DNA from: Ostreococcus lucimarinus
Lineage: Eukaryota
Length of the DNA: 64,000 nucleotides
NCBI GenBank assembly: GCA_000092065.1
Contig: CP000581.1
Reading direction: 5' to 3' (one strand)
Position numbers and translations under genes: made by a program. Positions within the stretch are counted from its first letter, which is position 1, and each line of letters starts with the position of its first letter. The notes below the pieces were generated by a model. The model ran no database searches and was not told the DNA's origin. It was given only the letters and a program-made list of their open reading frames with translations. Positions 1 through 64,000 of this stretch are shown here, in pieces.

Positions 1-2619
1 TTGATGTACGACGAAGACTATGGGGGACGCACTAAGTGTTGCGGGAAAAAGAAGAATGGCGGTTGCCATCGGGGTGGGCAACCAGTCGACAGGGAAACTG
101 GGAGAAAACTCCCTTTTTCCTCATTATGCAACATAAATTGGTGCCGCTCAGACCGCAAAGGTAGGACACACATGAAGTCTACAAAAGCTTGGGTCGAACC
201 CAGACATTCGCTCTTAAAATTGCCCTACTTTCGCGGAACCATCGTGAAAATGATAAGACTTGCCGGTGATTGGGCTCTTCTCGGGAACAATGAAACACAA
301 TCGATTCTGAAGCGTTATGCAGAAGATGAAAACGAATTCCATTCCAATTTTGCGGTGGCCTGGGATAAGGTGTTACGGAAGGGGTACTTCCTTGACGAGC
401 TGAAAACGTGTTCGAACGTGTCAGGACCGAAAGATGCGCAACTTCTTACTCGCCTAAGGGAGTACCAAGCTGCACTGTCGGCCAAACGCGCCAAACGCGT
501 GGCCAAAAATGCACGACGCGCCGGGGTCGAAGCCGAAAGTTCTGACCAAACATCGAATCTTGGAGATCAAAGTTCACACAACAAACTTGGACAACAAAGT
601 TCAGCACAAGAAGATGCAACCACAGATAAAACACTGCAAGTTGCAACGGCAACCATGGATGATGCGAAGTACGACGACGGGCTTGACACTGCAACGAACG
701 CATCGGATCTCGAGCAAGTTGTACCAAAGTCAATTTCAACGACCATTCAACATTGTGATAAGTTCAATGTGCTTGGTCTCGTCAAACACATCCGGTCAGA
801 GATACAGAAGCTCCCTCGAGATACTACACCTCTTGCGATAGGGCAAGAGCTCACTGCGGCGAGAGACGTAGTCATGGGACAAAACGTACAGATGAGCGAG
901 CCGACGCCTGCGCCTGCGCCCACACCTACGCCGACGCCTGCGCCTGCGCCTGCGCCTGCGCCTGCGCCTGCGCCTGCGCCCACACCCGCACCTTCGCCAG
1001 GAGTGGAGCAAAGCGACGAGTCCAGCAACGAAGATGGAGGTGACGCGAAAATCTACAGCTTGGAGCACGCAGGCGCACGGTGCGTAGGGCTGCCTCGTGC
1101 CAAGCGAGTGAAGCGAACGCGCAGTGTGGAGGAGTGTGCTGAGTTGGTGAAAAAACGTGGGCACCTCCACTTTGCCTTCCTCCGCAACACCGTGTGCTTG
1201 GAGCAGCCAAAACCGTGGAGCAAATGTCGTCGCATTCGCAAGGGCCGATTTGATCTTTACAAGATCAAAGCAGAGCCTGCGCCTCCTGCGCCTCCGCCTG
1301 CGCCTCCTGCGCCTCCTACGCCGTCTACGTGGTCGTCTACGTGGTCGTCTACACCTTCCACTTACAGTTACAGTGCAGCGACATGCAAGCGCGATCGTGG
1401 CAAGTTCGTTGATGGGAAATGCTGGCATATGGCTACGACTGACACATCTTGTGAAGAGACATGTGCTGACAAAAATCTTCAATATGATGAGGGCACGCAC
1501 CTGGGCTCGCCGAAGAACCCTGAGACCTGGGACAAGTGTGTGGCTGTCGCCCAGATGTTTAAAAAGCAGGCAAGGACGAATGGGCCAGCGATCGGCGGGG
1601 GTGGTGGCTGTGGCTGTTCAGTCTTTAAGATTCCTGTTTACGGTACGAATGATGCAGTTCGCCTGAGTGGCGCCAATACTACGAGCCCCGAGTGTTGGAA
1701 GATGGGCCCAATCCAAGCACGTCTCTGCGCATGCAAACCAGCATCAGCTGTTGGCGCAAGTTGCACCTCTTCCTCAAGCTGCTTGAACGCTTATTGTAAG
1801 TCAGGCGTTTGCACGAGTTTTTTGGCCCAGAACAGTGCATGCACCGAGCACGCTTCGTGCGTGACAGGCTATTGCTCACCAACGGAACGTAAATGCACGA
1901 CGGTGTCATGGAAGTCACAAAAAGGCGCGTATGCCAAAAAGTACTATAACGCTGGTAAAAAGAAATTCAGGGTTATGCCAAAACAGAAGAACGTACCTGA
2001 TTGGGAGGCGATGACGACGTTTCCAAAGGGTTTTTGTATCGGAAATGACAGCGCCGGTTGCTTGATAGCACGCGGTGTCAACCGCCAGAAGACGATTCAA
2101 AAAGCCAAACAGCGTTGTGCGTCGTCTGAGGAATGCGTGGCTGTTTGGTGTTGCGCAACAGGATGTCCAGCCACGACGTGTCATGCAGTCAAGACTAGAA
2201 CTCCAAATTACGCGGCGAACGATTGCCCGCTCTTTCCTGGAAGCTTCCGCGAGACCAAATACCCGGCTACGTTCTATACTAAAGACACGGAGGGCGCTCA
2301 AGTACACGAGTCACCGCGAAACATCGTGACGGAAGTGGACATTGCTGCGAGTGCCGATGAAGGGGAAAACATGTACAGTCGGATAAAAGGAGGGAAAAGA
2401 AGGAAGGTAGACGCAAAGCAATGCCCCTTACAAAAATTGAAAGCGCACACCTTGGACGAGTGCGCTGAGATGGTGAGGGAACACGGAAGCCTTCACTTTG
2501 CCTTCGGACATAAAAGGTGCTTTTTGGCCAAACAACCGTGGAGCGAATGCGAGACGAGCCATGGCAAGTATGATCTTTTTCAAATCGACGAACACGCACG
2601 CGACGACGATGAAGATTGA
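1..2619 (+). CDS. 5'-truncated multi-domain secreted protein. The N-terminal part is the C-terminal end of a class-I heme peroxidase (APX/CCP-like); then come (Pro-Ala)n linkers and two PAN/apple-like Cys-rich modules. Stop TGA at 2617-2619.
   Basis: One 872-codon frame with no stop from base 1. Residues ~60-130 (KAWVEPRHSLLKLPYFRG...ILKRYAEDENEFHSNFAVAWDKVLRKGYF) match the APX C-terminal block (PLIFDNSYF...[28 protein letters not shown]). There are two SVEECAELV...HLHFAF...C.L...PWS.C...G.YDL modules at ~1060-1265 and ~2410-2590, plus a Cys-rich region between them. Confidence 0.55.
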   Translation: MMYDEDYGGRTKCCGKKKNGGCHRGGQPVDRETGRKLPFSSLCNINWCRSDRKGRTHMKSTKAWVEPRHSLLKLPYFRGTIVKMIRLAGDWALLGNNETQSILKRYAEDENEFHSNFAVAWDKVLRKGYFLDELKTCSNVSGPKDAQLLTRLREYQAALSAKRAKRVAKNARRAGVEAESSDQTSNLGDQSSHNKLGQQSSAQEDATTDKTLQVATATMDDAKYDDGLDTATNASDLEQVVPKSISTTIQHCDKFNVLGLVKHIRSEIQKLPRDTTPLAIGQELTAARDVVMGQNVQMSEPTPAPAPTPTPTPAPAPAPAPAPAPAPTPAPSPGVEQSDESSNEDGGDAKIYSLEHAGARCVGLPRAKRVKRTRSVEECAELVKKRGHLHFAFLRNTVCLEQPKPWSKCRRIRKGRFDLYKIKAEPAPPAPPPAPPAPPTPSTWSSTWSSTPSTYSYSAATCKRDRGKFVDGKCWHMATTDTSCEETCADKNLQYDEGTHLGSPKNPETWDKCVAVAQMFKKQARTNGPAIGGGGGCGCSVFKIPVYGTNDAVRLSGANTTSPECWKMGPIQARLCACKPASAVGASCTSSSSCLNAYCKSGVCTSFLAQNSACTEHASCVTGYCSPTERKCTTVSWKSQKGAYAKKYYNAGKKKFRVMPKQKNVPDWEAMTTFPKGFCIGNDSAGCLIARGVNRQKTIQKAKQRCASSEECVAVWCCATGCPATTCHAVKTRTPNYAANDCPLFPGSFRETKYPATFYTKDTEGAQVHESPRNIVTEVDIAASADEGENMYSRIKGGKRRKVDAKQCPLQKLKAHTLDECAEMVREHGSLHFAFGHKRCFLAKQPWSECETSHGKYDLFQIDEHARDDDED
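904..996 (+). repeat. (CCTGCG)n-type hexanucleotide tandem repeat encoding (PA/PT)n
   Basis: ccgacgcctgcgcctgcgcc... reiterated and translating to PTPAPAPTPTPTPAPAPAPAPAPAPTPAPSP. A second tract at 1274-1350 encodes PAPPAPPPAPPAPPTPSTWSSTWSST. Confidence 0.9.
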
Positions 2620-2620
2620 G

Positions 2621-2718
2621 TCCCAAGAAATGAAATCCTTTACAAGTTTACAAGAAATGAAATCCTTTTACAACAATTTTTGATCACCATCCTTTTTAAA
2701 CAATTTTGATCACCATCG
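2621..2718. repeat. AT-rich tandem duplications immediately 3' of the stop codon; probable 3'UTR/terminator region
   Basis: caagaaatgaaatcctttacaag occurs twice and caattt(t)tgatcaccatc twice. This is a sharp local GC drop in an otherwise GC-rich region. Confidence 0.6.
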
Positions 2719-2865
2719 TCTCTCTCGTCAGTCTCCCGCGTCGCGTCGTCATCGCGCGCACGCACCGGCACCTCGCGACGACTCTCGCGTCGGTCGTCGA
2801 ACGTCAACACGCCGAGACACGTGCGCGCGCCCACCGTCTCGCGCGAGGACGACGACGGTGAAGAC

Positions 2866-2910
2866 GACGCATCGTCTCGCGACGCATCGTCTCGCGACGC
2901 GTCGGCTCGC
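2866..2910. repeat. 15-nt tandem repeat x3 (gacgcatcgtctcgc) in a non-coding GC-rich spacer
   Basis: gacgcatcgtctcgc gacgcatcgtctcgc gacgcgtcggctcgc. Confidence 0.8.
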
Positions 2911-3254
2911 GACGAGCGCTCCTCCACGCGCGCGCGAGGGCGCGCGTCCGCGCGTGGCGCGACCGGCGCGCGGGCGCGACCGACGGCGCGAGGCGCTGGC
3001 TATGTGTACGCACTCATAGTAGTGGTCACGATGACGTATCGTGCGCGTTCTTCACCCATCTATTTGCATTCCTCGACATCGCACTCGTAGTAGTGGTCAC
3101 GACGGCGGGAAAACCACCGTTCCTCCGCGGCTCACTGTTTGCGCATAGAGAAAAATTCCGGCGTGGTCGCCCGCGTCAGGAGGGACTCTTGGAGGTGTGT
3201 GACTCGTCGCTACATCTTAAACCTCGTGCGGAGATAGATCCCTTGCGGAGACGA

Positions 3255-3296
3255 TTACGCCGACGAGGGGAGACGATCGACGCGCGCGCGCGCGCG
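3255..3296. repeat. 42-bp direct repeat, copy 1 (ttacgccgacgaggggagacgatcga(cg)8)
   Basis: Identical to 3958-3999, and the two copies bracket the PLAC8 gene. Confidence 0.85.
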
Positions 3297-3452
3297 GGAC
3301 GCGGCATACATCGACGCACCGCGCGCCAAAACTCTCAAAGTATCGTCACCGAGCGCACACGCTCGATTTTGACGCATCTCGACGCACGTTTGTAACGCGC
3401 GCGACACCTGTTCAATCCTCAATCGGATCACTCAATTAACTTTTAAAACACC

Positions 3453-3836
3453 ATGCCGGAACGTAACCCTGGTTTGGCTTACATGATGCACGTCCCCGGT
3501 GGCTGCATGGAGGACACCGGCGATTGCTGCTACGCGTCCTGCTGCCCGGCTTGCCACATGGGTTCGATCGCGGACAGAACGAACACGGGCAGCTTCTGCA
3601 TGACGGCCGCTATCGCGAGTTGTCTCGGCCCATTCTCGCCCCTCTACTTGAAGTGCGTCGCGAGCAAGGCTCTCGAATCCGTCGGCGTCAAACCGGTCGG
3701 ATACGTGGAATCCTGCTCCATGCCGAGTTGCGTGGCGTGCCAAGTCAGCCGCGAGATCAACGAGAGAAAGCAAATGGGCGGCAAGACCGGCGGCGCGCCC
3801 ACCGCCGCTCCGACGGCGCAAACCGTCGCGCGATGA
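3453..3836 (+). CDS. PLAC8 / DUF614 (FW2.2 / cell-number-regulator-like) Cys-rich protein
   Basis: ATG at 3453. CCYASCCPAC...CLGPFSPLY is the PLAC8 signature. 127 aa. Confidence 0.7.
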   Translation: MPERNPGLAYMMHVPGGCMEDTGDCCYASCCPACHMGSIADRTNTGSFCMTAAIASCLGPFSPLYLKCVASKALESVGVKPVGYVESCSMPSCVACQVSREINERKQMGGKTGGAPTAAPTAQTVAR

Positions 3837-3957
3837 TTCCAATCATCATCCACTCGCGCCTCGGCCGACGCCATCGGCCGCGCGACGCCTCTGCGTTCGT
3901 CAACGACGACACAGCACGCACGACAATTACAATAAGTTTAATATGAATGACACGCAC

Positions 3958-3999
3958 TTACGCCGACGAGGGGAGACGATCGACGCGCGCGCGCGCGCG
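3958..3999. repeat. 42-bp direct repeat, copy 2
   Basis: Exact copy of 3255-3296. It lies in the convergent 3' region between the PLAC8 gene and asd. Confidence 0.85.
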
Positions 4000-4017
4000 A
4001 ATATTATATTGAAAAGC

Positions 4018-5169
4018 TTACTTGAGGAGGAGTTCGGCGCATTGCACGGCGTTTAAGGCGGCGCCCTTCTTGATTTGGTCACCACACACGAACAAATCCA
4101 AGCCCTTGTTGTTGGGCTGGGAGATGTCTTGACGGATGCGACCGACGTAGACGTCGTCGTTATCCGTGGCGTCGAGCGGGGTGGGGAAACGGTTGGCGGC
4201 GCGATCGTCGATGATGGAAACGCCCGCGGCGGAGGACAAGATTTCTTTCGCCTTGACTTCATCGAGCGGGTTCTTCAACGTCAAGTTGATGGATTCCGCG
4301 TGCGCACGCATCACCGGCACCCGAATGCACGTGGCGGTGATGTTGACGTCTTTGAAGTCCCAAATCTTTCTCGTCTCCTTGACCATCTTCATCTCTTCCT
4401 CGTTGTAACCATTCTCCGTCATCGGGGCGTTGTGAGAGAACAAGTTGAACGCATACTGCCACTGGAAGATTTCCATCGTCTTGCACTCACCGTCGTTCAC
4501 CACTTCTCTCGTTTGTTGCTCCAACTCCTTCATCGCGAGCGCGCCGGCGCCGCTCGCCGCTTGGTACGTCGACACGACGATACGTTCGACGCCCACGGCG
4601 CGGTGAATCGGCGTCACCGCCATGAGCGCGATGATGGTGGAGCAGTTCGGGTTCGCGATGATCCCAGCCTTACCACCGAGCTTCAAGTGCGCCATGGCTT
4701 CCGGATTCACCTCCGGAATCACCAACGGCACCCCATCCGTCATGCGAAACGCGCTCGAGTTATCCACCACGAAGCACCCCTTCTCCACCGCCACCGGTCC
4801 AAACTTTTTCGAGATCGACCCCCCCGCGGAGAACAACGCGATATCTTGCCCATCGAACGAGCTCTCCGTCAGTTCCTCCACGACGTACGTCTCGCCGTCG
4901 AAATCCACCTTCGACCCCGCGCTTCGCGCGCTCGCCAGCATCTTCATCTCGCTATACGGAAAGTCCCTCTCCTTGAGCACGCGCAGGAACTCCTGTCCGA
5001 CCGCGCCCGTGATTCCCGCGATGACCACCTTCGGTCCGTCCGCCGTTCGCTTCGCCTCGACGCGCACCGCCCCTCGCGTCCCGCGCGCGCCCCGCGCGAT
5101 CCTTTTCGTCGTCGCTTTCAGCGCGTTCGCGTTCGCGATTCGCGCTCTCGCGCTCGTCGTCGCGCGCAT
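4018..5169 (-). CDS. asd: Aspartate-semialdehyde dehydrogenase, bacterial/plastid type, with an N-terminal Arg/Ala/Thr-rich transit-peptide-like extension
   Basis: VVIAGITGAVGQEF...IIANPNCSTI...STYQAASGAG...DLFVCGDQIKKGAALNAVQ. The first ATG in frame is at 5169-5167; the ORF-track start at 5235 is a GTG. Confidence 0.9.
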   Translation of the reverse strand: MRATTSARARIANANALKATTKRIARGARGTRGAVRVEAKRTADGPKVVIAGITGAVGQEFLRVLKERDFPYSEMKMLASARSAGSKVDFDGETYVVEELTESSFDGQDIALFSAGGSISKKFGPVAVEKGCFVVDNSSAFRMTDGVPLVIPEVNPEAMAHLKLGGKAGIIANPNCSTIIALMAVTPIHRAVGVERIVVSTYQAASGAGALAMKELEQQTREVVNDGECKTMEIFQWQYAFNLFSHNAPMTENGYNEEEMKMVKETRKIWDFKDVNITATCIRVPVMRAHAESINLTLKNPLDEVKAKEILSSAAGVSIIDDRAANRFPTPLDATDNDDVYVGRIRQDISQPNNKGLDLFVCGDQIKKGAALNAVQCAELLLK

Positions 5170-5504
5170 CGTCGTCGTCCGCTCGTCCCTCGTCCCTCGT
5201 CGGCGCTCGTCGCGGCGCGTCGGCGTGTGTCGCACCGCGCGCGCGTCGCCTCTCTTTTGGGGTTTCTCGACGCGCGCTGATCTTCGCCATACGAGGGTGT
5301 TTTTCGACGTTCGCCGCGCGAGGGTTTTTTTCGACGCGCGCGAATCGAACGAATCGAATCTCGCGCGCGAGGGCGCGACGCGACGGACGCAGATCGCGAC
5401 GCGCGCGAACGCCGAGCGAAGGCGGAACGCGCGAAGGCGCGAAGGCGCGAACGCGCGAAGGCGCGAACGCGAGCGACGGACGCGGGACGCGACGGCGAGC
5501 GACG
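5170..5504. promoter_or_regulatory. Shared divergent promoter between asd (-) and COPB2 (+), containing tandem gcgcgaaggcgcgaa(c) repeats at 5424-5475
   Basis: Head-to-head start codons are 335 bp apart. The spacer is GC-rich and repetitive. Confidence 0.5.
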
Positions 5505-8300
5505 ATGCCGATGCGGTTGGACATCAAGCGCAAGCTCGTGCAGCGGAGCGACCGGGTGAAGGGGGTGGAGATACACCCCACGGAACCGTGGATACTGACG
5601 AATCTGTACTCGGGGAACGTGGCGATATGGGATTACGAGACGAACGCGCTGGTGAAGTCGTTCGAGGTGACGGAACTGCCGGTGAGGACGTCGAAGTGGA
5701 TCGCGCGCAAGCAGTGGATCGCGACGGGGGCGGACGACATGTTCCTGAGGGTGTATAATTATAACACGTCGGAGTTGGTGGTCGGGTTCGAGGCGCACAG
5801 CGATTACATACGGTCGATCGCGGTGCATCCGACGCAACCGTACGTGGTGACGTGCTCGGATGATATGCTCATCAAGCTTTGGGATTGGGAAAGGCAGTGG
5901 GACTGCGCGATGGTGTTCGAGGGACACTCGCACTACGTGATGCACGTGGTGTTCAACCCGAAGGATACGAACACGTTCGCCAGCGCCTCGCTCGATCGCA
6001 CCATCAAGGTGTGGAACGTGACGTCGCCGGTGTGCAATTTTACGCTCGAGGGTCACGAAAAAGGGGTCAACTGCGTCGACTACTTCGCCGGCGGCGATCG
6101 CCCGTACCTCATCTCCGGCGCTGACGATAAGTTGGCTAAGATTTGGGATTACCAGACGAAATCGTGCGTTCAAACGCTCGAAGGTCACGCGCACAACGTT
6201 TCGGCGGTGAGCTTCCACCCCGAACTTCCCGTGATCATCACCGGGAGCGAGGACGGGACGCTGCGCATCTGGCATCAGAATACGTATCGCTTGGAGAACA
6301 CGCTCAACTATGGATTGGAGCGGGTTTGGGCGATCGGTTGCTTGAAGGGATCGAATTCGGTGGCGATCGGTTACGACGAAGGGACGGTGATGTTCAAGAT
6401 CGGTCGCGATGAGCCCGTGGTGAGCATGGACAGCACCGGTAAGATCATCTGGTGCAAACACAACGAAGTGCAGACGACAAACGTCAAGGCGCTTCCGGCG
6501 GATTACGAAGCCGCGGACGGTGAGAGACTGCCGTTACCGGTGAAGGAACTCGGTAACAGTGAACTGTACCCGCAGAGCTTGGCGCACAACCCGAACGGAC
6601 GGTTCGTTGCCGTTTGCGGCGACGGCGAATACATCATCTACACCGCCCTCGCGTGGAGAAATAAGAGCTTCGGGAGCGCGATTGAATTCGCTTGGAGCAT
6701 CGATCCCAGCGAGTTCGCTGTTCGTGAAAGTTCGAGTAAGATTAAAGTTTTCAAGAACTTTACGGAAAAGAACGCTTTCCGCCCTAATTTCACCGCTGAA
6801 GGTTTGCACGGCGGCGCATTGCTCGGTCTTCGCTCGACGGATTTCATTTGCTTTTACGATTGGGATGAGTGCCGTGTCATTCGTCGCTTGGATGTGTCGG
6901 TTAAAAACGTCATCTGGAGTGAGTCGGGTGAAATGGTCACCATAGTAAGCGATACGAGCTTCTTTATCCTGCGATACAACCTTGAAGCGACTGCGGAGGC
7001 TTTCGCATCTGGACACGTGGACGAGAGCGAGGGCGTTGAAGAGTCGTTCGAGCTGATTTCCGAAATCAACGAGTCGGTCAGCACGGGTATTTGGGTGGGA
7101 GATTGCTTCATCTACACTAACACCGATAAGCGTTTGAACTACTGCGTCGGTGGCGAAGTGACGACCCTTACACACTTGGATCGTTCCATGTTCATCTTGG
7201 GTTACCTCGCGGCGCAAAACCGTGTCTTCTTGATGGACAAGAATTTTGCCGTCGTGTCCTTTACTTTGCTGTTGACCGTGGTCGAATTCAAGACATTGAT
7301 CCTTCGCGGTGAGTTGGAGGCCGCAGAGGAAGTTCTCGAGACGATCCCGGTCGATCAGCACAATTCCATCGCGCGCTTCCTCGAGTCTCGCGGCTTGGTG
7401 AGCGACGCCTTACGCATTGCGACCGACCCGGATTTCAAGTTTGAACTCGCTGTTCAATTAGGTGAACTCGATATCGCCCGAGAAATCGTAGAAACGGAAG
7501 GTGCGAATGAGTCGAAATGGAAGCAACTCGGTGAGCTTGCGATGTCGAATGGTGACCTCGAGCTCACGAACAAGTGCTTAGAAAAGTCTGGAGATTTGTC
7601 TGGTCAGTTGTTACTTGCGACCTCATCTGGATCACCAGAGACGCTCAAGCAACTCGTGGAGGAATCGAAACTCAAGGGTAAGAACAATGTGGCGTTTGTA
7701 TCGATGTTCATGCTGAAAGATATCGATGGTTGCATCGACTTATTGATCGAGACAAAGCGTATTCCCGAGGCGGCGTTCATGGCGCGCACATATGCGCCGA
7801 GTCGTGTATCTGAAATCATCGCATTGTGGAAGGATGACTTGAGTAAGGTAAACAAGAAGGCAGCCGAGGCTTTAGCCGATCCAGCGGGACATCTGGAGTT
7901 ATTCGAAGGCTTTGATGAGGCACTCGACGCGGAAAAACACGCCAGAGCGCAAGCGGGCGCCCAGGCCGACGCGTGCGAATATGGCGTCGGGCTCGCCGTT
8001 GACAAGCTTACGGATGCGATCGACGACATCGATGTGAACGAGCAACAAGATCAGTCAGAAGCTGTAGCGGAGCCCGAAATCGAGGAAGAGGCGTCGCCGG
8101 AATCCGATATCGCGGTGGAGCCAGAATCTGAAGTGGTGGATGAGGCGGAACAGGAAGTCGAGGCAGAACAGGAAGTCGAGGCGGAACAGGAAGTCGAGGC
8201 GGAACAGGAACCCGAGGTATCATCCGGCGAGCCAGCCGCAGATGGTGGTGAAGAGGATTGGGGTTTGGACGATGACGCCGCACCGGCGAAGGCTGATTAA
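5505..8300 (+). CDS. COPB2: Coatomer subunit beta-prime (COPI beta'): WD40 propellers plus an alpha-solenoid, with an acidic (EQEVEA)n tail
   Basis: MPMRLDIKRKL...HPTEPWILTNLYSGNVAIWDYET...IKLWDWE... is strongly COPB2-like across 931 aa. Single exon. Confidence 0.95.
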   Translation: MPMRLDIKRKLVQRSDRVKGVEIHPTEPWILTNLYSGNVAIWDYETNALVKSFEVTELPVRTSKWIARKQWIATGADDMFLRVYNYNTSELVVGFEAHSDYIRSIAVHPTQPYVVTCSDDMLIKLWDWERQWDCAMVFEGHSHYVMHVVFNPKDTNTFASASLDRTIKVWNVTSPVCNFTLEGHEKGVNCVDYFAGGDRPYLISGADDKLAKIWDYQTKSCVQTLEGHAHNVSAVSFHPELPVIITGSEDGTLRIWHQNTYRLENTLNYGLERVWAIGCLKGSNSVAIGYDEGTVMFKIGRDEPVVSMDSTGKIIWCKHNEVQTTNVKALPADYEAADGERLPLPVKELGNSELYPQSLAHNPNGRFVAVCGDGEYIIYTALAWRNKSFGSAIEFAWSIDPSEFAVRESSSKIKVFKNFTEKNAFRPNFTAEGLHGGALLGLRSTDFICFYDWDECRVIRRLDVSVKNVIWSESGEMVTIVSDTSFFILRYNLEATAEAFASGHVDESEGVEESFELISEINESVSTGIWVGDCFIYTNTDKRLNYCVGGEVTTLTHLDRSMFILGYLAAQNRVFLMDKNFAVVSFTLLLTVVEFKTLILRGELEAAEEVLETIPVDQHNSIARFLESRGLVSDALRIATDPDFKFELAVQLGELDIAREIVETEGANESKWKQLGELAMSNGDLELTNKCLEKSGDLSGQLLLATSSGSPETLKQLVEESKLKGKNNVAFVSMFMLKDIDGCIDLLIETKRIPEAAFMARTYAPSRVSEIIALWKDDLSKVNKKAAEALADPAGHLELFEGFDEALDAEKHARAQAGAQADACEYGVGLAVDKLTDAIDDIDVNEQQDQSEAVAEPEIEEEASPESDIAVEPESEVVDEAEQEVEAEQEVEAEQEVEAEQEPEVSSGEPAADGGEEDWGLDDDAAPAKAD
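8146..8217 (+). repeat. 18-nt tandem repeat x4 (gcggaacaggaagtcgag) encoding (EQEVEA)4 in the COPB2 C-terminal tail
   Basis: Visible reiteration gaacaggaagtcgaggc(a/g). Confidence 0.9.
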
Positions 8301-8377
8301 AATCACACTAGCTTGATGTAAATACGAGAGGCAAACCTTGCGTTGCGCCAGCAGCCACAGAGTACGACTCGGTCGAC

Positions 8378-9022
8378 ATGCCGCACGTTCGCGCACTCAC
8401 GGTAACGTGCGGGAACGCGGGAAAGAAAAAAGCATCCGCGGCATCAAAGCAGCAATCTGCGGCGTCCAAGAAGTCGTTGGCGTACCGCGTTTCCCGTGGC
8501 GGGCTGACGCTGGAGAAGATTCCGCAGCCGTTAGTCGAACGCTCGCCGTCCGTCGCTCTGGCCTTCACTTACCTCGGTGACGCGGTTTGGGAGCTCTACG
8601 CTCGACAACACATGATTCTAAAGCGCGTCACGTCGAGCGAGAGCGCGTCGACGTCGGGAAGGGCCATCAGGCCTCAAGACGGCGTCTCCAAGGGCTGGTG
8701 CAGCGCCAAAGCCATGCACGCACACCTGAATAGGCTTCTTGAACAGGATTTATTGACAGATCAAGAGCTCGCGGTGTTGAAATGGGGAAGAGATTTCGGA
8801 CACGAGTCGCGGTCGGGACATAAAGGGGATGTGCACAGGGACGCAAGCGCTTTGGAGGCGCTTGTGGCGTACCTGTATTTATTCGAGAGCGATAGGTTGC
8901 ACGAAGTATTAGAGCTGTGCGGCATGACCTTTTGCGGGAAGCCTCTGAACGGGCTCGTGGGAATCGCGGACGCAACGCTCGAGACGATGGACGCCCTGAA
9001 TTTCGACGTTGAGGCGGTTTGA
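8378..9022 (+). CDS. Mini-ribonuclease III (RNase III-domain-only protein; plant RNC3/4-like, organellar rRNA maturation)
   Basis: ALAFTYLGDAVWELYARQHM is the RNase III catalytic signature, and the 214-aa size fits the Mini-III class. It starts only 77 nt after the COPB2 stop. Confidence 0.7.
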   Translation: MPHVRALTVTCGNAGKKKASAASKQQSAASKKSLAYRVSRGGLTLEKIPQPLVERSPSVALAFTYLGDAVWELYARQHMILKRVTSSESASTSGRAIRPQDGVSKGWCSAKAMHAHLNRLLEQDLLTDQELAVLKWGRDFGHESRSGHKGDVHRDASALEALVAYLYLFESDRLHEVLELCGMTFCGKPLNGLVGIADATLETMDALNFDVEAV

Positions 9023-9079
9023 TGATACCGTTCATCGCATAGATTTAGACTCAATATAGCAATTTCACTACCGTCAAGC

Positions 9080-10012
9080 TCAAGCTTCCGCGGCGTAATC
9101 TTCCTTGATTTCAATAGCGCTCATCTTTTCGATCGTCGCACTCACTTCTTCATCGCCTTTTGTTTCACCTTCTTGCTCACTACAAAGACATTTGAGCCAG
9201 TCATCCATTTTCTTCACAGTCGTCGGTAAGAAACCGTCCACTGTCGTAACGCAGTCCTTCTGTCCTGGCGTGTGACCTTCCGGCACGAGGAAGTCGGGAA
9301 TATCTTCATCCTCAAGTAATCTTTGCAAACCAGTATACTGCGACTCTGCTTGGCTGAAAATCTTGATTTTATGTTGCGTGTGCACCGCGAGAAGAGGTTT
9401 GACCGCGCTCCACAAGTAGTCAAACGCTGACGGCGCGTTGACAACGTAGATGGCCTTGGAGAGCTCCGGATAGTTGTGCGAAGCGACGCTATTGATTGTC
9501 TTCAACACATAGAGGCATCTCAACGCCGACATACCTATCCCGTCCATGTCGATGATGACGACTTGCTTATCCACCAAACCGTCGTAATCGTCGCTCGAAG
9601 CCTCTTGCTCCTTGCCCTCAGCTTTGATCTTCTTCGCTCTCTCTGTAGCCTCGGGGATAATCGACTGCACCAAGTGCTCAGCGCGTACGATCGTAGAGTA
9701 GACGTGCGTTTCGTCGCTTGCCGACGTCGCTAACGCGGCATCACCCTTACCCAGCCGTAACATGTACACCGGGAACCCCTGTTTCGTGTAGCATAAAAAT
9801 GGTGTCCCCGTCATAATCTTACGGTTATCGGCGAGCAAATCCCATCGTGGTTCGCTCGCTAGGATCGCATCAACGCCCACACGATCGCCAATTTTCACTG
9901 TCTTACGCCACTCCATCGCCTCTCTCAGCGCGGCCTCGGCGTTATCCAAACTATACTTGCGCGCTACTAAAAATCGTCGAAGCGTCGCGCGGCGGTTCCC
10001 CAACGGGCACAT
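9080..10012 (-). CDS. Sec14-like phosphatidylinositol/phosphatidylcholine transfer protein (CRAL-TRIO domain). The 5' end is uncertain.
   Basis: ATLRRFLVARKYSLDNAEAALREAMEWRK is the CRAL-TRIO_N block, followed by a lipid-binding domain. The open frame extends to 10107 but begins on a TTG with no ATG until codon 33 (10012-10010), so an upstream exon or a non-standard start is possible. Confidence 0.75.
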   Translation of the reverse strand: MCPLGNRRATLRRFLVARKYSLDNAEAALREAMEWRKTVKIGDRVGVDAILASEPRWDLLADNRKIMTGTPFLCYTKQGFPVYMLRLGKGDAALATSASDETHVYSTIVRAEHLVQSIIPEATERAKKIKAEGKEQEASSDDYDGLVDKQVVIIDMDGIGMSALRCLYVLKTINSVASHNYPELSKAIYVVNAPSAFDYLWSAVKPLLAVHTQHKIKIFSQAESQYTGLQRLLEDEDIPDFLVPEGHTPGQKDCVTTVDGFLPTTVKKMDDWLKCLCSEQEGETKGDEEVSATIEKMSAIEIKEDYAAEA

Positions 10013-10685
10013 CCCCTCGGGAATTTCCTCGCAGTCCTCCCCGAATCGCCCCGCCAATTCATCCACGAGCTCTTTCCAGTTCTCCGGGTGCGGAAACTCG
10101 TGAAACAATTTAGTAGGATCAGTTTCCCTGCGTTTGTCAAAGCGCGCTCCGTCAGTCGCGGCCGGCGTCCTCGACAGCTATCGGCGAGGTTTCTGATCTC
10201 ATCCATATCCGCGTCGTTCGCTTCGATTGATCGCTCTTTTGCCACCGCGTGTCGCGCGGGAGCGCGTCAACAAACACCATCGCGCGCGTCGTCGATCGCG
10301 CGCACGTACGGTTTATCCTCGCCATCCGCGGTCGCCGAGAACCAGCCACCGACGCTGCCAAACATGGAACTCATTTCCCTCGTCCGCCGCGCGCGATCGC
10401 GTGCGCGCGCGACGCGTGCGCGTGGACGTGGGCGCGAGAAACTCCTTAACCACCGATCGGCGTCGATACGACGCGCGTCGAGGAGCCGCGGGCGTGCGCG
10501 CGAAGGTCTGAGGTTTGATCGAACGAAGAAAGAACGAAGCGCGCCGACGGCAGAACGCGTCGCGCGGCGAATCGAGCGCGAGCGAAGTCGCTAAGGCGTC
10601 CGACGACGCGCTTTCGAGCGACAGCTAGCGGCGATCGCGCGCGCAGGCGGTGAAAGAGGCGCGGCGCGCGAAGTTGACGGATTCA

Positions 10686-10794
10686 ATGAAGGTCGAGGCG
10701 AACGCCGCGATGGAAATTGCGGTGGCGGAGGTGAAAAAGACGGAAGTCGAGCGCGGGAATAAGGTGCTGGTGACGCCTTTGTACGGAGTGAAGG
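10686..10794 (+). CDS. CPSF2: CPSF2 (CPSF-100) exon 1 (36 codons + 1 nt)
   Basis: MKVEANAAMEIAVAEVKKTEVERGNKVLVTPLYGVKG, then GTAAGT. Spliced to exon 2 it reads LVTPLYGVKGEQPMCYHVSIDGCNILLDCGW, which aligns with human [32 protein letters not shown]. Confidence 0.75.
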
Positions 10795-10882
10795 GTAAGT
10801 AACGAGAGGACGCGAACGGCGGATGGTGCGAATGAAGAGATCAGAGTGACTGACGACGGCGAATTACGAACGAATCGCGCAG
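10795..10882 (+). other. Spliceosomal intron (88 nt) of CPSF2: GTAAGT...cgcgCAG, phase 1
   Basis: The donor gtaagt is at 10795-10800 and the acceptor cag ends at 10882. Splicing restores the conserved CPSF2 N-terminus across the junction. Confidence 0.75.
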
Positions 10883-13140
10883 GAGAACAACCGATGTGCT
10901 ATCACGTCTCCATCGATGGCTGTAACATCTTGCTCGATTGTGGATGGAATGACAAATTTGATGTGGACATGCTCAAGCCGCTGGCGGCGATCGCGCCGAA
11001 GGTTGACGCGGTTTTGATTTCGCATCCAGACACGGCGCACTTGGGCGCGTTGCCCTACGCGTTTGGAAAGTTGGGAATGAATTGCAAGGTTTACGCGACG
11101 CTGCCGGTGCACAAGATGGGACAGATGTACATGTATGATCACTTTTTGACGAGGCAAGATCAGGGGGATTTTCAGGAGGTGTTTTCGCTCGACGACGTCG
11201 ACACGGCTTTCGCGGCGTTTGTGCCCGTCAAGTACATGCAATTGTCGATGCTGCGCGGGAAGGGTGATGGAATCTCGGTCATGGCTTACGCCGCTGGCCA
11301 CACGCTTGGTGGTGCGGTGTGGAAGATAGGAAAAGATGCTGAAGACGTGGTGTACGCCGTAGATTACAACGTGCGGAAGGAGAGACACCTGAACGGCACA
11401 TCTTTCGACGCCATTCACAGACCTGCGCTTCTCATCACTGACGCGAGTAGTGTCGACCGCGAAGTGCCGAACAAGACTACTCGAGACGCCAAGCTGATTG
11501 ATTCGATATTGTCTAGCTTGCGCATGAACGGTAACGTGCTCATTCCGATCGATCCCGCTGGGCGCGTGCTCGAGTTGATTTTGTTGCTAGAAGAGAAGTG
11601 GGCGCAGCGTCAATTGGGATCGTACCAAATCGTGCTTTTGACCAACGTGGCGTATAACACGCTCGATTTCGCGAAATCACATTTAGAATGGATGGGGGAT
11701 CACGTGACAAACGCATTCGAGCGTAGACGCGAGAACCCATTTAACACAAAGTTTCTCACGCTGTGCCACTCGATGGAGGAGTTGCAGGCGTTACCGCCGG
11801 GGCCTAAAGTCGTCCTCGCGTCGTTCGGAAGCTTGGAGGCGGGACCATCGAGACATTTGTTCGCTGAATGGGCTGAAGATAAGAGCAACTTGGTGATTCT
11901 CACCGGTCAACCGGAGCATGGTTCGCTCACTGAGCAAGTCGTGCAGCTCAGCGCGAAGGCCACGGCGAAGAAAAAGATCAAGCTCACGTTATCGCGCCGC
12001 ATCCCTTTGGAAGGATCAGAGCTAGCGGAGCACGAGAGTAGTCGCAAATCGAGTACAAGTACTGAGCTGGAGAAGAAGGAGAGCGAGACTGTGATAGCAG
12101 AGGAAGAAATGACGGATATAAAACCGGTTGAAGCAGAGGCTGAGCCCATGGATGTACTTTTTGGTGTGACAACGGTGGGATCTACTCAGGAAGCCGATTT
12201 ACGACGGCGCGATACCTTGACGGAGGGATTCACACCGATTTCCACGCCACATGGTCCCATGTTTCCTGATGAAGTGTGGGAGCCGACGATGACGGATTAT
12301 GGTCAAGAGATAGACATCGAAACGTTTCATCAAATTTCACAAATGTCGAGCGGGATACCTATTCCAGAACCGATGAAGGAGACAACTGTAGTCGACGACC
12401 TTGATGTCGCAAACATCGAAGAAGACGAAGAAGAAGAGCCTCAAGAGGTTCCTACGAAACTCGTCACCGAGACTCGTGAAATTAACATCCGTGCGACAAT
12501 CATAACTGTTGACTTTGAAGGAAAGGCAGACGGCAAGAGCGTCCGCACTCTCATCACGCAAGCTGCGCCGAGACGGGTAGTTTTAGTTCATGGTGATGCG
12601 AAGGAGACTAAAACGCTCAAAGATGCGCTCACTGCGGGATTACCCGGTGTGCAGATCGATGCTCCTGATGCGGGTAAGACGATTGAGTGCACTTCGGCTT
12701 CGGCAACGTACAAGATTCGCGTCTCAGACGCGCTCTTTCAAAAGGCAAACATGCGAGACATGGCGGGTTACAAAGTTGGCTGGGTCAACGGTGTCGTTGG
12801 CAAAGCCTTGGAAGAGGGTGGTGCTCCAATGTTGCTGCCTGTCTCTGCCTTGAACTCGAACGCTGATGGCATGGCGCTCGCGCCGTCAAACGCCACGATG
12901 ACAAAGGTGTCTGCGCAGCCCGGTTCCGTATTTTTGGGCGATTTGCGTCTTTCTGATTTCCGTCAGGCGCTAGCTCAAGAAGGCATCATCGCCGAATTCG
13001 CCGATGGTGTGCTGGTGTGTGCCAACGGTCGTGTCACGGTTAGAAAGGACGGTGATGAAAAGCTCGTCGTCGAGGGCGCGTTATCCCAAGACTATTTCGA
13101 GGTTCGACAGATCCTTTACTCGCAGTACAGCATCCTCTAA
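10883..13140 (+). CDS. CPSF2: CPSF2 (cleavage and polyadenylation specificity factor 100 kDa subunit) exon 2: metallo-beta-lactamase / beta-CASP fold
   Basis: ILLDCGWNDKFD...ISHPDTAHLGALPYAFGKLGMNCKVYATLPVHKMGQMYMYD...AAGHTLGGAVWKI. Confidence 0.9.
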
Positions 13141-13198
13141 AGGAATTGGCTAGCTCTAGATTAACAATGTACTATGACGAAAGTAGATTTGAAACAAC

Positions 13199-15088
13199 TC
13201 ACGCGGAAGACGAGAGCTTCTTCTCCAACTCTGCGATTTGCTCCTTCATCAGCGCCAAGTCTCGCGCCACGCGCTCTGTATTGTTCGGTTGTTTGCTAAT
13301 TTCCACCACCTTTCGCTGCAAATCGGTTTGCGCGCGACGTGCGACGCCGGTGGCTTCAACTTTACTCACTAAGTCGGCGAAGTCGCTATGCATTCCGTGA
13401 AGGTGTTTGTACGCAGCTCGACACAACTCATCCGAGCGCGCTTCTCTGAACAACGTCTCCTCAACGACGGTATATGTGCGTTGTAGCAGCACCTCTGCGG
13501 ATTGGATTTCGGTTTGCACGCTGCGAGTATCGCTCACGATTTTCGAGATCTCTCCTTCCTGCTTCTTGATATTCTTTATGATTTCGTTAACTCGTCGCAC
13601 GAACGAAGGACGGTGCACGTTCTTCGGCGATGCCTCATATTCCTCAAGCAGTTGACGTTGCTCGTGCTCCTTGACGCGCAACAACGCGCTCGTTTCTTTG
13701 CCTTCAGAGCGCCACTGTTCAATCTCCTCGAGTTGATGCTTTGCATTTTCACGCTTTTCACTGGCCGCAACCGCATGCGCTTCGATGGCGGCAATAAGCG
13801 GAGCTTTTGCGGCTTCCCACTCAGCCTTGAGTTGTTCCATTCTCTCCTTCGCAGTGTTGAGCACCTTGTTCAATTCGGCTTCGCTCTCCTCGATGGGACG
13901 ATCGGTGGCCAATACCATACCCACGGCTTGTTTATGCAACAAATAATTCGACTCAAGCTCTGCCGTTCGCGCGCGTTTCTCATCTGTGGACTCCAAAGCT
14001 TCTTTCACTTTGGCCGCGCACGAGGCGATTTCATCATCCACTGTCGACAGCACGGCAATGGCTTCATCGATTCGACGCTGAATATCTTCCACGTCGCGTT
14101 CTCGCGCGCTCAAACGCCCTTCGAGTGTATCAAGAGCCTCATTTTCTACTTCCATCGCTGTCTCGAGAACGTTTGTCTCGTCCATCTTCGTTTCGAGTTC
14201 GCGTCTTGCCCGTCTCGCCTTTGGCTCAGCATAGAATCCGCCTTCAATCGCGAATTTGAACACCTCCGCAATCAATCCACGCAAGCCTCCACGAGTGCGC
14301 AAATCGAATGGTTTTCCATCGGGTCCGATAAAATCTATGCGCTCCACGCCTCCAAACTTCAATCTTTGCGCATCTTCTTCGCGTTCGGTATCCGCGCGGC
14401 TGCGCGACGCATACTCTAAGATGGATGCCAACGTCGAGGCCTCTCCGCCTTCTTTGAGCTTCCCAAAAAACCCAGCCTCGTCCTCCGTCGCCAACCGCAC
14501 CGTGCGAAATTCTTGAGTATCCTCCACGTCGTCCGTCTTTTTCTTCGCCCTCGCCGCGGCCGCGATCCCTGCGAACCCTCCGAGTGACTTGGCCGCCTTT
14601 CCCCACGCCGCGCCCGCGCGCGTCGATTTCGCCACCGCCTTGATCGCACGCTGTCCCGCACTCCCGACCCCGACGGTCTCATTCTTCGTTCGTCCCCCAG
14701 CACTTCCAGAAATCGCCTCTTCGACCTCTTTCCTCGGCAATTTGTCGAGAACGAATTTCAAAATCGACCGCGCGCTCGCCTCGCTCGGATACAAAAACTG
14801 TTGAAATCCAATTTCCCCATCCCCTCCGTACCCAATCGTCCTGAGCGCTTCCGCGTACGCCCCGGCGACGCGAAACCGTTCCGCAACGTTCGCATCGTCA
14901 TCTTCGCTCGGTAGCGTCTCCGGGAGGTGCTTGAACGCGACGGAATCGATGCGGACGAGCGCCGAACGGATGAGTTTGGCGAACGCCACGCCGTCGTCGA
15001 CGAGCGATGCGAGGTCATCGGACGCGATCGGGACGTCCGCGGCGCGAAGGGCGAGGACCAGAACACCGTCGGCGTCGGCGGAGGACAT
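13199..15088 (-). CDS. CCDC22: CCDC22-like coiled-coil protein (Commander/CCC complex subunit)
   Basis: N-terminal ...GEIGFQQFLYPSEASARSILKFVLDKLP resembles human CCDC22 GYQNFLYPSEPDLRDLLLFLAERLP, followed by a long coiled coil. The first ATG of that domain is at 15088-15086. The stop lies only 58 nt from the CPSF2 stop (convergent). Confidence 0.7.
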   Translation of the reverse strand: MSSADADGVLVLALRAADVPIASDDLASLVDDGVAFAKLIRSALVRIDSVAFKHLPETLPSEDDDANVAERFRVAGAYAEALRTIGYGGDGEIGFQQFLYPSEASARSILKFVLDKLPRKEVEEAISGSAGGRTKNETVGVGSAGQRAIKAVAKSTRAGAAWGKAAKSLGGFAGIAAAARAKKKTDDVEDTQEFRTVRLATEDEAGFFGKLKEGGEASTLASILEYASRSRADTEREEDAQRLKFGGVERIDFIGPDGKPFDLRTRGGLRGLIAEVFKFAIEGGFYAEPKARRARRELETKMDETNVLETAMEVENEALDTLEGRLSARERDVEDIQRRIDEAIAVLSTVDDEIASCAAKVKEALESTDEKRARTAELESNYLLHKQAVGMVLATDRPIEESEAELNKVLNTAKERMEQLKAEWEAAKAPLIAAIEAHAVAASEKRENAKHQLEEIEQWRSEGKETSALLRVKEHEQRQLLEEYEASPKNVHRPSFVRRVNEIIKNIKKQEGEISKIVSDTRSVQTEIQSAEVLLQRTYTVVEETLFREARSDELCRAAYKHLHGMHSDFADLVSKVEATGVARRAQTDLQRKVVEISKQPNNTERVARDLALMKEQIAELEKKLSSSA

Positions 15089-15239
15089 CGGGACCCGCGA
15101 TGTCGGCCGCGCAATGCGGCGATCGAGACGGACACAGCGACGCCGCGTTCGAGGGTGCTGACGCCATAGCGCCGCGCGCGGTTCGTGTGCGCGCGGACGC
15201 GCCGCGCGCGGGGTCGGCGCGCGAAGCTTTGAATCGGTC
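15089..15239. promoter_or_regulatory. 151-bp divergent promoter between CCDC22 (-) and a polytopic membrane protein gene (+)
   Basis: Head-to-head ATGs at 15088 and 15240. Confidence 0.4.
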
Positions 15240-16205
15240 ATGTCGGACGAACGCGACGCGCGCGATGCCGCGACGACGCCAAAGCCACCGCGAACGCCCG
15301 AAAAGACGCTCGTGCATCGACTCGCGCAACCGAAAAGCGCCGACGAGCTCGTCGCGCTCGTGCCGAAGACTATTCTGCTCACGGAACACGCGGAGGGCGC
15401 GTCCGCGATGGCGCGAGCCGAGGTTTTGGACCATTTTTCGGTAATGTTTTGGATCGCGAACGATTGCTGTTGGAGCCAAGAGACGACGTGGGTATTCGTG
15501 CCGATGGCGTTCGTGGTGATATTCTTTACGCATAACGTGTGGGCGTCGAGGAACGACGCGAATGAGTTCAGACACGCGCTGGCGGTGTTCTTTTGGCTCG
15601 TCGGGGCGAATTCATGTTGGGTTTGGATGGATTTCTACGGGTCGGTGTACGCGCTCGAGGTGTGGTGTGTGATTTGCTTTGCGACGAGCGTACTCATAGA
15701 AGCCGCGCAGCTCACGGTTTTGGCGGTGCCGGCGATGAATAATGCGGGCGAAGTCGACACGCAAGACGTCACCGATGCGTTTCAGGCGATCGCAATTTTG
15801 TCCTGGGCGGCGCACGACTTGACGGTGTTTTTGTATTACAATCTGTCGTCGGTATCGCAAGATTACTGCCGTGTCGCGTGGTGGATCTTGGGCGCTGTAA
15901 TTGTGTTTCAGGTATCGTACTATCTGTACTTACAGATCAAGATTTATCGCGCGCGTCCGGAAAGTTCGGGCGTAGACTATGCCTTGGCTCTTTTCGCGTG
16001 GTCGATCGGGTGTATATTCTGGGAATTTGGTGATTTTTACGCAACCGACCATCAAGATCCGGAACCCGTGTTTCGACCGCCGCGACATGTCGATAACTTT
16101 CGATGGTGGTCGTTTTGGATCATAGTTATCGGCGCGCTACCGCTCGCGGTGTGGTGCGTGCGACACTCATTGAATATCCTGGCGTGGAGTAAGAAGAATC
16201 GATAG
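15240..16205 (+). CDS. Hypothetical Trp-rich polytopic membrane protein (~7 predicted TM helices)
   Basis: A 321-aa ORF starting at an ATG. It has hydrophobic stretches (VFVPMAFVVIFF, VWCVICFATSVLI, WWILGAVIVFQVSYYLYL, WSFWIIVIGALPLAVW), balanced codon usage, and no recognised family. Confidence 0.45.
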   Translation: MSDERDARDAATTPKPPRTPEKTLVHRLAQPKSADELVALVPKTILLTEHAEGASAMARAEVLDHFSVMFWIANDCCWSQETTWVFVPMAFVVIFFTHNVWASRNDANEFRHALAVFFWLVGANSCWVWMDFYGSVYALEVWCVICFATSVLIEAAQLTVLAVPAMNNAGEVDTQDVTDAFQAIAILSWAAHDLTVFLYYNLSSVSQDYCRVAWWILGAVIVFQVSYYLYLQIKIYRARPESSGVDYALALFAWSIGCIFWEFGDFYATDHQDPEPVFRPPRHVDNFRWWSFWIIVIGALPLAVWCVRHSLNILAWSKKNR

Positions 16206-16280
16206 CAAACTAGAATGTACAACTAGAATGTACAACAAGTATCTACCTACAGTAGGACTAAAATTAAATTCTGAATTCTT

Positions 16281-19200
16281 TCATGCTGCCTCGACAGCGC
16301 GCTCGAGTTGGATCTCGAACACGTCCGTTCTGAGGCTGATTCCCTTGCCACGCATGACATCGAGCAGGGCGGCACGTTCTTTGGTCGAAAACACCGACGC
16401 TAGTGATTCGATCCCATACAGCCAAATCGTTTTATTCCACGGTACCGCGTTTATGGCGCGTAAGAAGATTGTCTTAGCGCTGGACGCTTGTCCGCACGAC
16501 ACGTACGCGCGCATGTACGTAAGCCACAATAAAGGCGACTGCGCCGTGATTAATGCCGGTTGCAATGCTCGCTCGAGGACGGAAATTACGCGAGGGTTCG
16601 ATACGAACGGTTTGCCGACCTCCATGCCGAGCGCGTAGTACATCAGCGTCACGTTTGGATTGCGCTCGAGTTCAAAATCCAATAAACGACGCATGCGCTG
16701 CCTGCCTTGGACATCAAGTTCAAGTTCACACATCTTCAGAAGCAGATGCGGACTCCTTGGAAAAACTTTTAGCGCGCATTCAAGACTTGAGCGCCGTGTT
16801 GCGAGTGGCTTCATGTCCAACAGCTTGACGTGCAAACTGTGCCAATGCTCCACGTTCGTCGCGCGAAGTTGCGTCTCTGGTGGTACTGCACAAATCGCAT
16901 CGTCAATTTCCTTGCACGTCTGCTTGTTCAAGTACTGGAAGTGCGCGAAGCATTGAATCAACGCAATTCCATATTCTTGCAGACCATCGTGTTCGCGACC
17001 CTTCCACACACCGCCGCCTGCAAAAGCGTTGTTCATTTTTTGGTTGAACAAATTTTGCGCTCGTAGAAAGACCGTGGCGCCTTCAACGCGGGCGGCGTTC
17101 GGAGTGGTCTCTTCACCAGAATCTACGCTCGCGAGTGCCAACAACACTTTCAGTGCGTTTTCTCTATCACTCTCGCGCAGTTCGCATTCGACCCAAGATA
17201 GAGCTAGATGTGAGATGTCTTGCACCTTGGCTGACGTCGCAGTGCTGAACACTTTTGCATAAATTTTTCGCGCCGATGCCTTACGTCCAGATTCCCACTC
17301 CATTTTCGCAAAATGCGACCAAAGCTTGAGAGAATTTTCGTGGACACCCGACAGAAGCTCCTTTGCAACATCTTTCTCGGTGACGACGCGACATGAGAAA
17401 ATGGTTGGATCATAGCTTGCGAAAACGCGAAACATATTCGCTCCAAGAGCGCCGCGTCCAGCATCGGCGGTGACCCACGCGTGCTCAAGTCCATAACTCT
17501 GTGAAAGCCATGTTCCATTGTGCTTCACGCCATCGGCGGAGGCAAAAACTCTCGAGGCATTTACATACGGACCAGCCGTGCATTCAATGAGATCGAGCGA
17601 TTTATCATGATCAAAATCAGTAGGGAGCTTGTCCAAAGTGCCGACGAGACGTAGTGTTTGCATCCACAATCGCCGCTTTGCAGTTTCGTCGCTCAGCCTT
17701 ATCAAACCGTGCTTGATATCATCGAACCATATCACACGAGGTGACGCGCTTTGTTCATCTTCTTGCACGTCCATCGATCGAGCTGGTCTCCATATCTCGC
17801 AACAGCGTTCCCTCTCTTTCACAATCCATCGACGCAATATCTCATCATCAATTTCAATGTCCGCTGCTGCGTCAAGCTGCTCTTCGAGAAGTGCGAGCGC
17901 GGCTGCGTCTGGTTCTTCATCCTCCTCACTATCGTCGCCAACGCAATCTTCATCGTTGTCTATTGCAGTGTCTTCAAAACGTTCCCAGCCACCACCAAGG
18001 ATGGCTCCTGCTGGCACATCCGGTGGAGGCGGAGGAGGCGGAGGCACTTCGTAAGGCGTTTGATGCGCATGTTTGTTCCTACTCGCTGCGTCTGATTTCG
18101 CATCACGAACTATTATCTTGAGCTCCGTGTTCATGGACATCCATTCGTTCCATCCCGTGGCATTCGGCTCACCGATACGAGGCTCACCGCACTCCCAAAA
18201 TTGCTCGAATGCATCCACCAATTCGTCTTCCGTCTGCGTCGACGGGGAGAGGCAACAAAACTCTACTGCTGCTTGAATCCTTGCTACTGCTAGTTCCGTT
18301 TCACCAGTTTGAATGTCGAATCGACATACATCGACAATGAGATCGACAATTGCGCGTTCTAGTTCAGACACCTTGCTTGGTGCAGCAGATATTTGCTTCA
18401 ACTGGTTCCTTGCTATCGCGAGTGAACGTAACGCTCTGTTGAAGTCGTCACGAACGCTGCTCGCGCTAAAGTTACTAAAGTCACGCATACGGTAACGAAG
18501 ATACGCGTGCCAAATATCAGGACTTCCAGTATTTTGCTCTAACGCGTAATGCCAGCGTGATTTGATTGAAGGACTCTCTTCAACCTTTTCGTACTCCATG
18601 AGCAGCATGATGATCACACGCGCATCGTGCGAATGATACCTCAGTGCCTGCTCCAGTATGGCGATCTTTTTCTCAACCAGTTGACGAATTTCACTTCGTT
18701 TCCTCGTCAAAGCCATGAACTCGTCTTGAAATCGGGCGAATTCGATCCAAAGTTCGACGTCCTCCGGACGCTCTCGCGTCTTTTCATTGAAGCTCTTCGT
18801 CCTTTGCATCAGATGCGCATGCGCGTTCTCCATCCCGTCTTCAGCCATGTGCGGAACGCCCAAGTTGTGTAACTCTAGCTTGACAAACTCTTCGGCGTTT
18901 GTATCTGCCTTTGCCGTATCCACAAGAGAAGGTTTGCGCAGTCTTGGCGCGCTTCGATCGCTTCGCGAAGACATCCCTCGTGTAAAGTAGCGCTCTTTCG
19001 TCGATTCACGCTCGCGTTTGCACGTCAAATTCAATCCATAAAAATCGCTCTCGCGCACTCTTGCCACGCGTTCGTACCACTCTCGCGCTTGATCCACGGC
19101 CCGTCGAAACTTGACGCCGTCTGCGCGCGCGACGCGCCCATATGCCAGATTGTCGCCGTCGCGTCGCGCGTCTTCATACGCATCCCTCCCCTGGCGCATG

Positions 19201-19571
19201 CGAACGTCACCAACGCGCGCATCCCGCGTTAAACGCCCATACTTTTCCTCTAAAGCCGCAATCTTGCGCGCATCGTCAACTCGAAGTCTCTTCTCCCTTC
19301 GTTCGCGCTTCTTCTCTTTGAGCTGCCGCTTGTCCCGCTTACTTTTCTTCCCACGCTTCTCTCCCCGGTCGTCGTCGTCATCTCGCGACGATGTCGAAGG
19401 CGAGATCGAGCGCACGCGCGCATCGGCGACGTCGCCGTCCGCGGGTGCGTCGTTCGCGCTGGCGCGGAAAGAATTCATTCGAAGCCAAGCGTCGGGCGCA
19501 GCGTCGGCGTTAGAACGCGACGAGGATGCGCGAACGCCATCGTCGCGCGCATCGATGGGAAAGAGCGCCAT
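16281..19571 (-). CDS. NRDE2: NRDE2 homolog (nuclear exosome / MTR4-associated HAT-repeat protein)
   Basis: It starts MALFP like human NRDE2 (MALFPAF). VELWIEFARFQDEF / KKIAILEQAL / FEQFWECGEPRIGE / VIWFDDIKHGLIRLSD parallel human QLWMAFVAFQDEV / KKLAILERAI / FEPFWDSGEPRAGE / VLFDDIGQSLIRLSS. It also has a Lys/Arg-rich N-terminal region and C-terminal HAT repeats. 1096 aa. Confidence 0.8.
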   Translation of the reverse strand: MALFPIDARDDGVRASSSRSNADAAPDAWLRMNSFRASANDAPADGDVADARVRSISPSTSSRDDDDDRGEKRGKKSKRDKRQLKEKKRERREKRLRVDDARKIAALEEKYGRLTRDARVGDVRMRQGRDAYEDARRDGDNLAYGRVARADGVKFRRAVDQAREWYERVARVRESDFYGLNLTCKRERESTKERYFTRGMSSRSDRSAPRLRKPSLVDTAKADTNAEEFVKLELHNLGVPHMAEDGMENAHAHLMQRTKSFNEKTRERPEDVELWIEFARFQDEFMALTRKRSEIRQLVEKKIAILEQALRYHSHDARVIIMLLMEYEKVEESPSIKSRWHYALEQNTGSPDIWHAYLRYRMRDFSNFSASSVRDDFNRALRSLAIARNQLKQISAAPSKVSELERAIVDLIVDVCRFDIQTGETELAVARIQAAVEFCCLSPSTQTEDELVDAFEQFWECGEPRIGEPNATGWNEWMSMNTELKIIVRDAKSDAASRNKHAHQTPYEVPPPPPPPPDVPAGAILGGGWERFEDTAIDNDEDCVGDDSEEDEEPDAAALALLEEQLDAAADIEIDDEILRRWIVKERERCCEIWRPARSMDVQEDEQSASPRVIWFDDIKHGLIRLSDETAKRRLWMQTLRLVGTLDKLPTDFDHDKSLDLIECTAGPYVNASRVFASADGVKHNGTWLSQSYGLEHAWVTADAGRGALGANMFRVFASYDPTIFSCRVVTEKDVAKELLSGVHENSLKLWSHFAKMEWESGRKASARKIYAKVFSTATSAKVQDISHLALSWVECELRESDRENALKVLLALASVDSGEETTPNAARVEGATVFLRAQNLFNQKMNNAFAGGGVWKGREHDGLQEYGIALIQCFAHFQYLNKQTCKEIDDAICAVPPETQLRATNVEHWHSLHVKLLDMKPLATRRSSLECALKVFPRSPHLLLKMCELELDVQGRQRMRRLLDFELERNPNVTLMYYALGMEVGKPFVSNPRVISVLERALQPALITAQSPLLWLTYMRAYVSCGQASSAKTIFLRAINAVPWNKTIWLYGIESLASVFSTKERAALLDVMRGKGISLRTDVFEIQLERAVEAA

Positions 19572-19662
19572 CGTTGACGGCGCGCGCGTCGATGGCGCGC
19601 GCGTCGACGCCCCGCGTCACGCTTTGAGGTTCGCAGTCGGCGCGTCGTTAGGGGAAAGGGTT

Positions 19663-20091
19663 CTAACTTCTCACATGATATGCGTCCAGCGATGCGGTGA
19701 GATCCGCGGCGCGCTCGCGCTCCACGAAGATTGCGCGGTTTGTTTCTGCGAGATTTTGTTCCAGAGCGCGACAAAGCGAGTCGTGAAGGAGCCGGGCGAT
19801 GAGAGCAGCGCGCTGAAAATGCTCGAGAGTGTCTCGAGCGCCATCGTTTCCTGCGGCGGCGGCGGCGCGACGTTCGGTAATGTAGGCGACGATGTAGGCG
19901 ACTTTCGCGGCGTGGGCGAGGTTCTGCGCGTATTCAGTGATTAGAGAGTCGGCGAGAGAGTTTGCGATGGCGGCAGCACCGACGGCCACTTCTCTCGCGT
20001 GGGCGATGCGTTCGAGCGTCTCTGACGCGAGGGCGGACTCTTCGGCGCGTGCGTCGCGGACTTGATCGCCGTCTTTAGGTGGTTGGCACAT
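19663..20091 (-). CDS. Possible small helical protein (142 aa), unassigned
   Basis: The ORF sits in a 666-bp gap upstream of NRDE2. Its composition is not Arg-rich junk (it contains I/Y/F/N/Q), but no family was recognised and a different-frame + ORF overlaps it. Confidence 0.2.
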   Translation of the reverse strand: MCQPPKDGDQVRDARAEESALASETLERIAHAREVAVGAAAIANSLADSLITEYAQNLAHAAKVAYIVAYITERRAAAAAGNDGARDTLEHFQRAALIARLLHDSLCRALEQNLAETNRAIFVERERAADLTASLDAYHVRS

Positions 20092-20237
20092 CGATGATTT
20101 CCGTCGCTAGCAAAATAATTCGCCACTTTTGCGGCGCTGCAGCGCGTTCTGCAGAGTCACAGCGTGCGCACGAGGGTCGAGAACAAATATAGCGCGCAAA
20201 CGAACGTCAACCAACTTACATGCTAACAAGCTACAGA

Positions 20238-21236
20238 CTAATAAAACGTCGTTCGCGTTCTATGATGCGGTTCTACCGAGGTTTTGCGCTTTTCTTCGCC
20301 TCTTTCCCACAGGTACCAGTCTATAACGATGCTGCTGACACGCTCACCGTGCTTTTTCGCGAAGGACTCGCGAATCGCTTCAACCGCCATCACCGTGCAT
20401 GCGCGAATCTCGACTTCTTCCGCACTGTTCGCTGGTATCTCCTCCTTATTCACGATTTTCGTTAACAGAGCGTCGTCATAGTGTAAGATGCCTTGCTCGC
20501 GAAGCGTCACCGGGACTCTGTAATCGGCGAACATGGTCAGCGCCTCGATATCATGAAACGATCCCAAACCTTGTCCGCGAAAGCCGCCCCAGAGATCCCC
20601 CACGAAAATTTGCGCGCGCTTATAGAAGAAAACGTCATCCCCGTTCGCATGCACCTCGTCACGAAATCCCGGGAAGTGTTCAAGAAGGAGCTCCACCAAC
20701 CGCACCGCCGATCCGTTCGCGGCTCGAACAAACTCGGCGCACGAACCGCCGAAACTTTTCGCCAACCCATCACCCACTTCCCGAATCAGTCTAGCCCGCG
20801 TCTCTTCGTCCGGCAGAGGCCGCGGCCAATTCAATATCGCTCGTAAATCTGGCCCACTCATCGTTTGCAACCGCTCGCACGTCAACACCGTCCAATCTCC
20901 CGCGTGTGCGTTCCTCCAGCCTCTCGTAAGATGCTCGTACTCTAGTCCTTCCTCCACGCCGTCGTCGTGATCGGGCCAAAAGCAAAAGTTTATCGCGTCC
21001 ACACACAGCGTGAACATTGCCATCGCCTCGTCGTCTCCACGGACGTCCCCGTGATGCGCGCCGTCGTCGAAGCCGCGACAGCCTCGTTTCAGACGCGCGA
21101 CGTCGTCGTCGCCCAGCGCGTCGACGAACCGCGCGACCGCATCCGCGTCCACTGTAACCTGACGAGCGCGTTGGGCTACCTTTGCACACGTCGCGCGCAC
21201 GCGCGCGCACGGATCGAGGGCATCGACCGACGACAT
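20238..21236 (-). CDS. QNG1: Queuosine-salvage protein (DUF2419 / QNG1, C9orf64-like)
   Basis: AINFCFWPD...KRAQIFVGDLWG...TMFADYRVPVTLRE are the characteristic DUF2419 blocks. Start at ATG 21236-21234; the upstream part of the ORF is Arg/His-rich junk. Confidence 0.75.
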   Translation of the reverse strand: MSSVDALDPCARVRATCAKVAQRARQVTVDADAVARFVDALGDDDVARLKRGCRGFDDGAHHGDVRGDDEAMAMFTLCVDAINFCFWPDHDDGVEEGLEYEHLTRGWRNAHAGDWTVLTCERLQTMSGPDLRAILNWPRPLPDEETRARLIREVGDGLAKSFGGSCAEFVRAANGSAVRLVELLLEHFPGFRDEVHANGDDVFFYKRAQIFVGDLWGGFRGQGLGSFHDIEALTMFADYRVPVTLREQGILHYDDALLTKIVNKEEIPANSAEEVEIRACTVMAVEAIRESFAKKHGERVSSIVIDWYLWERGEEKRKTSVEPHHRTRTTFY

Positions 21237-21575
21237 GTCGCGATGTGCTGCGCGTGGGGGGAGAAAATTTTTGAAATTGTGACAGCTGACGACACAACGC
21301 CACTCGTGCGCGTCGCACGGCGCGCGGAAAACGGACGACGGACGACGGACGGCGAGAACTGTGACTCGTGCGGGCTCCTTGACTCGTGCGGGCGATCGAA
21401 CCGCGAAGAACTCGACGAGCGCGCGCGGAACGAGATTTTCGTGGGATTGCTCGGGACGATCGCGGCCGGGACATCGAGACATCGGCCGACGCGCGTCGTG
21501 GGAGCGTGCGGACGACGGAGGTGCGGCGACGAGAAGTGTATTTAACGGCGCGTCGGACGCGACGGCGGAGACGAC
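21237..21575. promoter_or_regulatory. 339-bp divergent promoter between QNG1 (-) and MCM6 (+). It has candidate E2F-like elements (gcgcggaaaac at 21322-21332; tttaacggcgcg at 21541-21552).
   Basis: Head-to-head ATGs. The GCGCGGAAAA and TTT..GGCGCG motifs loosely resemble the TTTSSCGC E2F site expected upstream of MCM genes. Confidence 0.3.
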
Positions 21576-24176
21576 ATGACGAGCGTGAACGTGAACGTGC
21601 AAGGGAGCGATGAGGTGCGAAGGAGGTTTCAGTCTTTTTTGAACGAGTACGTCTACGACGCAAGCGCGGATGCGCCCGACGATGGAGTGCTCGCCAGTCC
21701 GGGTGTTCGAGATGATGCAAGAAGGAATCAGCGACGAGTGTACGTGGAGCAGTTGGAGTACATGGACTCTAAGACGACGTTGACGGTTGATTTTTCACAC
21801 TTGATGGACTACGACAACGAACTCGGTGCCGAGGCGGTGCAGGCGAACTTTTACATGTATCAGCCGTTCTTGAACGAGGCGGTGGGATTATTTGTACGAG
21901 AACATCGACCGGAATTGGTAAGGTACGATGGTGGCGTGGAAAAAGAGTTTTGGGTGAAGTTTTTCAACTTGCCTCGAGTCGATCGGTTACGAAGTTTGAA
22001 GGCAAACAACATCGGGCAACTTTCGAGCTTTAGCGGGACAGTGACGCGCACGTCGGACGTTCGACCGGAGTTGTTGATGGGGTGCTTCAAATGTGGCGAG
22101 TGTGGAACCCTGGTGCCGAATGTGGAGCAGCAGTGTCGGTATACGGAACCGTCAATCTGCCTCAACGAAGTTTGCGGCAACAGAAACAAGTGGACCCTGG
22201 AGCGAGAGGGGTGCAAGTTTGTGGATTGGCAAAGAGTGCGTGTACAAGAGAACGCGGACGAGGTCCCGGCTGGCTCATTGCCAAGAAGCATGGACGTCAT
22301 ACTTCGACACGAAATCGTCGAAGAAGCGCGAGCCGGTGACAAGGCTGTGTTCACTGGCACTTTGCTCGTTGTGCCAGAGGTCGCCCCAAAGAACATGGCG
22401 GGCGATCGCACCGAGCTCCAATCTTCGGCCAAGGGACGAAGCGATGGTATTACGGGCTTGCGTCAGTTAGGTTGCCGAGAACTCTTCTATCGCATGGTTT
22501 TTGTCGCGCAAAGCGTCGTGAACACGGCCGAGCCAAGTGGCGGCGGTGCGGTAGATATTCGCGGCGATGACGAGGAAGAAGTTGTCAAAACCTTTTCTTC
22601 GCAAGAAAAGCGCGAGATCACGCAAATGGCGCAAGATCCGCACTTGTACGACAAGTTTGTGCGCTCTATCGCTCCTACTGTGCACGGACACAGCGATATC
22701 AAGCGTGCCATCACCCTTATGTTATTCGGTGGCGTTCACAAGAGTACTGGTCAGACGAATTTGCGGGGAGACATCAACGTGTTGATCGTGGGTGATCCAT
22801 CCTGCGCGAAAAGTCAGTTCCTGAAGTATGTCACCGCATTCTTACCGCGCGCCGTGTATACTTCAGGCAAGAGCTCTTCTGCGGCTGGTTTGACGGCAAC
22901 TGTCGCTAAAGATATCGAAACTGGTGAATATTGTATCGAAGCCGGCGCGCTCATGCTCGCCGATAACGGTATTTGCTGCATCGATGAATTTGATAAGATG
23001 GACGTGAAAGACCAAGTCGCCATTCACGAGGCGATGGAGCAACAGACCATCAGTATTGCTAAAGCAGGCATTCAAGCGACGTTGAACGCGAGGACGAGTA
23101 TTTTGGCCGCCGCGAATCCAAACGGCGGACGTTACGATCGAAGCAAAAAGTTGCGACATAACTTGTCGCTTCCTCCGGCTATTTTGTCTCGTTTTGATTT
23201 AGTTCACGTCATGATCGATGAACCGGATGAGTTCCACGACTACACGTTGGCTCGACACATCGTGAGCTTGCATCAAAAGCGTGAAACCGCCGTGGAAGTT
23301 GATTTTTCGTTGGAGCAGCTTCAACGTTACATCCGATACGCGCGCACAATCAAACCGAGAATGACGCCGGAAGCTCAGAAAGAAATCGTGGATGCGTACG
23401 TGAAACTGCGTCGGGGTGATAGCCAGCCAGGTACGCAAACAGCGTACAGAATCACCGTTCGTCAGCTCGAGGCAATCGTCCGTCTGTCTGAGGCTCTCGC
23501 GCGATTGCACTGCCGGGCGGAAGTGCATCCGAAGCACGTGAGAGAAGCGAGACGACTTTTGTCCGAGTCCATCATCGCTGTCGAGGCTCGCGATTTGACA
23601 CTCGACGCGGATGACATGGAGCTCGAGAACGACATCAGTGATCCCATCCTTCCCGAAGAAGTTCTCGAGAGCTTGCGAGCTAAGCGACGCGAGCAAGAAC
23701 GTCAAGCAAAAGCGCAAGAGAAAGGAGAGGATGCGGCTGACGGCGAGGACATGGCCCCCGCTGAACCCGAGCCTGTAGCTGAGAAGCGAACGACCACGGT
23801 GAGTTCCGAAAGGTACAATCAGGTCAAACACATTCTCCTGCGCCACATGCGCCAACGCGAGCGCGACAGCGAAGATGGCGCCGAAGCTGGTATGCTCCAG
23901 AAAGATTTAATCAGCTGGTACATCGACGAGCAAGTCGTACCCTCGGGCGTTTCCGATCCCGAGGACCTCTTAGCCGAATACAAACTGGTGCGCAACATCA
24001 TCAAGCATCTCATCAACCGAGAGCAAACGCTCTTGGTCGTGCAAGAGGCGCAACCTGCGCCTTTGCTCGCCGAAGACGACGCAGCATTGGATCCCGCCGC
24101 CGTCGCTGCTCGCGAGCGCCAGCGCATCATTGAGGAGCGCGTGCTCGCCATCAACCCCAACTTTGATTTCGAATAG
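21576..24176 (+). CDS. MCM6: DNA replication licensing factor MCM6
   Basis: CxxC...CxxC zinc finger, Walker A IVGDPSCAKSQFLKYV, IDEFDKMD, arginine finger SRFDL. The N-terminal block ...YMYQPFLNEAVGLFVRE and the 866-aa size fit MCM6. Confidence 0.9.
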   Translation: MTSVNVNVQGSDEVRRRFQSFLNEYVYDASADAPDDGVLASPGVRDDARRNQRRVYVEQLEYMDSKTTLTVDFSHLMDYDNELGAEAVQANFYMYQPFLNEAVGLFVREHRPELVRYDGGVEKEFWVKFFNLPRVDRLRSLKANNIGQLSSFSGTVTRTSDVRPELLMGCFKCGECGTLVPNVEQQCRYTEPSICLNEVCGNRNKWTLEREGCKFVDWQRVRVQENADEVPAGSLPRSMDVILRHEIVEEARAGDKAVFTGTLLVVPEVAPKNMAGDRTELQSSAKGRSDGITGLRQLGCRELFYRMVFVAQSVVNTAEPSGGGAVDIRGDDEEEVVKTFSSQEKREITQMAQDPHLYDKFVRSIAPTVHGHSDIKRAITLMLFGGVHKSTGQTNLRGDINVLIVGDPSCAKSQFLKYVTAFLPRAVYTSGKSSSAAGLTATVAKDIETGEYCIEAGALMLADNGICCIDEFDKMDVKDQVAIHEAMEQQTISIAKAGIQATLNARTSILAAANPNGGRYDRSKKLRHNLSLPPAILSRFDLVHVMIDEPDEFHDYTLARHIVSLHQKRETAVEVDFSLEQLQRYIRYARTIKPRMTPEAQKEIVDAYVKLRRGDSQPGTQTAYRITVRQLEAIVRLSEALARLHCRAEVHPKHVREARRLLSESIIAVEARDLTLDADDMELENDISDPILPEEVLESLRAKRREQERQAKAQEKGEDAADGEDMAPAEPEPVAEKRTTTVSSERYNQVKHILLRHMRQRERDSEDGAEAGMLQKDLISWYIDEQVVPSGVSDPEDLLAEYKLVRNIIKHLINREQTLLVVQEAQPAPLLAEDDAALDPAAVAARERQRIIEERVLAINPNFDFE

Positions 24177-24312
24177 GCCATCGTTTGTACATAGTGATTC
24201 CATCATAACTCCTGAACTTTTCCGTCGCCTGGGCCTCGCGCGTGGGTCACCTAATCATCACACGGCGACGCGCGCGCTCGGCGACCCGGGAGCGCTCCAG
24301 CCCTCGGTTTGA

Positions 24313-27300
24313 ATGGACCACACCGAGGATGCGGCAACAACAACCGTCTCCCTCGAGCGTCTCGTCAAGCTCGAGCGTGACAACGCGTTGATGTTGAGTT
24401 TCATTCTCGACGACAAACGCCTCGAGTTCAATCTACCGCCAGGAACGTCGATGGATGACGTGAACTACGGCGCGGTGAACGTCCAAGACGTAATCGAGCG
24501 ACTACGACGTAACGAGCGCGTAGACTTGAGCGGGGTGCTCACGGCGTCCGCGGCGACGAAACGAGCAGGAGGGGACGCCGCAACGCAAGAAACGAGCGCG
24601 TGCGCGCCGAAGCGGCTGGAACGGAGCAAAGCGATTTCCAACGAATCGTCGACGGCGAAAAATTCGACTAATCCGTTCGAAAACATGGTGAATGTTGGTG
24701 TGAGCGATGGTATGGGTACGGCAGTAGCAACGGTAGAGGCGAAAAAAGCAGACGAGACGACCGCGGTCTTTACGCTCGACAAAGCGCCGTCGTGCGCAAG
24801 CTCTGGCGAACTGAAGTTACCAGATTTGTATTCGGCTCTCAGCGTTACAGATTTACGCGAACTGGCGTTTGAAATTGTTTGCTCGGTACAGATGGACGAA
24901 GAGCAGTTAGAAACGGCTCGCATCGCCTTAGATATCGACCAGGAACTTGCTGACAAGATTCAAAAGCATTCTGAGAAATTCGCGCCAGCCATCAAAGAGG
25001 AGGGGATCTCAGCGCGTATCCATCTGCGCGCGATGATATCCGCGATAGAGCATTTTAATGGCCCTCTCGGCGAGGGTGAGCAGTTTTTCAAGAAGCGTTG
25101 TCGCGCAGCATGCGAGCTGTTGTGGGCGCGTCATTGCTCTGAGCAAAACGCGAGTGCGAGCAAGAAGACAGCAGCGAAGCATGATTCAGACGACGATACT
25201 CCGAATCTTACGACACAAAACGTATTGTCCGAGATAAACAGAATGTTGACGCTTCCTGAAGTCGACGCCACATGGGTCGAGTCGGCGATTGAGATGATTG
25301 AATCCGTAATCGAAAGCGAAAAGAACGGTTTTGGGTACCCTGGCATCTTTGGTATGAAGTTATACGTCGAACTTTTAAGCGCAGTCTTTGACCAGGTGGA
25401 AGATTACACTCTGGCATACGATGCAACGACCATCATTGACAGCTTTCAACCCGTGGCATGCGCTTTGGGTTTGACAGATGAAACTTCTAGAGGTGTGATG
25501 CTGGCGTTTGCCGTAGTCAGGCAAGCGATCGCAGCCATGAAAGACGTGGGAATAGACTACGACGAAGGATCACCAGCGCTGGCTCTTTTATCAAAAGCGA
25601 GAGATAGTTTGCATCGTACGGAGACGAAAATGTCGCCGGCGGTTGCTTCAGCGGTGAGTTCTATTCTGAGCTGGGGCAGATTCATGCTGCACGACTTCAT
25701 GCACACCGTCGCGCCACCAGCGACACACGATGATCGTGACATCCTGATGATCGATCCAGAGGTGTTTGACGTTATTGTTGACATCACTTACGACACAGCG
25801 CAAATGTTGGGTCTAGATGGTGTCGCTATTTTGAAGGATGCTTGTCAAAAGTCTGCGTGCGCAGAGTATGATCGCGTTCGCACCGCTGCGATGGAGGATG
25901 CGAATGTACAAGGCGGTGATGCAACGTGTACCTCCCTCCGAACGATCGCTCAAACGACAGCACACAGCGCCGATCAGTTCTCTGCGCATCTAGAACGGTA
26001 CATAGTGACCTCCCCTGGAATGAGTTCCAACGTGACGGGATGCTTTGCTGCTCAACTCGGCGACCGCTTCAAGAAAGATTTATACGCTTGGCTCGAGTCA
26101 GGACCGCAACTCAATGTTCAATCTTTAGAGACTATATGGACGGTTGGTGATCTACAAAACGCACTCGTCGCTACTGGTGGTGATGCGGTCGAGCCCATGG
26201 CGTTAGATGAGCGCACGTCTGTTCTCGTGTTCACTTGGCTGAATGTGAAAATTGACGATTTAAACACCATCGTCGATCGATGCATCTCGACCGAGAGATG
26301 GAAAGTAAACAAGGATAGCGCTCCCGTTCCGAGTGCAGTCGACTTTTTACGAGCCGTGAACGAGACGTTGGATGGTTTTTTCTCGTTGAAAATCCCTGCG
26401 CACGTGAGCGCTTTGAGAGCGCTGACTGAGGGCATCGACGCCGCTGTGCGAAAGTATTCAAGGTCTGCCGTTCAATCGCTCGGTTCGGCTGAAGAGATCG
26501 TGCCGCCAATACCTACTATGACACGGTACAAAAAGGCTATAGTCGACGATCTCCACAACAATTTCAAGTCCGAAGAACCGCCACGATTTTCTTTTGAAGA
26601 AGGATGCGTCGGTGCGTCGACGCTGCGTTTGACTTCACTGAAATTCCTCATGGATAAGATGTACTTGCTTGAGCAAGAAATCATTCCGAAGTGGAAAAGT
26701 ATGCAACGTTCTGCGTCACTGCTGACTCATCCCAACGCGGAACACGTCGTGCCGAGTGCAGATTGGTTTGAAGGCATGATGGCTGGGGCGAGACAGGCGC
26801 TTCGCCAGAGCATGAGTCAAATAGCGAACCACATGGCGTACAGCGTTATCTATCGGGATTTGAGCGGCGCAATTCTACATAACATCTATGCGCAAGGCGT
26901 TCATAGAAGTTCGCACAACATCAGCACTGAGATATTGCCGTACTTGGATGGCGTCTTGGGTTACGTAGCCGTGCGACTGGACAGTCAGACTCGAAACGCG
27001 GTTGGCTCTTTTTTGCTACAAGCCACGGTCTCGGGATGGATGCGTGTGTTGTTGAACGGTGGGCCGAGTCGTGTGTTCGTTGCAAACGATGTTGAGCTTT
27101 TAGAAGAAGAAATAGAAATTCTTCGAGACTTTTTCATCGCGGGAGGCAACGGCTTGGACGTCGCCGAAGTCACCGCTCGCATCACGCCGATGTCCGCCAT
27201 TCTGTCCATGATGAGCCTCTCCACGGACGACTTGTGCCAAAATTACACCGATTTGAGTCAAAAAGAGATGCACACGCCGGTGTCAAACGCGGACGACACC

Positions 27301-27438
27301 GATATCATAAATATCCACACCGCCGACGTCGTCTTGCGAGTGCTCTGCCACCGCGCAGAACACTCGGCGAGCAAGTGGATCAAGGCACACTTTTCCATAC
27401 GCAAAACGGAATCTGCCGGCATGTTCGGTTTCATGTAG
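24313..27438 (+). CDS. Large conserved hypothetical protein (1041 aa); possibly a plant-type Munc13-homology (MHD1/MHD2, DUF810/PATROL1-like) protein
   Basis: Long uninterrupted ORF with balanced composition. C-terminal ...DVVLRVLCHRAEHSASKWIKAHFSIRK resembles the RVLCHR..R....FLKK motif that closes plant unc-13-like MHD2 domains. The assignment is tentative. Confidence 0.4.
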   Translation: MDHTEDAATTTVSLERLVKLERDNALMLSFILDDKRLEFNLPPGTSMDDVNYGAVNVQDVIERLRRNERVDLSGVLTASAATKRAGGDAATQETSACAPKRLERSKAISNESSTAKNSTNPFENMVNVGVSDGMGTAVATVEAKKADETTAVFTLDKAPSCASSGELKLPDLYSALSVTDLRELAFEIVCSVQMDEEQLETARIALDIDQELADKIQKHSEKFAPAIKEEGISARIHLRAMISAIEHFNGPLGEGEQFFKKRCRAACELLWARHCSEQNASASKKTAAKHDSDDDTPNLTTQNVLSEINRMLTLPEVDATWVESAIEMIESVIESEKNGFGYPGIFGMKLYVELLSAVFDQVEDYTLAYDATTIIDSFQPVACALGLTDETSRGVMLAFAVVRQAIAAMKDVGIDYDEGSPALALLSKARDSLHRTETKMSPAVASAVSSILSWGRFMLHDFMHTVAPPATHDDRDILMIDPEVFDVIVDITYDTAQMLGLDGVAILKDACQKSACAEYDRVRTAAMEDANVQGGDATCTSLRTIAQTTAHSADQFSAHLERYIVTSPGMSSNVTGCFAAQLGDRFKKDLYAWLESGPQLNVQSLETIWTVGDLQNALVATGGDAVEPMALDERTSVLVFTWLNVKIDDLNTIVDRCISTERWKVNKDSAPVPSAVDFLRAVNETLDGFFSLKIPAHVSALRALTEGIDAAVRKYSRSAVQSLGSAEEIVPPIPTMTRYKKAIVDDLHNNFKSEEPPRFSFEEGCVGASTLRLTSLKFLMDKMYLLEQEIIPKWKSMQRSASLLTHPNAEHVVPSADWFEGMMAGARQALRQSMSQIANHMAYSVIYRDLSGAILHNIYAQGVHRSSHNISTEILPYLDGVLGYVAVRLDSQTRNAVGSFLLQATVSGWMRVLLNGGPSRVFVANDVELLEEEIEILRDFFIAGGNGLDVAEVTARITPMSAILSMMSLSTDDLCQNYTDLSQKEMHTPVSNADDTDIINIHTADVVLRVLCHRAEHSASKWIKAHFSIRKTESAGMFGFM

Positions 27439-27598
27439 TCGTCATCATTTCCACGCCTATTCTCGATTCGTAGACGACGACGACGCGTCGTCGCGCTCGC
27501 CGAGGAAGAAATAGATAGAAATAGAAATCCCAAGTCTTGCGAAAGCAGCAAAGCTTCGTCGACCGACCGCGAACACCATTCTTTGACGCCCGCGCGCG

Positions 27599-29188
27599 AT
27601 GGAGTCGAAGCCGCTGCTCGACGTCGTCACCGTGCGTGACGACAGCGATGACGGATCGATCGATCACGCGCACGTCGCGCCGTCGCGCGCGATCCGTCGA
27701 CGGACGAAGTGCGTCGCCTTTGCGTGCGTGACCCTGCTCTTGAGTGCGTTCGTCTTCCTGATGGCGCACGACGCGGTGCGATCGGAATCGTTAGGGCGCA
27801 CGAACTCGGTGGCGTGGTTCAAAACGATGCTCTCTGGCGCTCCGTCGACGGATGTCGAAGCTGGGGGCGATGGAAACGCGAGCACAGCGCAAGGAAAGGG
27901 TGCGGCGCTCGGTCAATCGAGGGTGTTGACGCCGACGAAGGCGTTGACGAGGCAGATGGTGTTGGTAGAGGAGACGCGGAACGTGCCGATGAAGGATAGA
28001 TCGGTCGTCGAAGTAACGCGATCATACGATGGTCGCCGAGTGCGAGTGCCAACGTTTTTGGAAAAGTGGGCGACGGCGCCGTTTTGGGAAGACAACGCGT
28101 ACCTCAACGTGCACGAGAGTCCGAATTCAGAGACGGGAAAGCTTTTCGTCAGTGGACACTCGACGGATATGGGGAAATACGCCAACGTGTGGTTGGCGTC
28201 GGCCACGCATTGGGGGTTGCCGGCGAGAATTACCGGTCACGGGACGACCTGGAACAACTGGGAGGATAAGACAATGGGTTTGAGGACAGATTTAGAACAC
28301 ATGAGCGGCAATCCCGTCGTCGTCGTGAGCGACACGGGCGATGTTTTCTTCTCGTGTGGGCAAGACGAGTTGCTCAAACGATTCGAAGACAGTGGAGCGG
28401 ATATGCTTGTTAGTGGAGAGACGCAACTGTACCCGGAAGTCATGAGTTATTACGAGTTTCGCGACGACATTGACTGGATGGATAAGCACAACAATATGGG
28501 TGAAATCGGTCGAGTCGCTGAAGGCGAGCCGTTCCGCGGCGGCATTCCTGGTGACCCACGCGCATTCCGTTGGCCCAACGCCGGCTTGATGATGGGTCGC
28601 AAAGATGCACTGCTCAAGTATTTCGACTATCTCGAAGATAGTTTTGTCGAGACGGAGAATCTCTCAGGCGAGCGACGCTTTCGAAGCACGTGCAAGGCGT
28701 TTCAGCACACCGATGCACAAGCAAAGGAGGAGCGTATGAACGATGGATTTTACGACGATCAGCTTTGTTTGGCCTCGTACGCCATGTCTCGCATCGCCGA
28801 CCGCGATCCAAAATTCAAAATCGACCTCGACGGGTCGATCCTCCACTCTCCCGGAGCGATGGATATGCGACTGATGCGCCGAGATGAAAAAACTGGCCGC
28901 GTGTACAACGCCGAGACCGGGAAATCGCCATGCGCGTGGCATTTCAACACCGCCAACGCCAAAACTCATTTATCGATGGCCGTGGAAAAGTTCCCAAACT
29001 ATTTCGTCTCCGAGAACGTTGGAAACGAAATCCTGGGCCGGGAATTCGAGCCCGCGCTCGGCGCAGTCCCGACGCCGCCGCCGAAGTCCAAAAAGAAATC
29101 GTCCAAAAAGTCGAAGAAGCGATCCCACGTCGTCGTCGTCGACGACGACGACGACGACCCCTTCGACTTTGACCTCAACCTCGCGTGA
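27599..29188 (+). CDS. Type-II membrane protein with a glycosyltransferase domain resembling the N-terminal GT domain of lysyl hydroxylases (PLOD) / collagen glucosyl-galactosyltransferase
   Basis: Short cytosolic tail, one TM (CVAFACVTLLLSAFVFLMA), then PVVVVSDTGDVFFSCGQDELLKRFEDSGADMLVSGETQLYPE, compared with PLOD3 [42 protein letters not shown]. C-terminal KSKKKSSKKSKKRSHVVVVDDDDDD tail. Confidence 0.5.
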   Translation: MESKPLLDVVTVRDDSDDGSIDHAHVAPSRAIRRRTKCVAFACVTLLLSAFVFLMAHDAVRSESLGRTNSVAWFKTMLSGAPSTDVEAGGDGNASTAQGKGAALGQSRVLTPTKALTRQMVLVEETRNVPMKDRSVVEVTRSYDGRRVRVPTFLEKWATAPFWEDNAYLNVHESPNSETGKLFVSGHSTDMGKYANVWLASATHWGLPARITGHGTTWNNWEDKTMGLRTDLEHMSGNPVVVVSDTGDVFFSCGQDELLKRFEDSGADMLVSGETQLYPEVMSYYEFRDDIDWMDKHNNMGEIGRVAEGEPFRGGIPGDPRAFRWPNAGLMMGRKDALLKYFDYLEDSFVETENLSGERRFRSTCKAFQHTDAQAKEERMNDGFYDDQLCLASYAMSRIADRDPKFKIDLDGSILHSPGAMDMRLMRRDEKTGRVYNAETGKSPCAWHFNTANAKTHLSMAVEKFPNYFVSENVGNEILGREFEPALGAVPTPPPKSKKKSSKKSKKRSHVVVVDDDDDDPFDFDLNLA

Positions 29189-29391
29189 CTCGCTTAGTTT
29201 CATAGCACCATTAGTACGATTCCAAACAAAAGCAACCGCGAGCGCGCTCCACATTTTTAAACCCGAAAAGTCGGCTGTCGTCCAGATGGAATTTTTCGAA
29301 TACCGCACACCGCGCCGTCGGCCGAACGCGCTGACCGTCGCGCGTGACGCGAAGTGACGTAACATCGCAACGCACCGTGACGCATCGCAGC

Positions 29392-31299
29392 ATGACGCAG
29401 AACGACGCCGTCGACGCGCTCGTGACGGACCCACTGGGATTCATCCAGCGCGCGTTCGCTCGATCGACGACGACGACGACGACGAAGCCGACCGATGAGG
29501 ATTGGGGCGTGCGCGAGACCGCGCTTGAACTCACACGATGCGAGGAAAAGTTCAACGCGCTGCCGGAGATTAACGCGCACGGCGGGGTGGAGACGATTCA
29601 AAACAACGCCCTGGTTCGGTTTCGCGGCTTGGTGCAGGACATGTACGAGCCGGAGTACTACGTCGGGGCGTATGAACGCGCGAATGGGGACGAGAAGACG
29701 TGGGTGACGACGAAATATGCGGAATCAACGATGGATGACGTGAACGGAGGGATCGGAGAGAGCGTACTGTTCGAGAGACGCGTGCTGTATTGCGTGCCGG
29801 TGCCGGGCGAACGGCGGTGGGTGGGCGAACGCGAGCGGGCGACGATGAACGAGCGGGCGGCTAGTGAAGATGCACACGGGGAGAAGCGAGCGCGAGAGGA
29901 GGAAGCACATATGGACGTGTGTGCGGATGCGAACGTGATGACGCCGACGACGGGGACGGCGATGTTGATTAGACCGGACATTGAACGCGTGAAAAAGGCG
30001 AGCGCGGGGGATCGCACGGCGCCGGATACTCCGGAACAGATTGGTGAAGAAGAGGTCCACGAGGAATCGCTCGATCAGTTGCTAAACTTTCCTCTTATTC
30101 CTGAGTCGCGTTCGCCGTGCATTGTGAAGTTGTACGGCGAAACGGACGACTCACTGAAGTTGAACGACGTCGTAGAATTTGTCGGCATGCTGTACTATGC
30201 GCCAGAACTCGGAGTCGAGAAACGGGATCAGCAGATGGAAGACAGCCCGAACGCCGCTTTGTACGCGTCATCGGCGTTTCCCGAGGAAGATGCGTCCAAG
30301 AATCCGGTGACGAGTTTGGTTCCTAGATTCCACGCCTTGGCGTACAAGGTGACGTCCCAGAATAAATTTGTCAACTCGACGCCGGTGGAACGCTTCAGTG
30401 AAACCGAAATGGAAACTTCGCACAAGCTCTCGCCAGAGCAGGTTAATTCGGCGCGCTCTAAATTACTGGATATCCTTACTAACGTCCTCGGTGGTGATGT
30501 TTTTGCAGCGGAGTTGGTGTTGATGACGTTGATTTCGCGCGTCCACACGCGAACGGACATGCTCACATTGGGTAAGTTTTCTGTCAACCTCACCGGATGT
30601 AAATTGGATTCGTGCGAAACGGGAACGATATCTGAAATGCTGTCTACTGTGATCGGTCAGGTGTGCCCGAGCACTGCACACCTTCCCGTGACAGTACCCG
30701 CGCTTAACGCACGCTCGTGGTCGCCGAAGAAGGATTACGTGTACAACCGTCTTCGCTCTGGTCCGTTGCAACTTGCCGCGAGCACAGTTTTGCTATTGGA
30801 CGAGACCAAACTGGAGGCCGGTACTTTGACTGAGATTGGCATTCGAAACGTCGATGCGCTGAAGTCGCTGTCTACGTTGCAAGATCTCGAGTACGATTTT
30901 CAGTATCATCAGATGCGAATGCCCGTGGACGTTCCGCTCATCATCTTGTCCGACACGAAGAGCATCATTCCGGCGGACGTTATCGTACCTTTGCGACGCG
31001 TGCGTCAGCCGAAAGTCATCGAAACCACCGAAGATGAACTTGCAATCATGCGTGCCTTCGTCTCCGGAGCTCGCATGACTAAGCACACGATCTCTGAACA
31101 AACATCTGCGGACATCGAAACCGAAATCGTCGCCGCTCGCAAAAACGACAAGGCGTTGACGCAAGAAGTTTTACATTTGCTGCTCACCATGGCGCGTCTC
31201 CACGCCCTCGCCCTCGGAGGTTCAGAAGTCACGAAGCAGACGTGGATCGAAACCGTCGAAATCAATCGCCGTGTCGCCGAACGGAATCGCGTCGTTTAG
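29392..31299 (+). CDS. MCMBP: MCM-binding protein (MCMBP)
   Basis: DPLGFIQRAFA, FRGLVQDMYEPEYYVGAYE, YCVPVPGE, LGKFSVNLTGC and DYDFQYHQMRMP parallel human MCMBP HPLGIVQGFFA, FRCMIQDMFDPEFYMGVYE, YCVPVPGE, LGKFTVNLSGC and DYDFSYHQMEFP. ATG at 29392. Confidence 0.85.
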   Translation: MTQNDAVDALVTDPLGFIQRAFARSTTTTTTKPTDEDWGVRETALELTRCEEKFNALPEINAHGGVETIQNNALVRFRGLVQDMYEPEYYVGAYERANGDEKTWVTTKYAESTMDDVNGGIGESVLFERRVLYCVPVPGERRWVGERERATMNERAASEDAHGEKRAREEEAHMDVCADANVMTPTTGTAMLIRPDIERVKKASAGDRTAPDTPEQIGEEEVHEESLDQLLNFPLIPESRSPCIVKLYGETDDSLKLNDVVEFVGMLYYAPELGVEKRDQQMEDSPNAALYASSAFPEEDASKNPVTSLVPRFHALAYKVTSQNKFVNSTPVERFSETEMETSHKLSPEQVNSARSKLLDILTNVLGGDVFAAELVLMTLISRVHTRTDMLTLGKFSVNLTGCKLDSCETGTISEMLSTVIGQVCPSTAHLPVTVPALNARSWSPKKDYVYNRLRSGPLQLAASTVLLLDETKLEAGTLTEIGIRNVDALKSLSTLQDLEYDFQYHQMRMPVDVPLIILSDTKSIIPADVIVPLRRVRQPKVIETTEDELAIMRAFVSGARMTKHTISEQTSADIETEIVAARKNDKALTQEVLHLLLTMARLHALALGGSEVTKQTWIETVEINRRVAERNRVV

Positions 31300-31388
31300 C
31301 AGGTTGTCAACGTTGTCGCTTCCCCACGACCGTCATTGTCCCGCGCGTGTGCGCCCGTCTCGCGCGTGTTGAACGCACCGACGCACGC

Positions 31389-31967
31389 ATGACGTCTTCA
31401 CACCTTCGTCGCGCCATCTCGCGTCTCGCGCTCCGCGTCTCGTCCTCTATCGTCGTCGCGCGCGCGGCGACAACGCGCGACGTCTTGCACACGTCGTGTG
31501 CCACGTGGACGCCGCGACACGACCGCGTGTGGCGCTCGACGCGCCCGTTCGCGTCCGACGTCGATCGACCGGCATCGTCTGTGACGGCAGAGGAACCGAA
31601 AGACGTCGAAGACGCCTCACCATCGACGCCGAACGCGAGAAAAGATTTATACATGATGTTCACGTGCGGGCGGTGCGACGCGCGCGCTGCGAGAGGATTC
31701 AGTCGCCAAGCGTACGAAAACGGCGTCGTCATCGTGACTTGCCCGGGATGTCAAGCGAAACACGTCGTCGCCGATCGAATGGGATGGTTCGGCGAGCCGG
31801 GGAGCGTGGAGGATTTCATCGCGCAAAAGGCGGACGCGGAGGATGGCGAAGGCGGCGTCGCGCGCGGATCGATGAAACTCGTCGAAGGCGAAGATGGGAC
31901 GTTAGAGATAGATAAGAGTGAGCTCGAAGAGTGGTTGAAGAAGTTCACCGCGAGTAAAGGCGCGTAG
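31389..31967 (+). CDS. DNLZ: DNL-type zinc-finger protein (Hep1/Zim17/Tim15-like mtHsp70 escort) with a mitochondrial-type presequence
   Basis: MMFTCGRCDARAARGFSRQAYENGVVIVTCPGCQAKHVVADRMGWFG (C-x2-C...C-x2-C with DNL). N-terminal MTSSHLRRAISRLALRVSS presequence. It starts 90 nt after the MCMBP stop. Confidence 0.75.
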   Translation: MTSSHLRRAISRLALRVSSSIVVARAATTRDVLHTSCATWTPRHDRVWRSTRPFASDVDRPASSVTAEEPKDVEDASPSTPNARKDLYMMFTCGRCDARAARGFSRQAYENGVVIVTCPGCQAKHVVADRMGWFGEPGSVEDFIAQKADAEDGEGGVARGSMKLVEGEDGTLEIDKSELEEWLKKFTASKGA

Positions 31968-32057
31968 TCCGCGTTCGATTGTAATCATAGCTTTAGACGA
32001 GACAGACGCCGGAGTCCCGTCCCGGTCGCCACCTCACTTCGCCGCGGCCGAGCAACG

Positions 32058-33131
32058 ATGTCGTCCGATCCCGCGTGCTCGGTCGCTCGCATCGAGCTCG
32101 AACCTAAATGGCTCACTTTACAGCGCGACCACAACGAGCGCGTCGAGCGCGAGCGCGCAGCCGCGCGCGCCGATGTTTCGACAACCAACTTTGAGAGAAG
32201 CCACTACGCGGCGTTTTTCGACGCGCTCGCGTTCGAAGTCGCGCCGGAAGACGAGTGGACGGCGCGCGAGCGCATACTCGAAGCCTTTCGCGACGCGCAC
32301 GTCGACGGCAACGTCGAGCGCGACGCGTTCATGAGCGAACTCGGCGAACACTTGGTGTCGAAATTCGGGACAAAGGCGCTGCGACGCCGCAAGGACAACC
32401 TCAACATAACGAGCGCGCGAGTCCCGAGCGAAAAGGTGAATCTTAGGGTGAATAAAAAGCTAGCCAAGGCGAAACGGATGAAGGGGCGACAGCTCGATCC
32501 CAACAGAAGTCGGAAAATTGTCGCCTCAAAGGCGGAAGACGCGATATCGTCGAGATATATGACGGAGTTTTTGCAGCTGCACTGCGCGACGGAGTTGGTT
32601 GAGAGCCGAGTGTTCCCGGACGCAAAGGAGTTGACGGAGAGTTTCTCGGCGTTCAACGCGTGGCGTACGCATCTGAGCGATGATTTTAGTGCAGATGATC
32701 CCAACATCACGCTCGTGTCCGTGGGAGATGGTCACACGCCGCGAACCGCAGCCTTGTTTGCGTTTCGTACGCGCTGGAATTGCGTCGCGGTGGATCCGGA
32801 GATGGGCTTCGCGAAGGACTCCAAAGCGTCGTACGACATCGATCGTTTGCAGCATCACTGCGCAAAAATCGAAGAGATGCGCATCAAAACTAAACGGTGT
32901 ATCATCGTCATGGTGCACGCGCACGTGTCTTTAGCGACGACATTGCGTTCAATCCAGGCTGAAGACGGCACCGCCGCGTGCATCGCGTTGCCCTGTTGCA
33001 ACTACTATTCCGCAATAGACGCCCCGAATCGAGCGGTGCCAGAGTATGAGGACATGTCCGTCATCTCCCCACATCGCACCGTGCGAGTCTGGAAAGCGCT
33101 TCCGTGCGGTACAAGCGAGTCGCCCCAATAG
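32058..33131 (+). CDS. Hypothetical protein (357 aa) with a possible Rossmann/class-I methyltransferase-like C-terminal half
   Basis: ITLVSVGDGHTPRTAALFAF...CVAVDPEM...CIIVMVHAHV is a weak G-x-G / acidic-loop pattern. No confident family. Confidence 0.4.
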   Translation: MSSDPACSVARIELEPKWLTLQRDHNERVERERAAARADVSTTNFERSHYAAFFDALAFEVAPEDEWTARERILEAFRDAHVDGNVERDAFMSELGEHLVSKFGTKALRRRKDNLNITSARVPSEKVNLRVNKKLAKAKRMKGRQLDPNRSRKIVASKAEDAISSRYMTEFLQLHCATELVESRVFPDAKELTESFSAFNAWRTHLSDDFSADDPNITLVSVGDGHTPRTAALFAFRTRWNCVAVDPEMGFAKDSKASYDIDRLQHHCAKIEEMRIKTKRCIIVMVHAHVSLATTLRSIQAEDGTAACIALPCCNYYSAIDAPNRAVPEYEDMSVISPHRTVRVWKALPCGTSESPQ

Positions 33132-33245
33132 GAGTAGGTGTAGCCTAGCTGTAGCTGTAGCTCCGTCGCCGACAAATGTCCGACCGATCGACAGAGACCG
33201 ACGCGCGTCCGCAGCCGACACTGCGCGCGCCCACGCGACGCGAGA

Positions 33246-34799
33246 ATGAGTGACAAAGACGCGCAAAGCATCTCTCGCGGCGAGCGCTCGAATTTGCTCG
33301 CGCGCAACGCCGCGAACGGCGTCGTTGAGGGTGTTGCGAGCATTGGGTGTTGCGAGCGCAACGCCGCGAACGGCGTCGTTGAGGGTGTTGCGATCCTGGA
33401 CGAAGAGCGCGGTGAGACCGACGTGAGCGAGCGATCCCGAGCGAGAACGTCGACGTCGCGAGGATGTCTCGCGAGTGTTGCGCTGATGGCGTGTGCGGTC
33501 GGCGCGGGGATGGCGGTCGCGTCGCGCGGGGGGGTCGACGACGCGAGGACGAGCGCACGAGCTCGCGGCGGTGGGAAATCGACGCTCGGGATCAGTGGAG
33601 CGACGGGAGTGCGGACGTATATCATAGCAGATACGTCGCCCGGAGACGAGATGGAGAGATCTAGGAAAGGACGCGATTACGTGTTCAACCTGTTCAAAAC
33701 GCACGGTGGTTTGAGCGACGCCGAAGCGCGCAATACTGTGGAAATCTCGAGTGCGACGTTTCCTTCGCTTTGGCCGGATACCTTCGAGACAGCGCGAAGC
33801 GCGACGCACGATGTACTAGCGGGAGCCCTTGCTGCTTCAGAAGCGAACGTTCCAACCAGTGAGTTGCCGTATCCCATCAGACAGGTTCACGAATCGCAGC
33901 TCAATCCACAGCACCGTTGCGTCGGCGAAAAATGCGTATTCCCGCATAACCACCACCTTGGATGTCTTCTATCTCACATGTCTGTGTGGAAGAAAGCTAT
34001 TTCGCGAGGTGAGGATCGGTTTGCCGTGTGGGAGCAAGATGGTATGGGGTTCGCTTCCGTGAGCCCGCTTGACTACACAGAGCTCGGACGCCAGCTTCCT
34101 CGCGACGCAGATATGGTCTGGCTCCTAAACCCTGGAAGAAGCACCGGTCAATTCGTGAAAAAGTTCCGCTCAAGGGCGTTTGGCACGTGGGGGAAAGGTA
34201 CCCGGGGTCTCGTAAAGACAGACTGGTCGCCCGAATCGATGCACACGGCGATGAATTCAACGCACGTTTATTTGTACAAGTGGAACAAAATGTGCTCGTG
34301 GGCAGGAACGGCAGCTCTCATGTTCACCAAGCAAGGCGTCGAGAAACTTCTTCGGTACAGTACCGAACACAGTCTCGACATGATCGATGCTTTCCTCATG
34401 GGCGGATGCATTAAATCGGGAAAGACGAGTCGTCTTTCCTTGAACTGTTATCACGCGTCGAGCGTGCCAACCAAGAAAGAGCTCCTGGGTGGAATCGTGC
34501 CCGATTGGTACACTGACGAAACCGTGGGCGATCGAGCACTTCCTCAAGAGCAGGTTGACGCCATGGATCGGGATGACGCCAAGTTCAACTCGCTTGGTTG
34601 TCAGCGCGGCGGCGACGAGTTCAAGTCAAAATCTGCCTGGATTCCCACGTCCTGGGCTGGAGACGACTCCGTGGATTCGTGCGTTCCCTCCTGGAACGCC
34701 CCGGTGGACGTGTGCGATGCATCCGTGAAGTATCCACTCGATGGACACAAGTACTCACACCTCGGCAGCGCGATGTTGCGTACAAAGCCCGAGCGTTAG
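33246..34799 (+). CDS. Glycosyltransferase family 25 (COLGALT / LPS-beta-1,4-galactosyltransferase-like) with an N-terminal membrane anchor
   Basis: HHLGCLLSHMSVWKKAISRGEDRFAVWEQD...AALMFTKQGVEKLL...DMIDAFLMGG follows the GT25 pattern (GCxLSHxxxW, FEDD, AY.IS..GA.KLL....PVD). Hydrophobic segment CLASVALMACAVGAGMAVA. Confidence 0.7.
   Translation: MSDKDAQSISRGERSNLLARNAANGVVEGVASIGCCERNAANGVVEGVAILDEERGETDVSERSRARTSTSRGCLASVALMACAVGAGMAVASRGGVDDARTSARARGGGKSTLGISGATGVRTYIIADTSPGDEMERSRKGRDYVFNLFKTHGGLSDAEARNTVEISSATFPSLWPDTFETARSATHDVLAGALAASEANVPTSELPYPIRQVHESQLNPQHRCVGEKCVFPHNHHLGCLLSHMSVWKKAISRGEDRFAVWEQDGMGFASVSPLDYTELGRQLPRDADMVWLLNPGRSTGQFVKKFRSRAFGTWGKGTRGLVKTDWSPESMHTAMNSTHVYLYKWNKMCSWAGTAALMFTKQGVEKLLRYSTEHSLDMIDAFLMGGCIKSGKTSRLSLNCYHASSVPTKKELLGGIVPDWYTDETVGDRALPQEQVDAMDRDDAKFNSLGCQRGGDEFKSKSAWIPTSWAGDDSVDSCVPSWNAPVDVCDASVKYPLDGHKYSHLGSAMLRTKPER
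33303..33393 (+). repeat. Perfect 37-bp direct duplication with a 17-nt spacer inside the GT25 CDS, encoding RNAANGVVEGVA twice
   Basis: cgcaacgccgcgaacggcgtcgttgagggtgttgcga at 33303-33339 and again at 33357-33393. Confidence 0.9.
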
Positions 34800-34904
34800 C
34801 GACGCTTGTAAAGAAACAGCCACACCAACGTGTTCTTCTCGCCAGGACTCTACGACACAGTCGCATTCGCGCGCGCGCGACGCGACGCCGCGTCGTCCGT
34901 CGCG

Positions 34905-35291
34905 ATGGAAGATCTCCAGAAGAACATCGTGAAAATTCAGGACGACCTCGACCTCAAGGTGTTTCGCCCGTTGCAGAAGCGCGCGTTCGACGCTTCGTCC
35001 AAGTGCTGCGACGGGGACAAATCGAGGGAAAGCTTTCAGGCGTGTCTCGAACGCGCGGGACAGGCGACATCGCAGGCGGAGCACGCGGTGATGCAGACGC
35101 TCGGACAGTTTCAGCAACGCGTGCAGCGGTGCGTGGTGCAGTGTCAAGATAAGGCGCAATCTATCGTGGAGGCGAAAGGGGTCGAGAAGGCGCAGGCGCA
35201 GATGGAGAGTTGCGCGAACGACTGCGGCAAGTTCTACGTGAAAGAATTGAATTCAATCGGGGCGAAGTTGATGAAGGAGCACAAACCGTAG
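34905..35291 (+). CDS. FAM136A: FAM136A-like protein (DUF842)
   Basis: CCDGDKSRESFQACLERAGQATSQAEHAVMQTLGQFQQRVQRCVVQCQDKAQ...ESCANDCGKFYVKEL is close to human FAM136A [54 protein letters not shown]. ATG at 34905. Confidence 0.65.
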   Translation: MEDLQKNIVKIQDDLDLKVFRPLQKRAFDASSKCCDGDKSRESFQACLERAGQATSQAEHAVMQTLGQFQQRVQRCVVQCQDKAQSIVEAKGVEKAQAQMESCANDCGKFYVKELNSIGAKLMKEHKP

Positions 35292-35362
35292 TGCAAAAAA
35301 AAGAAGCTTAATTTACTAGAGTGTTGTTACTAAAGACTAAATCTATAGCGCCATCTGATGCG

Positions 35363-37123
35363 TTACGACGTCTTCTTCGAGCTCTCGCTCGCACGAAAAG
35401 CTTCTCTGCGACGAAGCTGGAAGTGACGCATCTCACGCATGAAGCCTAACATTAGCGGGAAAATCGTCGGCAATATGATTGGCATCACTGATGCGACTTT
35501 GTACTCGAACGGAAAAGACTCGAGACCGCCGAGAGAGAATGGATCGAAGAACGCTCTCTCCGCCGCCGCGTGCGCCGAGCGCGCGCTCGCGCCGGCTTCG
35601 TCGTACCGTGCGTTCTGCGCCAAATCAATCGCTCGTTCGAGTGCTTCAACCGACTCCAGTATTCTTTCAGCGATAGCGTCCGGAACAGCGATGTCCGCTA
35701 TGCTCGAGATGACCTCGTCAAGCGATTTCAAAGTAGAAATCGTCGATTGCGAATCGGCAACCAATCGCGAATGCACAAGCGCATCGACCTCCCACGTCGC
35801 GAAACCGGTGTGCTTAGGCGGTAAAACCTTTGCTCCGAATTTTTGCAGAAATTCGCCCGCGCCTAAATGAATCCTAAGCTGGCGCACGAAAGCGTTCACG
35901 ACGTTTACAACTTCGTCGTTTCGCAGTCTGATTTCGTTTTCGCCGCGAGCCACCGCACATCCTGGAGGATTGACGACCACGAGCCCACCCCAACCTTCGA
36001 CGATAAACGCATTTGTCGCCGTTAATTCATGATTATCATCCAACACATACAGTGGACACTCGGTTTGAGGCGGTACGTACACCACAAAGTGCAACGGTTT
36101 CCCGTCGATGGGCGTGTACGTCACGGACGTGTCGATCGGCCAGTCTGAATCTATGAAGAATGGTGTCTGCTTCGAGTCAACCACGTATCCCCTGTGTTTG
36201 TCCGACCACATCGGTCGCACCCGACTGCGTGCGTGTCGCAACACTTGTGCCTCGATCCGCACCTCTAATACGCGACTCAACGCTTCCGGGAGCGCGCCGA
36301 GAAACGGTTGCTCGACGTCGCGTTGAAAATCCCATGAAAACGCGTACCCAGGCGTCGGCTCCGCGTTCACCAGACTAAACGATGCGAGCAAGATACCGTC
36401 CGATGTCGTGAGAAACGGTGACGCGCTGGGTGTCGTTTCATCGGCAGGTGCGAATAGCGCGCGAAGTCGTTCCTCCAGTTCATCCGCGAGGAGACGCTCG
36501 TCGTCGAATCGCATCCATGCCGCTCGGTGCGTCCCGACGACAAATTTCCCACGCTCTTCATCGTTTTCACCGCGACGATCGCGCACGACGACGAAGTCGT
36601 ACACCGTCGCGTTCTCGTCCGCGAGCGCGCGCGTCCGCGCGTCGACGTCTTCGTCCGACGCCGCCGCGAGCGCGTCCATCCATCCCTCGCCTCGCCTCGG
36701 CGTCGCCGCCTCGATCGTCACCCAACGCGCGACGTCCTCTAATCCTCGCCTTCGCGCCACCTCTCGCACGATGTTTTCTCCTCCCTCCGCGTCGATCCAC
36801 ACTCGCGCTCGCGCCCGTCGCGTCGACGTCGCTCGCGCCGCGCGCGTCGCCGCGTCCTCGTGATCCACCCTCGCCGTCCTCGCTCTCGTCGGCGCCGTCA
36901 CCGCGCGCGCCGCCATCGCGAGCGCGACGCCGAGCGTCGTCAGCGCGTGCGCGAGCATCGCCAACCGTTTCCCGCGCGGCGTCGCGCCTCCCTTTGCGAA
37001 TCTCGCGCGCTCGGCGTCGTCTCTCGGCGCGTGCGCGCGCGCGCGACGCGCCTCCCTCGCCGCGCGCGCGACGACGACGACGACGACGACGACGAGCGCC
37101 GCGCGATCGCTCGACGCCGACAT
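35363..37123 (-). CDS. PIGS: GPI transamidase component PIG-S
   Basis: Aligns with human PIGS over most of its length, for example NAFIVEGWGGLVVVN vs NAFHSPRWGGIMVYN and AFFDPFSLGGLESFPFEYKVASVMPIILP vs [28 protein letters not shown]. There are N- and C-terminal TM helices. Start chosen at ATG 37123-37121 (MSASSD...GKRLAMLAHALTTLG, compared with human ARGKRAALFFAAV). Confidence 0.8.
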   Translation of the reverse strand: MSASSDRAALVVVVVVVVARAAREARRARAHAPRDDAERARFAKGGATPRGKRLAMLAHALTTLGVALAMAARAVTAPTRARTARVDHEDAATRAARATSTRRARARVWIDAEGGENIVREVARRRGLEDVARWVTIEAATPRRGEGWMDALAAASDEDVDARTRALADENATVYDFVVVRDRRGENDEERGKFVVGTHRAAWMRFDDERLLADELEERLRALFAPADETTPSASPFLTTSDGILLASFSLVNAEPTPGYAFSWDFQRDVEQPFLGALPEALSRVLEVRIEAQVLRHARSRVRPMWSDKHRGYVVDSKQTPFFIDSDWPIDTSVTYTPIDGKPLHFVVYVPPQTECPLYVLDDNHELTATNAFIVEGWGGLVVVNPPGCAVARGENEIRLRNDEVVNVVNAFVRQLRIHLGAGEFLQKFGAKVLPPKHTGFATWEVDALVHSRLVADSQSTISTLKSLDEVISSIADIAVPDAIAERILESVEALERAIDLAQNARYDEAGASARSAHAAAERAFFDPFSLGGLESFPFEYKVASVMPIILPTIFPLMLGFMREMRHFQLRRREAFRASESSKKTS

Positions 37124-37507
37124 CGCGCGCGTCGCGCGCGCGCGCCGCTCTGACGCCGGACGACGCACGTCGACGAGGACGCGAGACGGCGACGCGCGCG
37201 CACGCGAACGATGGACGAGGACGACGCGACGACGCGGGAAGAGGAAGACGAGACGACGAGGCGCGCCGACGAGGCGACGCGCGAGACGCGCTGGGGGGGA
37301 GCGTTCGTGTGCTTCGTGGGGGCGAAACAACGAGGGAGCGCGTCGTCGTCGTCGCGCGGCGGGGCGGCGACGGGAGGACGGTGTCGACGACGGTCGGCGC
37401 TCGTGGCGCTGGAGGAACTCGGGTGCGAGATGAAGCGAGATTTCGGCGCGGCTGGGTTCTTGGCGGCGGCGCGGGAGGCGAACGTGCACGAGTGCGAGGA
37501 CAGCGGG
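37124..37507. promoter_or_regulatory. Divergent promoter between PIGS (-) and a DUF3700 gene (+). It contains a (GAC)n tract at 37070-37095 just inside the PIGS N-terminus.
   Basis: Head-to-head arrangement; very GC-rich. Confidence 0.35.
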
Positions 37508-38029
37508 ATGCTGGCCGTGTTCGTGGGGGAGTTGGAGAATTTGGAGGAAATGGCGCGAGATTGTGATTTGCCGAGCGACGCGAACCCGGCGCACGTGGTG
37601 ACGCAATTGCGGTCTACGTACGGAACGCACTTTCTGGATGAACTCAAGGGGAGTTGGGCGTTCGCCATGGTGCATCCGCAGCGAGAAGCGGTGTTCGCGG
37701 CGGTCGATCGCGACGGTACGCACACGATTTACCGTGGACGAGGGTGTGAGGGCGGGGTGATCATCATGTACGCCCCGCGAGGGTCGAGTTTTAACCCGCG
37801 ACAGTGCGCCGCGCTAGATGTATTTGAGCTCACAAAGGTGCCCGCGGGGAGCTTCATCAGCGGCAACAAACACATCTCACCGCATCGATACGTGATGACG
37901 AAGAGCGATCAAGATTTGGCCGATACGTGTAATACGTTCGACGACATTCAATACGGTGGCGGCGATGGCACCGGACTGAACGATTTTTCAAAGTTGAAGG
38001 CGTCTCTCGAAACGCCTTCAGCGGATTGA
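37508..38029 (+). CDS. DUF3700 / 'aluminium-induced protein'-like (asparagine-synthetase-N-terminal-like Ntn fold, non-catalytic)
   Basis: MLAVFVGELENLEEM...KGSWAFAMVHPQREAVFAAVDRDGTHTIYRG...IIMYAPRGS...VPAGSFISGNKHISPH parallels Arabidopsis AILP1 MLAIFHKAF...EGSFAFVVYD...SVVMSDD...FPNGCMFHSE. An in-frame ATG at 37430 is an alternative start. Confidence 0.55.
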   Translation: MLAVFVGELENLEEMARDCDLPSDANPAHVVTQLRSTYGTHFLDELKGSWAFAMVHPQREAVFAAVDRDGTHTIYRGRGCEGGVIIMYAPRGSSFNPRQCAALDVFELTKVPAGSFISGNKHISPHRYVMTKSDQDLADTCNTFDDIQYGGGDGTGLNDFSKLKASLETPSAD

Positions 38030-38107
38030 TTCTTTTGTAATACCGAGCAGCGGCGCTGAGAAACAAACAAACAATCATCTAAATGACAAAAAATAATCTA
38101 CCACGAA

Positions 38108-40195
38108 TTAAAGCTTGGAGACGCCGAAGTTACCGCGGCTCAGCTTTGGTTGCAAGAGCTCGGTGTATCCGGGTGGCGTGTGCTTTCTGTTGAACGGCGC
38201 CGCTTGTACTTCTTCGTACAGTCGGCGGTAGACGTCTCCATCCTTCGCACCGAGCGCGGAGTTTAAGAAATAGTCGTGCAGTCCAAAAGAGTCAACGAGC
38301 GCTGCCGCATCTGGTCGAATTTCAGACAAAAGTTTAAAGATTTCTTGTCGAATCTCGGCCGCTTGTTCGCCGTCGATGTGCCCGTCTTCCAAAAACTCAC
38401 CCATCGTGTCATCCATACCACACAAACCGTGAAGGCAGACGAGGCGATGCAACACGTTTAACGTTTCCGCACTCACTCGAGATCGAGTCTCGTCGTACGC
38501 GAGGACGAAATTATACATGACGACGAACGCGCAATGCGCCTTCGCCGCGCCGATCCACTGTACCATGTGTACTCGCATCGCTTCGTCAGGCGACAAATCG
38601 CCCGTCACCTTGGAGGCTTCCGTGACTAACCGCCACGCCCGATGGGCGTACGCATCGAGGATGGCCTTTTCATCGCGTAAACTTGCGCCGAGAGCAAGCG
38701 CGCTCCGAGAACTTGCACCGTCGAGATAACGGAGCGCGTCCACAGGTGGTTGGCCATTGAGCATTTTTCGGTGCGCCTTTAACAAATACCGAGCGGTTTG
38801 TAAGCAAAGCACGTTGTTGTCACCTTCATACGTCACGTTGGGGGCGTAGGTGGCTAGTGTAGTGCCGAATCCCGCTAGGTTCATGTAGCCGTGACCACCG
38901 CACGTTAGACGACATGCTTCGATGGCATCCTTCGTCGCCCACGAACAGTACGCCTTGAGCCCGCTCGATGTGGCGTGAAGCTCTGGAAGGGCGGAGAAGT
39001 CCTTTTTCTCGCGGGAGTCCCTCTGGAACTCAAAATACATACGGCGCATGTAATCAGACGTGCAGTGAAAGGCAAATGCCTTAGCGAGAATGGGAAACAG
39101 CGTTCGCTGGCTGTGCTGATAATCGATAACTTGGCACTCCATCCCCGTCACCTCGTCGGCGTTCGATTGCCGGCGAACTAAATTGTATCGAATCGCAATA
39201 GTGACGGCTTTCTTCATGTAAAGCGCGGCGTTCATAACGATGTCGGAGCGAATGAAGACCATCGTACCGTACGAAACTTTCGCCACCGGCGCTGGCACGT
39301 ACGTACCGTCGCGTTCAACCTTGGAGTGACCCATCAACATTGCTCGGCGTTGGACGCGAACGTGATCAAATCTCAGAAACCCGTTGTCGACGGCGTTGTA
39401 GCCCATCTTGTTACCGATATCACCTATCGTGCATCCTGGTAACGGCTCATGCGTCTTATTATCGCGAATTTGCACCACGAACGGATGCACGCCATGATCG
39501 ACGCCTTTGGTGAACAATCGAGCCATCACGACGGCGTGTGTGGACGTCTTTCCCAATCCGCCCGGCCACCATTTTGTGCTCGTCAACGTCGGCGAGTGCA
39601 CGACGAACTCCTCGCGCTCTTCATCATAAGTCGCCGTCGTTTCTAGCCCTCTCAAGTAGGTTCCATGTCCGAGCTCCGTCTGCGCGTACGTCCCCACGCA
39701 CTCCAGCTTTACGCACTTTGGAATCCAATACTTTCGCTGTTCCTCGTCCCCTTGCCCTTGAATTGTGGGAATGAACATTCCTAGGTGTAAGTCCAGCCCC
39801 CCGGGTTCGTCGATCAACTCCCGCATGATTCGCGCCACGGCGATGGGTTCTTTCTCATTCATGCTCGCCACCGCGCTCGGCAGCGCCAAGTACATTCGCA
39901 GCGTGCGCTCGTACAGTTCGTCCCGCTCGTCAAAGTACTTGCCTCGCTTACTGAACGCCTCGTTCGTCGTCATCACCGACGCGATTCGCTGACGCAATTT
40001 ATAATTATCCTTCCCTCCCGCGAGCAAGACCTCGAGTTCGCGCGAGTTGAACGACGCCCGCGCGCGCTCGAGTCGCAAATCTTCCTTCGGGTCGCTCGTG
40101 CTCGCCGCGATGACGTCGCTCGATGGTTCGACGAGCGCGCGTGTGTGCGCGTCCACGACGCGGTGGCCGCGACCATCGCGCGAGTCGTCGAGCAT
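38108..40195 (-). CDS. ACOX: Peroxisomal acyl-CoA oxidase with C-terminal PTS1 tripeptide SKL
   Basis: GTYAQTELGHGTYLRGLETTATYDEEREEFVVHSPTLTSTKWWPGGLGKTSTHAVVMARL is the ACX family core. It ends ...NFGVSKL. ATG at 40195-40193; 695 aa. Confidence 0.9.
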   Translation of the reverse strand: MLDDSRDGRGHRVVDAHTRALVEPSSDVIAASTSDPKEDLRLERARASFNSRELEVLLAGGKDNYKLRQRIASVMTTNEAFSKRGKYFDERDELYERTLRMYLALPSAVASMNEKEPIAVARIMRELIDEPGGLDLHLGMFIPTIQGQGDEEQRKYWIPKCVKLECVGTYAQTELGHGTYLRGLETTATYDEEREEFVVHSPTLTSTKWWPGGLGKTSTHAVVMARLFTKGVDHGVHPFVVQIRDNKTHEPLPGCTIGDIGNKMGYNAVDNGFLRFDHVRVQRRAMLMGHSKVERDGTYVPAPVAKVSYGTMVFIRSDIVMNAALYMKKAVTIAIRYNLVRRQSNADEVTGMECQVIDYQHSQRTLFPILAKAFAFHCTSDYMRRMYFEFQRDSREKKDFSALPELHATSSGLKAYCSWATKDAIEACRLTCGGHGYMNLAGFGTTLATYAPNVTYEGDNNVLCLQTARYLLKAHRKMLNGQPPVDALRYLDGASSRSALALGASLRDEKAILDAYAHRAWRLVTEASKVTGDLSPDEAMRVHMVQWIGAAKAHCAFVVMYNFVLAYDETRSRVSAETLNVLHRLVCLHGLCGMDDTMGEFLEDGHIDGEQAAEIRQEIFKLLSEIRPDAAALVDSFGLHDYFLNSALGAKDGDVYRRLYEEVQAAPFNRKHTPPGYTELLQPKLSRGNFGVSKL

Positions 40196-40336
40196 CGCGC
40201 TCGTCCGCGACGTCGGGTCGGTCGCCGGACGTTCGGCGCGGATCAGTGACGCAAGATGCGCAACAATCCACAGTCATCCACAAGACCTCGTCTGCTCGTC
40301 GCGGGTGCGTTGCATAAAATTACAGCTTTATGTTGA

Positions 40337-41529
40337 CTATTGCGCTTCGCGCTGCTTTCGGCGAGTGTCCAAAACGGCGAGAATGCGGCGCAATGTGATA
40401 CCCTCGCCCGCTCCGTAGCCGTCGACGACGGAGTCCACGCCTGGGAACTCGCCGCCGCGCTGGAGCTGGTTGCGCACCATGACGGAAAAACCACCGGCTG
40501 ACGTGGCTTCGGAACACGTCGCCTGGGATCCACCGATAAAGATGACGTTCTCGGAAGAAAACCCGCGCTGGATGGCGATTTCAGATATCACTTCGGCGGT
40601 GAGCATCGAGCGACGACTCGTGGAGAACATCCCAGCATCGATGATGACGTCCGAGTTGAAGTTTTGGCGCTGCAAATTGCCGCCGATTTCCGGGGCGAGC
40701 AAATCGCCCTTGGTCTTCTTCATCATTCGCGCCGCCTCCGAGCGCGCCTGGGAAGCGATACCTTTGGTGGCGTTGAAACTTTCCGGTGCACCTGTGATGG
40801 AAATCGCCGCCGAGCGAAGTGGACCCAACCCGTGAAGCGCGGCTTCCAACACTCGATCCTCGCTCGTGGACGCCGTCTCGGAGATGATGAGCACTTGTAG
40901 CTTGTCGTTTTCGCGAATACAATCATCCACGAATCGCTCAACCCCGCTTCGAAGCTTGAGCGCGTGCTCGTCAATCATCAACTGGAACTGTTTCTCTTTC
41001 TCGTCGATCAAGTCGCGAAGGAATACGTCCCTCATCCGCGCTTCGTCCTCCCTCGACATCCCCGTCGGCGCGCCCGCGTCGACGACGCCCGCCGCGTCCG
41101 CGAGCGGCACCATATCCCCGAGTCTCTTTATCGCCTTCAAGTACTCGTCGTTATCGATCGCCCTTTTCGCCGTCGCGTTCAACTCGCTCGGGTACCCGTA
41201 AAAGTGAAAGTACCGCTCCAGCATCCCGTACGCGCTCCCGCCGCCGCTTCGCAACAGCGACGCGTACTCCCTGTGGTCCCAGTTCGCGCTCCGCACCCCT
41301 TTCGCCGCGAACGCGCGATTAAACGCGACTCGGTGCCCGTCCCCGTGCACGTCCACGAGCGCGCCGTCGCACTCAATCATCACCAGCGTCGTCTTCCCGT
41401 GCGCGCCGTCCACGACCTCCGTCGACGCGCGCGTCGCGCGCGCGCCCCGTCGACGCGCATTCAAACCACCGCGCCGCGCGAATCGCGTCGCGCGCGCGCC
41501 CGCGCGTCTCGCCGTCGTCATCGGCGTCA

Positions 41530-41536
<7 letters not shown>
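40337..41536 (-). CDS. CBBY: CbbY-like HAD-superfamily phosphatase (plastid xylulose-1,5-bisphosphate phosphatase homolog) with a transit-peptide-like N-terminus
   Basis: TTLVMIECDGALVDVHGDGHRVAFNRAF...LRSGGGSAYGMLERYFHFYGYP...VLIISETASTSE...ENVIFIGGSQATCSEATSAGGFSVMV parallels Arabidopsis CbbY LIFDCDGVILESENLHRQAYNDAF...LVGGGKPKMRWYFKENGWP...LAVCSAATKSS...KDCLVVEDSVIGLQAATKAGMSCVI. Start at ATG 41536-41534 (MTMTPMTTARRAG...). Confidence 0.75.

Positions 41537-41570
<34 letters not shown>
41527..41570. repeat. (GTC)n on the + strand, i.e. (GAC)n on the - strand, overlapping and just upstream of the CbbY start codon
   Basis: gtcatcgtcatc(gtc)11. In the CbbY frame it reads as Thr/Met codons (TTTTTTTTTTTMTMT). 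Confidence 0.9.
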
Positions 41571-41574
<4 letters not shown>

Positions 41575-41974
41575 ACGCGGCGCGCGCGACGTCCGCGAAC
41601 GAACGCACGCACCGACGAGTGCGGGCGCGCGTTCGACGTTCGAAATCGAACGCGCGCCGCGTCCGTCCGTCGGTTTTGCGCCACGTGGCGTGTTTTTTCC
41701 ATCCGACGCGCCGCCCGCCAGGCGACGACGACGACGACGGATGGACGACGGATGACCGACGACCGACGACCGACGCTACTCGACCGCGCGACGGGACCGC
41801 GCGAGGACCCGAGCCGAGTCGCGCGCGGTGTCGGTGACCCGGCGCGCGACCCGGCGCGGCGTCGGTGACCGCGGCGTCGGCGCGCGAACGCGCGCGAACG
41901 CGCCTATCCATCGGCGCTCGCCAACGTTCGGGCGCGAGAAAGTTTGAACGCGACGGCGCGCGGAGGCGCGCGGG

Positions 41975-44900
41975 ATGGAGTACGCGGAGTACAGACCCGA
42001 TAGTAAAAACGTCGCGCTGAAGAATCGCAGCGCGTATCGATTGGTCGGACACACGTGCGCGACGTACGCGCAGTACGTGGTGTACGTCGCCGAGGGCGTG
42101 GCGAAGAATACGTTCAACGCGCTGCGAGGGATAAAAGACTGGCGGACGGATGATGAGAATGGGGAAAAGAATGACTTGACGCCGCTGAGCGCGGGTAAGG
42201 CTAAGGACTTTTTCTACATCGGGAACATGTACGGAAACATCGAGGATACGTTTAATCGACCGATTTATTCGTCGCCGGAGGATTTTATCGACGTCGCGAT
42301 TCGGGCGCCGGAACACAACCGCGGGTACTTTGCGCGCTTGCAAGCGACGCCAGAGTCGAGAAAGTGCTTGAATTTGGGGAGTTATAATTATCTCGGGTTC
42401 GGTGGCGTCAACGAGCACTGCACACCGGTTGTGGAGAAATCTTTGAGCGAGTATCCAGTGACGAGCGGATCGCCCGCGGCGGAGCTCGGACGAGACAAAA
42501 ACTTGCGCGAGGTGGAAGATCTCGTGGCCAGATTCGTAGGCAAAGAGAGCGCGTGCGTGGTCGGTATGGGCTTTGCGACGAATAGTACGGTGATTCCGGC
42601 GCTTTGCTCGAAGGGCGACTTGATCATTTCTGATGCCTTAAATCACGCATCGATCGTTGAAGGCGCGCGCTTGAGCGGGGCAAAGATTCGCCCGTTTAAG
42701 CACCAGTGCGTGGGTGACTTGGAACTCATCTTACAAGACGCGGTTTTGGGTGGATACAATTACAACAAGATTGTCGTCATCGTGGAAGGTATTTATTCCA
42801 TGGAAGGTGAAGTTTGCAACTTGAAGCCGATCGTGGAGGTGGCGAAAATGTACGGCGCGCACGTGTACTTGGACGAGGCACACTCCATCGGCGCCGTCGG
42901 TCCGACGGGGCGAGGCGTGTGTGAAGAGCTTGGCGTTGATACCAAGGACATCACCGTCATGATGGGTACTTTTACCAAGTCATTCGGTGCCGCCGGTGGA
43001 TACGTGGCGGGTGATAAAGAGGTTGTGGAAGCCGTGAAGCGCTTTTCGCTCGGGTACACCGAGGCGGTTTCCATGGCGCCGGCGGTGTGCGCACAAGTCC
43101 TCTCATCTTTGCGTTTGATTTCCGGCGAAGACGGCACAGATATCGGAAAGAAAAAGCTTGATGCGCTCCGAGCAAACTCGGAATTTTTTCGTGATGGCTT
43201 AGTAGCGCTTGGCTTGGAAGTTCTCGGCCATCATCCGTCACCAATCATGCCCGTCATGCTCTATCAACCATACAAGATTGGCGATTTCTCTCGTCTTGCT
43301 TTCAATCGTGGTTTAGCCGTGGTCGTCGTCGGTTCTCCCGCCACGCCGATAACGCTGCCGCGTGTGCGCTTCTGCATTTCTGCTGCGCACAAGAGGGCCG
43401 ATCTGGAGAATGCATTGCACGTGATTTCTGACATTGCCGACGAGCTTTGCCTCAAGTTTAAGAAGTATCCCGCGAACCGATTTTTTCCGGGTTCCATCGA
43501 GGAGCTCGAAAAGCGAGAGCACAAAGAGAGTAAGAAACGAGTAGAGTACGCGTTAAAAAACAGAGAAAAGGCTTTGGAGTCTGCGTCTCGACTCCACTGG
43601 GCCCCCGTTTCCGTGGGCAGCAAGGTAAACGAAGAGATGAAACTCGAAGATGCCAAGGTTGAGCAGTTCGCCAAGTCCGAGATGAAGGATTCGTACGACA
43701 TGGTACTTAGCTCGCAAGATTTCTTAGATTTGACCCTCGACGAAACCATGCGATCTCAGTGCGCTGAAACTATTCATCGCTATGGTCTCGGATCGTGCTC
43801 ACCTCGTGGTTTTTATGGCACATTCCGTCCGCACATGGATTTGGAAGCCAAGATTGCGAAATTTCTCGGCGTGGGTGAAGCTGTGCTTTACTCTTTCGGC
43901 GTTTGCACTGCGTCCAGTGTCATTCAAGCTTTAGCGTCAAAAAGTGATGTGGCTGTGGTCGATCGAGGCGTTGGACCGAGTATCATCGCTGGTTTACGTT
44001 TGGCGAAGCTCGAAATTAGATGGTACAATCACGCCGATCCTGCTGATGCGGCGCGTGTTTTTGCGCAAATTGAAACCGAAGATGGTTCCACGTCTGCGAG
44101 GCTCACCCGACCTGTCAGACGTCGATGGTTGATTACTGAAGCATGTTTTGGCTCCACCGGTCGATGTGCGCCTCTCCGTGAACTTGTAGCTTTGAAGGAT
44201 CATCACCATGCACGAATGATTCTCGATGAGTCGTTCTCCTTTGGCGCCATGGGTGAAAGTGGTCGTGGTCTGATTGAACACGTTGGACTACCCAGCAGCT
44301 CTGTTGATGTCATTTGTGCTTCGTTGGAGAACGCGTGCGCATCTGTGGGTGGTTTTGTGGCCGGAGATACGGGAGTCGTGGCTTACCAACGCTTGATGGG
44401 AAGTGGTTACGTCTTCTCAGCGTCCTTACCGCCCTACCTCGCGACGGCTTCTTTACACGCCATCAGCCGCATCGAAGCTGAACCGGCCATGGTTGAAAAG
44501 CTTCATGACGCGGCGCGACGTACTCGCAGCGCACTCGTCAGTGGAGACATTCCCGGTATGACTACTGATGCAGATGCCGACTCGCCAGTCATCCCCGTCA
44601 AGCTCTCGGCCGGCGTTGGGAGCGGGGACGAGAACATGCTTCTGCATCGCATCGCTGCTCGTATGCGAAGTAAAGGATTTGGTGTGTGCGTGGCTCGAGT
44701 CAGTCCTGTCATTTTACCGTCTCACCGCCCCCCGCCGTCCCTTCGTCTATATGCGCACGCCAGTCACACGGCGGACAAGATTGACAAGATGCTCACAGTG
44801 CTTCGAGATGCTGCGTTGGATATCCTCCCGCAGCACGCTTTAGCGTCGCCATTACCGCAAAAGCGACCGTCGCTCGATCATCAAGTTCACGTTTCGCCCA

Positions 44901-46234
44901 GGTCACTATTCACATCGCAGTCGTACTCTACTGATGCGCCAAGTGTGCCGAAAACGTTCAATAGCAAAGAACTCGAAGCCATCAGGAAAAAGATGATGGT
45001 TGAAGAAGAGATGGAAGAAACCAAGGCTTGGAAACTTTCGCTTCTCGATAACGACATCGATGAAGAGCCGAACAGTCTTTCCGTGCCTCTGCTCGTGGGT
45101 TTACTCTGGTGTCACAATTTATTCCGCCGTTACATCATCGGTCAAATCAACATCACCAAACACTTGGTTCCTAACATTCTCACTAAAGTTGGCTTGCATC
45201 CAGAGCAAGTCGGAACCGTCGGTCGCACTTTCCACGTCATTTCAATGTGGTTAGGCAGCCGAAACTTTTACTATTTAGTACTTCCCGTTATCGTGTGGAC
45301 TGTGGACAGCAGTTACGCGCAGTTAATGATGATTATTTACTGCATGAGCTGCGCCTACGGCTGCCTGACGAAGGGTACGATGAGCACTCAGAGCTCGAGT
45401 AAGCGACCGGCGCAAAGTTCTCTCGGCGCTCTAGCTCCTCATAAGGTGTACGCATGGCCATCGATTGCTGGTATGAATGCTTCCGCCATTCCTTTCTTCG
45501 TGCTTCGTTGGAGATACGGCAGCGTGCCGCTTTGGGAGATGGAGCATCCTTACATCGTCGTCGGAGATTACCTACTCGCATTCGCTTATATGATGGCGAT
45601 CGTAATCAGCCGCTTGGCCACTGGTGAGTCGCCAGCCAATATGCAGGGTGGTGTAGTACTCGGTGCGGTCGGGCTGCGACTGGTTTTACCTCTCATGGAT
45701 TGGTGCAACGCCGGCCTCCAGGCTGGGACGGTGATGACGACGCAAGGCGCTTCTTTCCTCGCCTTGACGTCCGCGGCGATTCTTCTTTTCCCTGTCCCGC
45801 TGAACAGCCGAGGTCACATTCTTGTCGCCGCGCAGACGTGCTACCGCCGCATGTGGCGCACCTTGTTTTACATGCTTGCATTCATAGTGGGCGCGATTTG
45901 GCGCGAAAAGCCGACGAAAGTCGCGGCGTTTCCAACGACAATCCGTGAGTGGTTCACCTTGATTGCCGCGAAGGCTATCATCGGCCACATCGTTCTTTAC
46001 GTCGTTGTTCTCGCGATTGGATCCCTCGCTAAGATTAGTTTCGAAGGTGCCCTTCGCCTCTATGTGCGAGAGATTAAACCGCGCGTGCAAAAGCCCGGGC
46101 ACAAGAGCGGCTCCGTCGGCACGGTGCACATGCGCCGCGCCGCACTCTACTTCGTCGAGCTCGCCCAGGACATCACCGCCGGTCTCACCACTGCGAACGT
46201 TGTTCCAAAAATTTTCGACGCGCTCGCAATTTAA
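41975..46234 (+). CDS. LCB2/LCB1: Single-polypeptide serine palmitoyltransferase: an N-terminal LCB2-like PLP aminotransferase domain, a central LCB1-like domain, and a C-terminal ~370-aa polytopic membrane domain of unknown family
   Basis: Residues ~150-480 (GSYNYLGFGG...GFATNSTVIPAL...LNHASIVEGARLSGA...GTFTKSFGAAGGYVAG, with the PLP-lysine context) are LCB2/SPTLC2-like. Residues ~560-1000 (CSPRGFYGTFRPHMDLEAKIAKFLG...ILDESFSFGAMGESGRGLIEH...SASLPPYLATASLHAI) are LCB1/SPTLC1-like. Residues ~1050-1419 have several long hydrophobic helices. It is a 1419-codon uninterrupted ORF with ATG at 41975. Confidence 0.85.
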   Translation: MEYAEYRPDSKNVALKNRSAYRLVGHTCATYAQYVVYVAEGVAKNTFNALRGIKDWRTDDENGEKNDLTPLSAGKAKDFFYIGNMYGNIEDTFNRPIYSSPEDFIDVAIRAPEHNRGYFARLQATPESRKCLNLGSYNYLGFGGVNEHCTPVVEKSLSEYPVTSGSPAAELGRDKNLREVEDLVARFVGKESACVVGMGFATNSTVIPALCSKGDLIISDALNHASIVEGARLSGAKIRPFKHQCVGDLELILQDAVLGGYNYNKIVVIVEGIYSMEGEVCNLKPIVEVAKMYGAHVYLDEAHSIGAVGPTGRGVCEELGVDTKDITVMMGTFTKSFGAAGGYVAGDKEVVEAVKRFSLGYTEAVSMAPAVCAQVLSSLRLISGEDGTDIGKKKLDALRANSEFFRDGLVALGLEVLGHHPSPIMPVMLYQPYKIGDFSRLAFNRGLAVVVVGSPATPITLPRVRFCISAAHKRADLENALHVISDIADELCLKFKKYPANRFFPGSIEELEKREHKESKKRVEYALKNREKALESASRLHWAPVSVGSKVNEEMKLEDAKVEQFAKSEMKDSYDMVLSSQDFLDLTLDETMRSQCAETIHRYGLGSCSPRGFYGTFRPHMDLEAKIAKFLGVGEAVLYSFGVCTASSVIQALASKSDVAVVDRGVGPSIIAGLRLAKLEIRWYNHADPADAARVFAQIETEDGSTSARLTRPVRRRWLITEACFGSTGRCAPLRELVALKDHHHARMILDESFSFGAMGESGRGLIEHVGLPSSSVDVICASLENACASVGGFVAGDTGVVAYQRLMGSGYVFSASLPPYLATASLHAISRIEAEPAMVEKLHDAARRTRSALVSGDIPGMTTDADADSPVIPVKLSAGVGSGDENMLLHRIAARMRSKGFGVCVARVSPVILPSHRPPPSLRLYAHASHTADKIDKMLTVLRDAALDILPQHALASPLPQKRPSLDHQVHVSPRSLFTSQSYSTDAPSVPKTFNSKELEAIRKKMMVEEEMEETKAWKLSLLDNDIDEEPNSLSVPLLVGLLWCHNLFRRYIIGQINITKHLVPNILTKVGLHPEQVGTVGRTFHVISMWLGSRNFYYLVLPVIVWTVDSSYAQLMMIIYCMSCAYGCLTKGTMSTQSSSKRPAQSSLGALAPHKVYAWPSIAGMNASAIPFFVLRWRYGSVPLWEMEHPYIVVGDYLLAFAYMMAIVISRLATGESPANMQGGVVLGAVGLRLVLPLMDWCNAGLQAGTVMTTQGASFLALTSAAILLFPVPLNSRGHILVAAQTCYRRMWRTLFYMLAFIVGAIWREKPTKVAAFPTTIREWFTLIAAKAIIGHIVLYVVVLAIGSLAKISFEGALRLYVREIKPRVQKPGHKSGSVGTVHMRRAALYFVELAQDITAGLTTANVVPKIFDALAI

Positions 46235-46370
46235 AAGACGCTGTAACACCATTCGTTTTTCAATAGTCTTGTCCGCCAGCTGCGAAAGAAAGAAAGCGCC
46301 CGCCTCTCGGAGGTTGTCTTTTCCACAAGATGAGGGAGGTGCCGACGCCAGTTCGCGCTCGACGTCGAAG

Positions 46371-47225
46371 ATGTCCGCCACCGCGAACTCTCGCGCGTAC
46401 GTCGCTGACGTCAAATCCCGGTCTTCGTCCCGTGGACGACGCGCTGTGAAATCGCGCCGCGCGCACACCACGCCGCGCGCCGTCGGCGTGAGCGATGACG
46501 TCGTCACATCTTCGTCGTCGTCCTCTTCTGATTCTATCGAGAACGGGCCGTGTAAGATGAATATTTACGCCCTGGCCGCGTGTGCGGGACGCGGTGAAGC
46601 CGCGACGACGCAGCAGCGCGACGAGATGCGCGCGCTTGTGCGCTCGTTGACGAATCCCACGGCGGCGCCGGCGCGAGACGAGCGGCTCAACGGAACGTGG
46701 GAGTTGGTGTACGAGAGCAGCGGTTTTCCGTTCCGCTCGTCCCCGTTTTTTTGGGCCGTGGGTAAGCTCCTTGGTGAGAATGCTGACTTCTTTTACGGCG
46801 CGCACGAGCATCAGACGAGCATGTTTGGCGGCGGCTGCGGGACGTGCTTGCAGAAAATCTCCGAAGGCGCGCTCGAGAGCGACTGCATCGTCAAGGCTTC
46901 GCTGGGCGTCCCACTCCTCGGATTCGCCCCGCTTTTCTCTGGATACGGTTCCGTGATAACTAAGGGTACGACTCGGGTGTTGGACGACGACACGATCGCG
47001 ATGCCACTGGGATCTTTGTCGACGACGGTGCGGCAAGACGACGCCAATGTTTTGCCAGCGTTGAACTTCTTGAATGGCACCACGGTTCCCGTAGGCGACG
47101 TCATGGGTCGAATCGCCGATGGTGAGTCCGAGGTCACCATGCGCATAACTTACCTCGACGAGGACATGCGCGTGAGCGAGTTAGAGGACGGCACGCAGCT
47201 GGTCTATCGTCGACGCGTCGCGTAA
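46371..47225 (+). CDS. Plastid-lipid-associated protein / fibrillin family (PAP_fibrillin domain) with an N-terminal Ser/Arg-rich transit-peptide-like region
   Basis: LTNPTAAPARDERLNGTWELVYESSG matches the NPTP...L.G.W.L.YTS motif, and C-terminal ITYLDEDMRVSELEDGTQLVYRR matches the TYLD.ELRI.RG motif. ATG at 46371; the upstream ORF extension is Ser/Arg-rich and was rejected as coding start. Confidence 0.7.
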   Translation: MSATANSRAYVADVKSRSSSRGRRAVKSRRAHTTPRAVGVSDDVVTSSSSSSSDSIENGPCKMNIYALAACAGRGEAATTQQRDEMRALVRSLTNPTAAPARDERLNGTWELVYESSGFPFRSSPFFWAVGKLLGENADFFYGAHEHQTSMFGGGCGTCLQKISEGALESDCIVKASLGVPLLGFAPLFSGYGSVITKGTTRVLDDDTIAMPLGSLSTTVRQDDANVLPALNFLNGTTVPVGDVMGRIADGESEVTMRITYLDEDMRVSELEDGTQLVYRRRVA

Positions 47226-47300
47226 ACATTCTTGTGCAATAAATTTAAGGTTGAACTCGACTTCGACTTCACCGCCTCATACGGTCGCGCGTCGTGTATC

Positions 47301-48707
47301 ATGCGAGCTTACGCGACGAAAGCAAAAGCGTGTGCGAATGTGTGTCGTGCGTCCGACGCTCGTGGCTCGAATCGGCCAACTGTCGCCGCGCGTCGACGTC
47401 GAACGACGACGTTGGCGCACAAAGATAAAGCCGACGTCGTCGTCATCGGTGGCGGACTAGCCGGTCTTGCGGCGTGTAACGAACTAGAAAAACGTGGGGC
47501 CGATTACGTTTTGCTTGAATCCAGCGACGATGTCGGCGGGCGCGTGCGCACAGACATCGTCGATGGGTTCTTGCTCGATCGAGGCTTTGCCATCTTTCTC
47601 ACTGGATATCCTGAGGCGCAGAAAGTGTTGAACTACGACGCGTTGGAGTTGAAGCCGTTTTATGCAGGCGCGGACGTGCGATTCAACGGTGCGTTTCATC
47701 GCGTGGCGGATCCGTTTCGTCACCCGCTGGATGGGTTACAGTCGTTGACGAATCCGGTGGGGAGCGTCGCGGACAAGGTGCTCGTCGGGCTGGTGCGATT
47801 CCAAACCTTGCTAGCGATGGGAACGCTGGATGAAATGATGTCAGCCGACGGAGAGACGACGATCATGAAGCGTTTAAAGGATTCTGGATTCAGTGATGAG
47901 ATGATTGATCGATTTTTTCGTCCATTTATGGCGGGGATTTTCTTCAACCGCGAGCTGACGACATCGAGCAGACTGTTCAATTTCGTGATGCGCATGCTTG
48001 CGACTGGGCAGAACTGTCTGCCGGCCAAAGGGATCGGAGCGGTGAGCGCTCAGCTGCGCGGTTATCTCACGGCTGACAGAGTTCGTGTGAACGCCAAGGT
48101 GACGACATTGAGCGAGCGAGACGCTGACATGTCTAGAACGCTCACGCTTGACAACGGAGAAACAGTGACGGCAAACAAGTCCGTCATCATAGCGTGTGAA
48201 GGGCCTGAGGCGGCCAGATTACTCGGTGGCTCCTTGGAGCAGAGTCCAAGTAAACCAGAGTCCGCAGTCGGCACGATGTGCCTGTATTTCTCCATGGACA
48301 AGGCACCAACGGATGATGCCATTTTGTATTTGGACGGCGACAACAAAGGGGGTATCGTAAATAATTGCTGCTTTCCCAGTAACGTGGCGCCTTCCTATGC
48401 CCCATCCGGGAAAGCGTTGGCTTCTGTGTCTATCATTGGTGTCCCGAGCGAAGACGACGCTAAGATGGAGGCCAAGGTTCGCGATGAACTTTCTTCGTGG
48501 TTTGGTGACGACCAAGTTGCGACGTGGCGTTTGTTACGCACCTATCGCATCCCGTACGCGCAGCCCAATCAAGAGCCTCCGACGAACTTTGCTCGTTCGA
48601 GCGTTTTAGGCAATGGATTATTCATCGCAGGCGATCATCGAAGCTCTTCCACGTTCGACGGTGCGCTCGTTTCCGGAAGAATCGCAGCAGAGGCGGCGAC
48701 CAAATAG
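47301..48707 (+). CDS. FAD-dependent amine-oxidase-family oxidoreductase (Rossmann dinucleotide-binding fold), organelle-targeted N-terminus
   Basis: ADVVVIGGGLAGLAACNELEKRGADYVLLESSDDVGGRV is the GxGxxG...E...GGR FAD-binding fingerprint. C-terminal GLFIAGDHRSSSTFDGALVSGRIAAEAA is the typical amine-oxidase closing motif. ATG at 47301. Confidence 0.7.
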   Translation: MRAYATKAKACANVCRASDARGSNRPTVAARRRRTTTLAHKDKADVVVIGGGLAGLAACNELEKRGADYVLLESSDDVGGRVRTDIVDGFLLDRGFAIFLTGYPEAQKVLNYDALELKPFYAGADVRFNGAFHRVADPFRHPLDGLQSLTNPVGSVADKVLVGLVRFQTLLAMGTLDEMMSADGETTIMKRLKDSGFSDEMIDRFFRPFMAGIFFNRELTTSSRLFNFVMRMLATGQNCLPAKGIGAVSAQLRGYLTADRVRVNAKVTTLSERDADMSRTLTLDNGETVTANKSVIIACEGPEAARLLGGSLEQSPSKPESAVGTMCLYFSMDKAPTDDAILYLDGDNKGGIVNNCCFPSNVAPSYAPSGKALASVSIIGVPSEDDAKMEAKVRDELSSWFGDDQVATWRLLRTYRIPYAQPNQEPPTNFARSSVLGNGLFIAGDHRSSSTFDGALVSGRIAAEAATK

Positions 48708-48841
48708 ACACCCGTAGAAGCCTGCCTCACAACAAGACCGCGCGCATGCGCGCTAGTAATTTGACATCCCAACGCGTAGAAGTACATACCTATCGTGCAC
48801 CGATTTCGCGCACGTATCGTCGTCGCACGCGCGCCTCGGGG

Positions 48842-49645
48842 ATGACGACGACGCACGAAGACGTACCCACGGCGACGAATTACCTCACGCCGATGCGAAC
48901 GATGGAAGACCTTCAAACCGCGGAAAGAGCGCGCGATGCGGTGGTTTTGTTGAACTACGACCTGCCTCCGCACGCACTGTCTCTGTGGTTGTCGTGTTCG
49001 TACAGAGTGTGCGCGGACGGCGGAGCGAATCGCGTGCAAGACTTGCGAGCGGCGTACGACGCGGCGACGAAAGAGTTGAACTACAACGGAGATGACGTGT
49101 TTAAGCACCCTCATCGAATCGTGGGTGATATGGATAGCGTATGGGGGTCTGTTGCGTCGTTATATCGCGATAACAAAGCGTACGGATGCCTGTTGGATGA
49201 TCAAAGCGATGACCAGGATTCGACAGACTTTGTCAAGTGTCTGAGAGCCATAGTGAAACACAAGCCGGAAGTCAAGCGCGTGTTCACCTTGGGCGCACTT
49301 GGAGGACGGCTGGACCACGTTTTATACAACATGAAGACTCTGTTTGATTTTCCAGAGCTCGAGATTGTTCTGATTGGAGACCATTCGATGGCGCGCGCGG
49401 TGCCCGCGGGCGAAACAATCATCAAACGCGACACACGTTACAAACTCATGCACTGTGGATTGGTGCCATTACAAGGCGACGCGCGCGTGTCAACCGTTGG
49501 TTTAAAGTGGGATTTGAACGATGAAGTGATGTCTTTCAACGCCGGTGGATTGATCTCAACAAGTAACCAGTTCATCGAGGACAAGGTCGTCATTCGGACC
49601 GATGTTCCGCTTTTGTTTACGGCGTCTCCGCCGATGCCACTTTGA
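48842..49645 (+). CDS. TPK1: Thiamine pyrophosphokinase
   Basis: IVGDMDS...FTLGALGGRLDHVLYNMKTL...LIGDHSMARAV...GLKWDLNDEVMSFNAGGLISTSNQ are the TPK catalytic and thiamin-binding blocks. Start chosen at ATG 48842; an in-frame ATG at 48746 would add a basic 32-aa leader. Confidence 0.8.
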   Translation: MTTTHEDVPTATNYLTPMRTMEDLQTAERARDAVVLLNYDLPPHALSLWLSCSYRVCADGGANRVQDLRAAYDAATKELNYNGDDVFKHPHRIVGDMDSVWGSVASLYRDNKAYGCLLDDQSDDQDSTDFVKCLRAIVKHKPEVKRVFTLGALGGRLDHVLYNMKTLFDFPELEIVLIGDHSMARAVPAGETIIKRDTRYKLMHCGLVPLQGDARVSTVGLKWDLNDEVMSFNAGGLISTSNQFIEDKVVIRTDVPLLFTASPPMPL

Positions 49646-49797
49646 CAAGGAACGAGGCGTCTGAGGAACGCAAAAAATATAGATAATCGCTTAGTGCTCA
49701 AGTGAGCGAATAGACGTAGACCTTAGCGTGTTTCAATCACACAAATCTATCGTTAAAATTCTAAACGCTAGTTCGAGGAAGCCGCCACGCGCATCCC

Positions 49798-50235
49798 TCA
49801 GATTGGCTTGACCTTCATGTGTAACGTGATGAGCGAAAACACCAAGCACTTCAAATCTTGCACCAGGTAATAAAAGTTCCTAAAGCCGTCCGGATCTTTA
49901 CTATTCTGTACGTCCAACAGCGACCCAATCTTTGACGTCGTGAAGGATGTGTGATCGTCTCCGTACACAATCTCCAACTCCTGTCGCCCCTCACGATCGG
50001 GCTCGGGCCAATTTCGATCGTCCTCTTTCATCACTTCGCTCTCTTTGATGATTCGCGCCACCTCATTCAGCATCTCGCGCGACACCGTCATCTCTTTACG
50101 AATGCACGTGTCATTCTTGTAGTTTGAGTTGTTCGCGTATCGAAGCTTGCCGCACGGGCGAAACTCGAACTCGAGGAACTCGTGCCCGAATCGGCCTTTG
50201 TGTCCGACGTAGTACCGCACGTAGAAGTCATCCAT
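49798..50235 (-). CDS. MAGOH: Mago nashi (exon-junction-complex core subunit)
   Basis: [46 protein letters not shown]...[25 protein letters not shown] is near-identical in pattern to animal and plant MAGO (145 aa). GC content is visibly lower than in neighbouring genes. Confidence 0.95.
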
Positions 50236-50379
50236 GGCCCTTTGCGGCAGGGCGCGGCGCGTCTGCTTATGGGACGCGACCCAACAGAGGTTTCAGAGAG
50301 TCTCCCAAAAAGTGCATTGGCGGGAGAAATCGTCATCGCGCGACGCCGCACGAGCGCTCGCGCTGCGCGGTCAAACAAC
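50236..50379. promoter_or_regulatory. 144-bp bidirectional promoter between Mago nashi (-) and tRNase Z (+)
   Basis: Start codons at 50235 and 50380 face away from each other. Confidence 0.45.
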
Positions 50380-52722
50380 ATGGACGATGAGGCGTTAAAA
50401 TCGCCACCATCGCTCGCGCGCGGTGATGCTCGAGTGGTGACGCTCAACGCCTCCGTCGATGGCGTCGAGCCCGCGCTCGTGGTGACCACGCACGCGGGGT
50501 CGCAGTACGCCTTCAACGTCCCCGAGGGATTCGCCAGGCTCGCGCTGGAGTGTAAGATTCGACCGACGGGAAAATTGCGAGCTGTGTTCGCCGCGGACGA
50601 TTCCGCAGCCTCGCTGGGGGGGCTAACGGGGTTGATTTTGCGCCTGTCCGCGGATGGGCACGAACGGTTGGCAGTGGTGGGGCCGAGCGGAACGAGCGCC
50701 CAAGTTGAGGGCGCTCGGAAATGTACGCGGTGGGTGCATCCTGAAGTTGATGGAGTTGAGCTGTGCGCGAATTCTAAACGGTGTGGGGGTATTGGGTGTT
50801 ACGCCGACAACGCTGTGACGGTCTGGCCGCTGTTTCTTGAAGACACATGTGAATGTCTAGTCTGCGAGTGGGAGAATCATAGGCGTCAGACGGCGACCAC
50901 GAGTGATGAAGAGGAGGATGTAGATGAGGGAGGCCATATTGGCGGCGAACAAAGTGAAGGCGTAGAAGACGATAAGATGGCGTCGCCGTCATCTCGTGTG
51001 AAAATGACAAGTACGGACAATACAAAGACGGCGTGCGTGGGTTACGTTTGCGAAGTCAAGGAATTTGACGATGCGCCTGGTGTGCGCATTGCGATTATTC
51101 ATGTGAAAAGTATGGATTTGATTGCACGACTTGATCAGAATCCGACGCTGAATTGCTTCGCATCAAAGGATCTGCACTCACTGGATGCAATGTTCCATTG
51201 TTCGCCAACCGACGTCGCGGACGCTCCTGGTTATAAGTCATGGTTAGAATCAGTCGATTGCGAGCACTTTTTCTGCCGTGCTCAAAATGAACTGGGTTTT
51301 CGCGCTAGCGCCCGAATGTCTCTGCGATTGAACACAGTCGATGCGGAATCGTTTCCCATTCCGAGGGCGTTTGGAGACAGCGATGCCAAACAGCGAGTGA
51401 GTGATAAATTCACAAGCCTTGGGCTGTGTGCTTGTGTGCATATTCGGAAGAACACTGTCGCGAAGTGCGAGGTAGATCATGTAGTGTTTCGTCCTGATGA
51501 TGTTGATCCCGACGCAGTACTGAATGAGCTTGCGACGAAACACCCAGAGCTCGCTGCGGCAGCGCAAGCATCACTCACCAGAATACACCGAAAAGAGATG
51601 GTTGATCTCGAAGAAAACGGAGATGCTGAGACAAGTCAAGCCGTGGCGTCAAATTTGAAATCGCGCTTAATGCGGGGCTTGATAGGGAGGAAGAAGCAAA
51701 AGATAGAAAATGATACCGAGGTGATTTTCCTTGGCACTGGGTCCGCCGAGCCAAACAAATATCGGGGGAGTAGCGGCATCCTCACTGAATTGCCGCGGTC
51801 AGTAGCGGCGAAAACGTCCAAAACATGGATGATGTTAGACTGCGGTGAGGGGACCGTGGGTTCGATTCAAAGAATGTTTGGATGCGCGACGATGAAAAGG
51901 ATTGTCAAGAATCTGAAAGTTGTTTGGATTTCACATCATCACGCAGATCACATGCTTGGTGTTCGTGGTTTATTGGAAGTACATGCTCGCGTTTGCAACG
52001 CGCCTTTGACGCTTGTGGGCCCAAGGGTCCTCGAGGAATGGCTACATACTTGCGGTGTGTCCCAAAATCTATATCATTTCGTCCATTCGCGCGACTTGTT
52101 TGCAGGACCATTTGGCCGTCTGCCACCGCCTCCGCCGCCCACAAAATTGCAGAGCGTGTCGCGATCACCTCTGCCACCTCCGCCGCCACTAGATGAAGGA
52201 AATCAACGACATTCAATTTTTGATCAATCCAATGCCTCGGCTAAGTCTATGGAGAGCCGTCTCATGCAGTTGTGTGGATTGAGTCGATTTGAGGCCGTGG
52301 CCGTTGAACACTGTCGCGACGCCGCGGCCCTCGTCGTCGGATCGCCATCTGGGTGGAGTCTGGCTTACTCTGGAGATTGCAGACCGTCGCGAGGTTTCGC
52401 CCGTGCAGCAAAAGGGTGTGCCTTGATGATCCATGAGGCGACTTTTGATAACGAACTGAGTGACCATGCGGTGCGGAAACGACATTCCACCACCGCTGAG
52501 GCACTTCAAATTGCGGCAGACGCTGGAGTAAAACATATCGTCTTGACGCATTTCAGTCAAAGATATCCCAAAGCAATTTATCTCGATGAGGTTAAGATTA
52601 AGCCTATTATCGCTTTCGATGGATTTCGGTTGCGTTATAGTCAGCTTGAGCGTGTTCAAAACTTGCAACATATCATTACGATGGTGAACGGTGTTTCGAG
52701 CTCCAACGTCGACAAGATATAG
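50380..52722 (+). CDS. ELAC2: tRNase Z, long form (ELAC2-type zinc phosphodiesterase; tRNA 3'-end processing)
   Basis: VIFLGTGSAEPNKYRGSSGILTEL...MMLDCGEGTVGSIQRMFG...VWISHHHADHMLGV (HxHxDH) and C-terminal HEATFDNELSDHAVRKRHSTTAEALQIAADAGVKHIVLTHFSQRYPK. There is a pseudo-MBL N-terminal half. ATG at 50380. Confidence 0.85.
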   Translation: MDDEALKSPPSLARGDARVVTLNASVDGVEPALVVTTHAGSQYAFNVPEGFARLALECKIRPTGKLRAVFAADDSAASLGGLTGLILRLSADGHERLAVVGPSGTSAQVEGARKCTRWVHPEVDGVELCANSKRCGGIGCYADNAVTVWPLFLEDTCECLVCEWENHRRQTATTSDEEEDVDEGGHIGGEQSEGVEDDKMASPSSRVKMTSTDNTKTACVGYVCEVKEFDDAPGVRIAIIHVKSMDLIARLDQNPTLNCFASKDLHSLDAMFHCSPTDVADAPGYKSWLESVDCEHFFCRAQNELGFRASARMSLRLNTVDAESFPIPRAFGDSDAKQRVSDKFTSLGLCACVHIRKNTVAKCEVDHVVFRPDDVDPDAVLNELATKHPELAAAAQASLTRIHRKEMVDLEENGDAETSQAVASNLKSRLMRGLIGRKKQKIENDTEVIFLGTGSAEPNKYRGSSGILTELPRSVAAKTSKTWMMLDCGEGTVGSIQRMFGCATMKRIVKNLKVVWISHHHADHMLGVRGLLEVHARVCNAPLTLVGPRVLEEWLHTCGVSQNLYHFVHSRDLFAGPFGRLPPPPPPTKLQSVSRSPLPPPPPLDEGNQRHSIFDQSNASAKSMESRLMQLCGLSRFEAVAVEHCRDAAALVVGSPSGWSLAYSGDCRPSRGFARAAKGCALMIHEATFDNELSDHAVRKRHSTTAEALQIAADAGVKHIVLTHFSQRYPKAIYLDEVKIKPIIAFDGFRLRYSQLERVQNLQHIITMVNGVSSSNVDKI

Positions 52723-52760
52723 CTGTAGATTTGTAGTCAAAAAAGCGCGCGCATAGAAGT

Positions 52761-53591
52761 ATGCTTCTTCAGTTGGGCTATCGTCGATGTTTTGCAAGCG
52801 TCGTGCATGCGCAGACCGAGTCTGTGACGTATTTTCTCGCGGACGCATGTCATGGCGTCGGTTTCACTCTGGCAAAGAGTATTCTGGGAAAATCACCCAT
52901 GACTAAACTCGCGGCCGCGACGCAGAGCACGGCGTGCGCGCAAGAATTCAAGAACGCTTTCTGGGACGGCGACCGACTGATAACATCATCTTTTGACCTG
53001 ACTGACCAACGTCAGTTGGAAAATTTTGTATCGAGGTCGAAGTATAGTCTAGGTGACGACGTTCAAGTCTTGCTCGCGAATGTAGGAGAATTACCGAGTC
53101 GATGGCAGCGCCAGTTTCTTACAACGCCTTTAATCGGAGATACGATCGCGAGTGAATGGATCCGACTGTGTAAAGACGTTGCCGCCGTTGGAATTTTACT
53201 GAAGACCATACTGCCGTCCATGATGGCGGCGCCCACACTCATCGGACGCCGAAAAGTTGTTGCAATATTTTCGCATCAATCACCACGTGCATCGGCAGTG
53301 AACGCCGTTGCGTTCAAAGTTGCGAATGCTGCGCTTGACGAGCTTGTACGATCAACGAGCGTAGAGTTAGCTCGAAACGCAGCGCAATCGGAATTTGTTG
53401 TCGTAAAAGTCTCCACGCCGATTCTCGCCGATCGCGGGGCACAACTTGAGTGGTGCACAGAAGTCAGCAAGCAGATAGATCGGCTCAGAAAAGATGAGAG
53501 TTTTGCACTCCAGTACGATGGTCAAAGCTTACCCATTCCAGGGTATCCAGCGCAGATTGACACTTTTGGGTACGATTCTAATGTGATGTGA
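52761..53591 (+). CDS. Hypothetical protein, possibly a divergent short-chain dehydrogenase/reductase-like Rossmann protein
   Basis: VTYFLADACHGVGFTLAKSIL (TGxxxGxG-like) and LANVGEL. The YxxxK catalytic motif is not clear. Confidence 0.3.
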   Translation: MLLQLGYRRCFASVVHAQTESVTYFLADACHGVGFTLAKSILGKSPMTKLAAATQSTACAQEFKNAFWDGDRLITSSFDLTDQRQLENFVSRSKYSLGDDVQVLLANVGELPSRWQRQFLTTPLIGDTIASEWIRLCKDVAAVGILLKTILPSMMAAPTLIGRRKVVAIFSHQSPRASAVNAVAFKVANAALDELVRSTSVELARNAAQSEFVVVKVSTPILADRGAQLEWCTEVSKQIDRLRKDESFALQYDGQSLPIPGYPAQIDTFGYDSNVM

Positions 53592-53711
53592 AGTGTGTTA
53601 CAAGCTTCTAATACTACGAGTGTCGGAACGTCGTCGGCGCGCTGCTGCGCAGGTGCGAGCTACAGCTCGAGGAAAAGCCGCAGCCGGCGTCGACGTCGGC
53701 GATGGATGAAT

Positions 53712-56498
53712 TCACGAGTACGATTGCCAGTTGAATGCGATATCTAGTTCCCCACTTTTAGCGTTACCAACCTTGAACCTAGCTTCCATTGATCCACCGT
53801 GTTCTAAGATGGTGGCGATGGGTACTTCAAGGTTACCCATAAAGTTACTCTTTGTTCCGATCGGGAAGGTTGAATCGACGTCGAACAACTCGATTATGAC
53901 CTTGCTTTGTTCGCTCGCCGGGGAGAATTCGAATCTTGCATTGAACTCTGGATTGAGATTCTTGTAATGTACCTTGGAAGTGTACACGATGAAATCTTTT
54001 CCATCCTTGTTTTTCTTACGCGCGCTTTTGCGCGTCTCCTTATCCATCAAGGCGGAGCTTGAACTCATGCTCTCAACTGGAAGCTTGACTTTGACGTAGG
54101 GATCAGATAACCCGTTTGAGTCCATCACCTGCAGATTGATTCCGCGAATCACATGAACAGTCAACAACCCGAGCCCCGCAAAGAGCTCCTTTGCGGCAAC
54201 GCTACCAAATTGTATGAATTGAGTATTCAGCAATAGTCGCATCGGTGGCTTCTTCACGTTCCCAGCTACCTGCTCAGGGAAATCGAGCCACAATTCTTTT
54301 TCGGCGCCATCTTCCGTTGCGTCTTTGATTGTATCAATCCGCACCTCTGTCATCGCGAGTCGAGTTTCGTAGCTAAGCGGGTCTGAATCATAGTCGAGCA
54401 CGCTTACTTTCAGCGTGCGTAAGTCAACGTCATCGACCGGAATGTAAAAAGTCTCATTCCAAATTGGATCTTCGTTGTTCATCATGGTGGTAGTTTGCAC
54501 TTGTAACCCATGCTTTTTGACGAACATCTTCACATACGGATCTGTTTTCGAAAGTAGATCCGTTCTCGGAATGTTTTCAGCTCGCACCACAGTCGCCTTG
54601 AGAACCCCAGTGTTACGCAATTGCAACATGTGAGTATCGTACCACTTGAAGGGTTTGATTTCTCCGTCCGGCATGGTAATTGGATCGAAGTTGAAGCTCA
54701 AAGGTATGACTAGTCGTTCGGGCTGAATGAACATGTCACCAAGTAGGTCGGCAACGAATTCTTCCAACCATTTATCGACGACATTGTACAGCACATCCAA
54801 ACCACTAGGAAGCTCGCAATGAAATTCAACGATGGGTCGTTCTGTCATGGAAACTGTTAAACCACCGAGCGGACTTGGGAGTGGCACCAGCGGGTTGAGA
54901 GTGATTCTCAATTTCGTATAGATTTCGAGATCTTTGACCGCAATATTTATATCCGCTCCAATGTGCGTCTTTGCAGCGAGGACGATGTTCGATTTCCCAG
55001 CCCAAGCAAAATCTACGTCGATGCTCGTCGCCATTCCTTCAGCTTTCGTACCTACGTAGGTGAAGTTTCTGAAGACGAATGGGTTCTCACCAAAATCAAG
55101 TTCTTTAAACGTCAAACGCTTCAACATAGACGGTCTAGTCGCTTCCATGAGCGGATCAAGTATTTCTCGCAACATACCACTGACTGCTTTGTTGTAGAAC
55201 GGCCACACGGTAGTCAATAAATTGTTGAGCCAAGGAACGAGTTCGTCAGGGCGATACCTTGCCCACACCGGCGCTGCGTTCATGTACTGCATATCATTTG
55301 TACGCACGGCAGGTAAGCCCATAAGCTCAGTCATGCGTGCTGCATTCTTTTCAATTTCCAAGAAGGCCGATAACACTGCATCGATCTCTGCTCGAGATTG
55401 AAGACGCGTCTCGTGCTTCCTCACTACCAACCATCCACCTATGAAAGCGAAGAGAAAAGAGAAAACACCTCGGTTATTGCTCAACCAGTCGATGCTATAA
55501 ATAACCGTCACCTGCCACGTGAAGCAGATCGCACAGATGATCGCCGTGGCAATCTGCGACTGAACCAACGAAGCGCGCCAAAACATGCGCTCAATTTGTA
55601 TCTTTAAACTCAGCAGCACGTACACGATCAGAATGGTGGACGCAAACGCAAGCAATCTGCGAATATGCGATGCCGTCGAGGCGTCTGGCGAAAGCTTTCC
55701 GGAAAAGACGACGTTCGGCACATAAGTCATTGCGAGCATAGCCAACATTCCAATTTTACTCAAGTTCAATCCGGCCTCCTTGGCCGAAGACTTCAACATC
55801 TCCGGCGTCGGTCCGTTGAAAATCGGACCAGTTCCAGGAATATACGTCGAAAAGTCAGCTATATCGAACACGTTTCTCTCTCGCAGTACGTGGTCGCCTC
55901 GAGAAAGATCGCCGATGGCATATGCCTTTGGCTTTTGCACCGTATCTTCTTGCTTGATATCCGGTGGTGCGATCCATTCAGGACCTTCCCATTTCGGTAA
56001 CACGTTGGGAGCTAATTTAGGTTCATTTTCGTATCTCTTAAGTCGAGCGCTCAACTCCACAGCTTCTTCCGTCTTCGTAGCTTTATCGCGGATGTCCAGG
56101 CGCAGACGAGAGTCGTCATCGTTGTCGGCGAGAATCTTTCGCGTTTGATCGCTCAAGGATTCATTCCGACGCGGAGTGAACGTATCGATCCTTTGTATGT
56201 CTTCATCAATCATATCGTCCTCATTACCCGCCGCCAGCGCGCTTTTCTTCTTCTCCTTGAAATCCTTGCTCTTTGGCTTCTGAGTCTTCGACGCGGTCGA
56301 AGCGTGCTTGTCGTCATCGCTCCTCGGAAGGATGCCACTGATATCGCCGCTCATATTTCCACTGCTAGTTCTTAGCTCCTCCGAGGATTTCAAGCTCGCA
56401 GCTGACTCCAAACGTCGTCCATCGGCCGTCTTTCGTAATTGGAACTCCGTCTCCTCGGCCTCGGGAGCGTCGACGCTTTTCGAGCAACACGAACCCAT
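53712..56498 (-). CDS. ESYT: Extended-synaptotagmin / tricalbin-like lipid-transfer protein: N-terminal MGSCC acylation motif, TM segments, an SMP-like region and two C2 domains
   Basis: MGSCCSKS (Gly2 myristoylation plus Cys palmitoylation context). Hydrophobic helices follow. C2 signatures are LKATVVRAENIPRTDLLSKTDPYVKMFV...EDPIWNETF and LTVHVIRGINLQVMDSNGLSDPYVKVKL. 928 aa. Confidence 0.75.
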   Translation of the reverse strand: MGSCCSKSVDAPEAEETEFQLRKTADGRRLESAASLKSSEELRTSSGNMSGDISGILPRSDDDKHASTASKTQKPKSKDFKEKKKSALAAGNEDDMIDEDIQRIDTFTPRRNESLSDQTRKILADNDDDSRLRLDIRDKATKTEEAVELSARLKRYENEPKLAPNVLPKWEGPEWIAPPDIKQEDTVQKPKAYAIGDLSRGDHVLRERNVFDIADFSTYIPGTGPIFNGPTPEMLKSSAKEAGLNLSKIGMLAMLAMTYVPNVVFSGKLSPDASTASHIRRLLAFASTILIVYVLLSLKIQIERMFWRASLVQSQIATAIICAICFTWQVTVIYSIDWLSNNRGVFSFLFAFIGGWLVVRKHETRLQSRAEIDAVLSAFLEIEKNAARMTELMGLPAVRTNDMQYMNAAPVWARYRPDELVPWLNNLLTTVWPFYNKAVSGMLREILDPLMEATRPSMLKRLTFKELDFGENPFVFRNFTYVGTKAEGMATSIDVDFAWAGKSNIVLAAKTHIGADINIAVKDLEIYTKLRITLNPLVPLPSPLGGLTVSMTERPIVEFHCELPSGLDVLYNVVDKWLEEFVADLLGDMFIQPERLVIPLSFNFDPITMPDGEIKPFKWYDTHMLQLRNTGVLKATVVRAENIPRTDLLSKTDPYVKMFVKKHGLQVQTTTMMNNEDPIWNETFYIPVDDVDLRTLKVSVLDYDSDPLSYETRLAMTEVRIDTIKDATEDGAEKELWLDFPEQVAGNVKKPPMRLLLNTQFIQFGSVAAKELFAGLGLLTVHVIRGINLQVMDSNGLSDPYVKVKLPVESMSSSSALMDKETRKSARKKNKDGKDFIVYTSKVHYKNLNPEFNARFEFSPASEQSKVIIELFDVDSTFPIGTKSNFMGNLEVPIATILEHGGSMEARFKVGNAKSGELDIAFNWQSYS

Positions 56499-56824
56499 CG
56501 TTGCGACTGCGCGACGACGGGCGCGACTTGATGCTTAAATACTCGTGCCGGTGTGGAGAATCCGTGACCGCACGTGCGGGGAGCGCGTTAAAGTGAGGCT
56601 GGATCGAACGATTAATTAGCGCCGCTCCGATCGATCAACCGAGCGGGTTGAGCTGGGTAACAACAGAAGAGTACCTCGGAATGGGTGACGACGCGATGCC
56701 TGGAAGACTAGGCGAGATCGTAAAAGAAATAGATTTGAAGTGCATCATCGTCGCTATTCAATGAAAACGGGGTACTAAGGATTAAGAATAGTGCTATCGC
56801 CGATATGAAGCAGGTTGTTTCAAC

Positions 56825-57658
56825 TCAACCGCCCGCGGCGAACCTGGCGAGTCTCTTGAGCGCCGGGAACCAATAGGAAACTTCTTCCCAGTGCTTCTGC
56901 GAGAGATGCAGCAAGATTGAGTTCACCGCGGGTGTGTTTCCGGACGCTAAACAGTCAGAGAGTGTCACCAGCGCCTCCACGACGGGCTCCGTGATGGTGT
57001 TCTCGTCGTCCGCGCCCGCCGCAGCTCCTGTGTTGTTCAAGAAGACGAACAACCCACCGATTTTGTTCGATATCCCTTCGAGTTCCTTCAATTTCATCGG
57101 CGGTGCGCCTTGCATGGCGAGCTGATACTTTTCTCGCAGCGTGTTCACGATTGATAAATTATTCTGTCTCACTCGAGAGACGTCGGTGTTTTCAATCGTA
57201 GCCGAAGCCGGCGGCTTCGGCCAACCCGGCGCTGGGCCAACCCACGCTCCACCGCTACAATATCTCTCTCTACCTCTCAACGACGTCACCGTCGACGCAC
57301 TCGGTGAAGGCGTAGACACAGGGACGCCACCAACGACGCGTTGCGGCGCCGCAGAGGGCGCAAACTGAGCCGGCGAAGGGTGTCCGACCAACGGCATCGC
57401 CAGCGTTCCCGTGTGCGCGATGGCGCCCGGGTTGAACACTGTTACGTTTGCCGGCGTCGGCGGCACCGCTTGAGGCGCGATTGACGCCGTGGGCGAAGGC
57501 ACGGCGGGCGGAACGAGCGCTGTCGGTGGTGCCAGAGGCGCCGTCGAAACCGACGCCGCGACGTCTTCTTCGCGCCATCCCTGCGTCGGGGGCGCACCAG
57601 GGACGAACCCGCCGCGTGCACCGAGCGAACTCAGCGGGGGTTGGCTGGTGAACCCCAT
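56825..57658 (-). CDS. Pro/Ala-rich protein with a C-terminal SRA1/Sec31-type domain
   Basis: C-terminal ...VEALVTLSDCLASGNTPAVNSILLHLSQKHWEEVSYWFPALKRLARF resembles human SRA1 ...[32 protein letters not shown]. The first ATG is at 57658-57656 (MGFTSQ...); the ORF-track start is a GTG. Confidence 0.5.
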   Translation of the reverse strand: MGFTSQPPLSSLGARGGFVPGAPPTQGWREEDVAASVSTAPLAPPTALVPPAVPSPTASIAPQAVPPTPANVTVFNPGAIAHTGTLAMPLVGHPSPAQFAPSAAPQRVVGGVPVSTPSPSASTVTSLRGRERYCSGGAWVGPAPGWPKPPASATIENTDVSRVRQNNLSIVNTLREKYQLAMQGAPPMKLKELEGISNKIGGLFVFLNNTGAAAGADDENTITEPVVEALVTLSDCLASGNTPAVNSILLHLSQKHWEEVSYWFPALKRLARFAAGG

Positions 57659-57860
57659 GAAGGGCGCAGGCACCGCGCAGTGTGGCTTAAGATGGTGATC
57701 GCTGGATGCTCGAGTGCGAGTGCGAGTGCGGACGACGCGAGACGTTTCAAAGAAGAGATGGAGACGCTATGTTTACTACTCGAACTCGGTCTACGGCTAT
57801 GCTGGAATACAATCTATTAAGCTATTTCTAATTTTCATGGTCGTTTGTCGCGTGTACGTT

Positions 57861-60800
57861 CTACACGAACGAGAAAACCATATCCACTTCGCCATGTACG
57901 AGGCGAATTTGACGTGACTTGACGAATTTCAAAGAGCACTCGACCACAGATTCGCCCGATCTTCCTAGATCGCTGTCGTTCAAAGGCGCTTCAGAGGGAA
58001 CGCATGGCATATAATGCGAAGTTCCTAACGGTAAAGCACCTCGAGTGAACGTGTGTCGCCATGAGGGAGTTAAATCCCAGATGTACACAAACGATAATTT
58101 GTCCAAATACGCCGCTACTTGATTCCCATCCGCATCGAACGACACTGCTTTCACAGAGAGCTCACCGGAATCGTACTCATCCATGGAAATCGATCGCATG
58201 TGGTCGACGAGTACGTTTGAAGAGTGTTTGACGCTGTTTTCGGGTGAGGTAAGGAGGCCGAGTGGATTCGACCAATTCGTCGCCAAGGCTTCACTCGTGG
58301 CTCTGTCAGTTAAATCTGTATGATTATCCTCCAAGGTTCGCCACTTCGTGGCAGTTTGTAAGTCGTATACGATCATGACAGTACCGTTTTTCACAGCTCC
58401 ATGTATGGCAGCCGTAAAACGCTGCGTCTCGCGATGGAAAGCCATCGATGAGGATTTACCAAGCTCAGTCAATAAAACGTTGACGCCTTGCAAGCAACTT
58501 TTCCTCAACGCTGAATTCGAGGGATTCAGCGCTAGCATCACGGTATCCATCAAGTAGGCAGCGTGAACTTGCAGCATTTTCACATTAGTCTGAGCGACGC
58601 GCATGAGCGCCATGAAGGCTAGCATGTGAGCCGGATGCTCTGGAGCCAGACTACGAAGACGGTTGTTCATGTGCGTAAAGAAGAACGGCGGGCTCGCTCC
58701 AGCGAAAGCCGAGAGCACGTCGCTCAGCGCTTCTCGGTTGATCATGGACTCAGTGGGATCGGTTGACATGCTCATAACTTTCGAAGAAAGCTCAAACACT
58801 TCTTCCAGGGCTTTGTTGGGATCGGCTAAACAGGACATCCAGTTTGAGTGCTTGATGCCTTCTGTCAATAAAGCAGCGGAGGTCAGGACGACCGTCTTAC
58901 TGGGGGATTTCAACCCCTCCAGAAGGGCGCGAGAGATCTTGATATTCCAGCTGTCGTGCACAGTCGTATTCGGTGTCAAGCAAGCCGTGCTTGAGATTAT
59001 TAAACCGAGTAAACCGTTCCCGAATTGGGAGTTGGGCGTCAAGCGATCCCATCTTGCGAATTGCTCGCACGTGAACAAATCATCCGGCGCTGCAAGCTCG
59101 AAAGACGGTGGTAAGGATTTCATAAGACAAGCGCACAGGAGTCTTTTCGAAGCTTGGCGCACGCACTCGACTTTGTCCATGCAATGCCACGCGTAAAAAA
59201 CTAAATCCGCGTCATCAACTACCCTATTCCTTGCCTCGACTGCTTCCATCACTTCGACGTACGGCGCCATGCTCACCGCCTCGCTCACTTGAACAATTCT
59301 GATGGCCGTGGCCGCCATAAAGAGACGGAGCTCGCGAGTTGTTGACGGCTTTTTCATACTGCGGACACCTGGTAAGTCAAAAGTTACCGAACCTTTCGCA
59401 CCGATGACACTCACGTCTGAGTATCTCGACTTGTTTGCGAAGAATTCATCAAATATGCTGGCGTCGAGGTTGCCTTCGGTTGATAGCACGAGCATTCCTA
59501 ACAGTAGGTGCAGCGCGCGTACTTCTTCGTCAACGAACGATCCGCTTATCACTGATGGCGATGATTTTATCGAATCGAGACTGATTCTTCGTTTAACACC
59601 GTGCGAAGGGAGACCATTCGATGCCGGGTCCAGTAACGCGTTGATGTCTGCGCTGATCGCGAACACGTTTGTTTGCACGCATCTCCACATCAATGGCTGA
59701 GGACGTCTCCTCGTGTACTTCCACTGACGCTGCGCCGGACCCAGCATGCCATGGAGCACGACGTGAAAAGACCCTTCCCGAAGATTGGCCATCATCGCTT
59801 GCACAGCGCCTCCCGTCAAGTGGCGCTCCAACACCCCCGTGAGAATGTCCCAAACGTGCAAGCTTCCGTCCTTACTCAGAACGGCTAGAACGCCTCGAGG
59901 TGCGTTCCATATCATTTCTTTGACTCCGAAACCGTTTCCAGGCATGATGAAATTAACGGCCCACGTGTCAGCGGACACTAGACCGAGCACTCCGTCATCG
60001 CCGATGGTGATGAACACGTTGTTCCAGCTCGCATCGCGAGCACTCATAGGTGCGGGGAGAAGCCACCGCACCGGACCTTGGTGGTGACGTAGCACGGCCA
60101 TATTTTTCGATGATGCGTAGTCCCATGCGCGAACTGTGCCATCCTTGCCACCCGATAATAAAAAGGATTCCTTCTTATCGCCAGTCCAGTCCAGCAAGGA
60201 AAGCACGGCGCCGTCGTGTCCGCGGAAACTCGTCGACGGTGCGCTGCTTCCGTACAATGGCTGGGAACATATGGTCCCATCAGAGTAGCCGTACACGTAC
60301 GATTCGGGGGCGTATCGTGCTCCTTTCGCGGGTGCACACGAAGTCACGACCACGTTCGAGGGAGAAGACTCCCATCTATCTGCCAAGGAAAACGAACCAG
60401 CCGGAGAAGACACGACGCAACAATCTTCACTGCCTTGCGCGCACACGCGTCCGATCGCGGTGTCGAGCTCGTGATGAAAAACGTCACGCTCGCGCACGTC
60501 ACCGATGTATTGCACGATCGGTTTAGCGATATTATTCCACCCAGTCAAATCGAACGCGCTCGCTTCTGGCGCCGACGGCGATTCGTCGTCGCCGCTCTCG
60601 GCGGGCGCTCCGACGCACGACCAGACGTGCGTCCGCCCATCTTCATCGCGCACACCGAGCGCCCCGCTCGAGTCCACGAAAATCTCCACCATTTTTTTCA
60701 ATTCTTGAGGTATCTCCAGCACCACGCCAACGTCGCTCAGTGGGTCGATGACTTCGCATCGCCGTCGCCGCGTCGCCTCCGCGACGACGACGACGGCGAC

Positions 60801-61268
60801 GCCGCCGACGCCGTTCGCGAATTCCACTTCTCTTTCGCACACCATCCCCACTCTTTCCCCACCGCTCGCGATGAATCGTTTATGTAAGCACTCCCCGCTT
60901 CGTCGATCCCACGCGCACACCCCTCCGCTCGCATCCACGCTCACCATCGCCCTTCGCGTCCTCGCGAACGCCTCGACGCCGTCGTCGTGTCCCGCGCACG
61001 CCTGTCTCGCCCCCAGCGCGTCGCCGTCGTCGTCGACCTCGAGCGCCCATCGCACGATCGCTCCGTCTCTCGCCCCCGTCCACGCCCACGTCCGCACGTT
61101 CGCGCGCGACGTCGTCGCGATCCCGTCGTCGTCGTCGTCCCGTTCGCCTTCGCCTTCGCCTTCGCCTTCGCCTTCGCGGTGCCGATTCGAGACGTCGTCG
61201 ACGACGAGCGCGGTGACGACGTGCGCGAACGGCGCGTCGGCGAACTGCGCGCACGCGCACGCGCGCAT
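57861..61268 (-). CDS. Large WD40-repeat protein (WDR7 / rabconnectin-3-beta-like). Start position uncertain.
   Basis: WD repeats (GHDGAVLSLLDWTGDKK...LSGGKDGTVRAWDY, ...GDDGVLGLVSADTW, LSKDGSLHVWDI) followed by a long helical C-terminal region. The start is placed at the first ATG (61268-61266) after the Arg-rich junk. The N-terminus contains an (EG)5 tract. Confidence 0.6.
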   Translation of the reverse strand: MRACACAQFADAPFAHVVTALVVDDVSNRHREGEGEGEGEGERDDDDDGIATTSRANVRTWAWTGARDGAIVRWALEVDDDGDALGARQACAGHDDGVEAFARTRRAMVSVDASGGVCAWDRRSGECLHKRFIASGGERVGMVCEREVEFANGVGGVAVVVVAEATRRRRCEVIDPLSDVGVVLEIPQELKKMVEIFVDSSGALGVRDEDGRTHVWSCVGAPAESGDDESPSAPEASAFDLTGWNNIAKPIVQYIGDVRERDVFHHELDTAIGRVCAQGSEDCCVVSSPAGSFSLADRWESSPSNVVVTSCAPAKGARYAPESYVYGYSDGTICSQPLYGSSAPSTSFRGHDGAVLSLLDWTGDKKESFLLSGGKDGTVRAWDYASSKNMAVLRHHQGPVRWLLPAPMSARDASWNNVFITIGDDGVLGLVSADTWAVNFIMPGNGFGVKEMIWNAPRGVLAVLSKDGSLHVWDILTGVLERHLTGGAVQAMMANLREGSFHVVLHGMLGPAQRQWKYTRRRPQPLMWRCVQTNVFAISADINALLDPASNGLPSHGVKRRISLDSIKSSPSVISGSFVDEEVRALHLLLGMLVLSTEGNLDASIFDEFFANKSRYSDVSVIGAKGSVTFDLPGVRSMKKPSTTRELRLFMAATAIRIVQVSEAVSMAPYVEVMEAVEARNRVVDDADLVFYAWHCMDKVECVRQASKRLLCACLMKSLPPSFELAAPDDLFTCEQFARWDRLTPNSQFGNGLLGLIISSTACLTPNTTVHDSWNIKISRALLEGLKSPSKTVVLTSAALLTEGIKHSNWMSCLADPNKALEEVFELSSKVMSMSTDPTESMINREALSDVLSAFAGASPPFFFTHMNNRLRSLAPEHPAHMLAFMALMRVAQTNVKMLQVHAAYLMDTVMLALNPSNSALRKSCLQGVNVLLTELGKSSSMAFHRETQRFTAAIHGAVKNGTVMIVYDLQTATKWRTLEDNHTDLTDRATSEALATNWSNPLGLLTSPENSVKHSSNVLVDHMRSISMDEYDSGELSVKAVSFDADGNQVAAYLDKLSFVYIWDLTPSWRHTFTRGALPLGTSHYMPCVPSEAPLNDSDLGRSGESVVECSLKFVKSRQIRLVHGEVDMVFSFV
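61144..61177. repeat. (GCCTTC)5 hexanucleotide repeat, encoding EGEGEGEGEG on the minus strand
   Basis: gccttcgccttcgccttcgccttcgccttcg. Confidence 0.9.
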
Positions 61269-61430
61269 CGGTGCGACCGACCGACGCGACGCGACGATGC
61301 GTGACGACGACGCGCGACGCGCGCGAATCGACGCGAATCGAATCCACAATCCACGGGCGCGTCCCGTTCGTTCGTCGCGTTCGCCGCGCGCCGCATTCGA
61401 CGACGCGTGGAATCGCGACGGCGCGCGCGC

Positions 61431-61436
<6 letters not shown>
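61269..61436. promoter_or_regulatory. 168-bp bidirectional promoter between the WD-repeat gene (-) and Ycf66 (+)
   Basis: Divergent start codons. Confidence 0.4.
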
Positions 61437-61462
<26 letters not shown>

Positions 61463-62363
61463 GATGATGACGCGCGGAATCGCGACGCGTCGACCGCCGT
61501 CGCGCGCGAACGCGCTCGCCGCGCGCGCGTCGACGACGCTGCGAGGCGACCGCGCGGTCGGGCGGCGCGGGGGGACGCGCGAAGACGCGCGGCGATGGAC
61601 GCGCGGCGATGGACGCGCGCGACGAGGACGCGCGAGGACGCGAGCGATGCCCGCGGTGAAGGCGCTCGTGCAAGTCGATCTCGGGCCGTCCGTCGTCCTG
61701 GGATCGTCGCTCATGATTAGCGCGATTGCGCTGTACCAGGTGCGGGCGGCGAGGCCGGAGGTGTCGAGGGACAAGGACGTGTTCTTTAGCTCTATAGGAT
61801 TGCTGTGCGGGGGGATTTTGATCTTTCAGGGATGGCGATTGGATCCGTTGATGCTGTTCGGGCAATTACTCACGACTGCCACCGCGGTGGCGTTCGCGAC
61901 GGAGACGATTTCGCTCAGGCAAGAGTTGCTCGACGTCGAGGACGCGGGGGACTCGGGGACGCGCGGGCGACCGGGACGAGGGCAGCGAGGGCGACGATCG
62001 GGACGGGTTCGGTCGTTACCGCCGGTCAATGACCGCAATGTTGAGTCGAGGGTAGATTACGGCGCGCGCAGAGGGTATTCGCGCGAGAATGACGAGGAAT
62101 CAGAAGACGCGTTTTACGCCGCGACGGCGGCGAGCTACGGAAACCGTCGCGCCGCGAGGTCTTCAACCGGCGCGCGCCGCGGCGACGACGGCGATTTCTA
62201 CGACATCGACGCCGACGTAAGCGATAGTTTTGACGGCGAACAGTCCGATGACGACGCGAGTCCGTATCGCGATGGTTTCCGCGCCGCCGCGGGCGACGCG
62301 TCGTCGACGCCGCGGCCCTCGAGCGGCAAGAATTGGGAAAACGACGACTGGGATTTCGTGTAA
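61437..62363 (+). CDS. YCF66: Nuclear-encoded Ycf66-family protein with a Thr/Arg/Ala-rich transit peptide and an acidic C-terminal tail
   Basis: LGPSVVLGSSLMISAIALYQVRAARPEVSRDKDVFFSSIGLLCGGILIFQGWRLDPLMLFGQLLTTATAVAFATETISLR closely parallels plastid/cyanobacterial Ycf66 (...RPEVSRDYDIFFSTVGLLCGGILFFQGWRLDPILLFGQ...). ATG at 61437 (MTTTTTTTTMM...). Confidence 0.8.
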
Positions 62364-62713
62364 ATTACCCGCGGGCGCGTCGACCGCACCTCATCATTTG
62401 TTGTTCACCTTAAATAATCAAGTTTTTCCTCGCGCGCGCGACCGCGACCGACGCCTTCGTGCGACCTCACCCAACCCTGGCGCAGACGCGCGTCGCGCGC
62501 GCGTCCGCGTCATTAGAGGGTCCAAGGTCCGTGTGTTTTTATTTATCACGCAAACACACCGACGCCGTGATCCAAGATCCCGCATTGAATATCACGCGAA
62601 CGCTATCTCTCGCACACCGATACTTTAGATCTCGTCATCCCGACGCCCGGGCGTCCGGATAGCGCACGCGAGCGTCGCGGCGTCAACGCGCGGCGCGCGA
62701 GCCATCGCGTGCG

Positions 62714-62843
62714 ATGGCGACGGCGCCGAGTAAGATTGTGGAGAAGAAAGACTTCCCAGCGGGGCTCGGGGTTTTAGTCGTCGACGATGACTTGTTGTGC
62801 CTGAAAGTCGTGGAGAAGATGCTGAAGGCGTGCAAGTACAAAG
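62714..62843 (+). CDS. ARR-B: Type-B (GARP) two-component response regulator, exon 1 (receiver domain N-terminus)
   Basis: MATAPSKIVEKKDFPAGLGVLVVDDDLLCLKVVEKMLKACKYK, then aag|GTGCGA donor. Confidence 0.8.
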
Positions 62844-63166
62844 GTGCGACCGATGGCGCGCGAGCGTTGCGCCCCGACGTTGAGACGACGCGGCGACGGA
62901 AGACACGGCGACGCGAACGCGAACGCGGCGGCGAACGATGCGAAGGAATACGTTCGATCGTGCGTGGGCGCGCGATGGACGCGCGAACGCTCGCGCGAGG
63001 CGCGCGAGGCGTGCGATTGGGAATCGGGCCCTCATCGGAACTCACCCTGGGACCCAACCCTGGACGAGCTAAGGGTTGACAAATCGGACGGGATATGACA
63101 CGACGAGCGACGCGACGAAACGAACGCGACGACTGACGAAATGATGACGATGCCGTTGAACGCACA
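62844..63166 (+). other. Spliceosomal intron (323 nt), phase 1: GTGCGA...CTGAC(branch, 63132-63136)...gcaCAG
   Basis: Joining 62843 to 63167 gives ...CKYK|[36 protein letters not shown]..., matching the canonical ARR-B receiver [40 protein letters not shown]. The unspliced frame terminates soon after exon 1. Confidence 0.8.
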
Positions 63167-64000
63167 GTCACCGCGTGTTCCACCGCCAAGACTGCGCTGG
63201 AGATTCTGCGAACGCGAAAGGAAGAGTTTGACATCGTGCTGAGCGACGTGCACATGCCAGACATGGATGGGTTCAAGCTGTTGGAGATCATTCAGTTTGA
63301 ACTCGCTTTACCCGTTCTCATGATGAGTGCGAACTCGGACTCGAGCGTGGTATTGAGAGGGATCATTCACGGGGCGGTAGACTATTTGTTGAAGCCCGTT
63401 CGAATCGAGGAGTTGCGTAATATTTGGCAACACGTCGTTCGACGCGACTACTCGTCGGCGAAGAGCTCGGGATCGGAAGACGTGGAGGCTTCGTCGCCGA
63501 GCAAGCGTGCGAAAACGTCTGGGTCGAATTCGAAGAGCGAAGAGGTCGATCGGACGGCAAGCGAGATGAGTTCGGGCAAAGCGAGGAAGAAACCGACGGG
63601 TAAGAAGGGAGGCAAGAGCGTCAAGGAAGCGGAAAAGAAGGACGTCGTGGATAACTCGAACTCAAAGAAGCCTCGAGTGGTGTGGAGCGCTGAGCTCCAC
63701 GCGCAGTTCGTGACCGCAGTGAATCAACTTGGAATCGATAAAGCTGTGCCAAAACGTATTTTAGATCTCATGGGGGTTCAAGGTTTGACGAGAGAAAACG
63801 TCGCGAGTCACTTGCAAAAGTATCGACTATACCTCAAGCGTTTGCAAGGAAACGATGCCCGCGGCGGCGGCAACGCCTCTTCGACTGGGGCCCGCTCAAA
63901 GGACGGACAGTTGAGCAATAACGGCTCCAAGATTTCCACGAGCACGTTCTTAGGGGATGATACCATCTTTCACGGCGGCGATTTGAGTCTCCCCGGGGAC
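63167..64000 (+). CDS. ARR-B: Type-B response regulator, exon 2: rest of the receiver (phospho-Asp in [11 protein letters not shown], Lys in LLKP) plus a GARP/Myb-like DNA-binding domain. It is 3'-truncated by the window end.
   Basis: KPRVVWSAELHAQFVTAVNQLGIDKAVPKRILDLMGVQGLTRENVASHLQKYRLY is the GARP signature. The frame is open to base 64000. Confidence 0.85.

Follow-up and report, generated by a model that had tools for sequence, protein, structure and literature searches.

Neighbouring LH3/PLOD-type and GT25-like glycosyltransferase genes in Ostreococcus lucimarinus are probably independent genes brought together by a recent move

Results

Two predicted type II membrane glycosyltransferases separated by three genes

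The DNA analysed here, a window of 64,000 nucleotides, derives from Ostreococcus lucimarinus CCE9901 (contig of ~1.15 Mb). An earlier note on this sequence had singled out two reading frames, ORF1 and ORF5, which lie exactly where it placed them and are separated, as it had also claimed, by MCMBP, a DNL zinc-finger protein and one conserved hypothetical:

27599..29188, + strand: ORF1, 529 aa, type II membrane protein, LH3/PLOD-type GT-A domain
29392-31299, + strand: MCMBP (Pfam MCM_bind, 1e-153)
31389-31967, + strand: DNL zinc-finger protein (Pfam zf-DNL, 2e-24)
32058-33131, + strand: conserved hypothetical, no family match
33246..34799, + strand: ORF5, 517 aa, type II membrane protein, remote GT25-like GT-A domain

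The signal-anchor topology that the note had proposed to check is predicted for both proteins: each has a single, strongly hydrophobic N-terminal segment preceded by a basic tail, an arrangement that fits type II topology. We read both as GT-A glycosyltransferases that cross the membrane once, in type II orientation, with the catalytic domain in the lumen.

27710..27766, + strand: ORF1 signal-anchor/transmembrane (TM) segment, aa 38-56 (Kyte-Doolittle 19-mer mean 2.57; RRRTK upstream)
33465..33521, + strand: ORF5 signal-anchor/TM segment, aa 74-92 (Kyte-Doolittle 19-mer mean 2.11; RSRARTSTSRG upstream)

The cytosolic tails of the two families follow a common design, in which an ExxxL[LI] motif, an acidic patch and an Arg-rich stretch precede the TM segment. 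In the ORF5 family E13, R14, L17 and L18 are invariant. The ORF5 tail also contains a tandem duplication that is polymorphic, with a 17-codon gap in the strain contig L021, and the repeat is absent in the homologue P0013.

27602..27619, + strand: ORF1 tail motif E2-S-K-P-L6-L7, ExxxL[LI] (10/10 family members, 32-42 aa upstream of the TM segment)
33282..33299, + strand: ORF5 tail motif E13-R-S-N-L17-L18, ExxxL[LI] (23/23 family members)
33299..33393, + strand: ORF5-tail tandem duplication encoding RNAANGVVEGVA twice (repeat search; two 41-nt copies, 54 nt from start to start)

ORF1 carries an LH3/PLOD-type catalytic domain

The exact ORF1 sequence is XP_001415494.1 at NCBI and A4RR26 in UniProt, where it is already named "PLOD1-3-like GT domain-containing protein". 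The likeness to the N-terminal glycosyltransferase domain of lysyl hydroxylases that the note had seen is borne out: the match to Pfam PF25342 (GT_PLOD) reaches 36.3 bits, above the cut-off of 27, the ORF1 family alignment (A1) matches the GT_PLOD-domain alignment across the whole domain (hhalign probability 99.8%, E 1.2e-27, 214 aligned columns), and a profile search of the PDB with the family returns LH3 as its sole match (E 9e-4). The stretch VSDTGDVFF...ELLKRFEDSGADMLVSGETQLYPE at aa 243-280 is aligned by HMMER with VDSYDVIL... of LH3. The predicted structure model has a mean pLDDT of 43.5 and is unusable, so the fold of ORF1 is read from sequence profiles.

28133..28966, + strand: GT_PLOD catalytic domain, aa 179-456 (hhalign)
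28331..28342, + strand: DxxD metal motif D245-T-G-D248, equivalent to LH3 D112-S-Y-D115 (alignments; invariant in A1)
28754..28762, + strand: D386-D387-Q388, equivalent to LH3 D190-D191-Q192 (alignments; invariant in A1)
28940..28942, + strand: H448, equivalent to LH3 H253, the third Mn2+ ligand (PCAWHFN aligned with PIVVHGN; invariant in A1)

Residues D245, D248, H448, W218, E274, D386 and D387 of ORF1, invariant in A1, correspond to D112, D115, H253, W75, E141, D190 and D191 of LH3; they include the Mn2+ site (DxxD...His), the Trp that stacks on UDP and the two adjacent Asp residues. In LH3 the DxxD motif has a role in the metal site, and D190 and D191 are essential (PMC6082870). Judged by its sequence, ORF1 thus has a genuine, full-length LH3/PLOD-type GT-A domain with its catalytic residues intact. 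With the GT domain of LH3/PLOD3 (PF25342; PDB 6FXK, 6WFV) it shares the non-canonical Mn2+ site of a DxxD and a distal His, the uracil-stacking loop Trp, and an E...W/Y-P-E loop, an NxG motif and an Asp-Asp-Gln-Leu motif, all of them aligned and none varying within the algal family. Unlike LH3, ORF1 consists of a GT domain alone, attached to a type II membrane anchor, and lacks the accessory (AC) and lysyl-hydroxylase domains and any known collagen context. Its DxxD has Gly247 in place of Tyr114, two hhalign gaps (~aa 281-320 and 345-380) are read as insertions, and direct comparison of the two sequences gives a weak match (phmmer E 0.05).

Mimivirus R699 (PDB 9DYT), a collagen galactosylhydroxylysyl glucosyltransferase, likewise consists of an LH3-type GT domain on its own and has a DxxD motif; its activity depends critically on the Trp, the residue kept by ORF1, and not on the Tyr that ORF1 lacks. 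The similarity between the two is marginal (phmmer E 0.85), and whereas R699 has been described together with viral collagen-like proteins, ORF1 is a membrane-anchored protein encoded by an algal nuclear gene. By analogy with LH3 and R699, ORF1 would be a Mn2+-dependent retaining UDP-hexose transferase that uses the DxxD...His site and the uracil-stacking Trp.

ORF5 is a remote GT25-like protein

The GT25 signature that the note had assigned to ORF5 is present in its first half, GCLLSHMSVW fitting GCxLSHxxxW, but not in its second: FEDD is absent from ORF5, which reads VWEQDG at this point, and most homologues have WESDG.

33603..34475, + strand: predicted GT-A core, ~aa 120-410
33954..34040, + strand: GT25 signature HLGCLLSHMSVWKKAISRGEDRFAVWEQD, aa 237-265 (Pfam GT25 stretch, PDB alignments to COLGALT1, hhalign)

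Sequence similarity to GT25 is confined to 29 residues, HLGCLLSHMSVW...WEQD, where the Pfam GT25 match is sub-threshold (20.2 against 24 bits; aa 237-265 only) and hhalign gives 84% (E 7.7e-6, 29 columns). GT25 is the sole family matched in a profile search of the PDB, 22 of 23 homologues match Pfam GT25 at E <= 0.1, all 14 Foldseek matches of the predicted fold to the PDB with E <= 0.001 are GT25 proteins, and the top BFVD fold matches are mostly giant-virus proteins annotated as GT25. By sequence motif and predicted fold, ORF5 is most similar to GT25/COLGALT-type enzymes. In the alignment C240 corresponds to C412 of COLGALT1, and E263 and D265 to the Mn2+ ligands E435 and D437; all three COLGALT1 residues are essential, and E435 and D437 bind Mn2+ (PMC12003778).

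The helix-strand signature LGCxLSHxxxWK...[FW]E-x-D is common to ORF5 and the GT2 domain of COLGALT1/GLT25D1 (CAZy GT25; PDB 9EVJ, 8ZGC). In contrast to COLGALT1, which has a GT1 and GT2 pair, ORF5 has a single GT domain and an N-terminal membrane anchor; the middle Asp of EDD is replaced by Gln (Ser in most homologues) and Gly408 by His236, Trp495 and Asp522 cannot be mapped onto it, and beyond the 29-residue motif hhalign detects no sequence similarity. Identity to single-domain GT25 enzymes (bacterial beta-1,4-galactosyltransferase, PDB 8XC8 and 8XKD; mimivirus R655) is 10-14%, and ORF5 is about twice as long, with a tail, an anchor, a stem and a Cys-rich C-terminal extension (aa 410-517). 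ORF5 is best read as a strongly diverged GT25-like enzyme, with a GCxLSH helix followed by a putative E-x-D metal site, and by analogy with COLGALT1 and the bacterial enzymes it would be an inverting beta-hexosyltransferase. Among the cluster members examined, its exact sequence is present solely in metagenome gene calls.

The adjacency is confined to O. lucimarinus and a close relative

The order MCMBP-DNL-hypothetical is kept in all relatives examined, and O. tauri and two more distant relatives have PATROL1–GT_PLOD–MCMBP–DNL–hyp–DUF842–PIG-S without ORF5. ORF5 is present at this locus only in O. lucimarinus and in a close relative with 94-98% identity in the flanking proteins, a distribution that speaks against the small functional neighbourhood suggested earlier. 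Elsewhere, ORF5 homologues have other neighbours, in at least three further settings, and a GT_PLOD gene was identified in none of these; an RRM-NIF-Dus context is common to the O. tauri homologue (P0033) and P0029. We infer that ORF5 ancestrally lay beside RRM-NIF-Dus and that, in the lineage of O. lucimarinus, it moved to the space between the hypothetical gene and DUF842, which would account for the 4-kb separation; the direction of this move is drawn from two outgroup contexts. ORF1, in turn, belongs to an orthologue group, LH3/PLOD-type in its GT domain, that is both conserved and syntenic.

The earlier note had also raised a shared or horizontal origin. Giant viruses are rich in both families (e.g. 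mimivirus R699, R655 and L230) and, compared with other Ostreococcus genomes, this locus has ORF5 inserted, so one could speculate that one or both genes came, possibly together, from a giant virus or bacterium. This is very improbable: at least four Mamiellales lineages have ORF1 in synteny, and ORF5 homologues occur in nuclear-gene contexts in several other lineages, with identities (47% in O. tauri, 38-42% and 25% in other lineages) that track the species pattern. The GC content (0.579), GC3 (0.647) and codon usage of ORF5 stay within the range set by the neighbouring genes, the viral proteins that match best in fold share 12-14% identity and include no prasinovirus protein, and we found neither relatives in IMG/VR viral contigs nor terminal repeats, transposon-like flanks or mobile-element traces around ORF5. 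The two domains are themselves unrelated beyond the GT-A fold (cross hhalign probability <1%).

ORF5 evolves faster than its neighbours

Unexpectedly, the dN/dS of ORF5 is 0.73, compared with 0.10-0.21 for the neighbouring genes. Against the close relative L011, dS is alike across five genes (0.10-0.17), whereas dN is 0.120 for ORF5 and 0.010-0.026 for the others, and two 60-codon windows of ORF5 have dN/dS >1. In the near-identical strain L021, 1,706 aligned neighbouring codons show 0 differences while ORF5 has 5 nonsynonymous and 1 synonymous change and a 17-codon indel, although these counts are small. At 90% identity the ORF5 cluster has 363 members and that of ORF1 142.

These figures would be expected if ORF5 determined cell-surface glycans and were diversifying rapidly, say under pressure from prasinoviruses, or if it were under relaxed constraint after its move; in either case its position by ORF1 would be incidental. 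Such an account is conceivable, yet we consider it somewhat unlikely. Glycosyltransferases have been implicated in Ostreococcus virus resistance, but the differentially expressed ones in resistant O. tauri lines are only on chromosomes 19 and 2 (PMC5082852), while the O. tauri ORF5 homologue seems to share a 1.096-Mb record (CAID01000001.2) with the ORF1 orthologue. The overall dN/dS is below 1, which does not prove positive selection, and ORF5 is not a pseudogene, since it is intact in all variants seen and keeps the family-invariant residues.

Discussion

The types of glycosyltransferase and the topology proposed for this locus are supported by our analysis, whereas its interpretations as a functional neighbourhood and as a sign of shared or horizontal origin are not. 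A functional pair could nevertheless be imagined, in which one acceptor receives its first hexose from ORF5 and its second from ORF1, as an algal counterpart of Glc-Gal-Hyl on a non-collagen protein, the move of ORF5 reflecting this coupling. GT25 and GT_PLOD domains occur in natural fusion proteins, some with a 2OG oxygenase (P0183, P0217, P0241, P0221), human LH3 and COLGALT1 form a complex (PDB 8zgc; PMC11897130), both O. lucimarinus and O. tauri have both families, and the common ExxxL[LI] tail suggests a common sorting route. From the fusions and the tail, sequential action of ORF5 and ORF1 is possible. With 57 annotated glycosyltransferases in the genome (~0.75% of genes), ~1.7 glycosyltransferase pairs within four gene positions are calculated to arise by chance; for this particular pair, chosen after being seen, the chance is ~0.1% genome-wide. 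A random move would likewise bring ORF5 to within four genes of ORF1 with a probability of ~0.1% genome-wide; some selective reason for the proximity is possible.

As a whole, however, we regard the functional pair as improbable. O. tauri and two other relatives lack the linkage, and ORF5 homologues lie in other contexts; three unrelated same-strand genes intervene; the dN/dS values are far apart (0.73 for ORF5, 0.21 for ORF1); and the window ORFs scanned include no hydroxylase, collagen-like or sugar-nucleotide gene. Moreover, both Pfam families include enzymes or fusions unrelated to hydroxylysine: GT25 includes the bacterial beta-1,4-galactosyltransferase, such single-domain relatives showing that a hydroxylysine acceptor does not follow from a GT25-type fold, and GT_PLOD domains occur in fusion proteins together with HtrL/YibB, ricin lectin, GT47 and GT6 domains. 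Family membership implies neither a hydroxylysine nor a hydroxyproline acceptor.

We find it quite likely that ORF1 and ORF5 are two independent, vertically inherited Mamiellales glycosyltransferase genes that became neighbours through a recent move of ORF5. An adjacency that arose in this way would not constitute a conserved functional cluster, and the closeness of the two genes would say little about a shared function or origin.

Gene content of the locus

The two reading frames described in the earlier note are present in the window, as is the ORF1 motif that it quoted, and the likeness of their products to the two families of collagen-glycosylating enzymes is real, being strong in the case of ORF1 and remote in that of ORF5. 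The region from ORF1 to ORF5 is a compact run of genes on the same strand, with the following surroundings.

Genes around ORF1 and ORF5 (window coordinates, strand, product)
24313-27438, +, PATROL1-like protein
27599-29188, +, ORF1
29392-31299, +, MCMBP
31389-31967, +, DNL zinc-finger protein
32058-33131, +, conserved hypothetical protein
33246-34799, +, ORF5
34830-35291, +, DUF842 protein
35363-37168, -, PIG-S

The exact ORF1 protein is recorded for O. lucimarinus CCE9901 as XP_001415494.1, ABO93786.1 and UniProt A4RR26, and its assignment to a PLOD-like glycosyltransferase was already known from the UniProt label, which reads 'PLOD1-3-like GT domain-containing protein'. Among the cluster members read, the exact ORF5 protein occurs only as JGI and ENA metagenome gene calls, with no NCBI or UniProt accession from O. 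lucimarinus, while ORF1 has accessions in both databases. In the CAZy entries surveyed in 2013, GT25 is present in Micromonas and absent from Ostreococcus, and ORF5 may be unannotated or differently modelled in the reference genome.

The remaining large window ORFs that we scanned encode unrelated housekeeping proteins, including COPB', CPSF100, CCDC22, a queuosine-salvage protein, ACOX, an aminotransferase and thiamine pyrophosphokinase, with MCM6 recognised via gene calls on matching contigs; no hydroxylase, collagen-like protein or sugar-nucleotide enzyme is encoded by any of the ORFs scanned in the 64-kb window. Two large ORFs match no Pfam family at E <= 1e-5, namely 1-2619 (+), which gives 872 aa and runs off the start of the window, and 40337-42418 (-), which gives 693 aa. 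The hypothetical protein between the two glycosyltransferase genes (32058-33131, 357 aa) keeps its syntenic position in every relative examined (351-369 aa), and searches of Pfam, NCBIfam and PDB sequences gave no match for it. One JGI metagenome assembly (L007 4354-5943) breaks ORF1 into gene calls of 379 aa and 70 aa; since MCM6 and PIG-S are split on the same contig, indel errors in the assembly are likelier than a null allele.

ORF1 carries an LH3-type glycosyltransferase domain

The proposed resemblance of ORF1 to the N-terminal glycosyltransferase domain of PLOD enzymes was borne out by profile comparisons. ORF1 itself scores 36.3 bits against Pfam PF25342 GT_PLOD (cut-off 27), covering profile positions 16-114 of 246, that is, the first half of the model. 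With a family profile built from ten orthologues (44-65% identical), human PLOD3, or LH3, was the sole match in the PDB (E 9e-4), and an exhaustive search through 1.84 billion representative proteins yielded 186 matches at E <= 1e-3, the distant ones carrying Pfam GT_PLOD. Aligned by hhalign to eight GT_PLOD domains, one of them from a true PLOD-type protein, the family reached a probability of 99.8% (E 1.2e-27) over ORF1 aa 179-456, with two gaps that we read as insertions. The AF2 model from the 10-sequence alignment had a mean pLDDT of 43.5, too low for a fold search.

The active-site residues of LH3, whose roles, including the non-canonical DxxD and the distal His, are taken from PMC6082870, align with ORF1 and are, with the exception of Y114, unchanged or almost unchanged across the algal family.

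LH3 active-site residues and their counterparts in ORF1
D112, D115 and H253, Mn2+ ligands: D245, D248 and H448, invariant in the 10 orthologues
W75, stacks on uracil: W218, at least 90% conserved
Y114, second uracil-stacking residue: G247, not conserved
E141, conserved: E274
W145, gating residue near the active site: Y278, Trp in 3 of 10 orthologues
D190 and D191, essential Asp pair: D386 and D387, both invariant

According to PMC6082870, the uracil in LH3 is held between Trp75 and Tyr114. The loss of Tyr114 in ORF1 may not matter, since in R699, a stand-alone mimivirus enzyme of the LH3 type, the Trp alone is critical (PMC9546862).

In PLOD1-3 a single chain holds a glycosyltransferase, an accessory and a 2OG/Fe(II) lysyl-hydroxylase domain, and a true PLOD-type protein (P0207) likewise combines GT_PLOD with OGFOD2-like and 2OG-FeII_Oxy domains, whereas in ORF1 only the glycosyltransferase domain was detected, and neither the accessory nor the hydroxylase domain. 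Both ORF1 and ORF5 have a single N-terminal hydrophobic segment preceded by an Arg-rich stretch (aa 38-56 and aa 74-92, respectively), which fits a type II, signal-anchored topology. At its other end (window 29087-29188) ORF1 has a Lys/Ser-rich stretch followed by VVVVDDDDDDPFDFDLNLA; this tail is absent from the nine other aligned orthologues, three of which have a shorter Lys/Ala-rich extension.

Remote likeness of ORF5 to GT25 enzymes

The GT25 signature attributed to ORF5 stood in its first half, GCLLSHMSVW being present, while the supposed 'FEDD' in fact reads VWEQDG. Against Pfam PF01755 GT25, ORF5 scores 20.2 bits, below the threshold of 24, and over aa 237-265 only; 22 of 23 homologues match the same model at E <= 0.1, the best at 1.9e-5. 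The family profile retrieved from the PDB only COLGALT1, a human GT25 enzyme (E 1e-3), and a bacterial GT25 protein, and hhalign against GT25 domains gave 84% (E 7.7e-6) over 29 columns. The alignment behind these figures is shallow, a profile-based word search for further relatives having added a single protein (P0033).

In COLGALT1 the Glu-Asp-Asp motif supplies E435 and D437, which chelate Mn2+, and D436, which binds ribose, with Trp495 and Asp522 also essential (PMC12003778). The LGCxLSH helix is present in ORF5 as HLGCLLSH, with G239, S243 and H244 invariant in the family and C240, the counterpart of the essential Cys412, at least 90% conserved. Of the two Mn2+ ligands, Glu435 is matched by E263, which is invariant, and Asp437 by D265, which is at least 90% conserved, the final Asp being missing in P0029; the ribose-binding Asp436 is replaced by Gln in ORF5 and by Ser in most homologues. 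The sequence alignment with COLGALT1 ends at this E-x-D motif, which the AF2 model places at the end of a predicted strand (258-263).

The core of that model is usable (10-residue-block mean pLDDT about 76-93 for aa 121-260 and 67-84 for 261-310), and all 14 Foldseek matches in the PDB with E <= 0.001 are GT25 structures (COLGALT1 and a bacterial beta-1,4-galactosyltransferase). Of the predicted viral structures, those that fit best belong mostly to giant viruses and bear a GT25 annotation, with an identity of 12-14% and no prasinovirus protein among them. GT25 is the sole family recovered for ORF5; given motif and fold evidence but a Pfam score below threshold, we call the protein GT25-like and stop short of listing it as a certified member. 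Both proteins add divergent new members to GT-A families that are already known, and we infer their activities from the conserved catalytic residues.

A probable recent rearrangement brought the two genes together

The earlier note took the closeness of the two genes as a sign of a small functional neighbourhood or of a shared, possibly horizontal, origin. The comparison with relatives does not support the inference drawn from co-location.

ORF1 and ORF5 at the locus in relatives and metagenomic contigs
O. tauri: ORF1 orthologue 52% identical; ORF5 absent
second relative: ORF1 orthologue 64% identical; ORF5 absent
third relative: ORF1 orthologue 47% identical; ORF5 absent
close relative (flanking proteins 94-98% identical): ORF1 orthologue 94% identical; ORF5 present
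metagenomic contigs encoding the identical ORF5 protein: ORF5 present

The adjacency is seen solely in O. lucimarinus and its close relative. All three relatives that lack ORF5 share the order PATROL1 – GT_PLOD – MCMBP – DNL – hypothetical – DUF842 – PIG-S, and tblastn of the gaps between the hypothetical and DUF842 genes and of the whole loci of about 21 kb in O. tauri and the two other relatives recovered no ORF5 remnant. The homologues of ORF5 lie elsewhere. In O. tauri, P0033 (L016 434-3691, 1,085 aa; the O. tauri entry XP_022838215.1 belongs to its 90% cluster) adjoins RRM – NIF – Dus, and since P0029, which comes from a species further removed, shares this setting, we take this site as the ancestral position; two further homologues occupy two other genomic contexts. 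In P0033 the ORF5-like catalytic domain occurs twice in tandem, at aa 250-635 and at aa 672-1056, with about 47% identity to ORF5 in each case, reflecting either an internal duplication or two genes joined by the gene caller. We take the proximity of ORF1 and ORF5 to be a recent rearrangement.

A shared origin of the two enzymes is not supported by the direct comparison of their catalytic domains, for which hhalign returns a probability below 1%, that is, they are unrelated. A horizontal origin found no support either: the GC content of ORF5 (0.579), its GC3 (0.647) and its codon usage are native, the last lying inside the range of the neighbours, so that a test for foreign origin by composition was negative; around the gene there are no transposon or target-site signatures, only short GC-rich chance repeats; and a scan of IMG/VR viral contigs with both family alignments found no relatives of either, a weak negative given its short-peptide-pattern method.

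Nor is the proximity of two glycosyltransferase genes unusual in itself, because with 57 glycosyltransferases in the genome, about 0.75% of genes (PMC3797821), we calculate that about 1.7 pairs within four genes of each other are expected by chance. For this specific pair the chance is low, about 0.1%, a figure that applies to a pair picked after being seen.

ORF5 is a local hotspot of amino acid change

We compared ORF5 (window 33246-34799) with its counterparts in the close relative (L011 7594-9108) and in a near-identical strain (L021 164-1666). Against the close relative, ORF5 is 76% identical at the amino acid level, compared with 94-98% for the flanking proteins. While dS is similar in all five genes (0.10-0.17), dN is 0.120 for ORF5 against 0.010-0.026 for its neighbours, giving dN/dS of 0.73 against 0.10-0.21, and two 60-codon windows of ORF5 exceed a dN/dS of 1. 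In the near-identical strain there are 0 differences across 1,706 aligned neighbouring codons, and ORF5 has 6 substitutions, 5 of them nonsynonymous and 1 synonymous, together with an indel of 17 codons.

The indel falls at a tandem duplication in the part of the gene encoding the tail (33299-33393), where two 41-nt copies, 54 nt from start to start, encode RNAANGVVEGVA twice; the gap in the strain and the lack of the repeat in the homologue P0013 identify it as a length polymorphism. As the reading frame is intact and the family-invariant residues are kept, these changes point to diversifying selection or to relaxed constraint since the move. Glycosyltransferases have been implicated in virus resistance in O. 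tauri (PMC5082852), which makes a link between ORF5 and resistance conceivable; the regulated ones, according to the same paper, map to chromosomes 19 and 2 alone (PMC5082852).

Possible functional coupling

Elsewhere the two families do cooperate, as indicated by natural fusions and by the human complex of LH3 and COLGALT1 (PDB 8zgc; PMC11897130). Among the distant ORF1 relatives from the profile search, the metagenomic proteins P0183 and P0221 fuse GT25 to GT_PLOD, and P0217 and P0241, also metagenomic, add a C-terminal 2OG-Fe(II) oxygenase, so that a hydroxylase and both glycosyltransferases are found in one chain.

A further parallel lies in the cytosolic tails, which carry one ExxxL[LI] motif (mostly ER..L[LI]) in 10 of 10 members of the ORF1 family and 23 of 23 of the ORF5 family, at 27602-27619 in ORF1 and 33282-33299 in ORF5. 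The motif lies 32-47 aa before the membrane segment (61 in the window's ORF5 allele, with its tail duplication), and in both families it is followed by an acidic patch and the Arg-rich stretch. Such a common design hints, at the level of sequence, at a common sorting route or signal. Together with the fusions and the human complex, it keeps a functional coupling of ORF1 and ORF5 open.

A more far-reaching reading, which we consider improbable, is that Mamiellales run a two-step O-glycosylation homologous to the Gal-then-Glc hydroxylysine pathway of animals and giant viruses, in which ORF5 would be the first-step enzyme, ExxxL[LI] would direct both enzymes to a single compartment, and the genes would have been joined secondarily in O. 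lucimarinus; ORF5 would then evolve fast because the glycan is at the cell surface and under selection by viruses. We know of no collagen in Mamiellales algae.

For the algae, ORF5 extends GT25-like enzymes to Ostreococcus, and as a local hotspot of amino acid change among otherwise nearly identical genomes it is a candidate surface-glycan variability gene. The conserved ExxxL[LI] tail seen in the two families may serve to sort type II glycosyltransferases in Mamiellales, and the conservation of stand-alone LH3-type and GT25-type enzymes in a collagen-free picoalga, taken with the metagenomic fusions, suggests that the pair may form an ancient module for glycosylation in two steps that is not specific to collagen.

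What the first reader, a model, noticed from the sequence alone, without database searches (positions are those of the whole stretch)
41975..46234. All-in-one serine palmitoyltransferase: LCB2-LCB1 fusion carrying an extra ~370-aa polytopic membrane domain
In canonical eukaryotes SPT is an LCB1/LCB2 heterodimer encoded by separate genes. Here a single 1419-codon ORF carries an LCB2-like PLP domain, then an LCB1-like domain, then a multi-helix hydrophobic C-terminal region (residues ~1050-1419) that fits no SPT subunit I recognise. From general knowledge, natural LCB2-LCB1 fusions are known from the coccolithophore Emiliania huxleyi and its virus EhV, where they underlie virus-controlled sphingolipid synthesis. 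Finding one in what looks like a green-lineage picoalga, with an added membrane module, could represent a self-contained sphingoid-base synthesis unit. The extra domain could be a fused regulatory ORM/ssSPT-like subunit or a downstream pathway enzyme; that is speculation. The sequence directly shows the domain order and the uninterrupted frame.
Basis: partly seen in the sequence, partly recalled or inferred. Interest (0 to 1): 0.7.

Follow-up and report, generated by a model that had tools for sequence, protein, structure and literature searches.

The report
Single-chain SPT with dead phosphatase tail
This Ostreococcus gene makes the first enzyme of sphingolipid synthesis as one chain (LCB2 then LCB1) joined to a membrane domain descended from a sphingoid-base-phosphate phosphatase that has lost its catalytic histidines; the architecture is real, widespread in marine algae and already in databases, but apparently uncharacterised.

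The parts
41975..46234 (+). Complete ORF, 1419 codons plus stop: single-chain LCB2-LCB1-pseudoPAP2 serine palmitoyltransferase
   Evidence: ORF. (in-frame stop 10 codons upstream; 1 to 4 mismatches to P0004, P0219, P0223, P0227; P0223 is a complete MMETSP transcript ORF).
42059..43474 (+). LCB2-type catalytic domain (aa 29-500)
   Evidence: Arabidopsis LCB2a 7yjk_B E 1.5e-132, human SPTLC2 E 1.7e-118. Pfam Aminotran_1_2 at aa 130-484.
42962..42988 (+). PLP-binding motif MGTFTKSFG; the PLP lysine is K335 (42977-42979). DEAHSIG lies at 42872-42892
   Evidence: residue-level alignment to AtLCB2a; coordinates.
43475..43594 (+). Charged 40-aa linker (aa 501-540) in the place of the LCB1 N-terminal TM1 region
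   Evidence: the match to full-length AtLCB1 begins only at its residue 75; no hydrophobic segment here; sequence.
43595..44821 (+). LCB1-type non-catalytic domain (aa 541-949). The Lys-equivalent site reads SLENACASVG (44321-44350), with no lysine
   Evidence: AtLCB1 7yjm_A E 8.5e-77, human SPTLC1 E 6.5e-73; coordinates.
44822..45073 (+). Ser/Pro-rich then acidic linker (aa 950-1033), poorly conserved between lineages
   Evidence: alignment of tails; sequence.
45074..46231 (+). PAP2-fold, SGPP/Lcb3-related pseudophosphatase membrane domain (aa 1034-1419). It is the only TM-like part of the protein
45371..45409 (+). Degenerate PAP2 motif C1: K1133-GTMSTQSSSKRP. The Lys is invariant; the canonical K-x6-RP spacing is lost
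45455..45469 (+). Degenerate PAP2 motif C2: WPSIA (canonical WPSTH). Ser1163 is invariant; the catalytic His is replaced by Ala1165
45608..45640 (+). Degenerate PAP2 motif C3: SRLATG-ESPAN (canonical SRLYLGVHSPAD). Arg1213 is kept; the nucleophile His is replaced by Glu1218 with a 1-aa deletion; Asp is replaced by Asn1222

Best explanation
The gene encodes an ER-membrane serine palmitoyltransferase made as one polypeptide. An active LCB2 domain with the PLP lysine is followed by its obligatory partner LCB1, without that subunit's usual N-terminal TM helix. Last comes a domain of about 9-10 helices that descends from a sphingoid-base-1-phosphate phosphatase (PAP2 superfamily, SGPP/Lcb3 subfamily). 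This domain has lost the histidines needed for phosphate hydrolysis, so it is a pseudophosphatase.

Shown: domain identities and order, the PAP2 fold, homology to intact SPP-type phosphatases, loss of the catalytic residues in every fused homologue examined, and the absence of any other TM-like segment.

Inferred with good support: the dead domain is the membrane anchor that places the cytosolic catalytic pair on the ER membrane, replacing LCB1 TM1.

Inferred with weaker support (about 0.35): because the old phosphate-binding pocket is the most conserved part of the tail, it still binds a lipid and couples that to SPT activity or to partner enzymes. The lipid could be a long-chain base, its phosphate, or ceramide. 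That would be a built-in counterpart of ORM/ssSPT-type regulation. By analogy with Lcb3 topology (from memory), an N-terminus in the cytosol would put the pocket on the lumenal side.
For: Domain identity.

Tail homology:
- A profile of the window tail plus two close relatives, searched against 1.84 billion proteins, finds standalone proteins of about 350-500 aa at E 1e-26 to 1e-4. These have intact KNLFCLPRP / WPSTH / SRLYLGVHSPAD motifs. One is named sphingosine-1-phosphate phosphatase (Hondaea).
- hhalign of green tails against haptophyte-type tails gives probability 100%, E 4.3e-42, over the full length. Those tails pass Pfam PAP2 gathering at 28-34 bits.
- Subfamily: haptophyte-type tails against SGPP1 give 98.8%, E 5e-17, 300 columns; against Lcb3 97.2%.

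Pseudoenzyme status: C3 His is lost in 50/50 fused tails and C2 His in 47/50, while 17/17 standalone relatives are intact.

Pocket conservation: C1 Lys 50/50, C2 Ser 50/50, C3 Arg 49/50. Seven of the 12 invariant tail columns fall in the 33 motif positions (hypergeometric p 1e-5).

Anchor: no 19-aa window in aa 1-1030 exceeds KD 1.52, and the best ones lie inside the aminotransferase folds. Eight of the ten tail-less two-domain fusions sampled (dinoflagellates, Perkinsus) carry strongly hydrophobic segments near the N-terminus (KD 1.9-2.5). AtLCB1 residues 1-74 have no counterpart.

Single mRNA: the complete MMETSP transcript ORF is 99.7% identical.
Against: - No experiment bears on function.
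- In the window's own (green) type, the C1 Arg-Pro is lost. An acidic residue (Glu/Asp) sits where the nucleophile His was, and the C3 Asp is Asn. The acidic side chain could pair with the conserved Lys and Arg and fill the anion site, so the pocket may no longer bind a phosphate ester at all. That weakens an LCB-phosphate-sensor reading for this protein specifically.
- Conservation of motif residues could reflect fold stability rather than ligand binding.
- The green tail alone matches recalled SGPP1 only weakly (71.7%, E 3.5e-5). Its subfamily assignment therefore leans on transitive homology.
- Monophyly of all fused tails has only 58/200 NJ bootstrap support.
- Topology (pocket lumenal, N-terminus cytosolic) is inferred, not computed with a dedicated predictor.
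Confidence: 0.75

Rival explanations
1. Bifunctional enzyme: the tail is an active sphingoid-base-1-phosphate phosphatase, so the protein both starts de novo synthesis and recycles LCB-phosphate. This is what the NCBI name of the Micromonas orthologue, 'aminotransferase/sphingosine-1-phosphatase', implies.
For: The tail is homologous to SPP-type phosphatases. The annotation exists. C1 Lys, C2 Ser and C3 Arg are retained. Three fused proteins keep the C2 His (P0045, P0048, P0050).
Against: The C3 histidine forms the phospho-enzyme intermediate in all characterised PAP2 phosphatases (established knowledge of the family). It is replaced in 50/50 fused tails. The C2 His is replaced in 47/50. In the window protein C1 Arg-Pro and C3 Asp are also gone. 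All 17 standalone relatives keep every position, so the losses are specific to the fused form.
Confidence: 0.05
2. Pure anchor or scaffold: the dead PAP2 domain only tethers the soluble LCB2-LCB1 pair to the ER membrane, and perhaps mediates oligomerisation. It has no ligand-sensing or regulatory function.
For: The tail is the only TM-like region. LCB1 TM1 is missing. In the green type the phosphate site is further degraded and carries an acidic residue that could fill it.
Against: A simple anchor needs one helix, as most of the tail-less two-domain fusions sampled appear to show. Here a domain of about 386 aa is kept at 20-26% identity between the window tail and haptophyte-type tails. Its invariant residues are concentrated in the former active site (p 1e-5).
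Confidence: 0.3
3. Artefact: two or three adjacent genes read as one because of an assembly error, a missed intron or stop, or a chimeric gene model.
For: In the related contig L001, a Pilon-polished assembly, the syntenic gene is split into several called ORFs.
Against: The frame is uninterrupted in the window. A complete transcript ORF of identical length differs at 4 residues. Transcript-derived full-length ORFs exist for O. mediterraneus, Micromonas, Bigelowiella and Lotharella, and GenBank holds a full-length E. huxleyi record, AID57147.1. GC3 is similar across the domains. The splits in L001 look like frameshift errors: P0003 and P0002 are near-identical apart from shifted stretches.
Confidence: 0.01

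Closest known systems
Single-chain LCB2-LCB1 serine palmitoyltransferase of coccolithovirus EhV (ehv050), described as a natural chimera with an N-terminal SPT2-like and a C-terminal SPT1-like domain (PMC6148460)
   Same: One polypeptide with the same order: LCB2 with the PLP lysine first, then LCB1 without it.
   Different: The viral enzyme is described as two domains ending in the LCB1-like part. The window protein, like the E. huxleyi host SPT, continues into a PAP2-like membrane domain of about 386 aa. I could not retrieve EhV sequence with these tools, so absence of the tail in the virus rests on the literature description.
Heteromeric eukaryotic SPT-ORM/ORMDL-ssSPT complex (for example Arabidopsis 7yjk, human 6m4n)
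   Same: The catalytic pair is clearly orthologous (E 1e-132 and 1e-76). The complex also joins a membrane-embedded regulatory part to a cytosolic catalytic part.
   Different: Here the subunits are fused. The LCB1 TM1, which in the solved complexes contacts ORM/ssSPT (from memory of those structures), is absent. The membrane part is a PAP2-fold domain unrelated to ORM (4 TM) or ssSPT (1 TM).
SGPP1/2, yeast Lcb3/Ysr3 and plant SPP1: sphingoid-base-1-phosphate phosphatases (PAP2 superfamily)
   Same: The same fold and a multi-helix membrane layout extending beyond the six-helix PAP2 core. Sequence homology is recognisable across the whole membrane domain. The surrounding motif context is shared (LGSxxFY, WPS, SR...SPA[DN]).
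   Different: Both catalytic histidines are replaced. The domain is fused behind SPT rather than standalone.
Micromonas pusilla CCMP1545 XP_003056568.1 'aminotransferase/sphingosine-1-phosphatase' and E. huxleyi AID57147.1 'serine palmitoyltransferase 1'
   Same: The same three-part architecture, alignable from end to end. The Micromonas protein is the window protein's orthologue within Mamiellales; the E. huxleyi protein is a more distant homologue.
   Different: None in kind. The annotation implies an active phosphatase, which the motif analysis contradicts.
Catalytically inactive PAP2 proteins such as the PLPPR/PRG family (from memory)
   Same: A PAP2 fold retained with key catalytic residues substituted, suggesting binding or scaffolding rather than hydrolysis.
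   Different: A different PAP2 subfamily (LPP-like), not fused to a biosynthetic enzyme. No sequence comparison was made here.

Membership tests
SPT LCB2 / SPTLC2 subunit (alpha-oxoamine synthase, catalytic) | Best sequence match is to LCB2 rather than LCB1 or bacterial AOS enzymes | tested here: met
   AtLCB2a 446 bits and SPTLC2 400 bits, against bacterial SPT/KBL at 183 bits or less and LCB1 at about 119 bits or less.
SPT LCB2 / SPTLC2 subunit (alpha-oxoamine synthase, catalytic) | PLP-binding lysine (GTFTKSFG) and the DEAHSIG histidine | tested here: met
   K335 in MGTFTKSFG; DEAHSIG at aa 300-306.
SPT LCB2 / SPTLC2 subunit (alpha-oxoamine synthase, catalytic) | Condenses serine with acyl-CoA | not testable with these tools
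   Needs an enzyme assay or yeast lcb2 complementation.
SPT LCB1 / SPTLC1 subunit | Best match is to LCB1, and the PLP lysine is absent | tested here: met
   AtLCB1 262 bits against LCB2 115 bits. The Lys-equivalent site reads SLENACAS.
SPT LCB1 / SPTLC1 subunit | N-terminal transmembrane helix (TM1) | tested here: not met
   the alignment starts at AtLCB1 residue 75; a charged linker precedes it, with no hydrophobic segment.
Natural single-chain LCB2-LCB1 SPT (EhV / E. huxleyi type) | Both domains in one ORF, in the order LCB2 then LCB1 | tested here: met
   Transcript support.
PAP2 superfamily (PF01569) | PAP2 helical fold | tested here: met
PAP2 superfamily (PF01569) | Passes the Pfam PAP2 gathering score | tested here: not met
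   no PAP2 hit for the window tail at E up to 1. Homologous haptophyte-type tails do pass at 28.3 to 34.3 bits against a cut-off of 27.2, and the window tail aligns to them at E 4e-42.
PAP2 superfamily (PF01569) | Catalytic motifs C1 K-x6-RP, C2 PSGH, C3 SR-x5-H-x3-D | tested here: not met
   the window has K...(no RP in register), WPSIA and SRLATG-ESPAN. Both His and the Asp are replaced.
Sphingoid-base-1-phosphate phosphatases (SGPP1/2, Lcb3/Ysr3, SPP1) | Closer to this subfamily than to other PAP2 subfamilies, over the whole membrane domain | tested here: met
   the nearest non-fused relatives are PAP2 proteins of about 350-500 aa, one of them named S1P phosphatase; the fused-tail profile against SGPP1 gives 97.8% (E 1e-12) and against Lcb3 95.6%, against PLPP1 and PgpB below 1%.
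Sphingoid-base-1-phosphate phosphatases (SGPP1/2, Lcb3/Ysr3, SPP1) | Intact catalytic histidines and phosphatase activity | tested here: not met
   for the residues. Activity itself is not testable here.

The most novel reading that the evidence does not exclude
The dead SPP-type domain is a built-in lipid sensor. It binds a long-chain base, its phosphate or ceramide in the relic active site on the lumenal side and allosterically sets the activity or acyl-CoA preference of the fused cytosolic SPT. This would give these algae an ORM-independent, single-polypeptide sphingolipid homeostat. The E. huxleyi host SPT has this module, while the coccolithovirus SPT is described as LCB2-LCB1 only. The virus enzyme would then be a version stripped of the regulator, which would help explain how infection overrides host sphingolipid control.
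Probability: 0.2. Interest if true: 0.8.

Novelty: new variant of a known kind. Interest (0 to 1): 0.55.

Why it matters
SPT is the rate-limiting, tightly regulated entry step of sphingolipid synthesis. In animals, fungi and plants it is controlled by separate ORM/ORMDL and ssSPT subunits. This study shows a different arrangement in several major marine phytoplankton groups: Mamiellales, pyramimonads, chlorarachniophytes and haptophytes, including the bloom-former E. huxleyi. In these groups the enzyme is a single chain whose only membrane part is a relic of the pathway's own LCB-phosphate phosphatase, with the catalytic histidines consistently removed. That corrects an existing database name that implies a bifunctional enzyme. 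It gives a concrete and cheaply testable hypothesis for how SPT is anchored and perhaps regulated in these algae. It also points to a structural difference between host and viral SPT in the E. huxleyi-EhV system, where virus-driven sphingolipid synthesis decides the fate of blooms.

Tried and rejected
1. Direct Pfam, NCBIfam and PDB sequence searches of the tail alone found nothing.
2. The first AF2 run, with a 3-sequence alignment, was unusable (pLDDT 38). It was replaced by a 49-sequence alignment.
3. The AFDB50 fold library was not available, so no named AlphaFold SGPP or Lcb3 models could be compared.
4. I could not obtain coccolithovirus SPT or any viral tail homologue:
   - The search for related loci in viral contigs with the tail, with the E. 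huxleyi-type protein and with a 10-sequence alignment all failed.
   - blastn and tblastn against the phage collection found only bacterial KBL/BioF-like genes.
   - The BFVD fold search gave no significant hit.
5. Nine literature searches found no paper describing an SPT-PAP2 or SPT-phosphatase fusion (one search was a malformed query and did not run). Monier 2009 and Ziv 2016 are not held, so prior description there cannot be excluded.
6. The first NJ bootstrap run, with Biopython, timed out. It was redone in numpy.
7. Rejected: the tail as an ORM/ssSPT-like subunit (no similarity, PAP2 fold).
8. Rejected: a gene-fusion artefact (transcript evidence).
9. Rejected: an active bifunctional enzyme (catalytic residues lost).
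10. The last homologue search, with standalone P0175, returned only generic or 'putative S1P phosphatase' names and no experimentally characterised member.

Full report
**1. Observation**

The ORF listing returns one ATG-started ORF at 41975..46234 (+) of 1419 codons. An in-frame stop lies 10 codons upstream of the ATG. The window is gene-dense with long intronless ORFs and 50-65% GC. Its neighbours are ordinary nuclear genes: acyl-CoA oxidase, PIG-S, a fibrillin and an amine oxidase. The closest named relative of the protein is Ostreococcus mediterraneus SPT (84% identity). Bathycoccus prasinos and Micromonas pusilla orthologues were identified. The window is therefore from an Ostreococcus-type picoalga.

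The frame is genuine. P0004 differs from the translation at 1 residue. P0223, an MMETSP transcript ORF annotated complete and also 1419 aa, differs at 4 residues.

**2. The two aminotransferase halves**

Pfam finds two Aminotran_1_2 stretches.

- **LCB2 half (aa 29-500).** It matches solved Arabidopsis LCB2a at E 1.5e-132 and human SPTLC2 at E 1.7e-118, far above LCB1 or bacterial enzymes. It keeps MGTFTKSFG (PLP lysine K335) and DEAHSIG.
- **LCB1 half (aa 541-949).** It matches AtLCB1 (E 8.5e-77) and human SPTLC1 (E 6.5e-73) best. At the lysine position it reads SLENACAS, as expected for the non-catalytic partner.
- **Missing TM helix.** The match to full-length AtLCB1 starts only at its residue 75. 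The LCB1 N-terminal TM helix is absent, and a 40-aa charged linker (aa 501-540) takes its place.

**3. The tail is a PAP2 domain of the SPP subfamily**

On its own the tail (aa 1034-1419) hits nothing in Pfam, NCBIfam or PDB sequences.

*Homologues.* A full-length homologue search showed the three-part protein in many lineages: Ostreococcus spp., Bathycoccus, Micromonas, Cymbomonas, Bigelowiella, Lotharella, Diacronema, Phaeocystis and Emiliania huxleyi. In the haptophyte-type members Pfam detects PAP2 (PF01569) above its gathering threshold, at 28.3-34.3 bits against 27.2, spanning nearly the whole profile.

*Profile comparisons.* Tail profiles align from end to end. Green against haptophyte-type gives probability 100% and E 4.3e-42 over 350 columns. 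Green against chlorarachniophyte gives E 1.7e-54.

*Exhaustive search.* An HMMER search of 1.84 billion representative proteins with the Ostreococcus-level tail profile found 84 proteins at E up to 1e-3. They include standalone proteins of about 350-500 aa at E 1e-26 to 1e-4. One of these is named sphingosine-1-phosphate phosphatase (Hondaea). Its own relatives are PAP2 proteins with the same or generic names.

The two SPP sequences were validated by strong BLAST matches to database proteins, for example E 6e-23 over 329 aa with P0138. Results:

| Profile | SGPP1 | Lcb3 | PLPP1 | PgpB |
|---|---|---|---|---|
| Haptophyte-type tails | 98.8%, E 5e-17, 300 columns | 97.2% | 0.1% | 2.4% |
| All fused tails | 97.8%, E 1e-12 | 95.6% | 0.2% | 0.5% |
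| Green tails only | 71.7%, E 3.5e-5 | 4.8% | 0.3% | 0.1% |

The green-only result is weak, so assignment of the window tail to the SPP subfamily is largely transitive.

**4. The tail is catalytically dead**

I aligned 50 fused tails with 17 standalone relatives.

| PAP2 position | 17 standalone relatives | 50 fused tails |
|---|---|---|
| C1 Lys | 17/17 | 50/50 |
| C1 Arg-Pro | 17/17 | Kept only in the haptophyte-type tails |
| C2 Ser | 17/17 | 50/50 |
| C2 His | 17/17 | 3/50 (P0045, P0048, P0050) |
| C3 Arg | 17/17 | 49/50 |
| C3 His (nucleophile) | 17/17 | 0/50 |
| C3 Asp | 17/17 | Kept in haptophyte-type tails and three green/chlorarachniophyte-type tails (P0026, P0027, P0037); Asn in Mamiellales |

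- The C3 His is Glu or Asp with a 1-aa deletion in nearly all green and chlorarachniophyte tails, and Ser, Thr, Ala or Cys in haptophyte-type tails.
- The window reads K1133, then WPSIA (A1165 at the C2 His position), then SRLATG-ESPAN (E1218 at the C3 His position, N1222 at the Asp position).
- The C3 histidine forms the phospho-enzyme intermediate in PAP2 enzymes (established knowledge of the family), so canonical catalysis is excluded.
- The relic site is nonetheless the most conserved part of the tail. Seven of the 12 invariant columns fall within the 33 motif positions (hypergeometric p 1e-5).

**5. The tail is the only membrane segment**

- No 19-aa window in aa 1-1030 exceeds a Kyte-Doolittle mean of 1.52. 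The top windows lie within the aminotransferase folds.
- The tail has several windows at 1.8-2.4 and about 9-10 long predicted helices.
- Eight of the ten tail-less two-domain LCB2-LCB1 fusions sampled (dinoflagellates, Perkinsus; about 1040-1130 aa) carry strongly hydrophobic segments near the N-terminus (KD 1.9-2.5).
- The helix map places C1, C2 and C3 in loops on one side of the membrane. If the tail's N-terminus is cytosolic, as it must be after the cytosolic LCB1 domain, that side is the lumen (inference). This agrees with what I recall of Lcb3 topology.

**6. Evolution**

NJ with 200 bootstraps gave these supports:

- Green and chlorarachniophyte tails group together in 200/200. This is consistent with the green-algal ancestry of the chlorarachniophyte plastid, and they share the 1-aa deletion and the acidic residue.
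- Fused tails plus the KN...WPSxH-type standalone phosphatases separate from the KD...FPSTH type in 168/200.
- Monophyly of all fused tails appears in the best tree but has only 58/200 support.

A single fusion and inactivation followed by transfer is therefore plausible but not shown.

**7. Mechanism**

Shown: a single chain with an active LCB2, an LCB1 without TM1, and a dead SPP-type PAP2 domain that is the sole membrane part.

Best inference: the pseudophosphatase anchors the catalytic pair on the ER membrane.

Weaker inference (about 0.35): its conserved relic pocket still binds a sphingoid lipid and modulates SPT or docks partner enzymes, a built-in analogue of ORM/ssSPT. Against this, for the window protein specifically, the C1 Arg-Pro is lost and Glu1218 could pair with the conserved Lys and Arg and fill the anion site. 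I could not inspect the model coordinates.

**8. Comparison with what is known, and novelty**

- The LCB2-LCB1 single chain is known from coccolithovirus. It is described as a two-domain chimera whose C-terminal domain is SPT1-like (PMC6148460). In EhV-18 and EhV-145 the two subunits are encoded by separate genes (PMC5371807).
- The three-part form is already in public databases. The Micromonas pusilla CCMP1545 protein XP_003056568.1 is named 'aminotransferase/sphingosine-1-phosphatase'. E. huxleyi AID57147.1 'serine palmitoyltransferase 1' (1435 aa) is the host enzyme and has the tail.
- Nine full-text searches found no paper that describes the SPT-phosphatase fusion or its inactive state. 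A recent O. tauri sphingolipid preprint only says SPT was 'readily identified'.
- Monier 2009 and Ziv 2016 are not held, so I cannot exclude that the host tail is mentioned there.
- I could not retrieve EhV sequences. The host-versus-virus contrast therefore rests on the literature description.

**9. Verdict**

The gene is an orthologue of already catalogued proteins. What is apparently new is the recognition that the extra domain is a consistently inactivated SPP-type PAP2 module and the only membrane anchor. I rate it a new variant of a known kind, interest about 0.55.

Noticed in passing
window 38108-40195 (-) and locus L001 1-2016: An acyl-CoA oxidase gene (ACOX N, middle, C-alpha1 and C domains) lies just upstream of the SPT gene on the opposite strand. 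The same ACOX-SPT neighbourhood is present in the related 282-kb ENA contig L001, so local synteny is conserved between these picoalgae.
   Followed up: partly
L001 7823-11557: In the related contig, a Pilon-polished assembly, the syntenic SPT is called as five or more separate short ORFs. P0003 contains stretches that look frameshifted relative to the near-identical P0002. This is probably residual assembly indels, and is a caution for gene calls from such assemblies.
   Followed up: partly
window 41373-41760, both strands: A trinucleotide-type low-complexity run between the SPT gene and its upstream neighbour reads as poly-Asp, poly-Thr or poly-Arg depending on frame (DDDDDDDDDDDDDDDD / TTTTTTTTTTT / RRRRRRRRRRR). 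It lies in the N-terminal region of the 40337-42418 (-) ORF, which has no Pfam hit. By eye the ORF's C-terminal half resembles a HAD/CbbY-like hydrolase.
   Followed up: no
window 45686-46507 (-) and 45963-47225 (+): Long mechanical ORFs overlap the 3' end of the SPT gene. The (+) one carries a PAP_fibrillin match only from its residue 208 onward, so the real fibrillin gene probably starts downstream of the SPT stop. The overlaps are likely GC-rich-DNA ORF artefacts.
   Followed up: partly
homologues P0045, P0048, P0050: A small subgroup of fused tails, from an unidentified protist transcriptome and metagenomes, keeps the C2 histidine (WPSIH) while still lacking the C3 histidine (ARLYFGRSSPAD). 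This may be an intermediate stage of inactivation.
   Followed up: no
homologues P0115, P0120, P0123, P0084, P0064 and others: Dinoflagellates (Prorocentrum and others) and Perkinsus have tail-less LCB2-LCB1 fusions of about 1040-1130 aa, most with hydrophobic segments near the N-terminus; the Pelomyxa fusion (899 aa) shows no such segment. Single-chain SPT is thus much more widespread among protists than the EhV / E. huxleyi example suggests. P0070, from Symbiodinium, is additionally joined to a ribosomal protein L15 domain, probably a gene-model chimera.
   Followed up: partly
window 35363-37723 (-): A PIG-S (GPI transamidase subunit) homologue is encoded two genes upstream. This is another ER membrane-lipid-related gene, but there is no evidence of functional linkage.
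   Followed up: no
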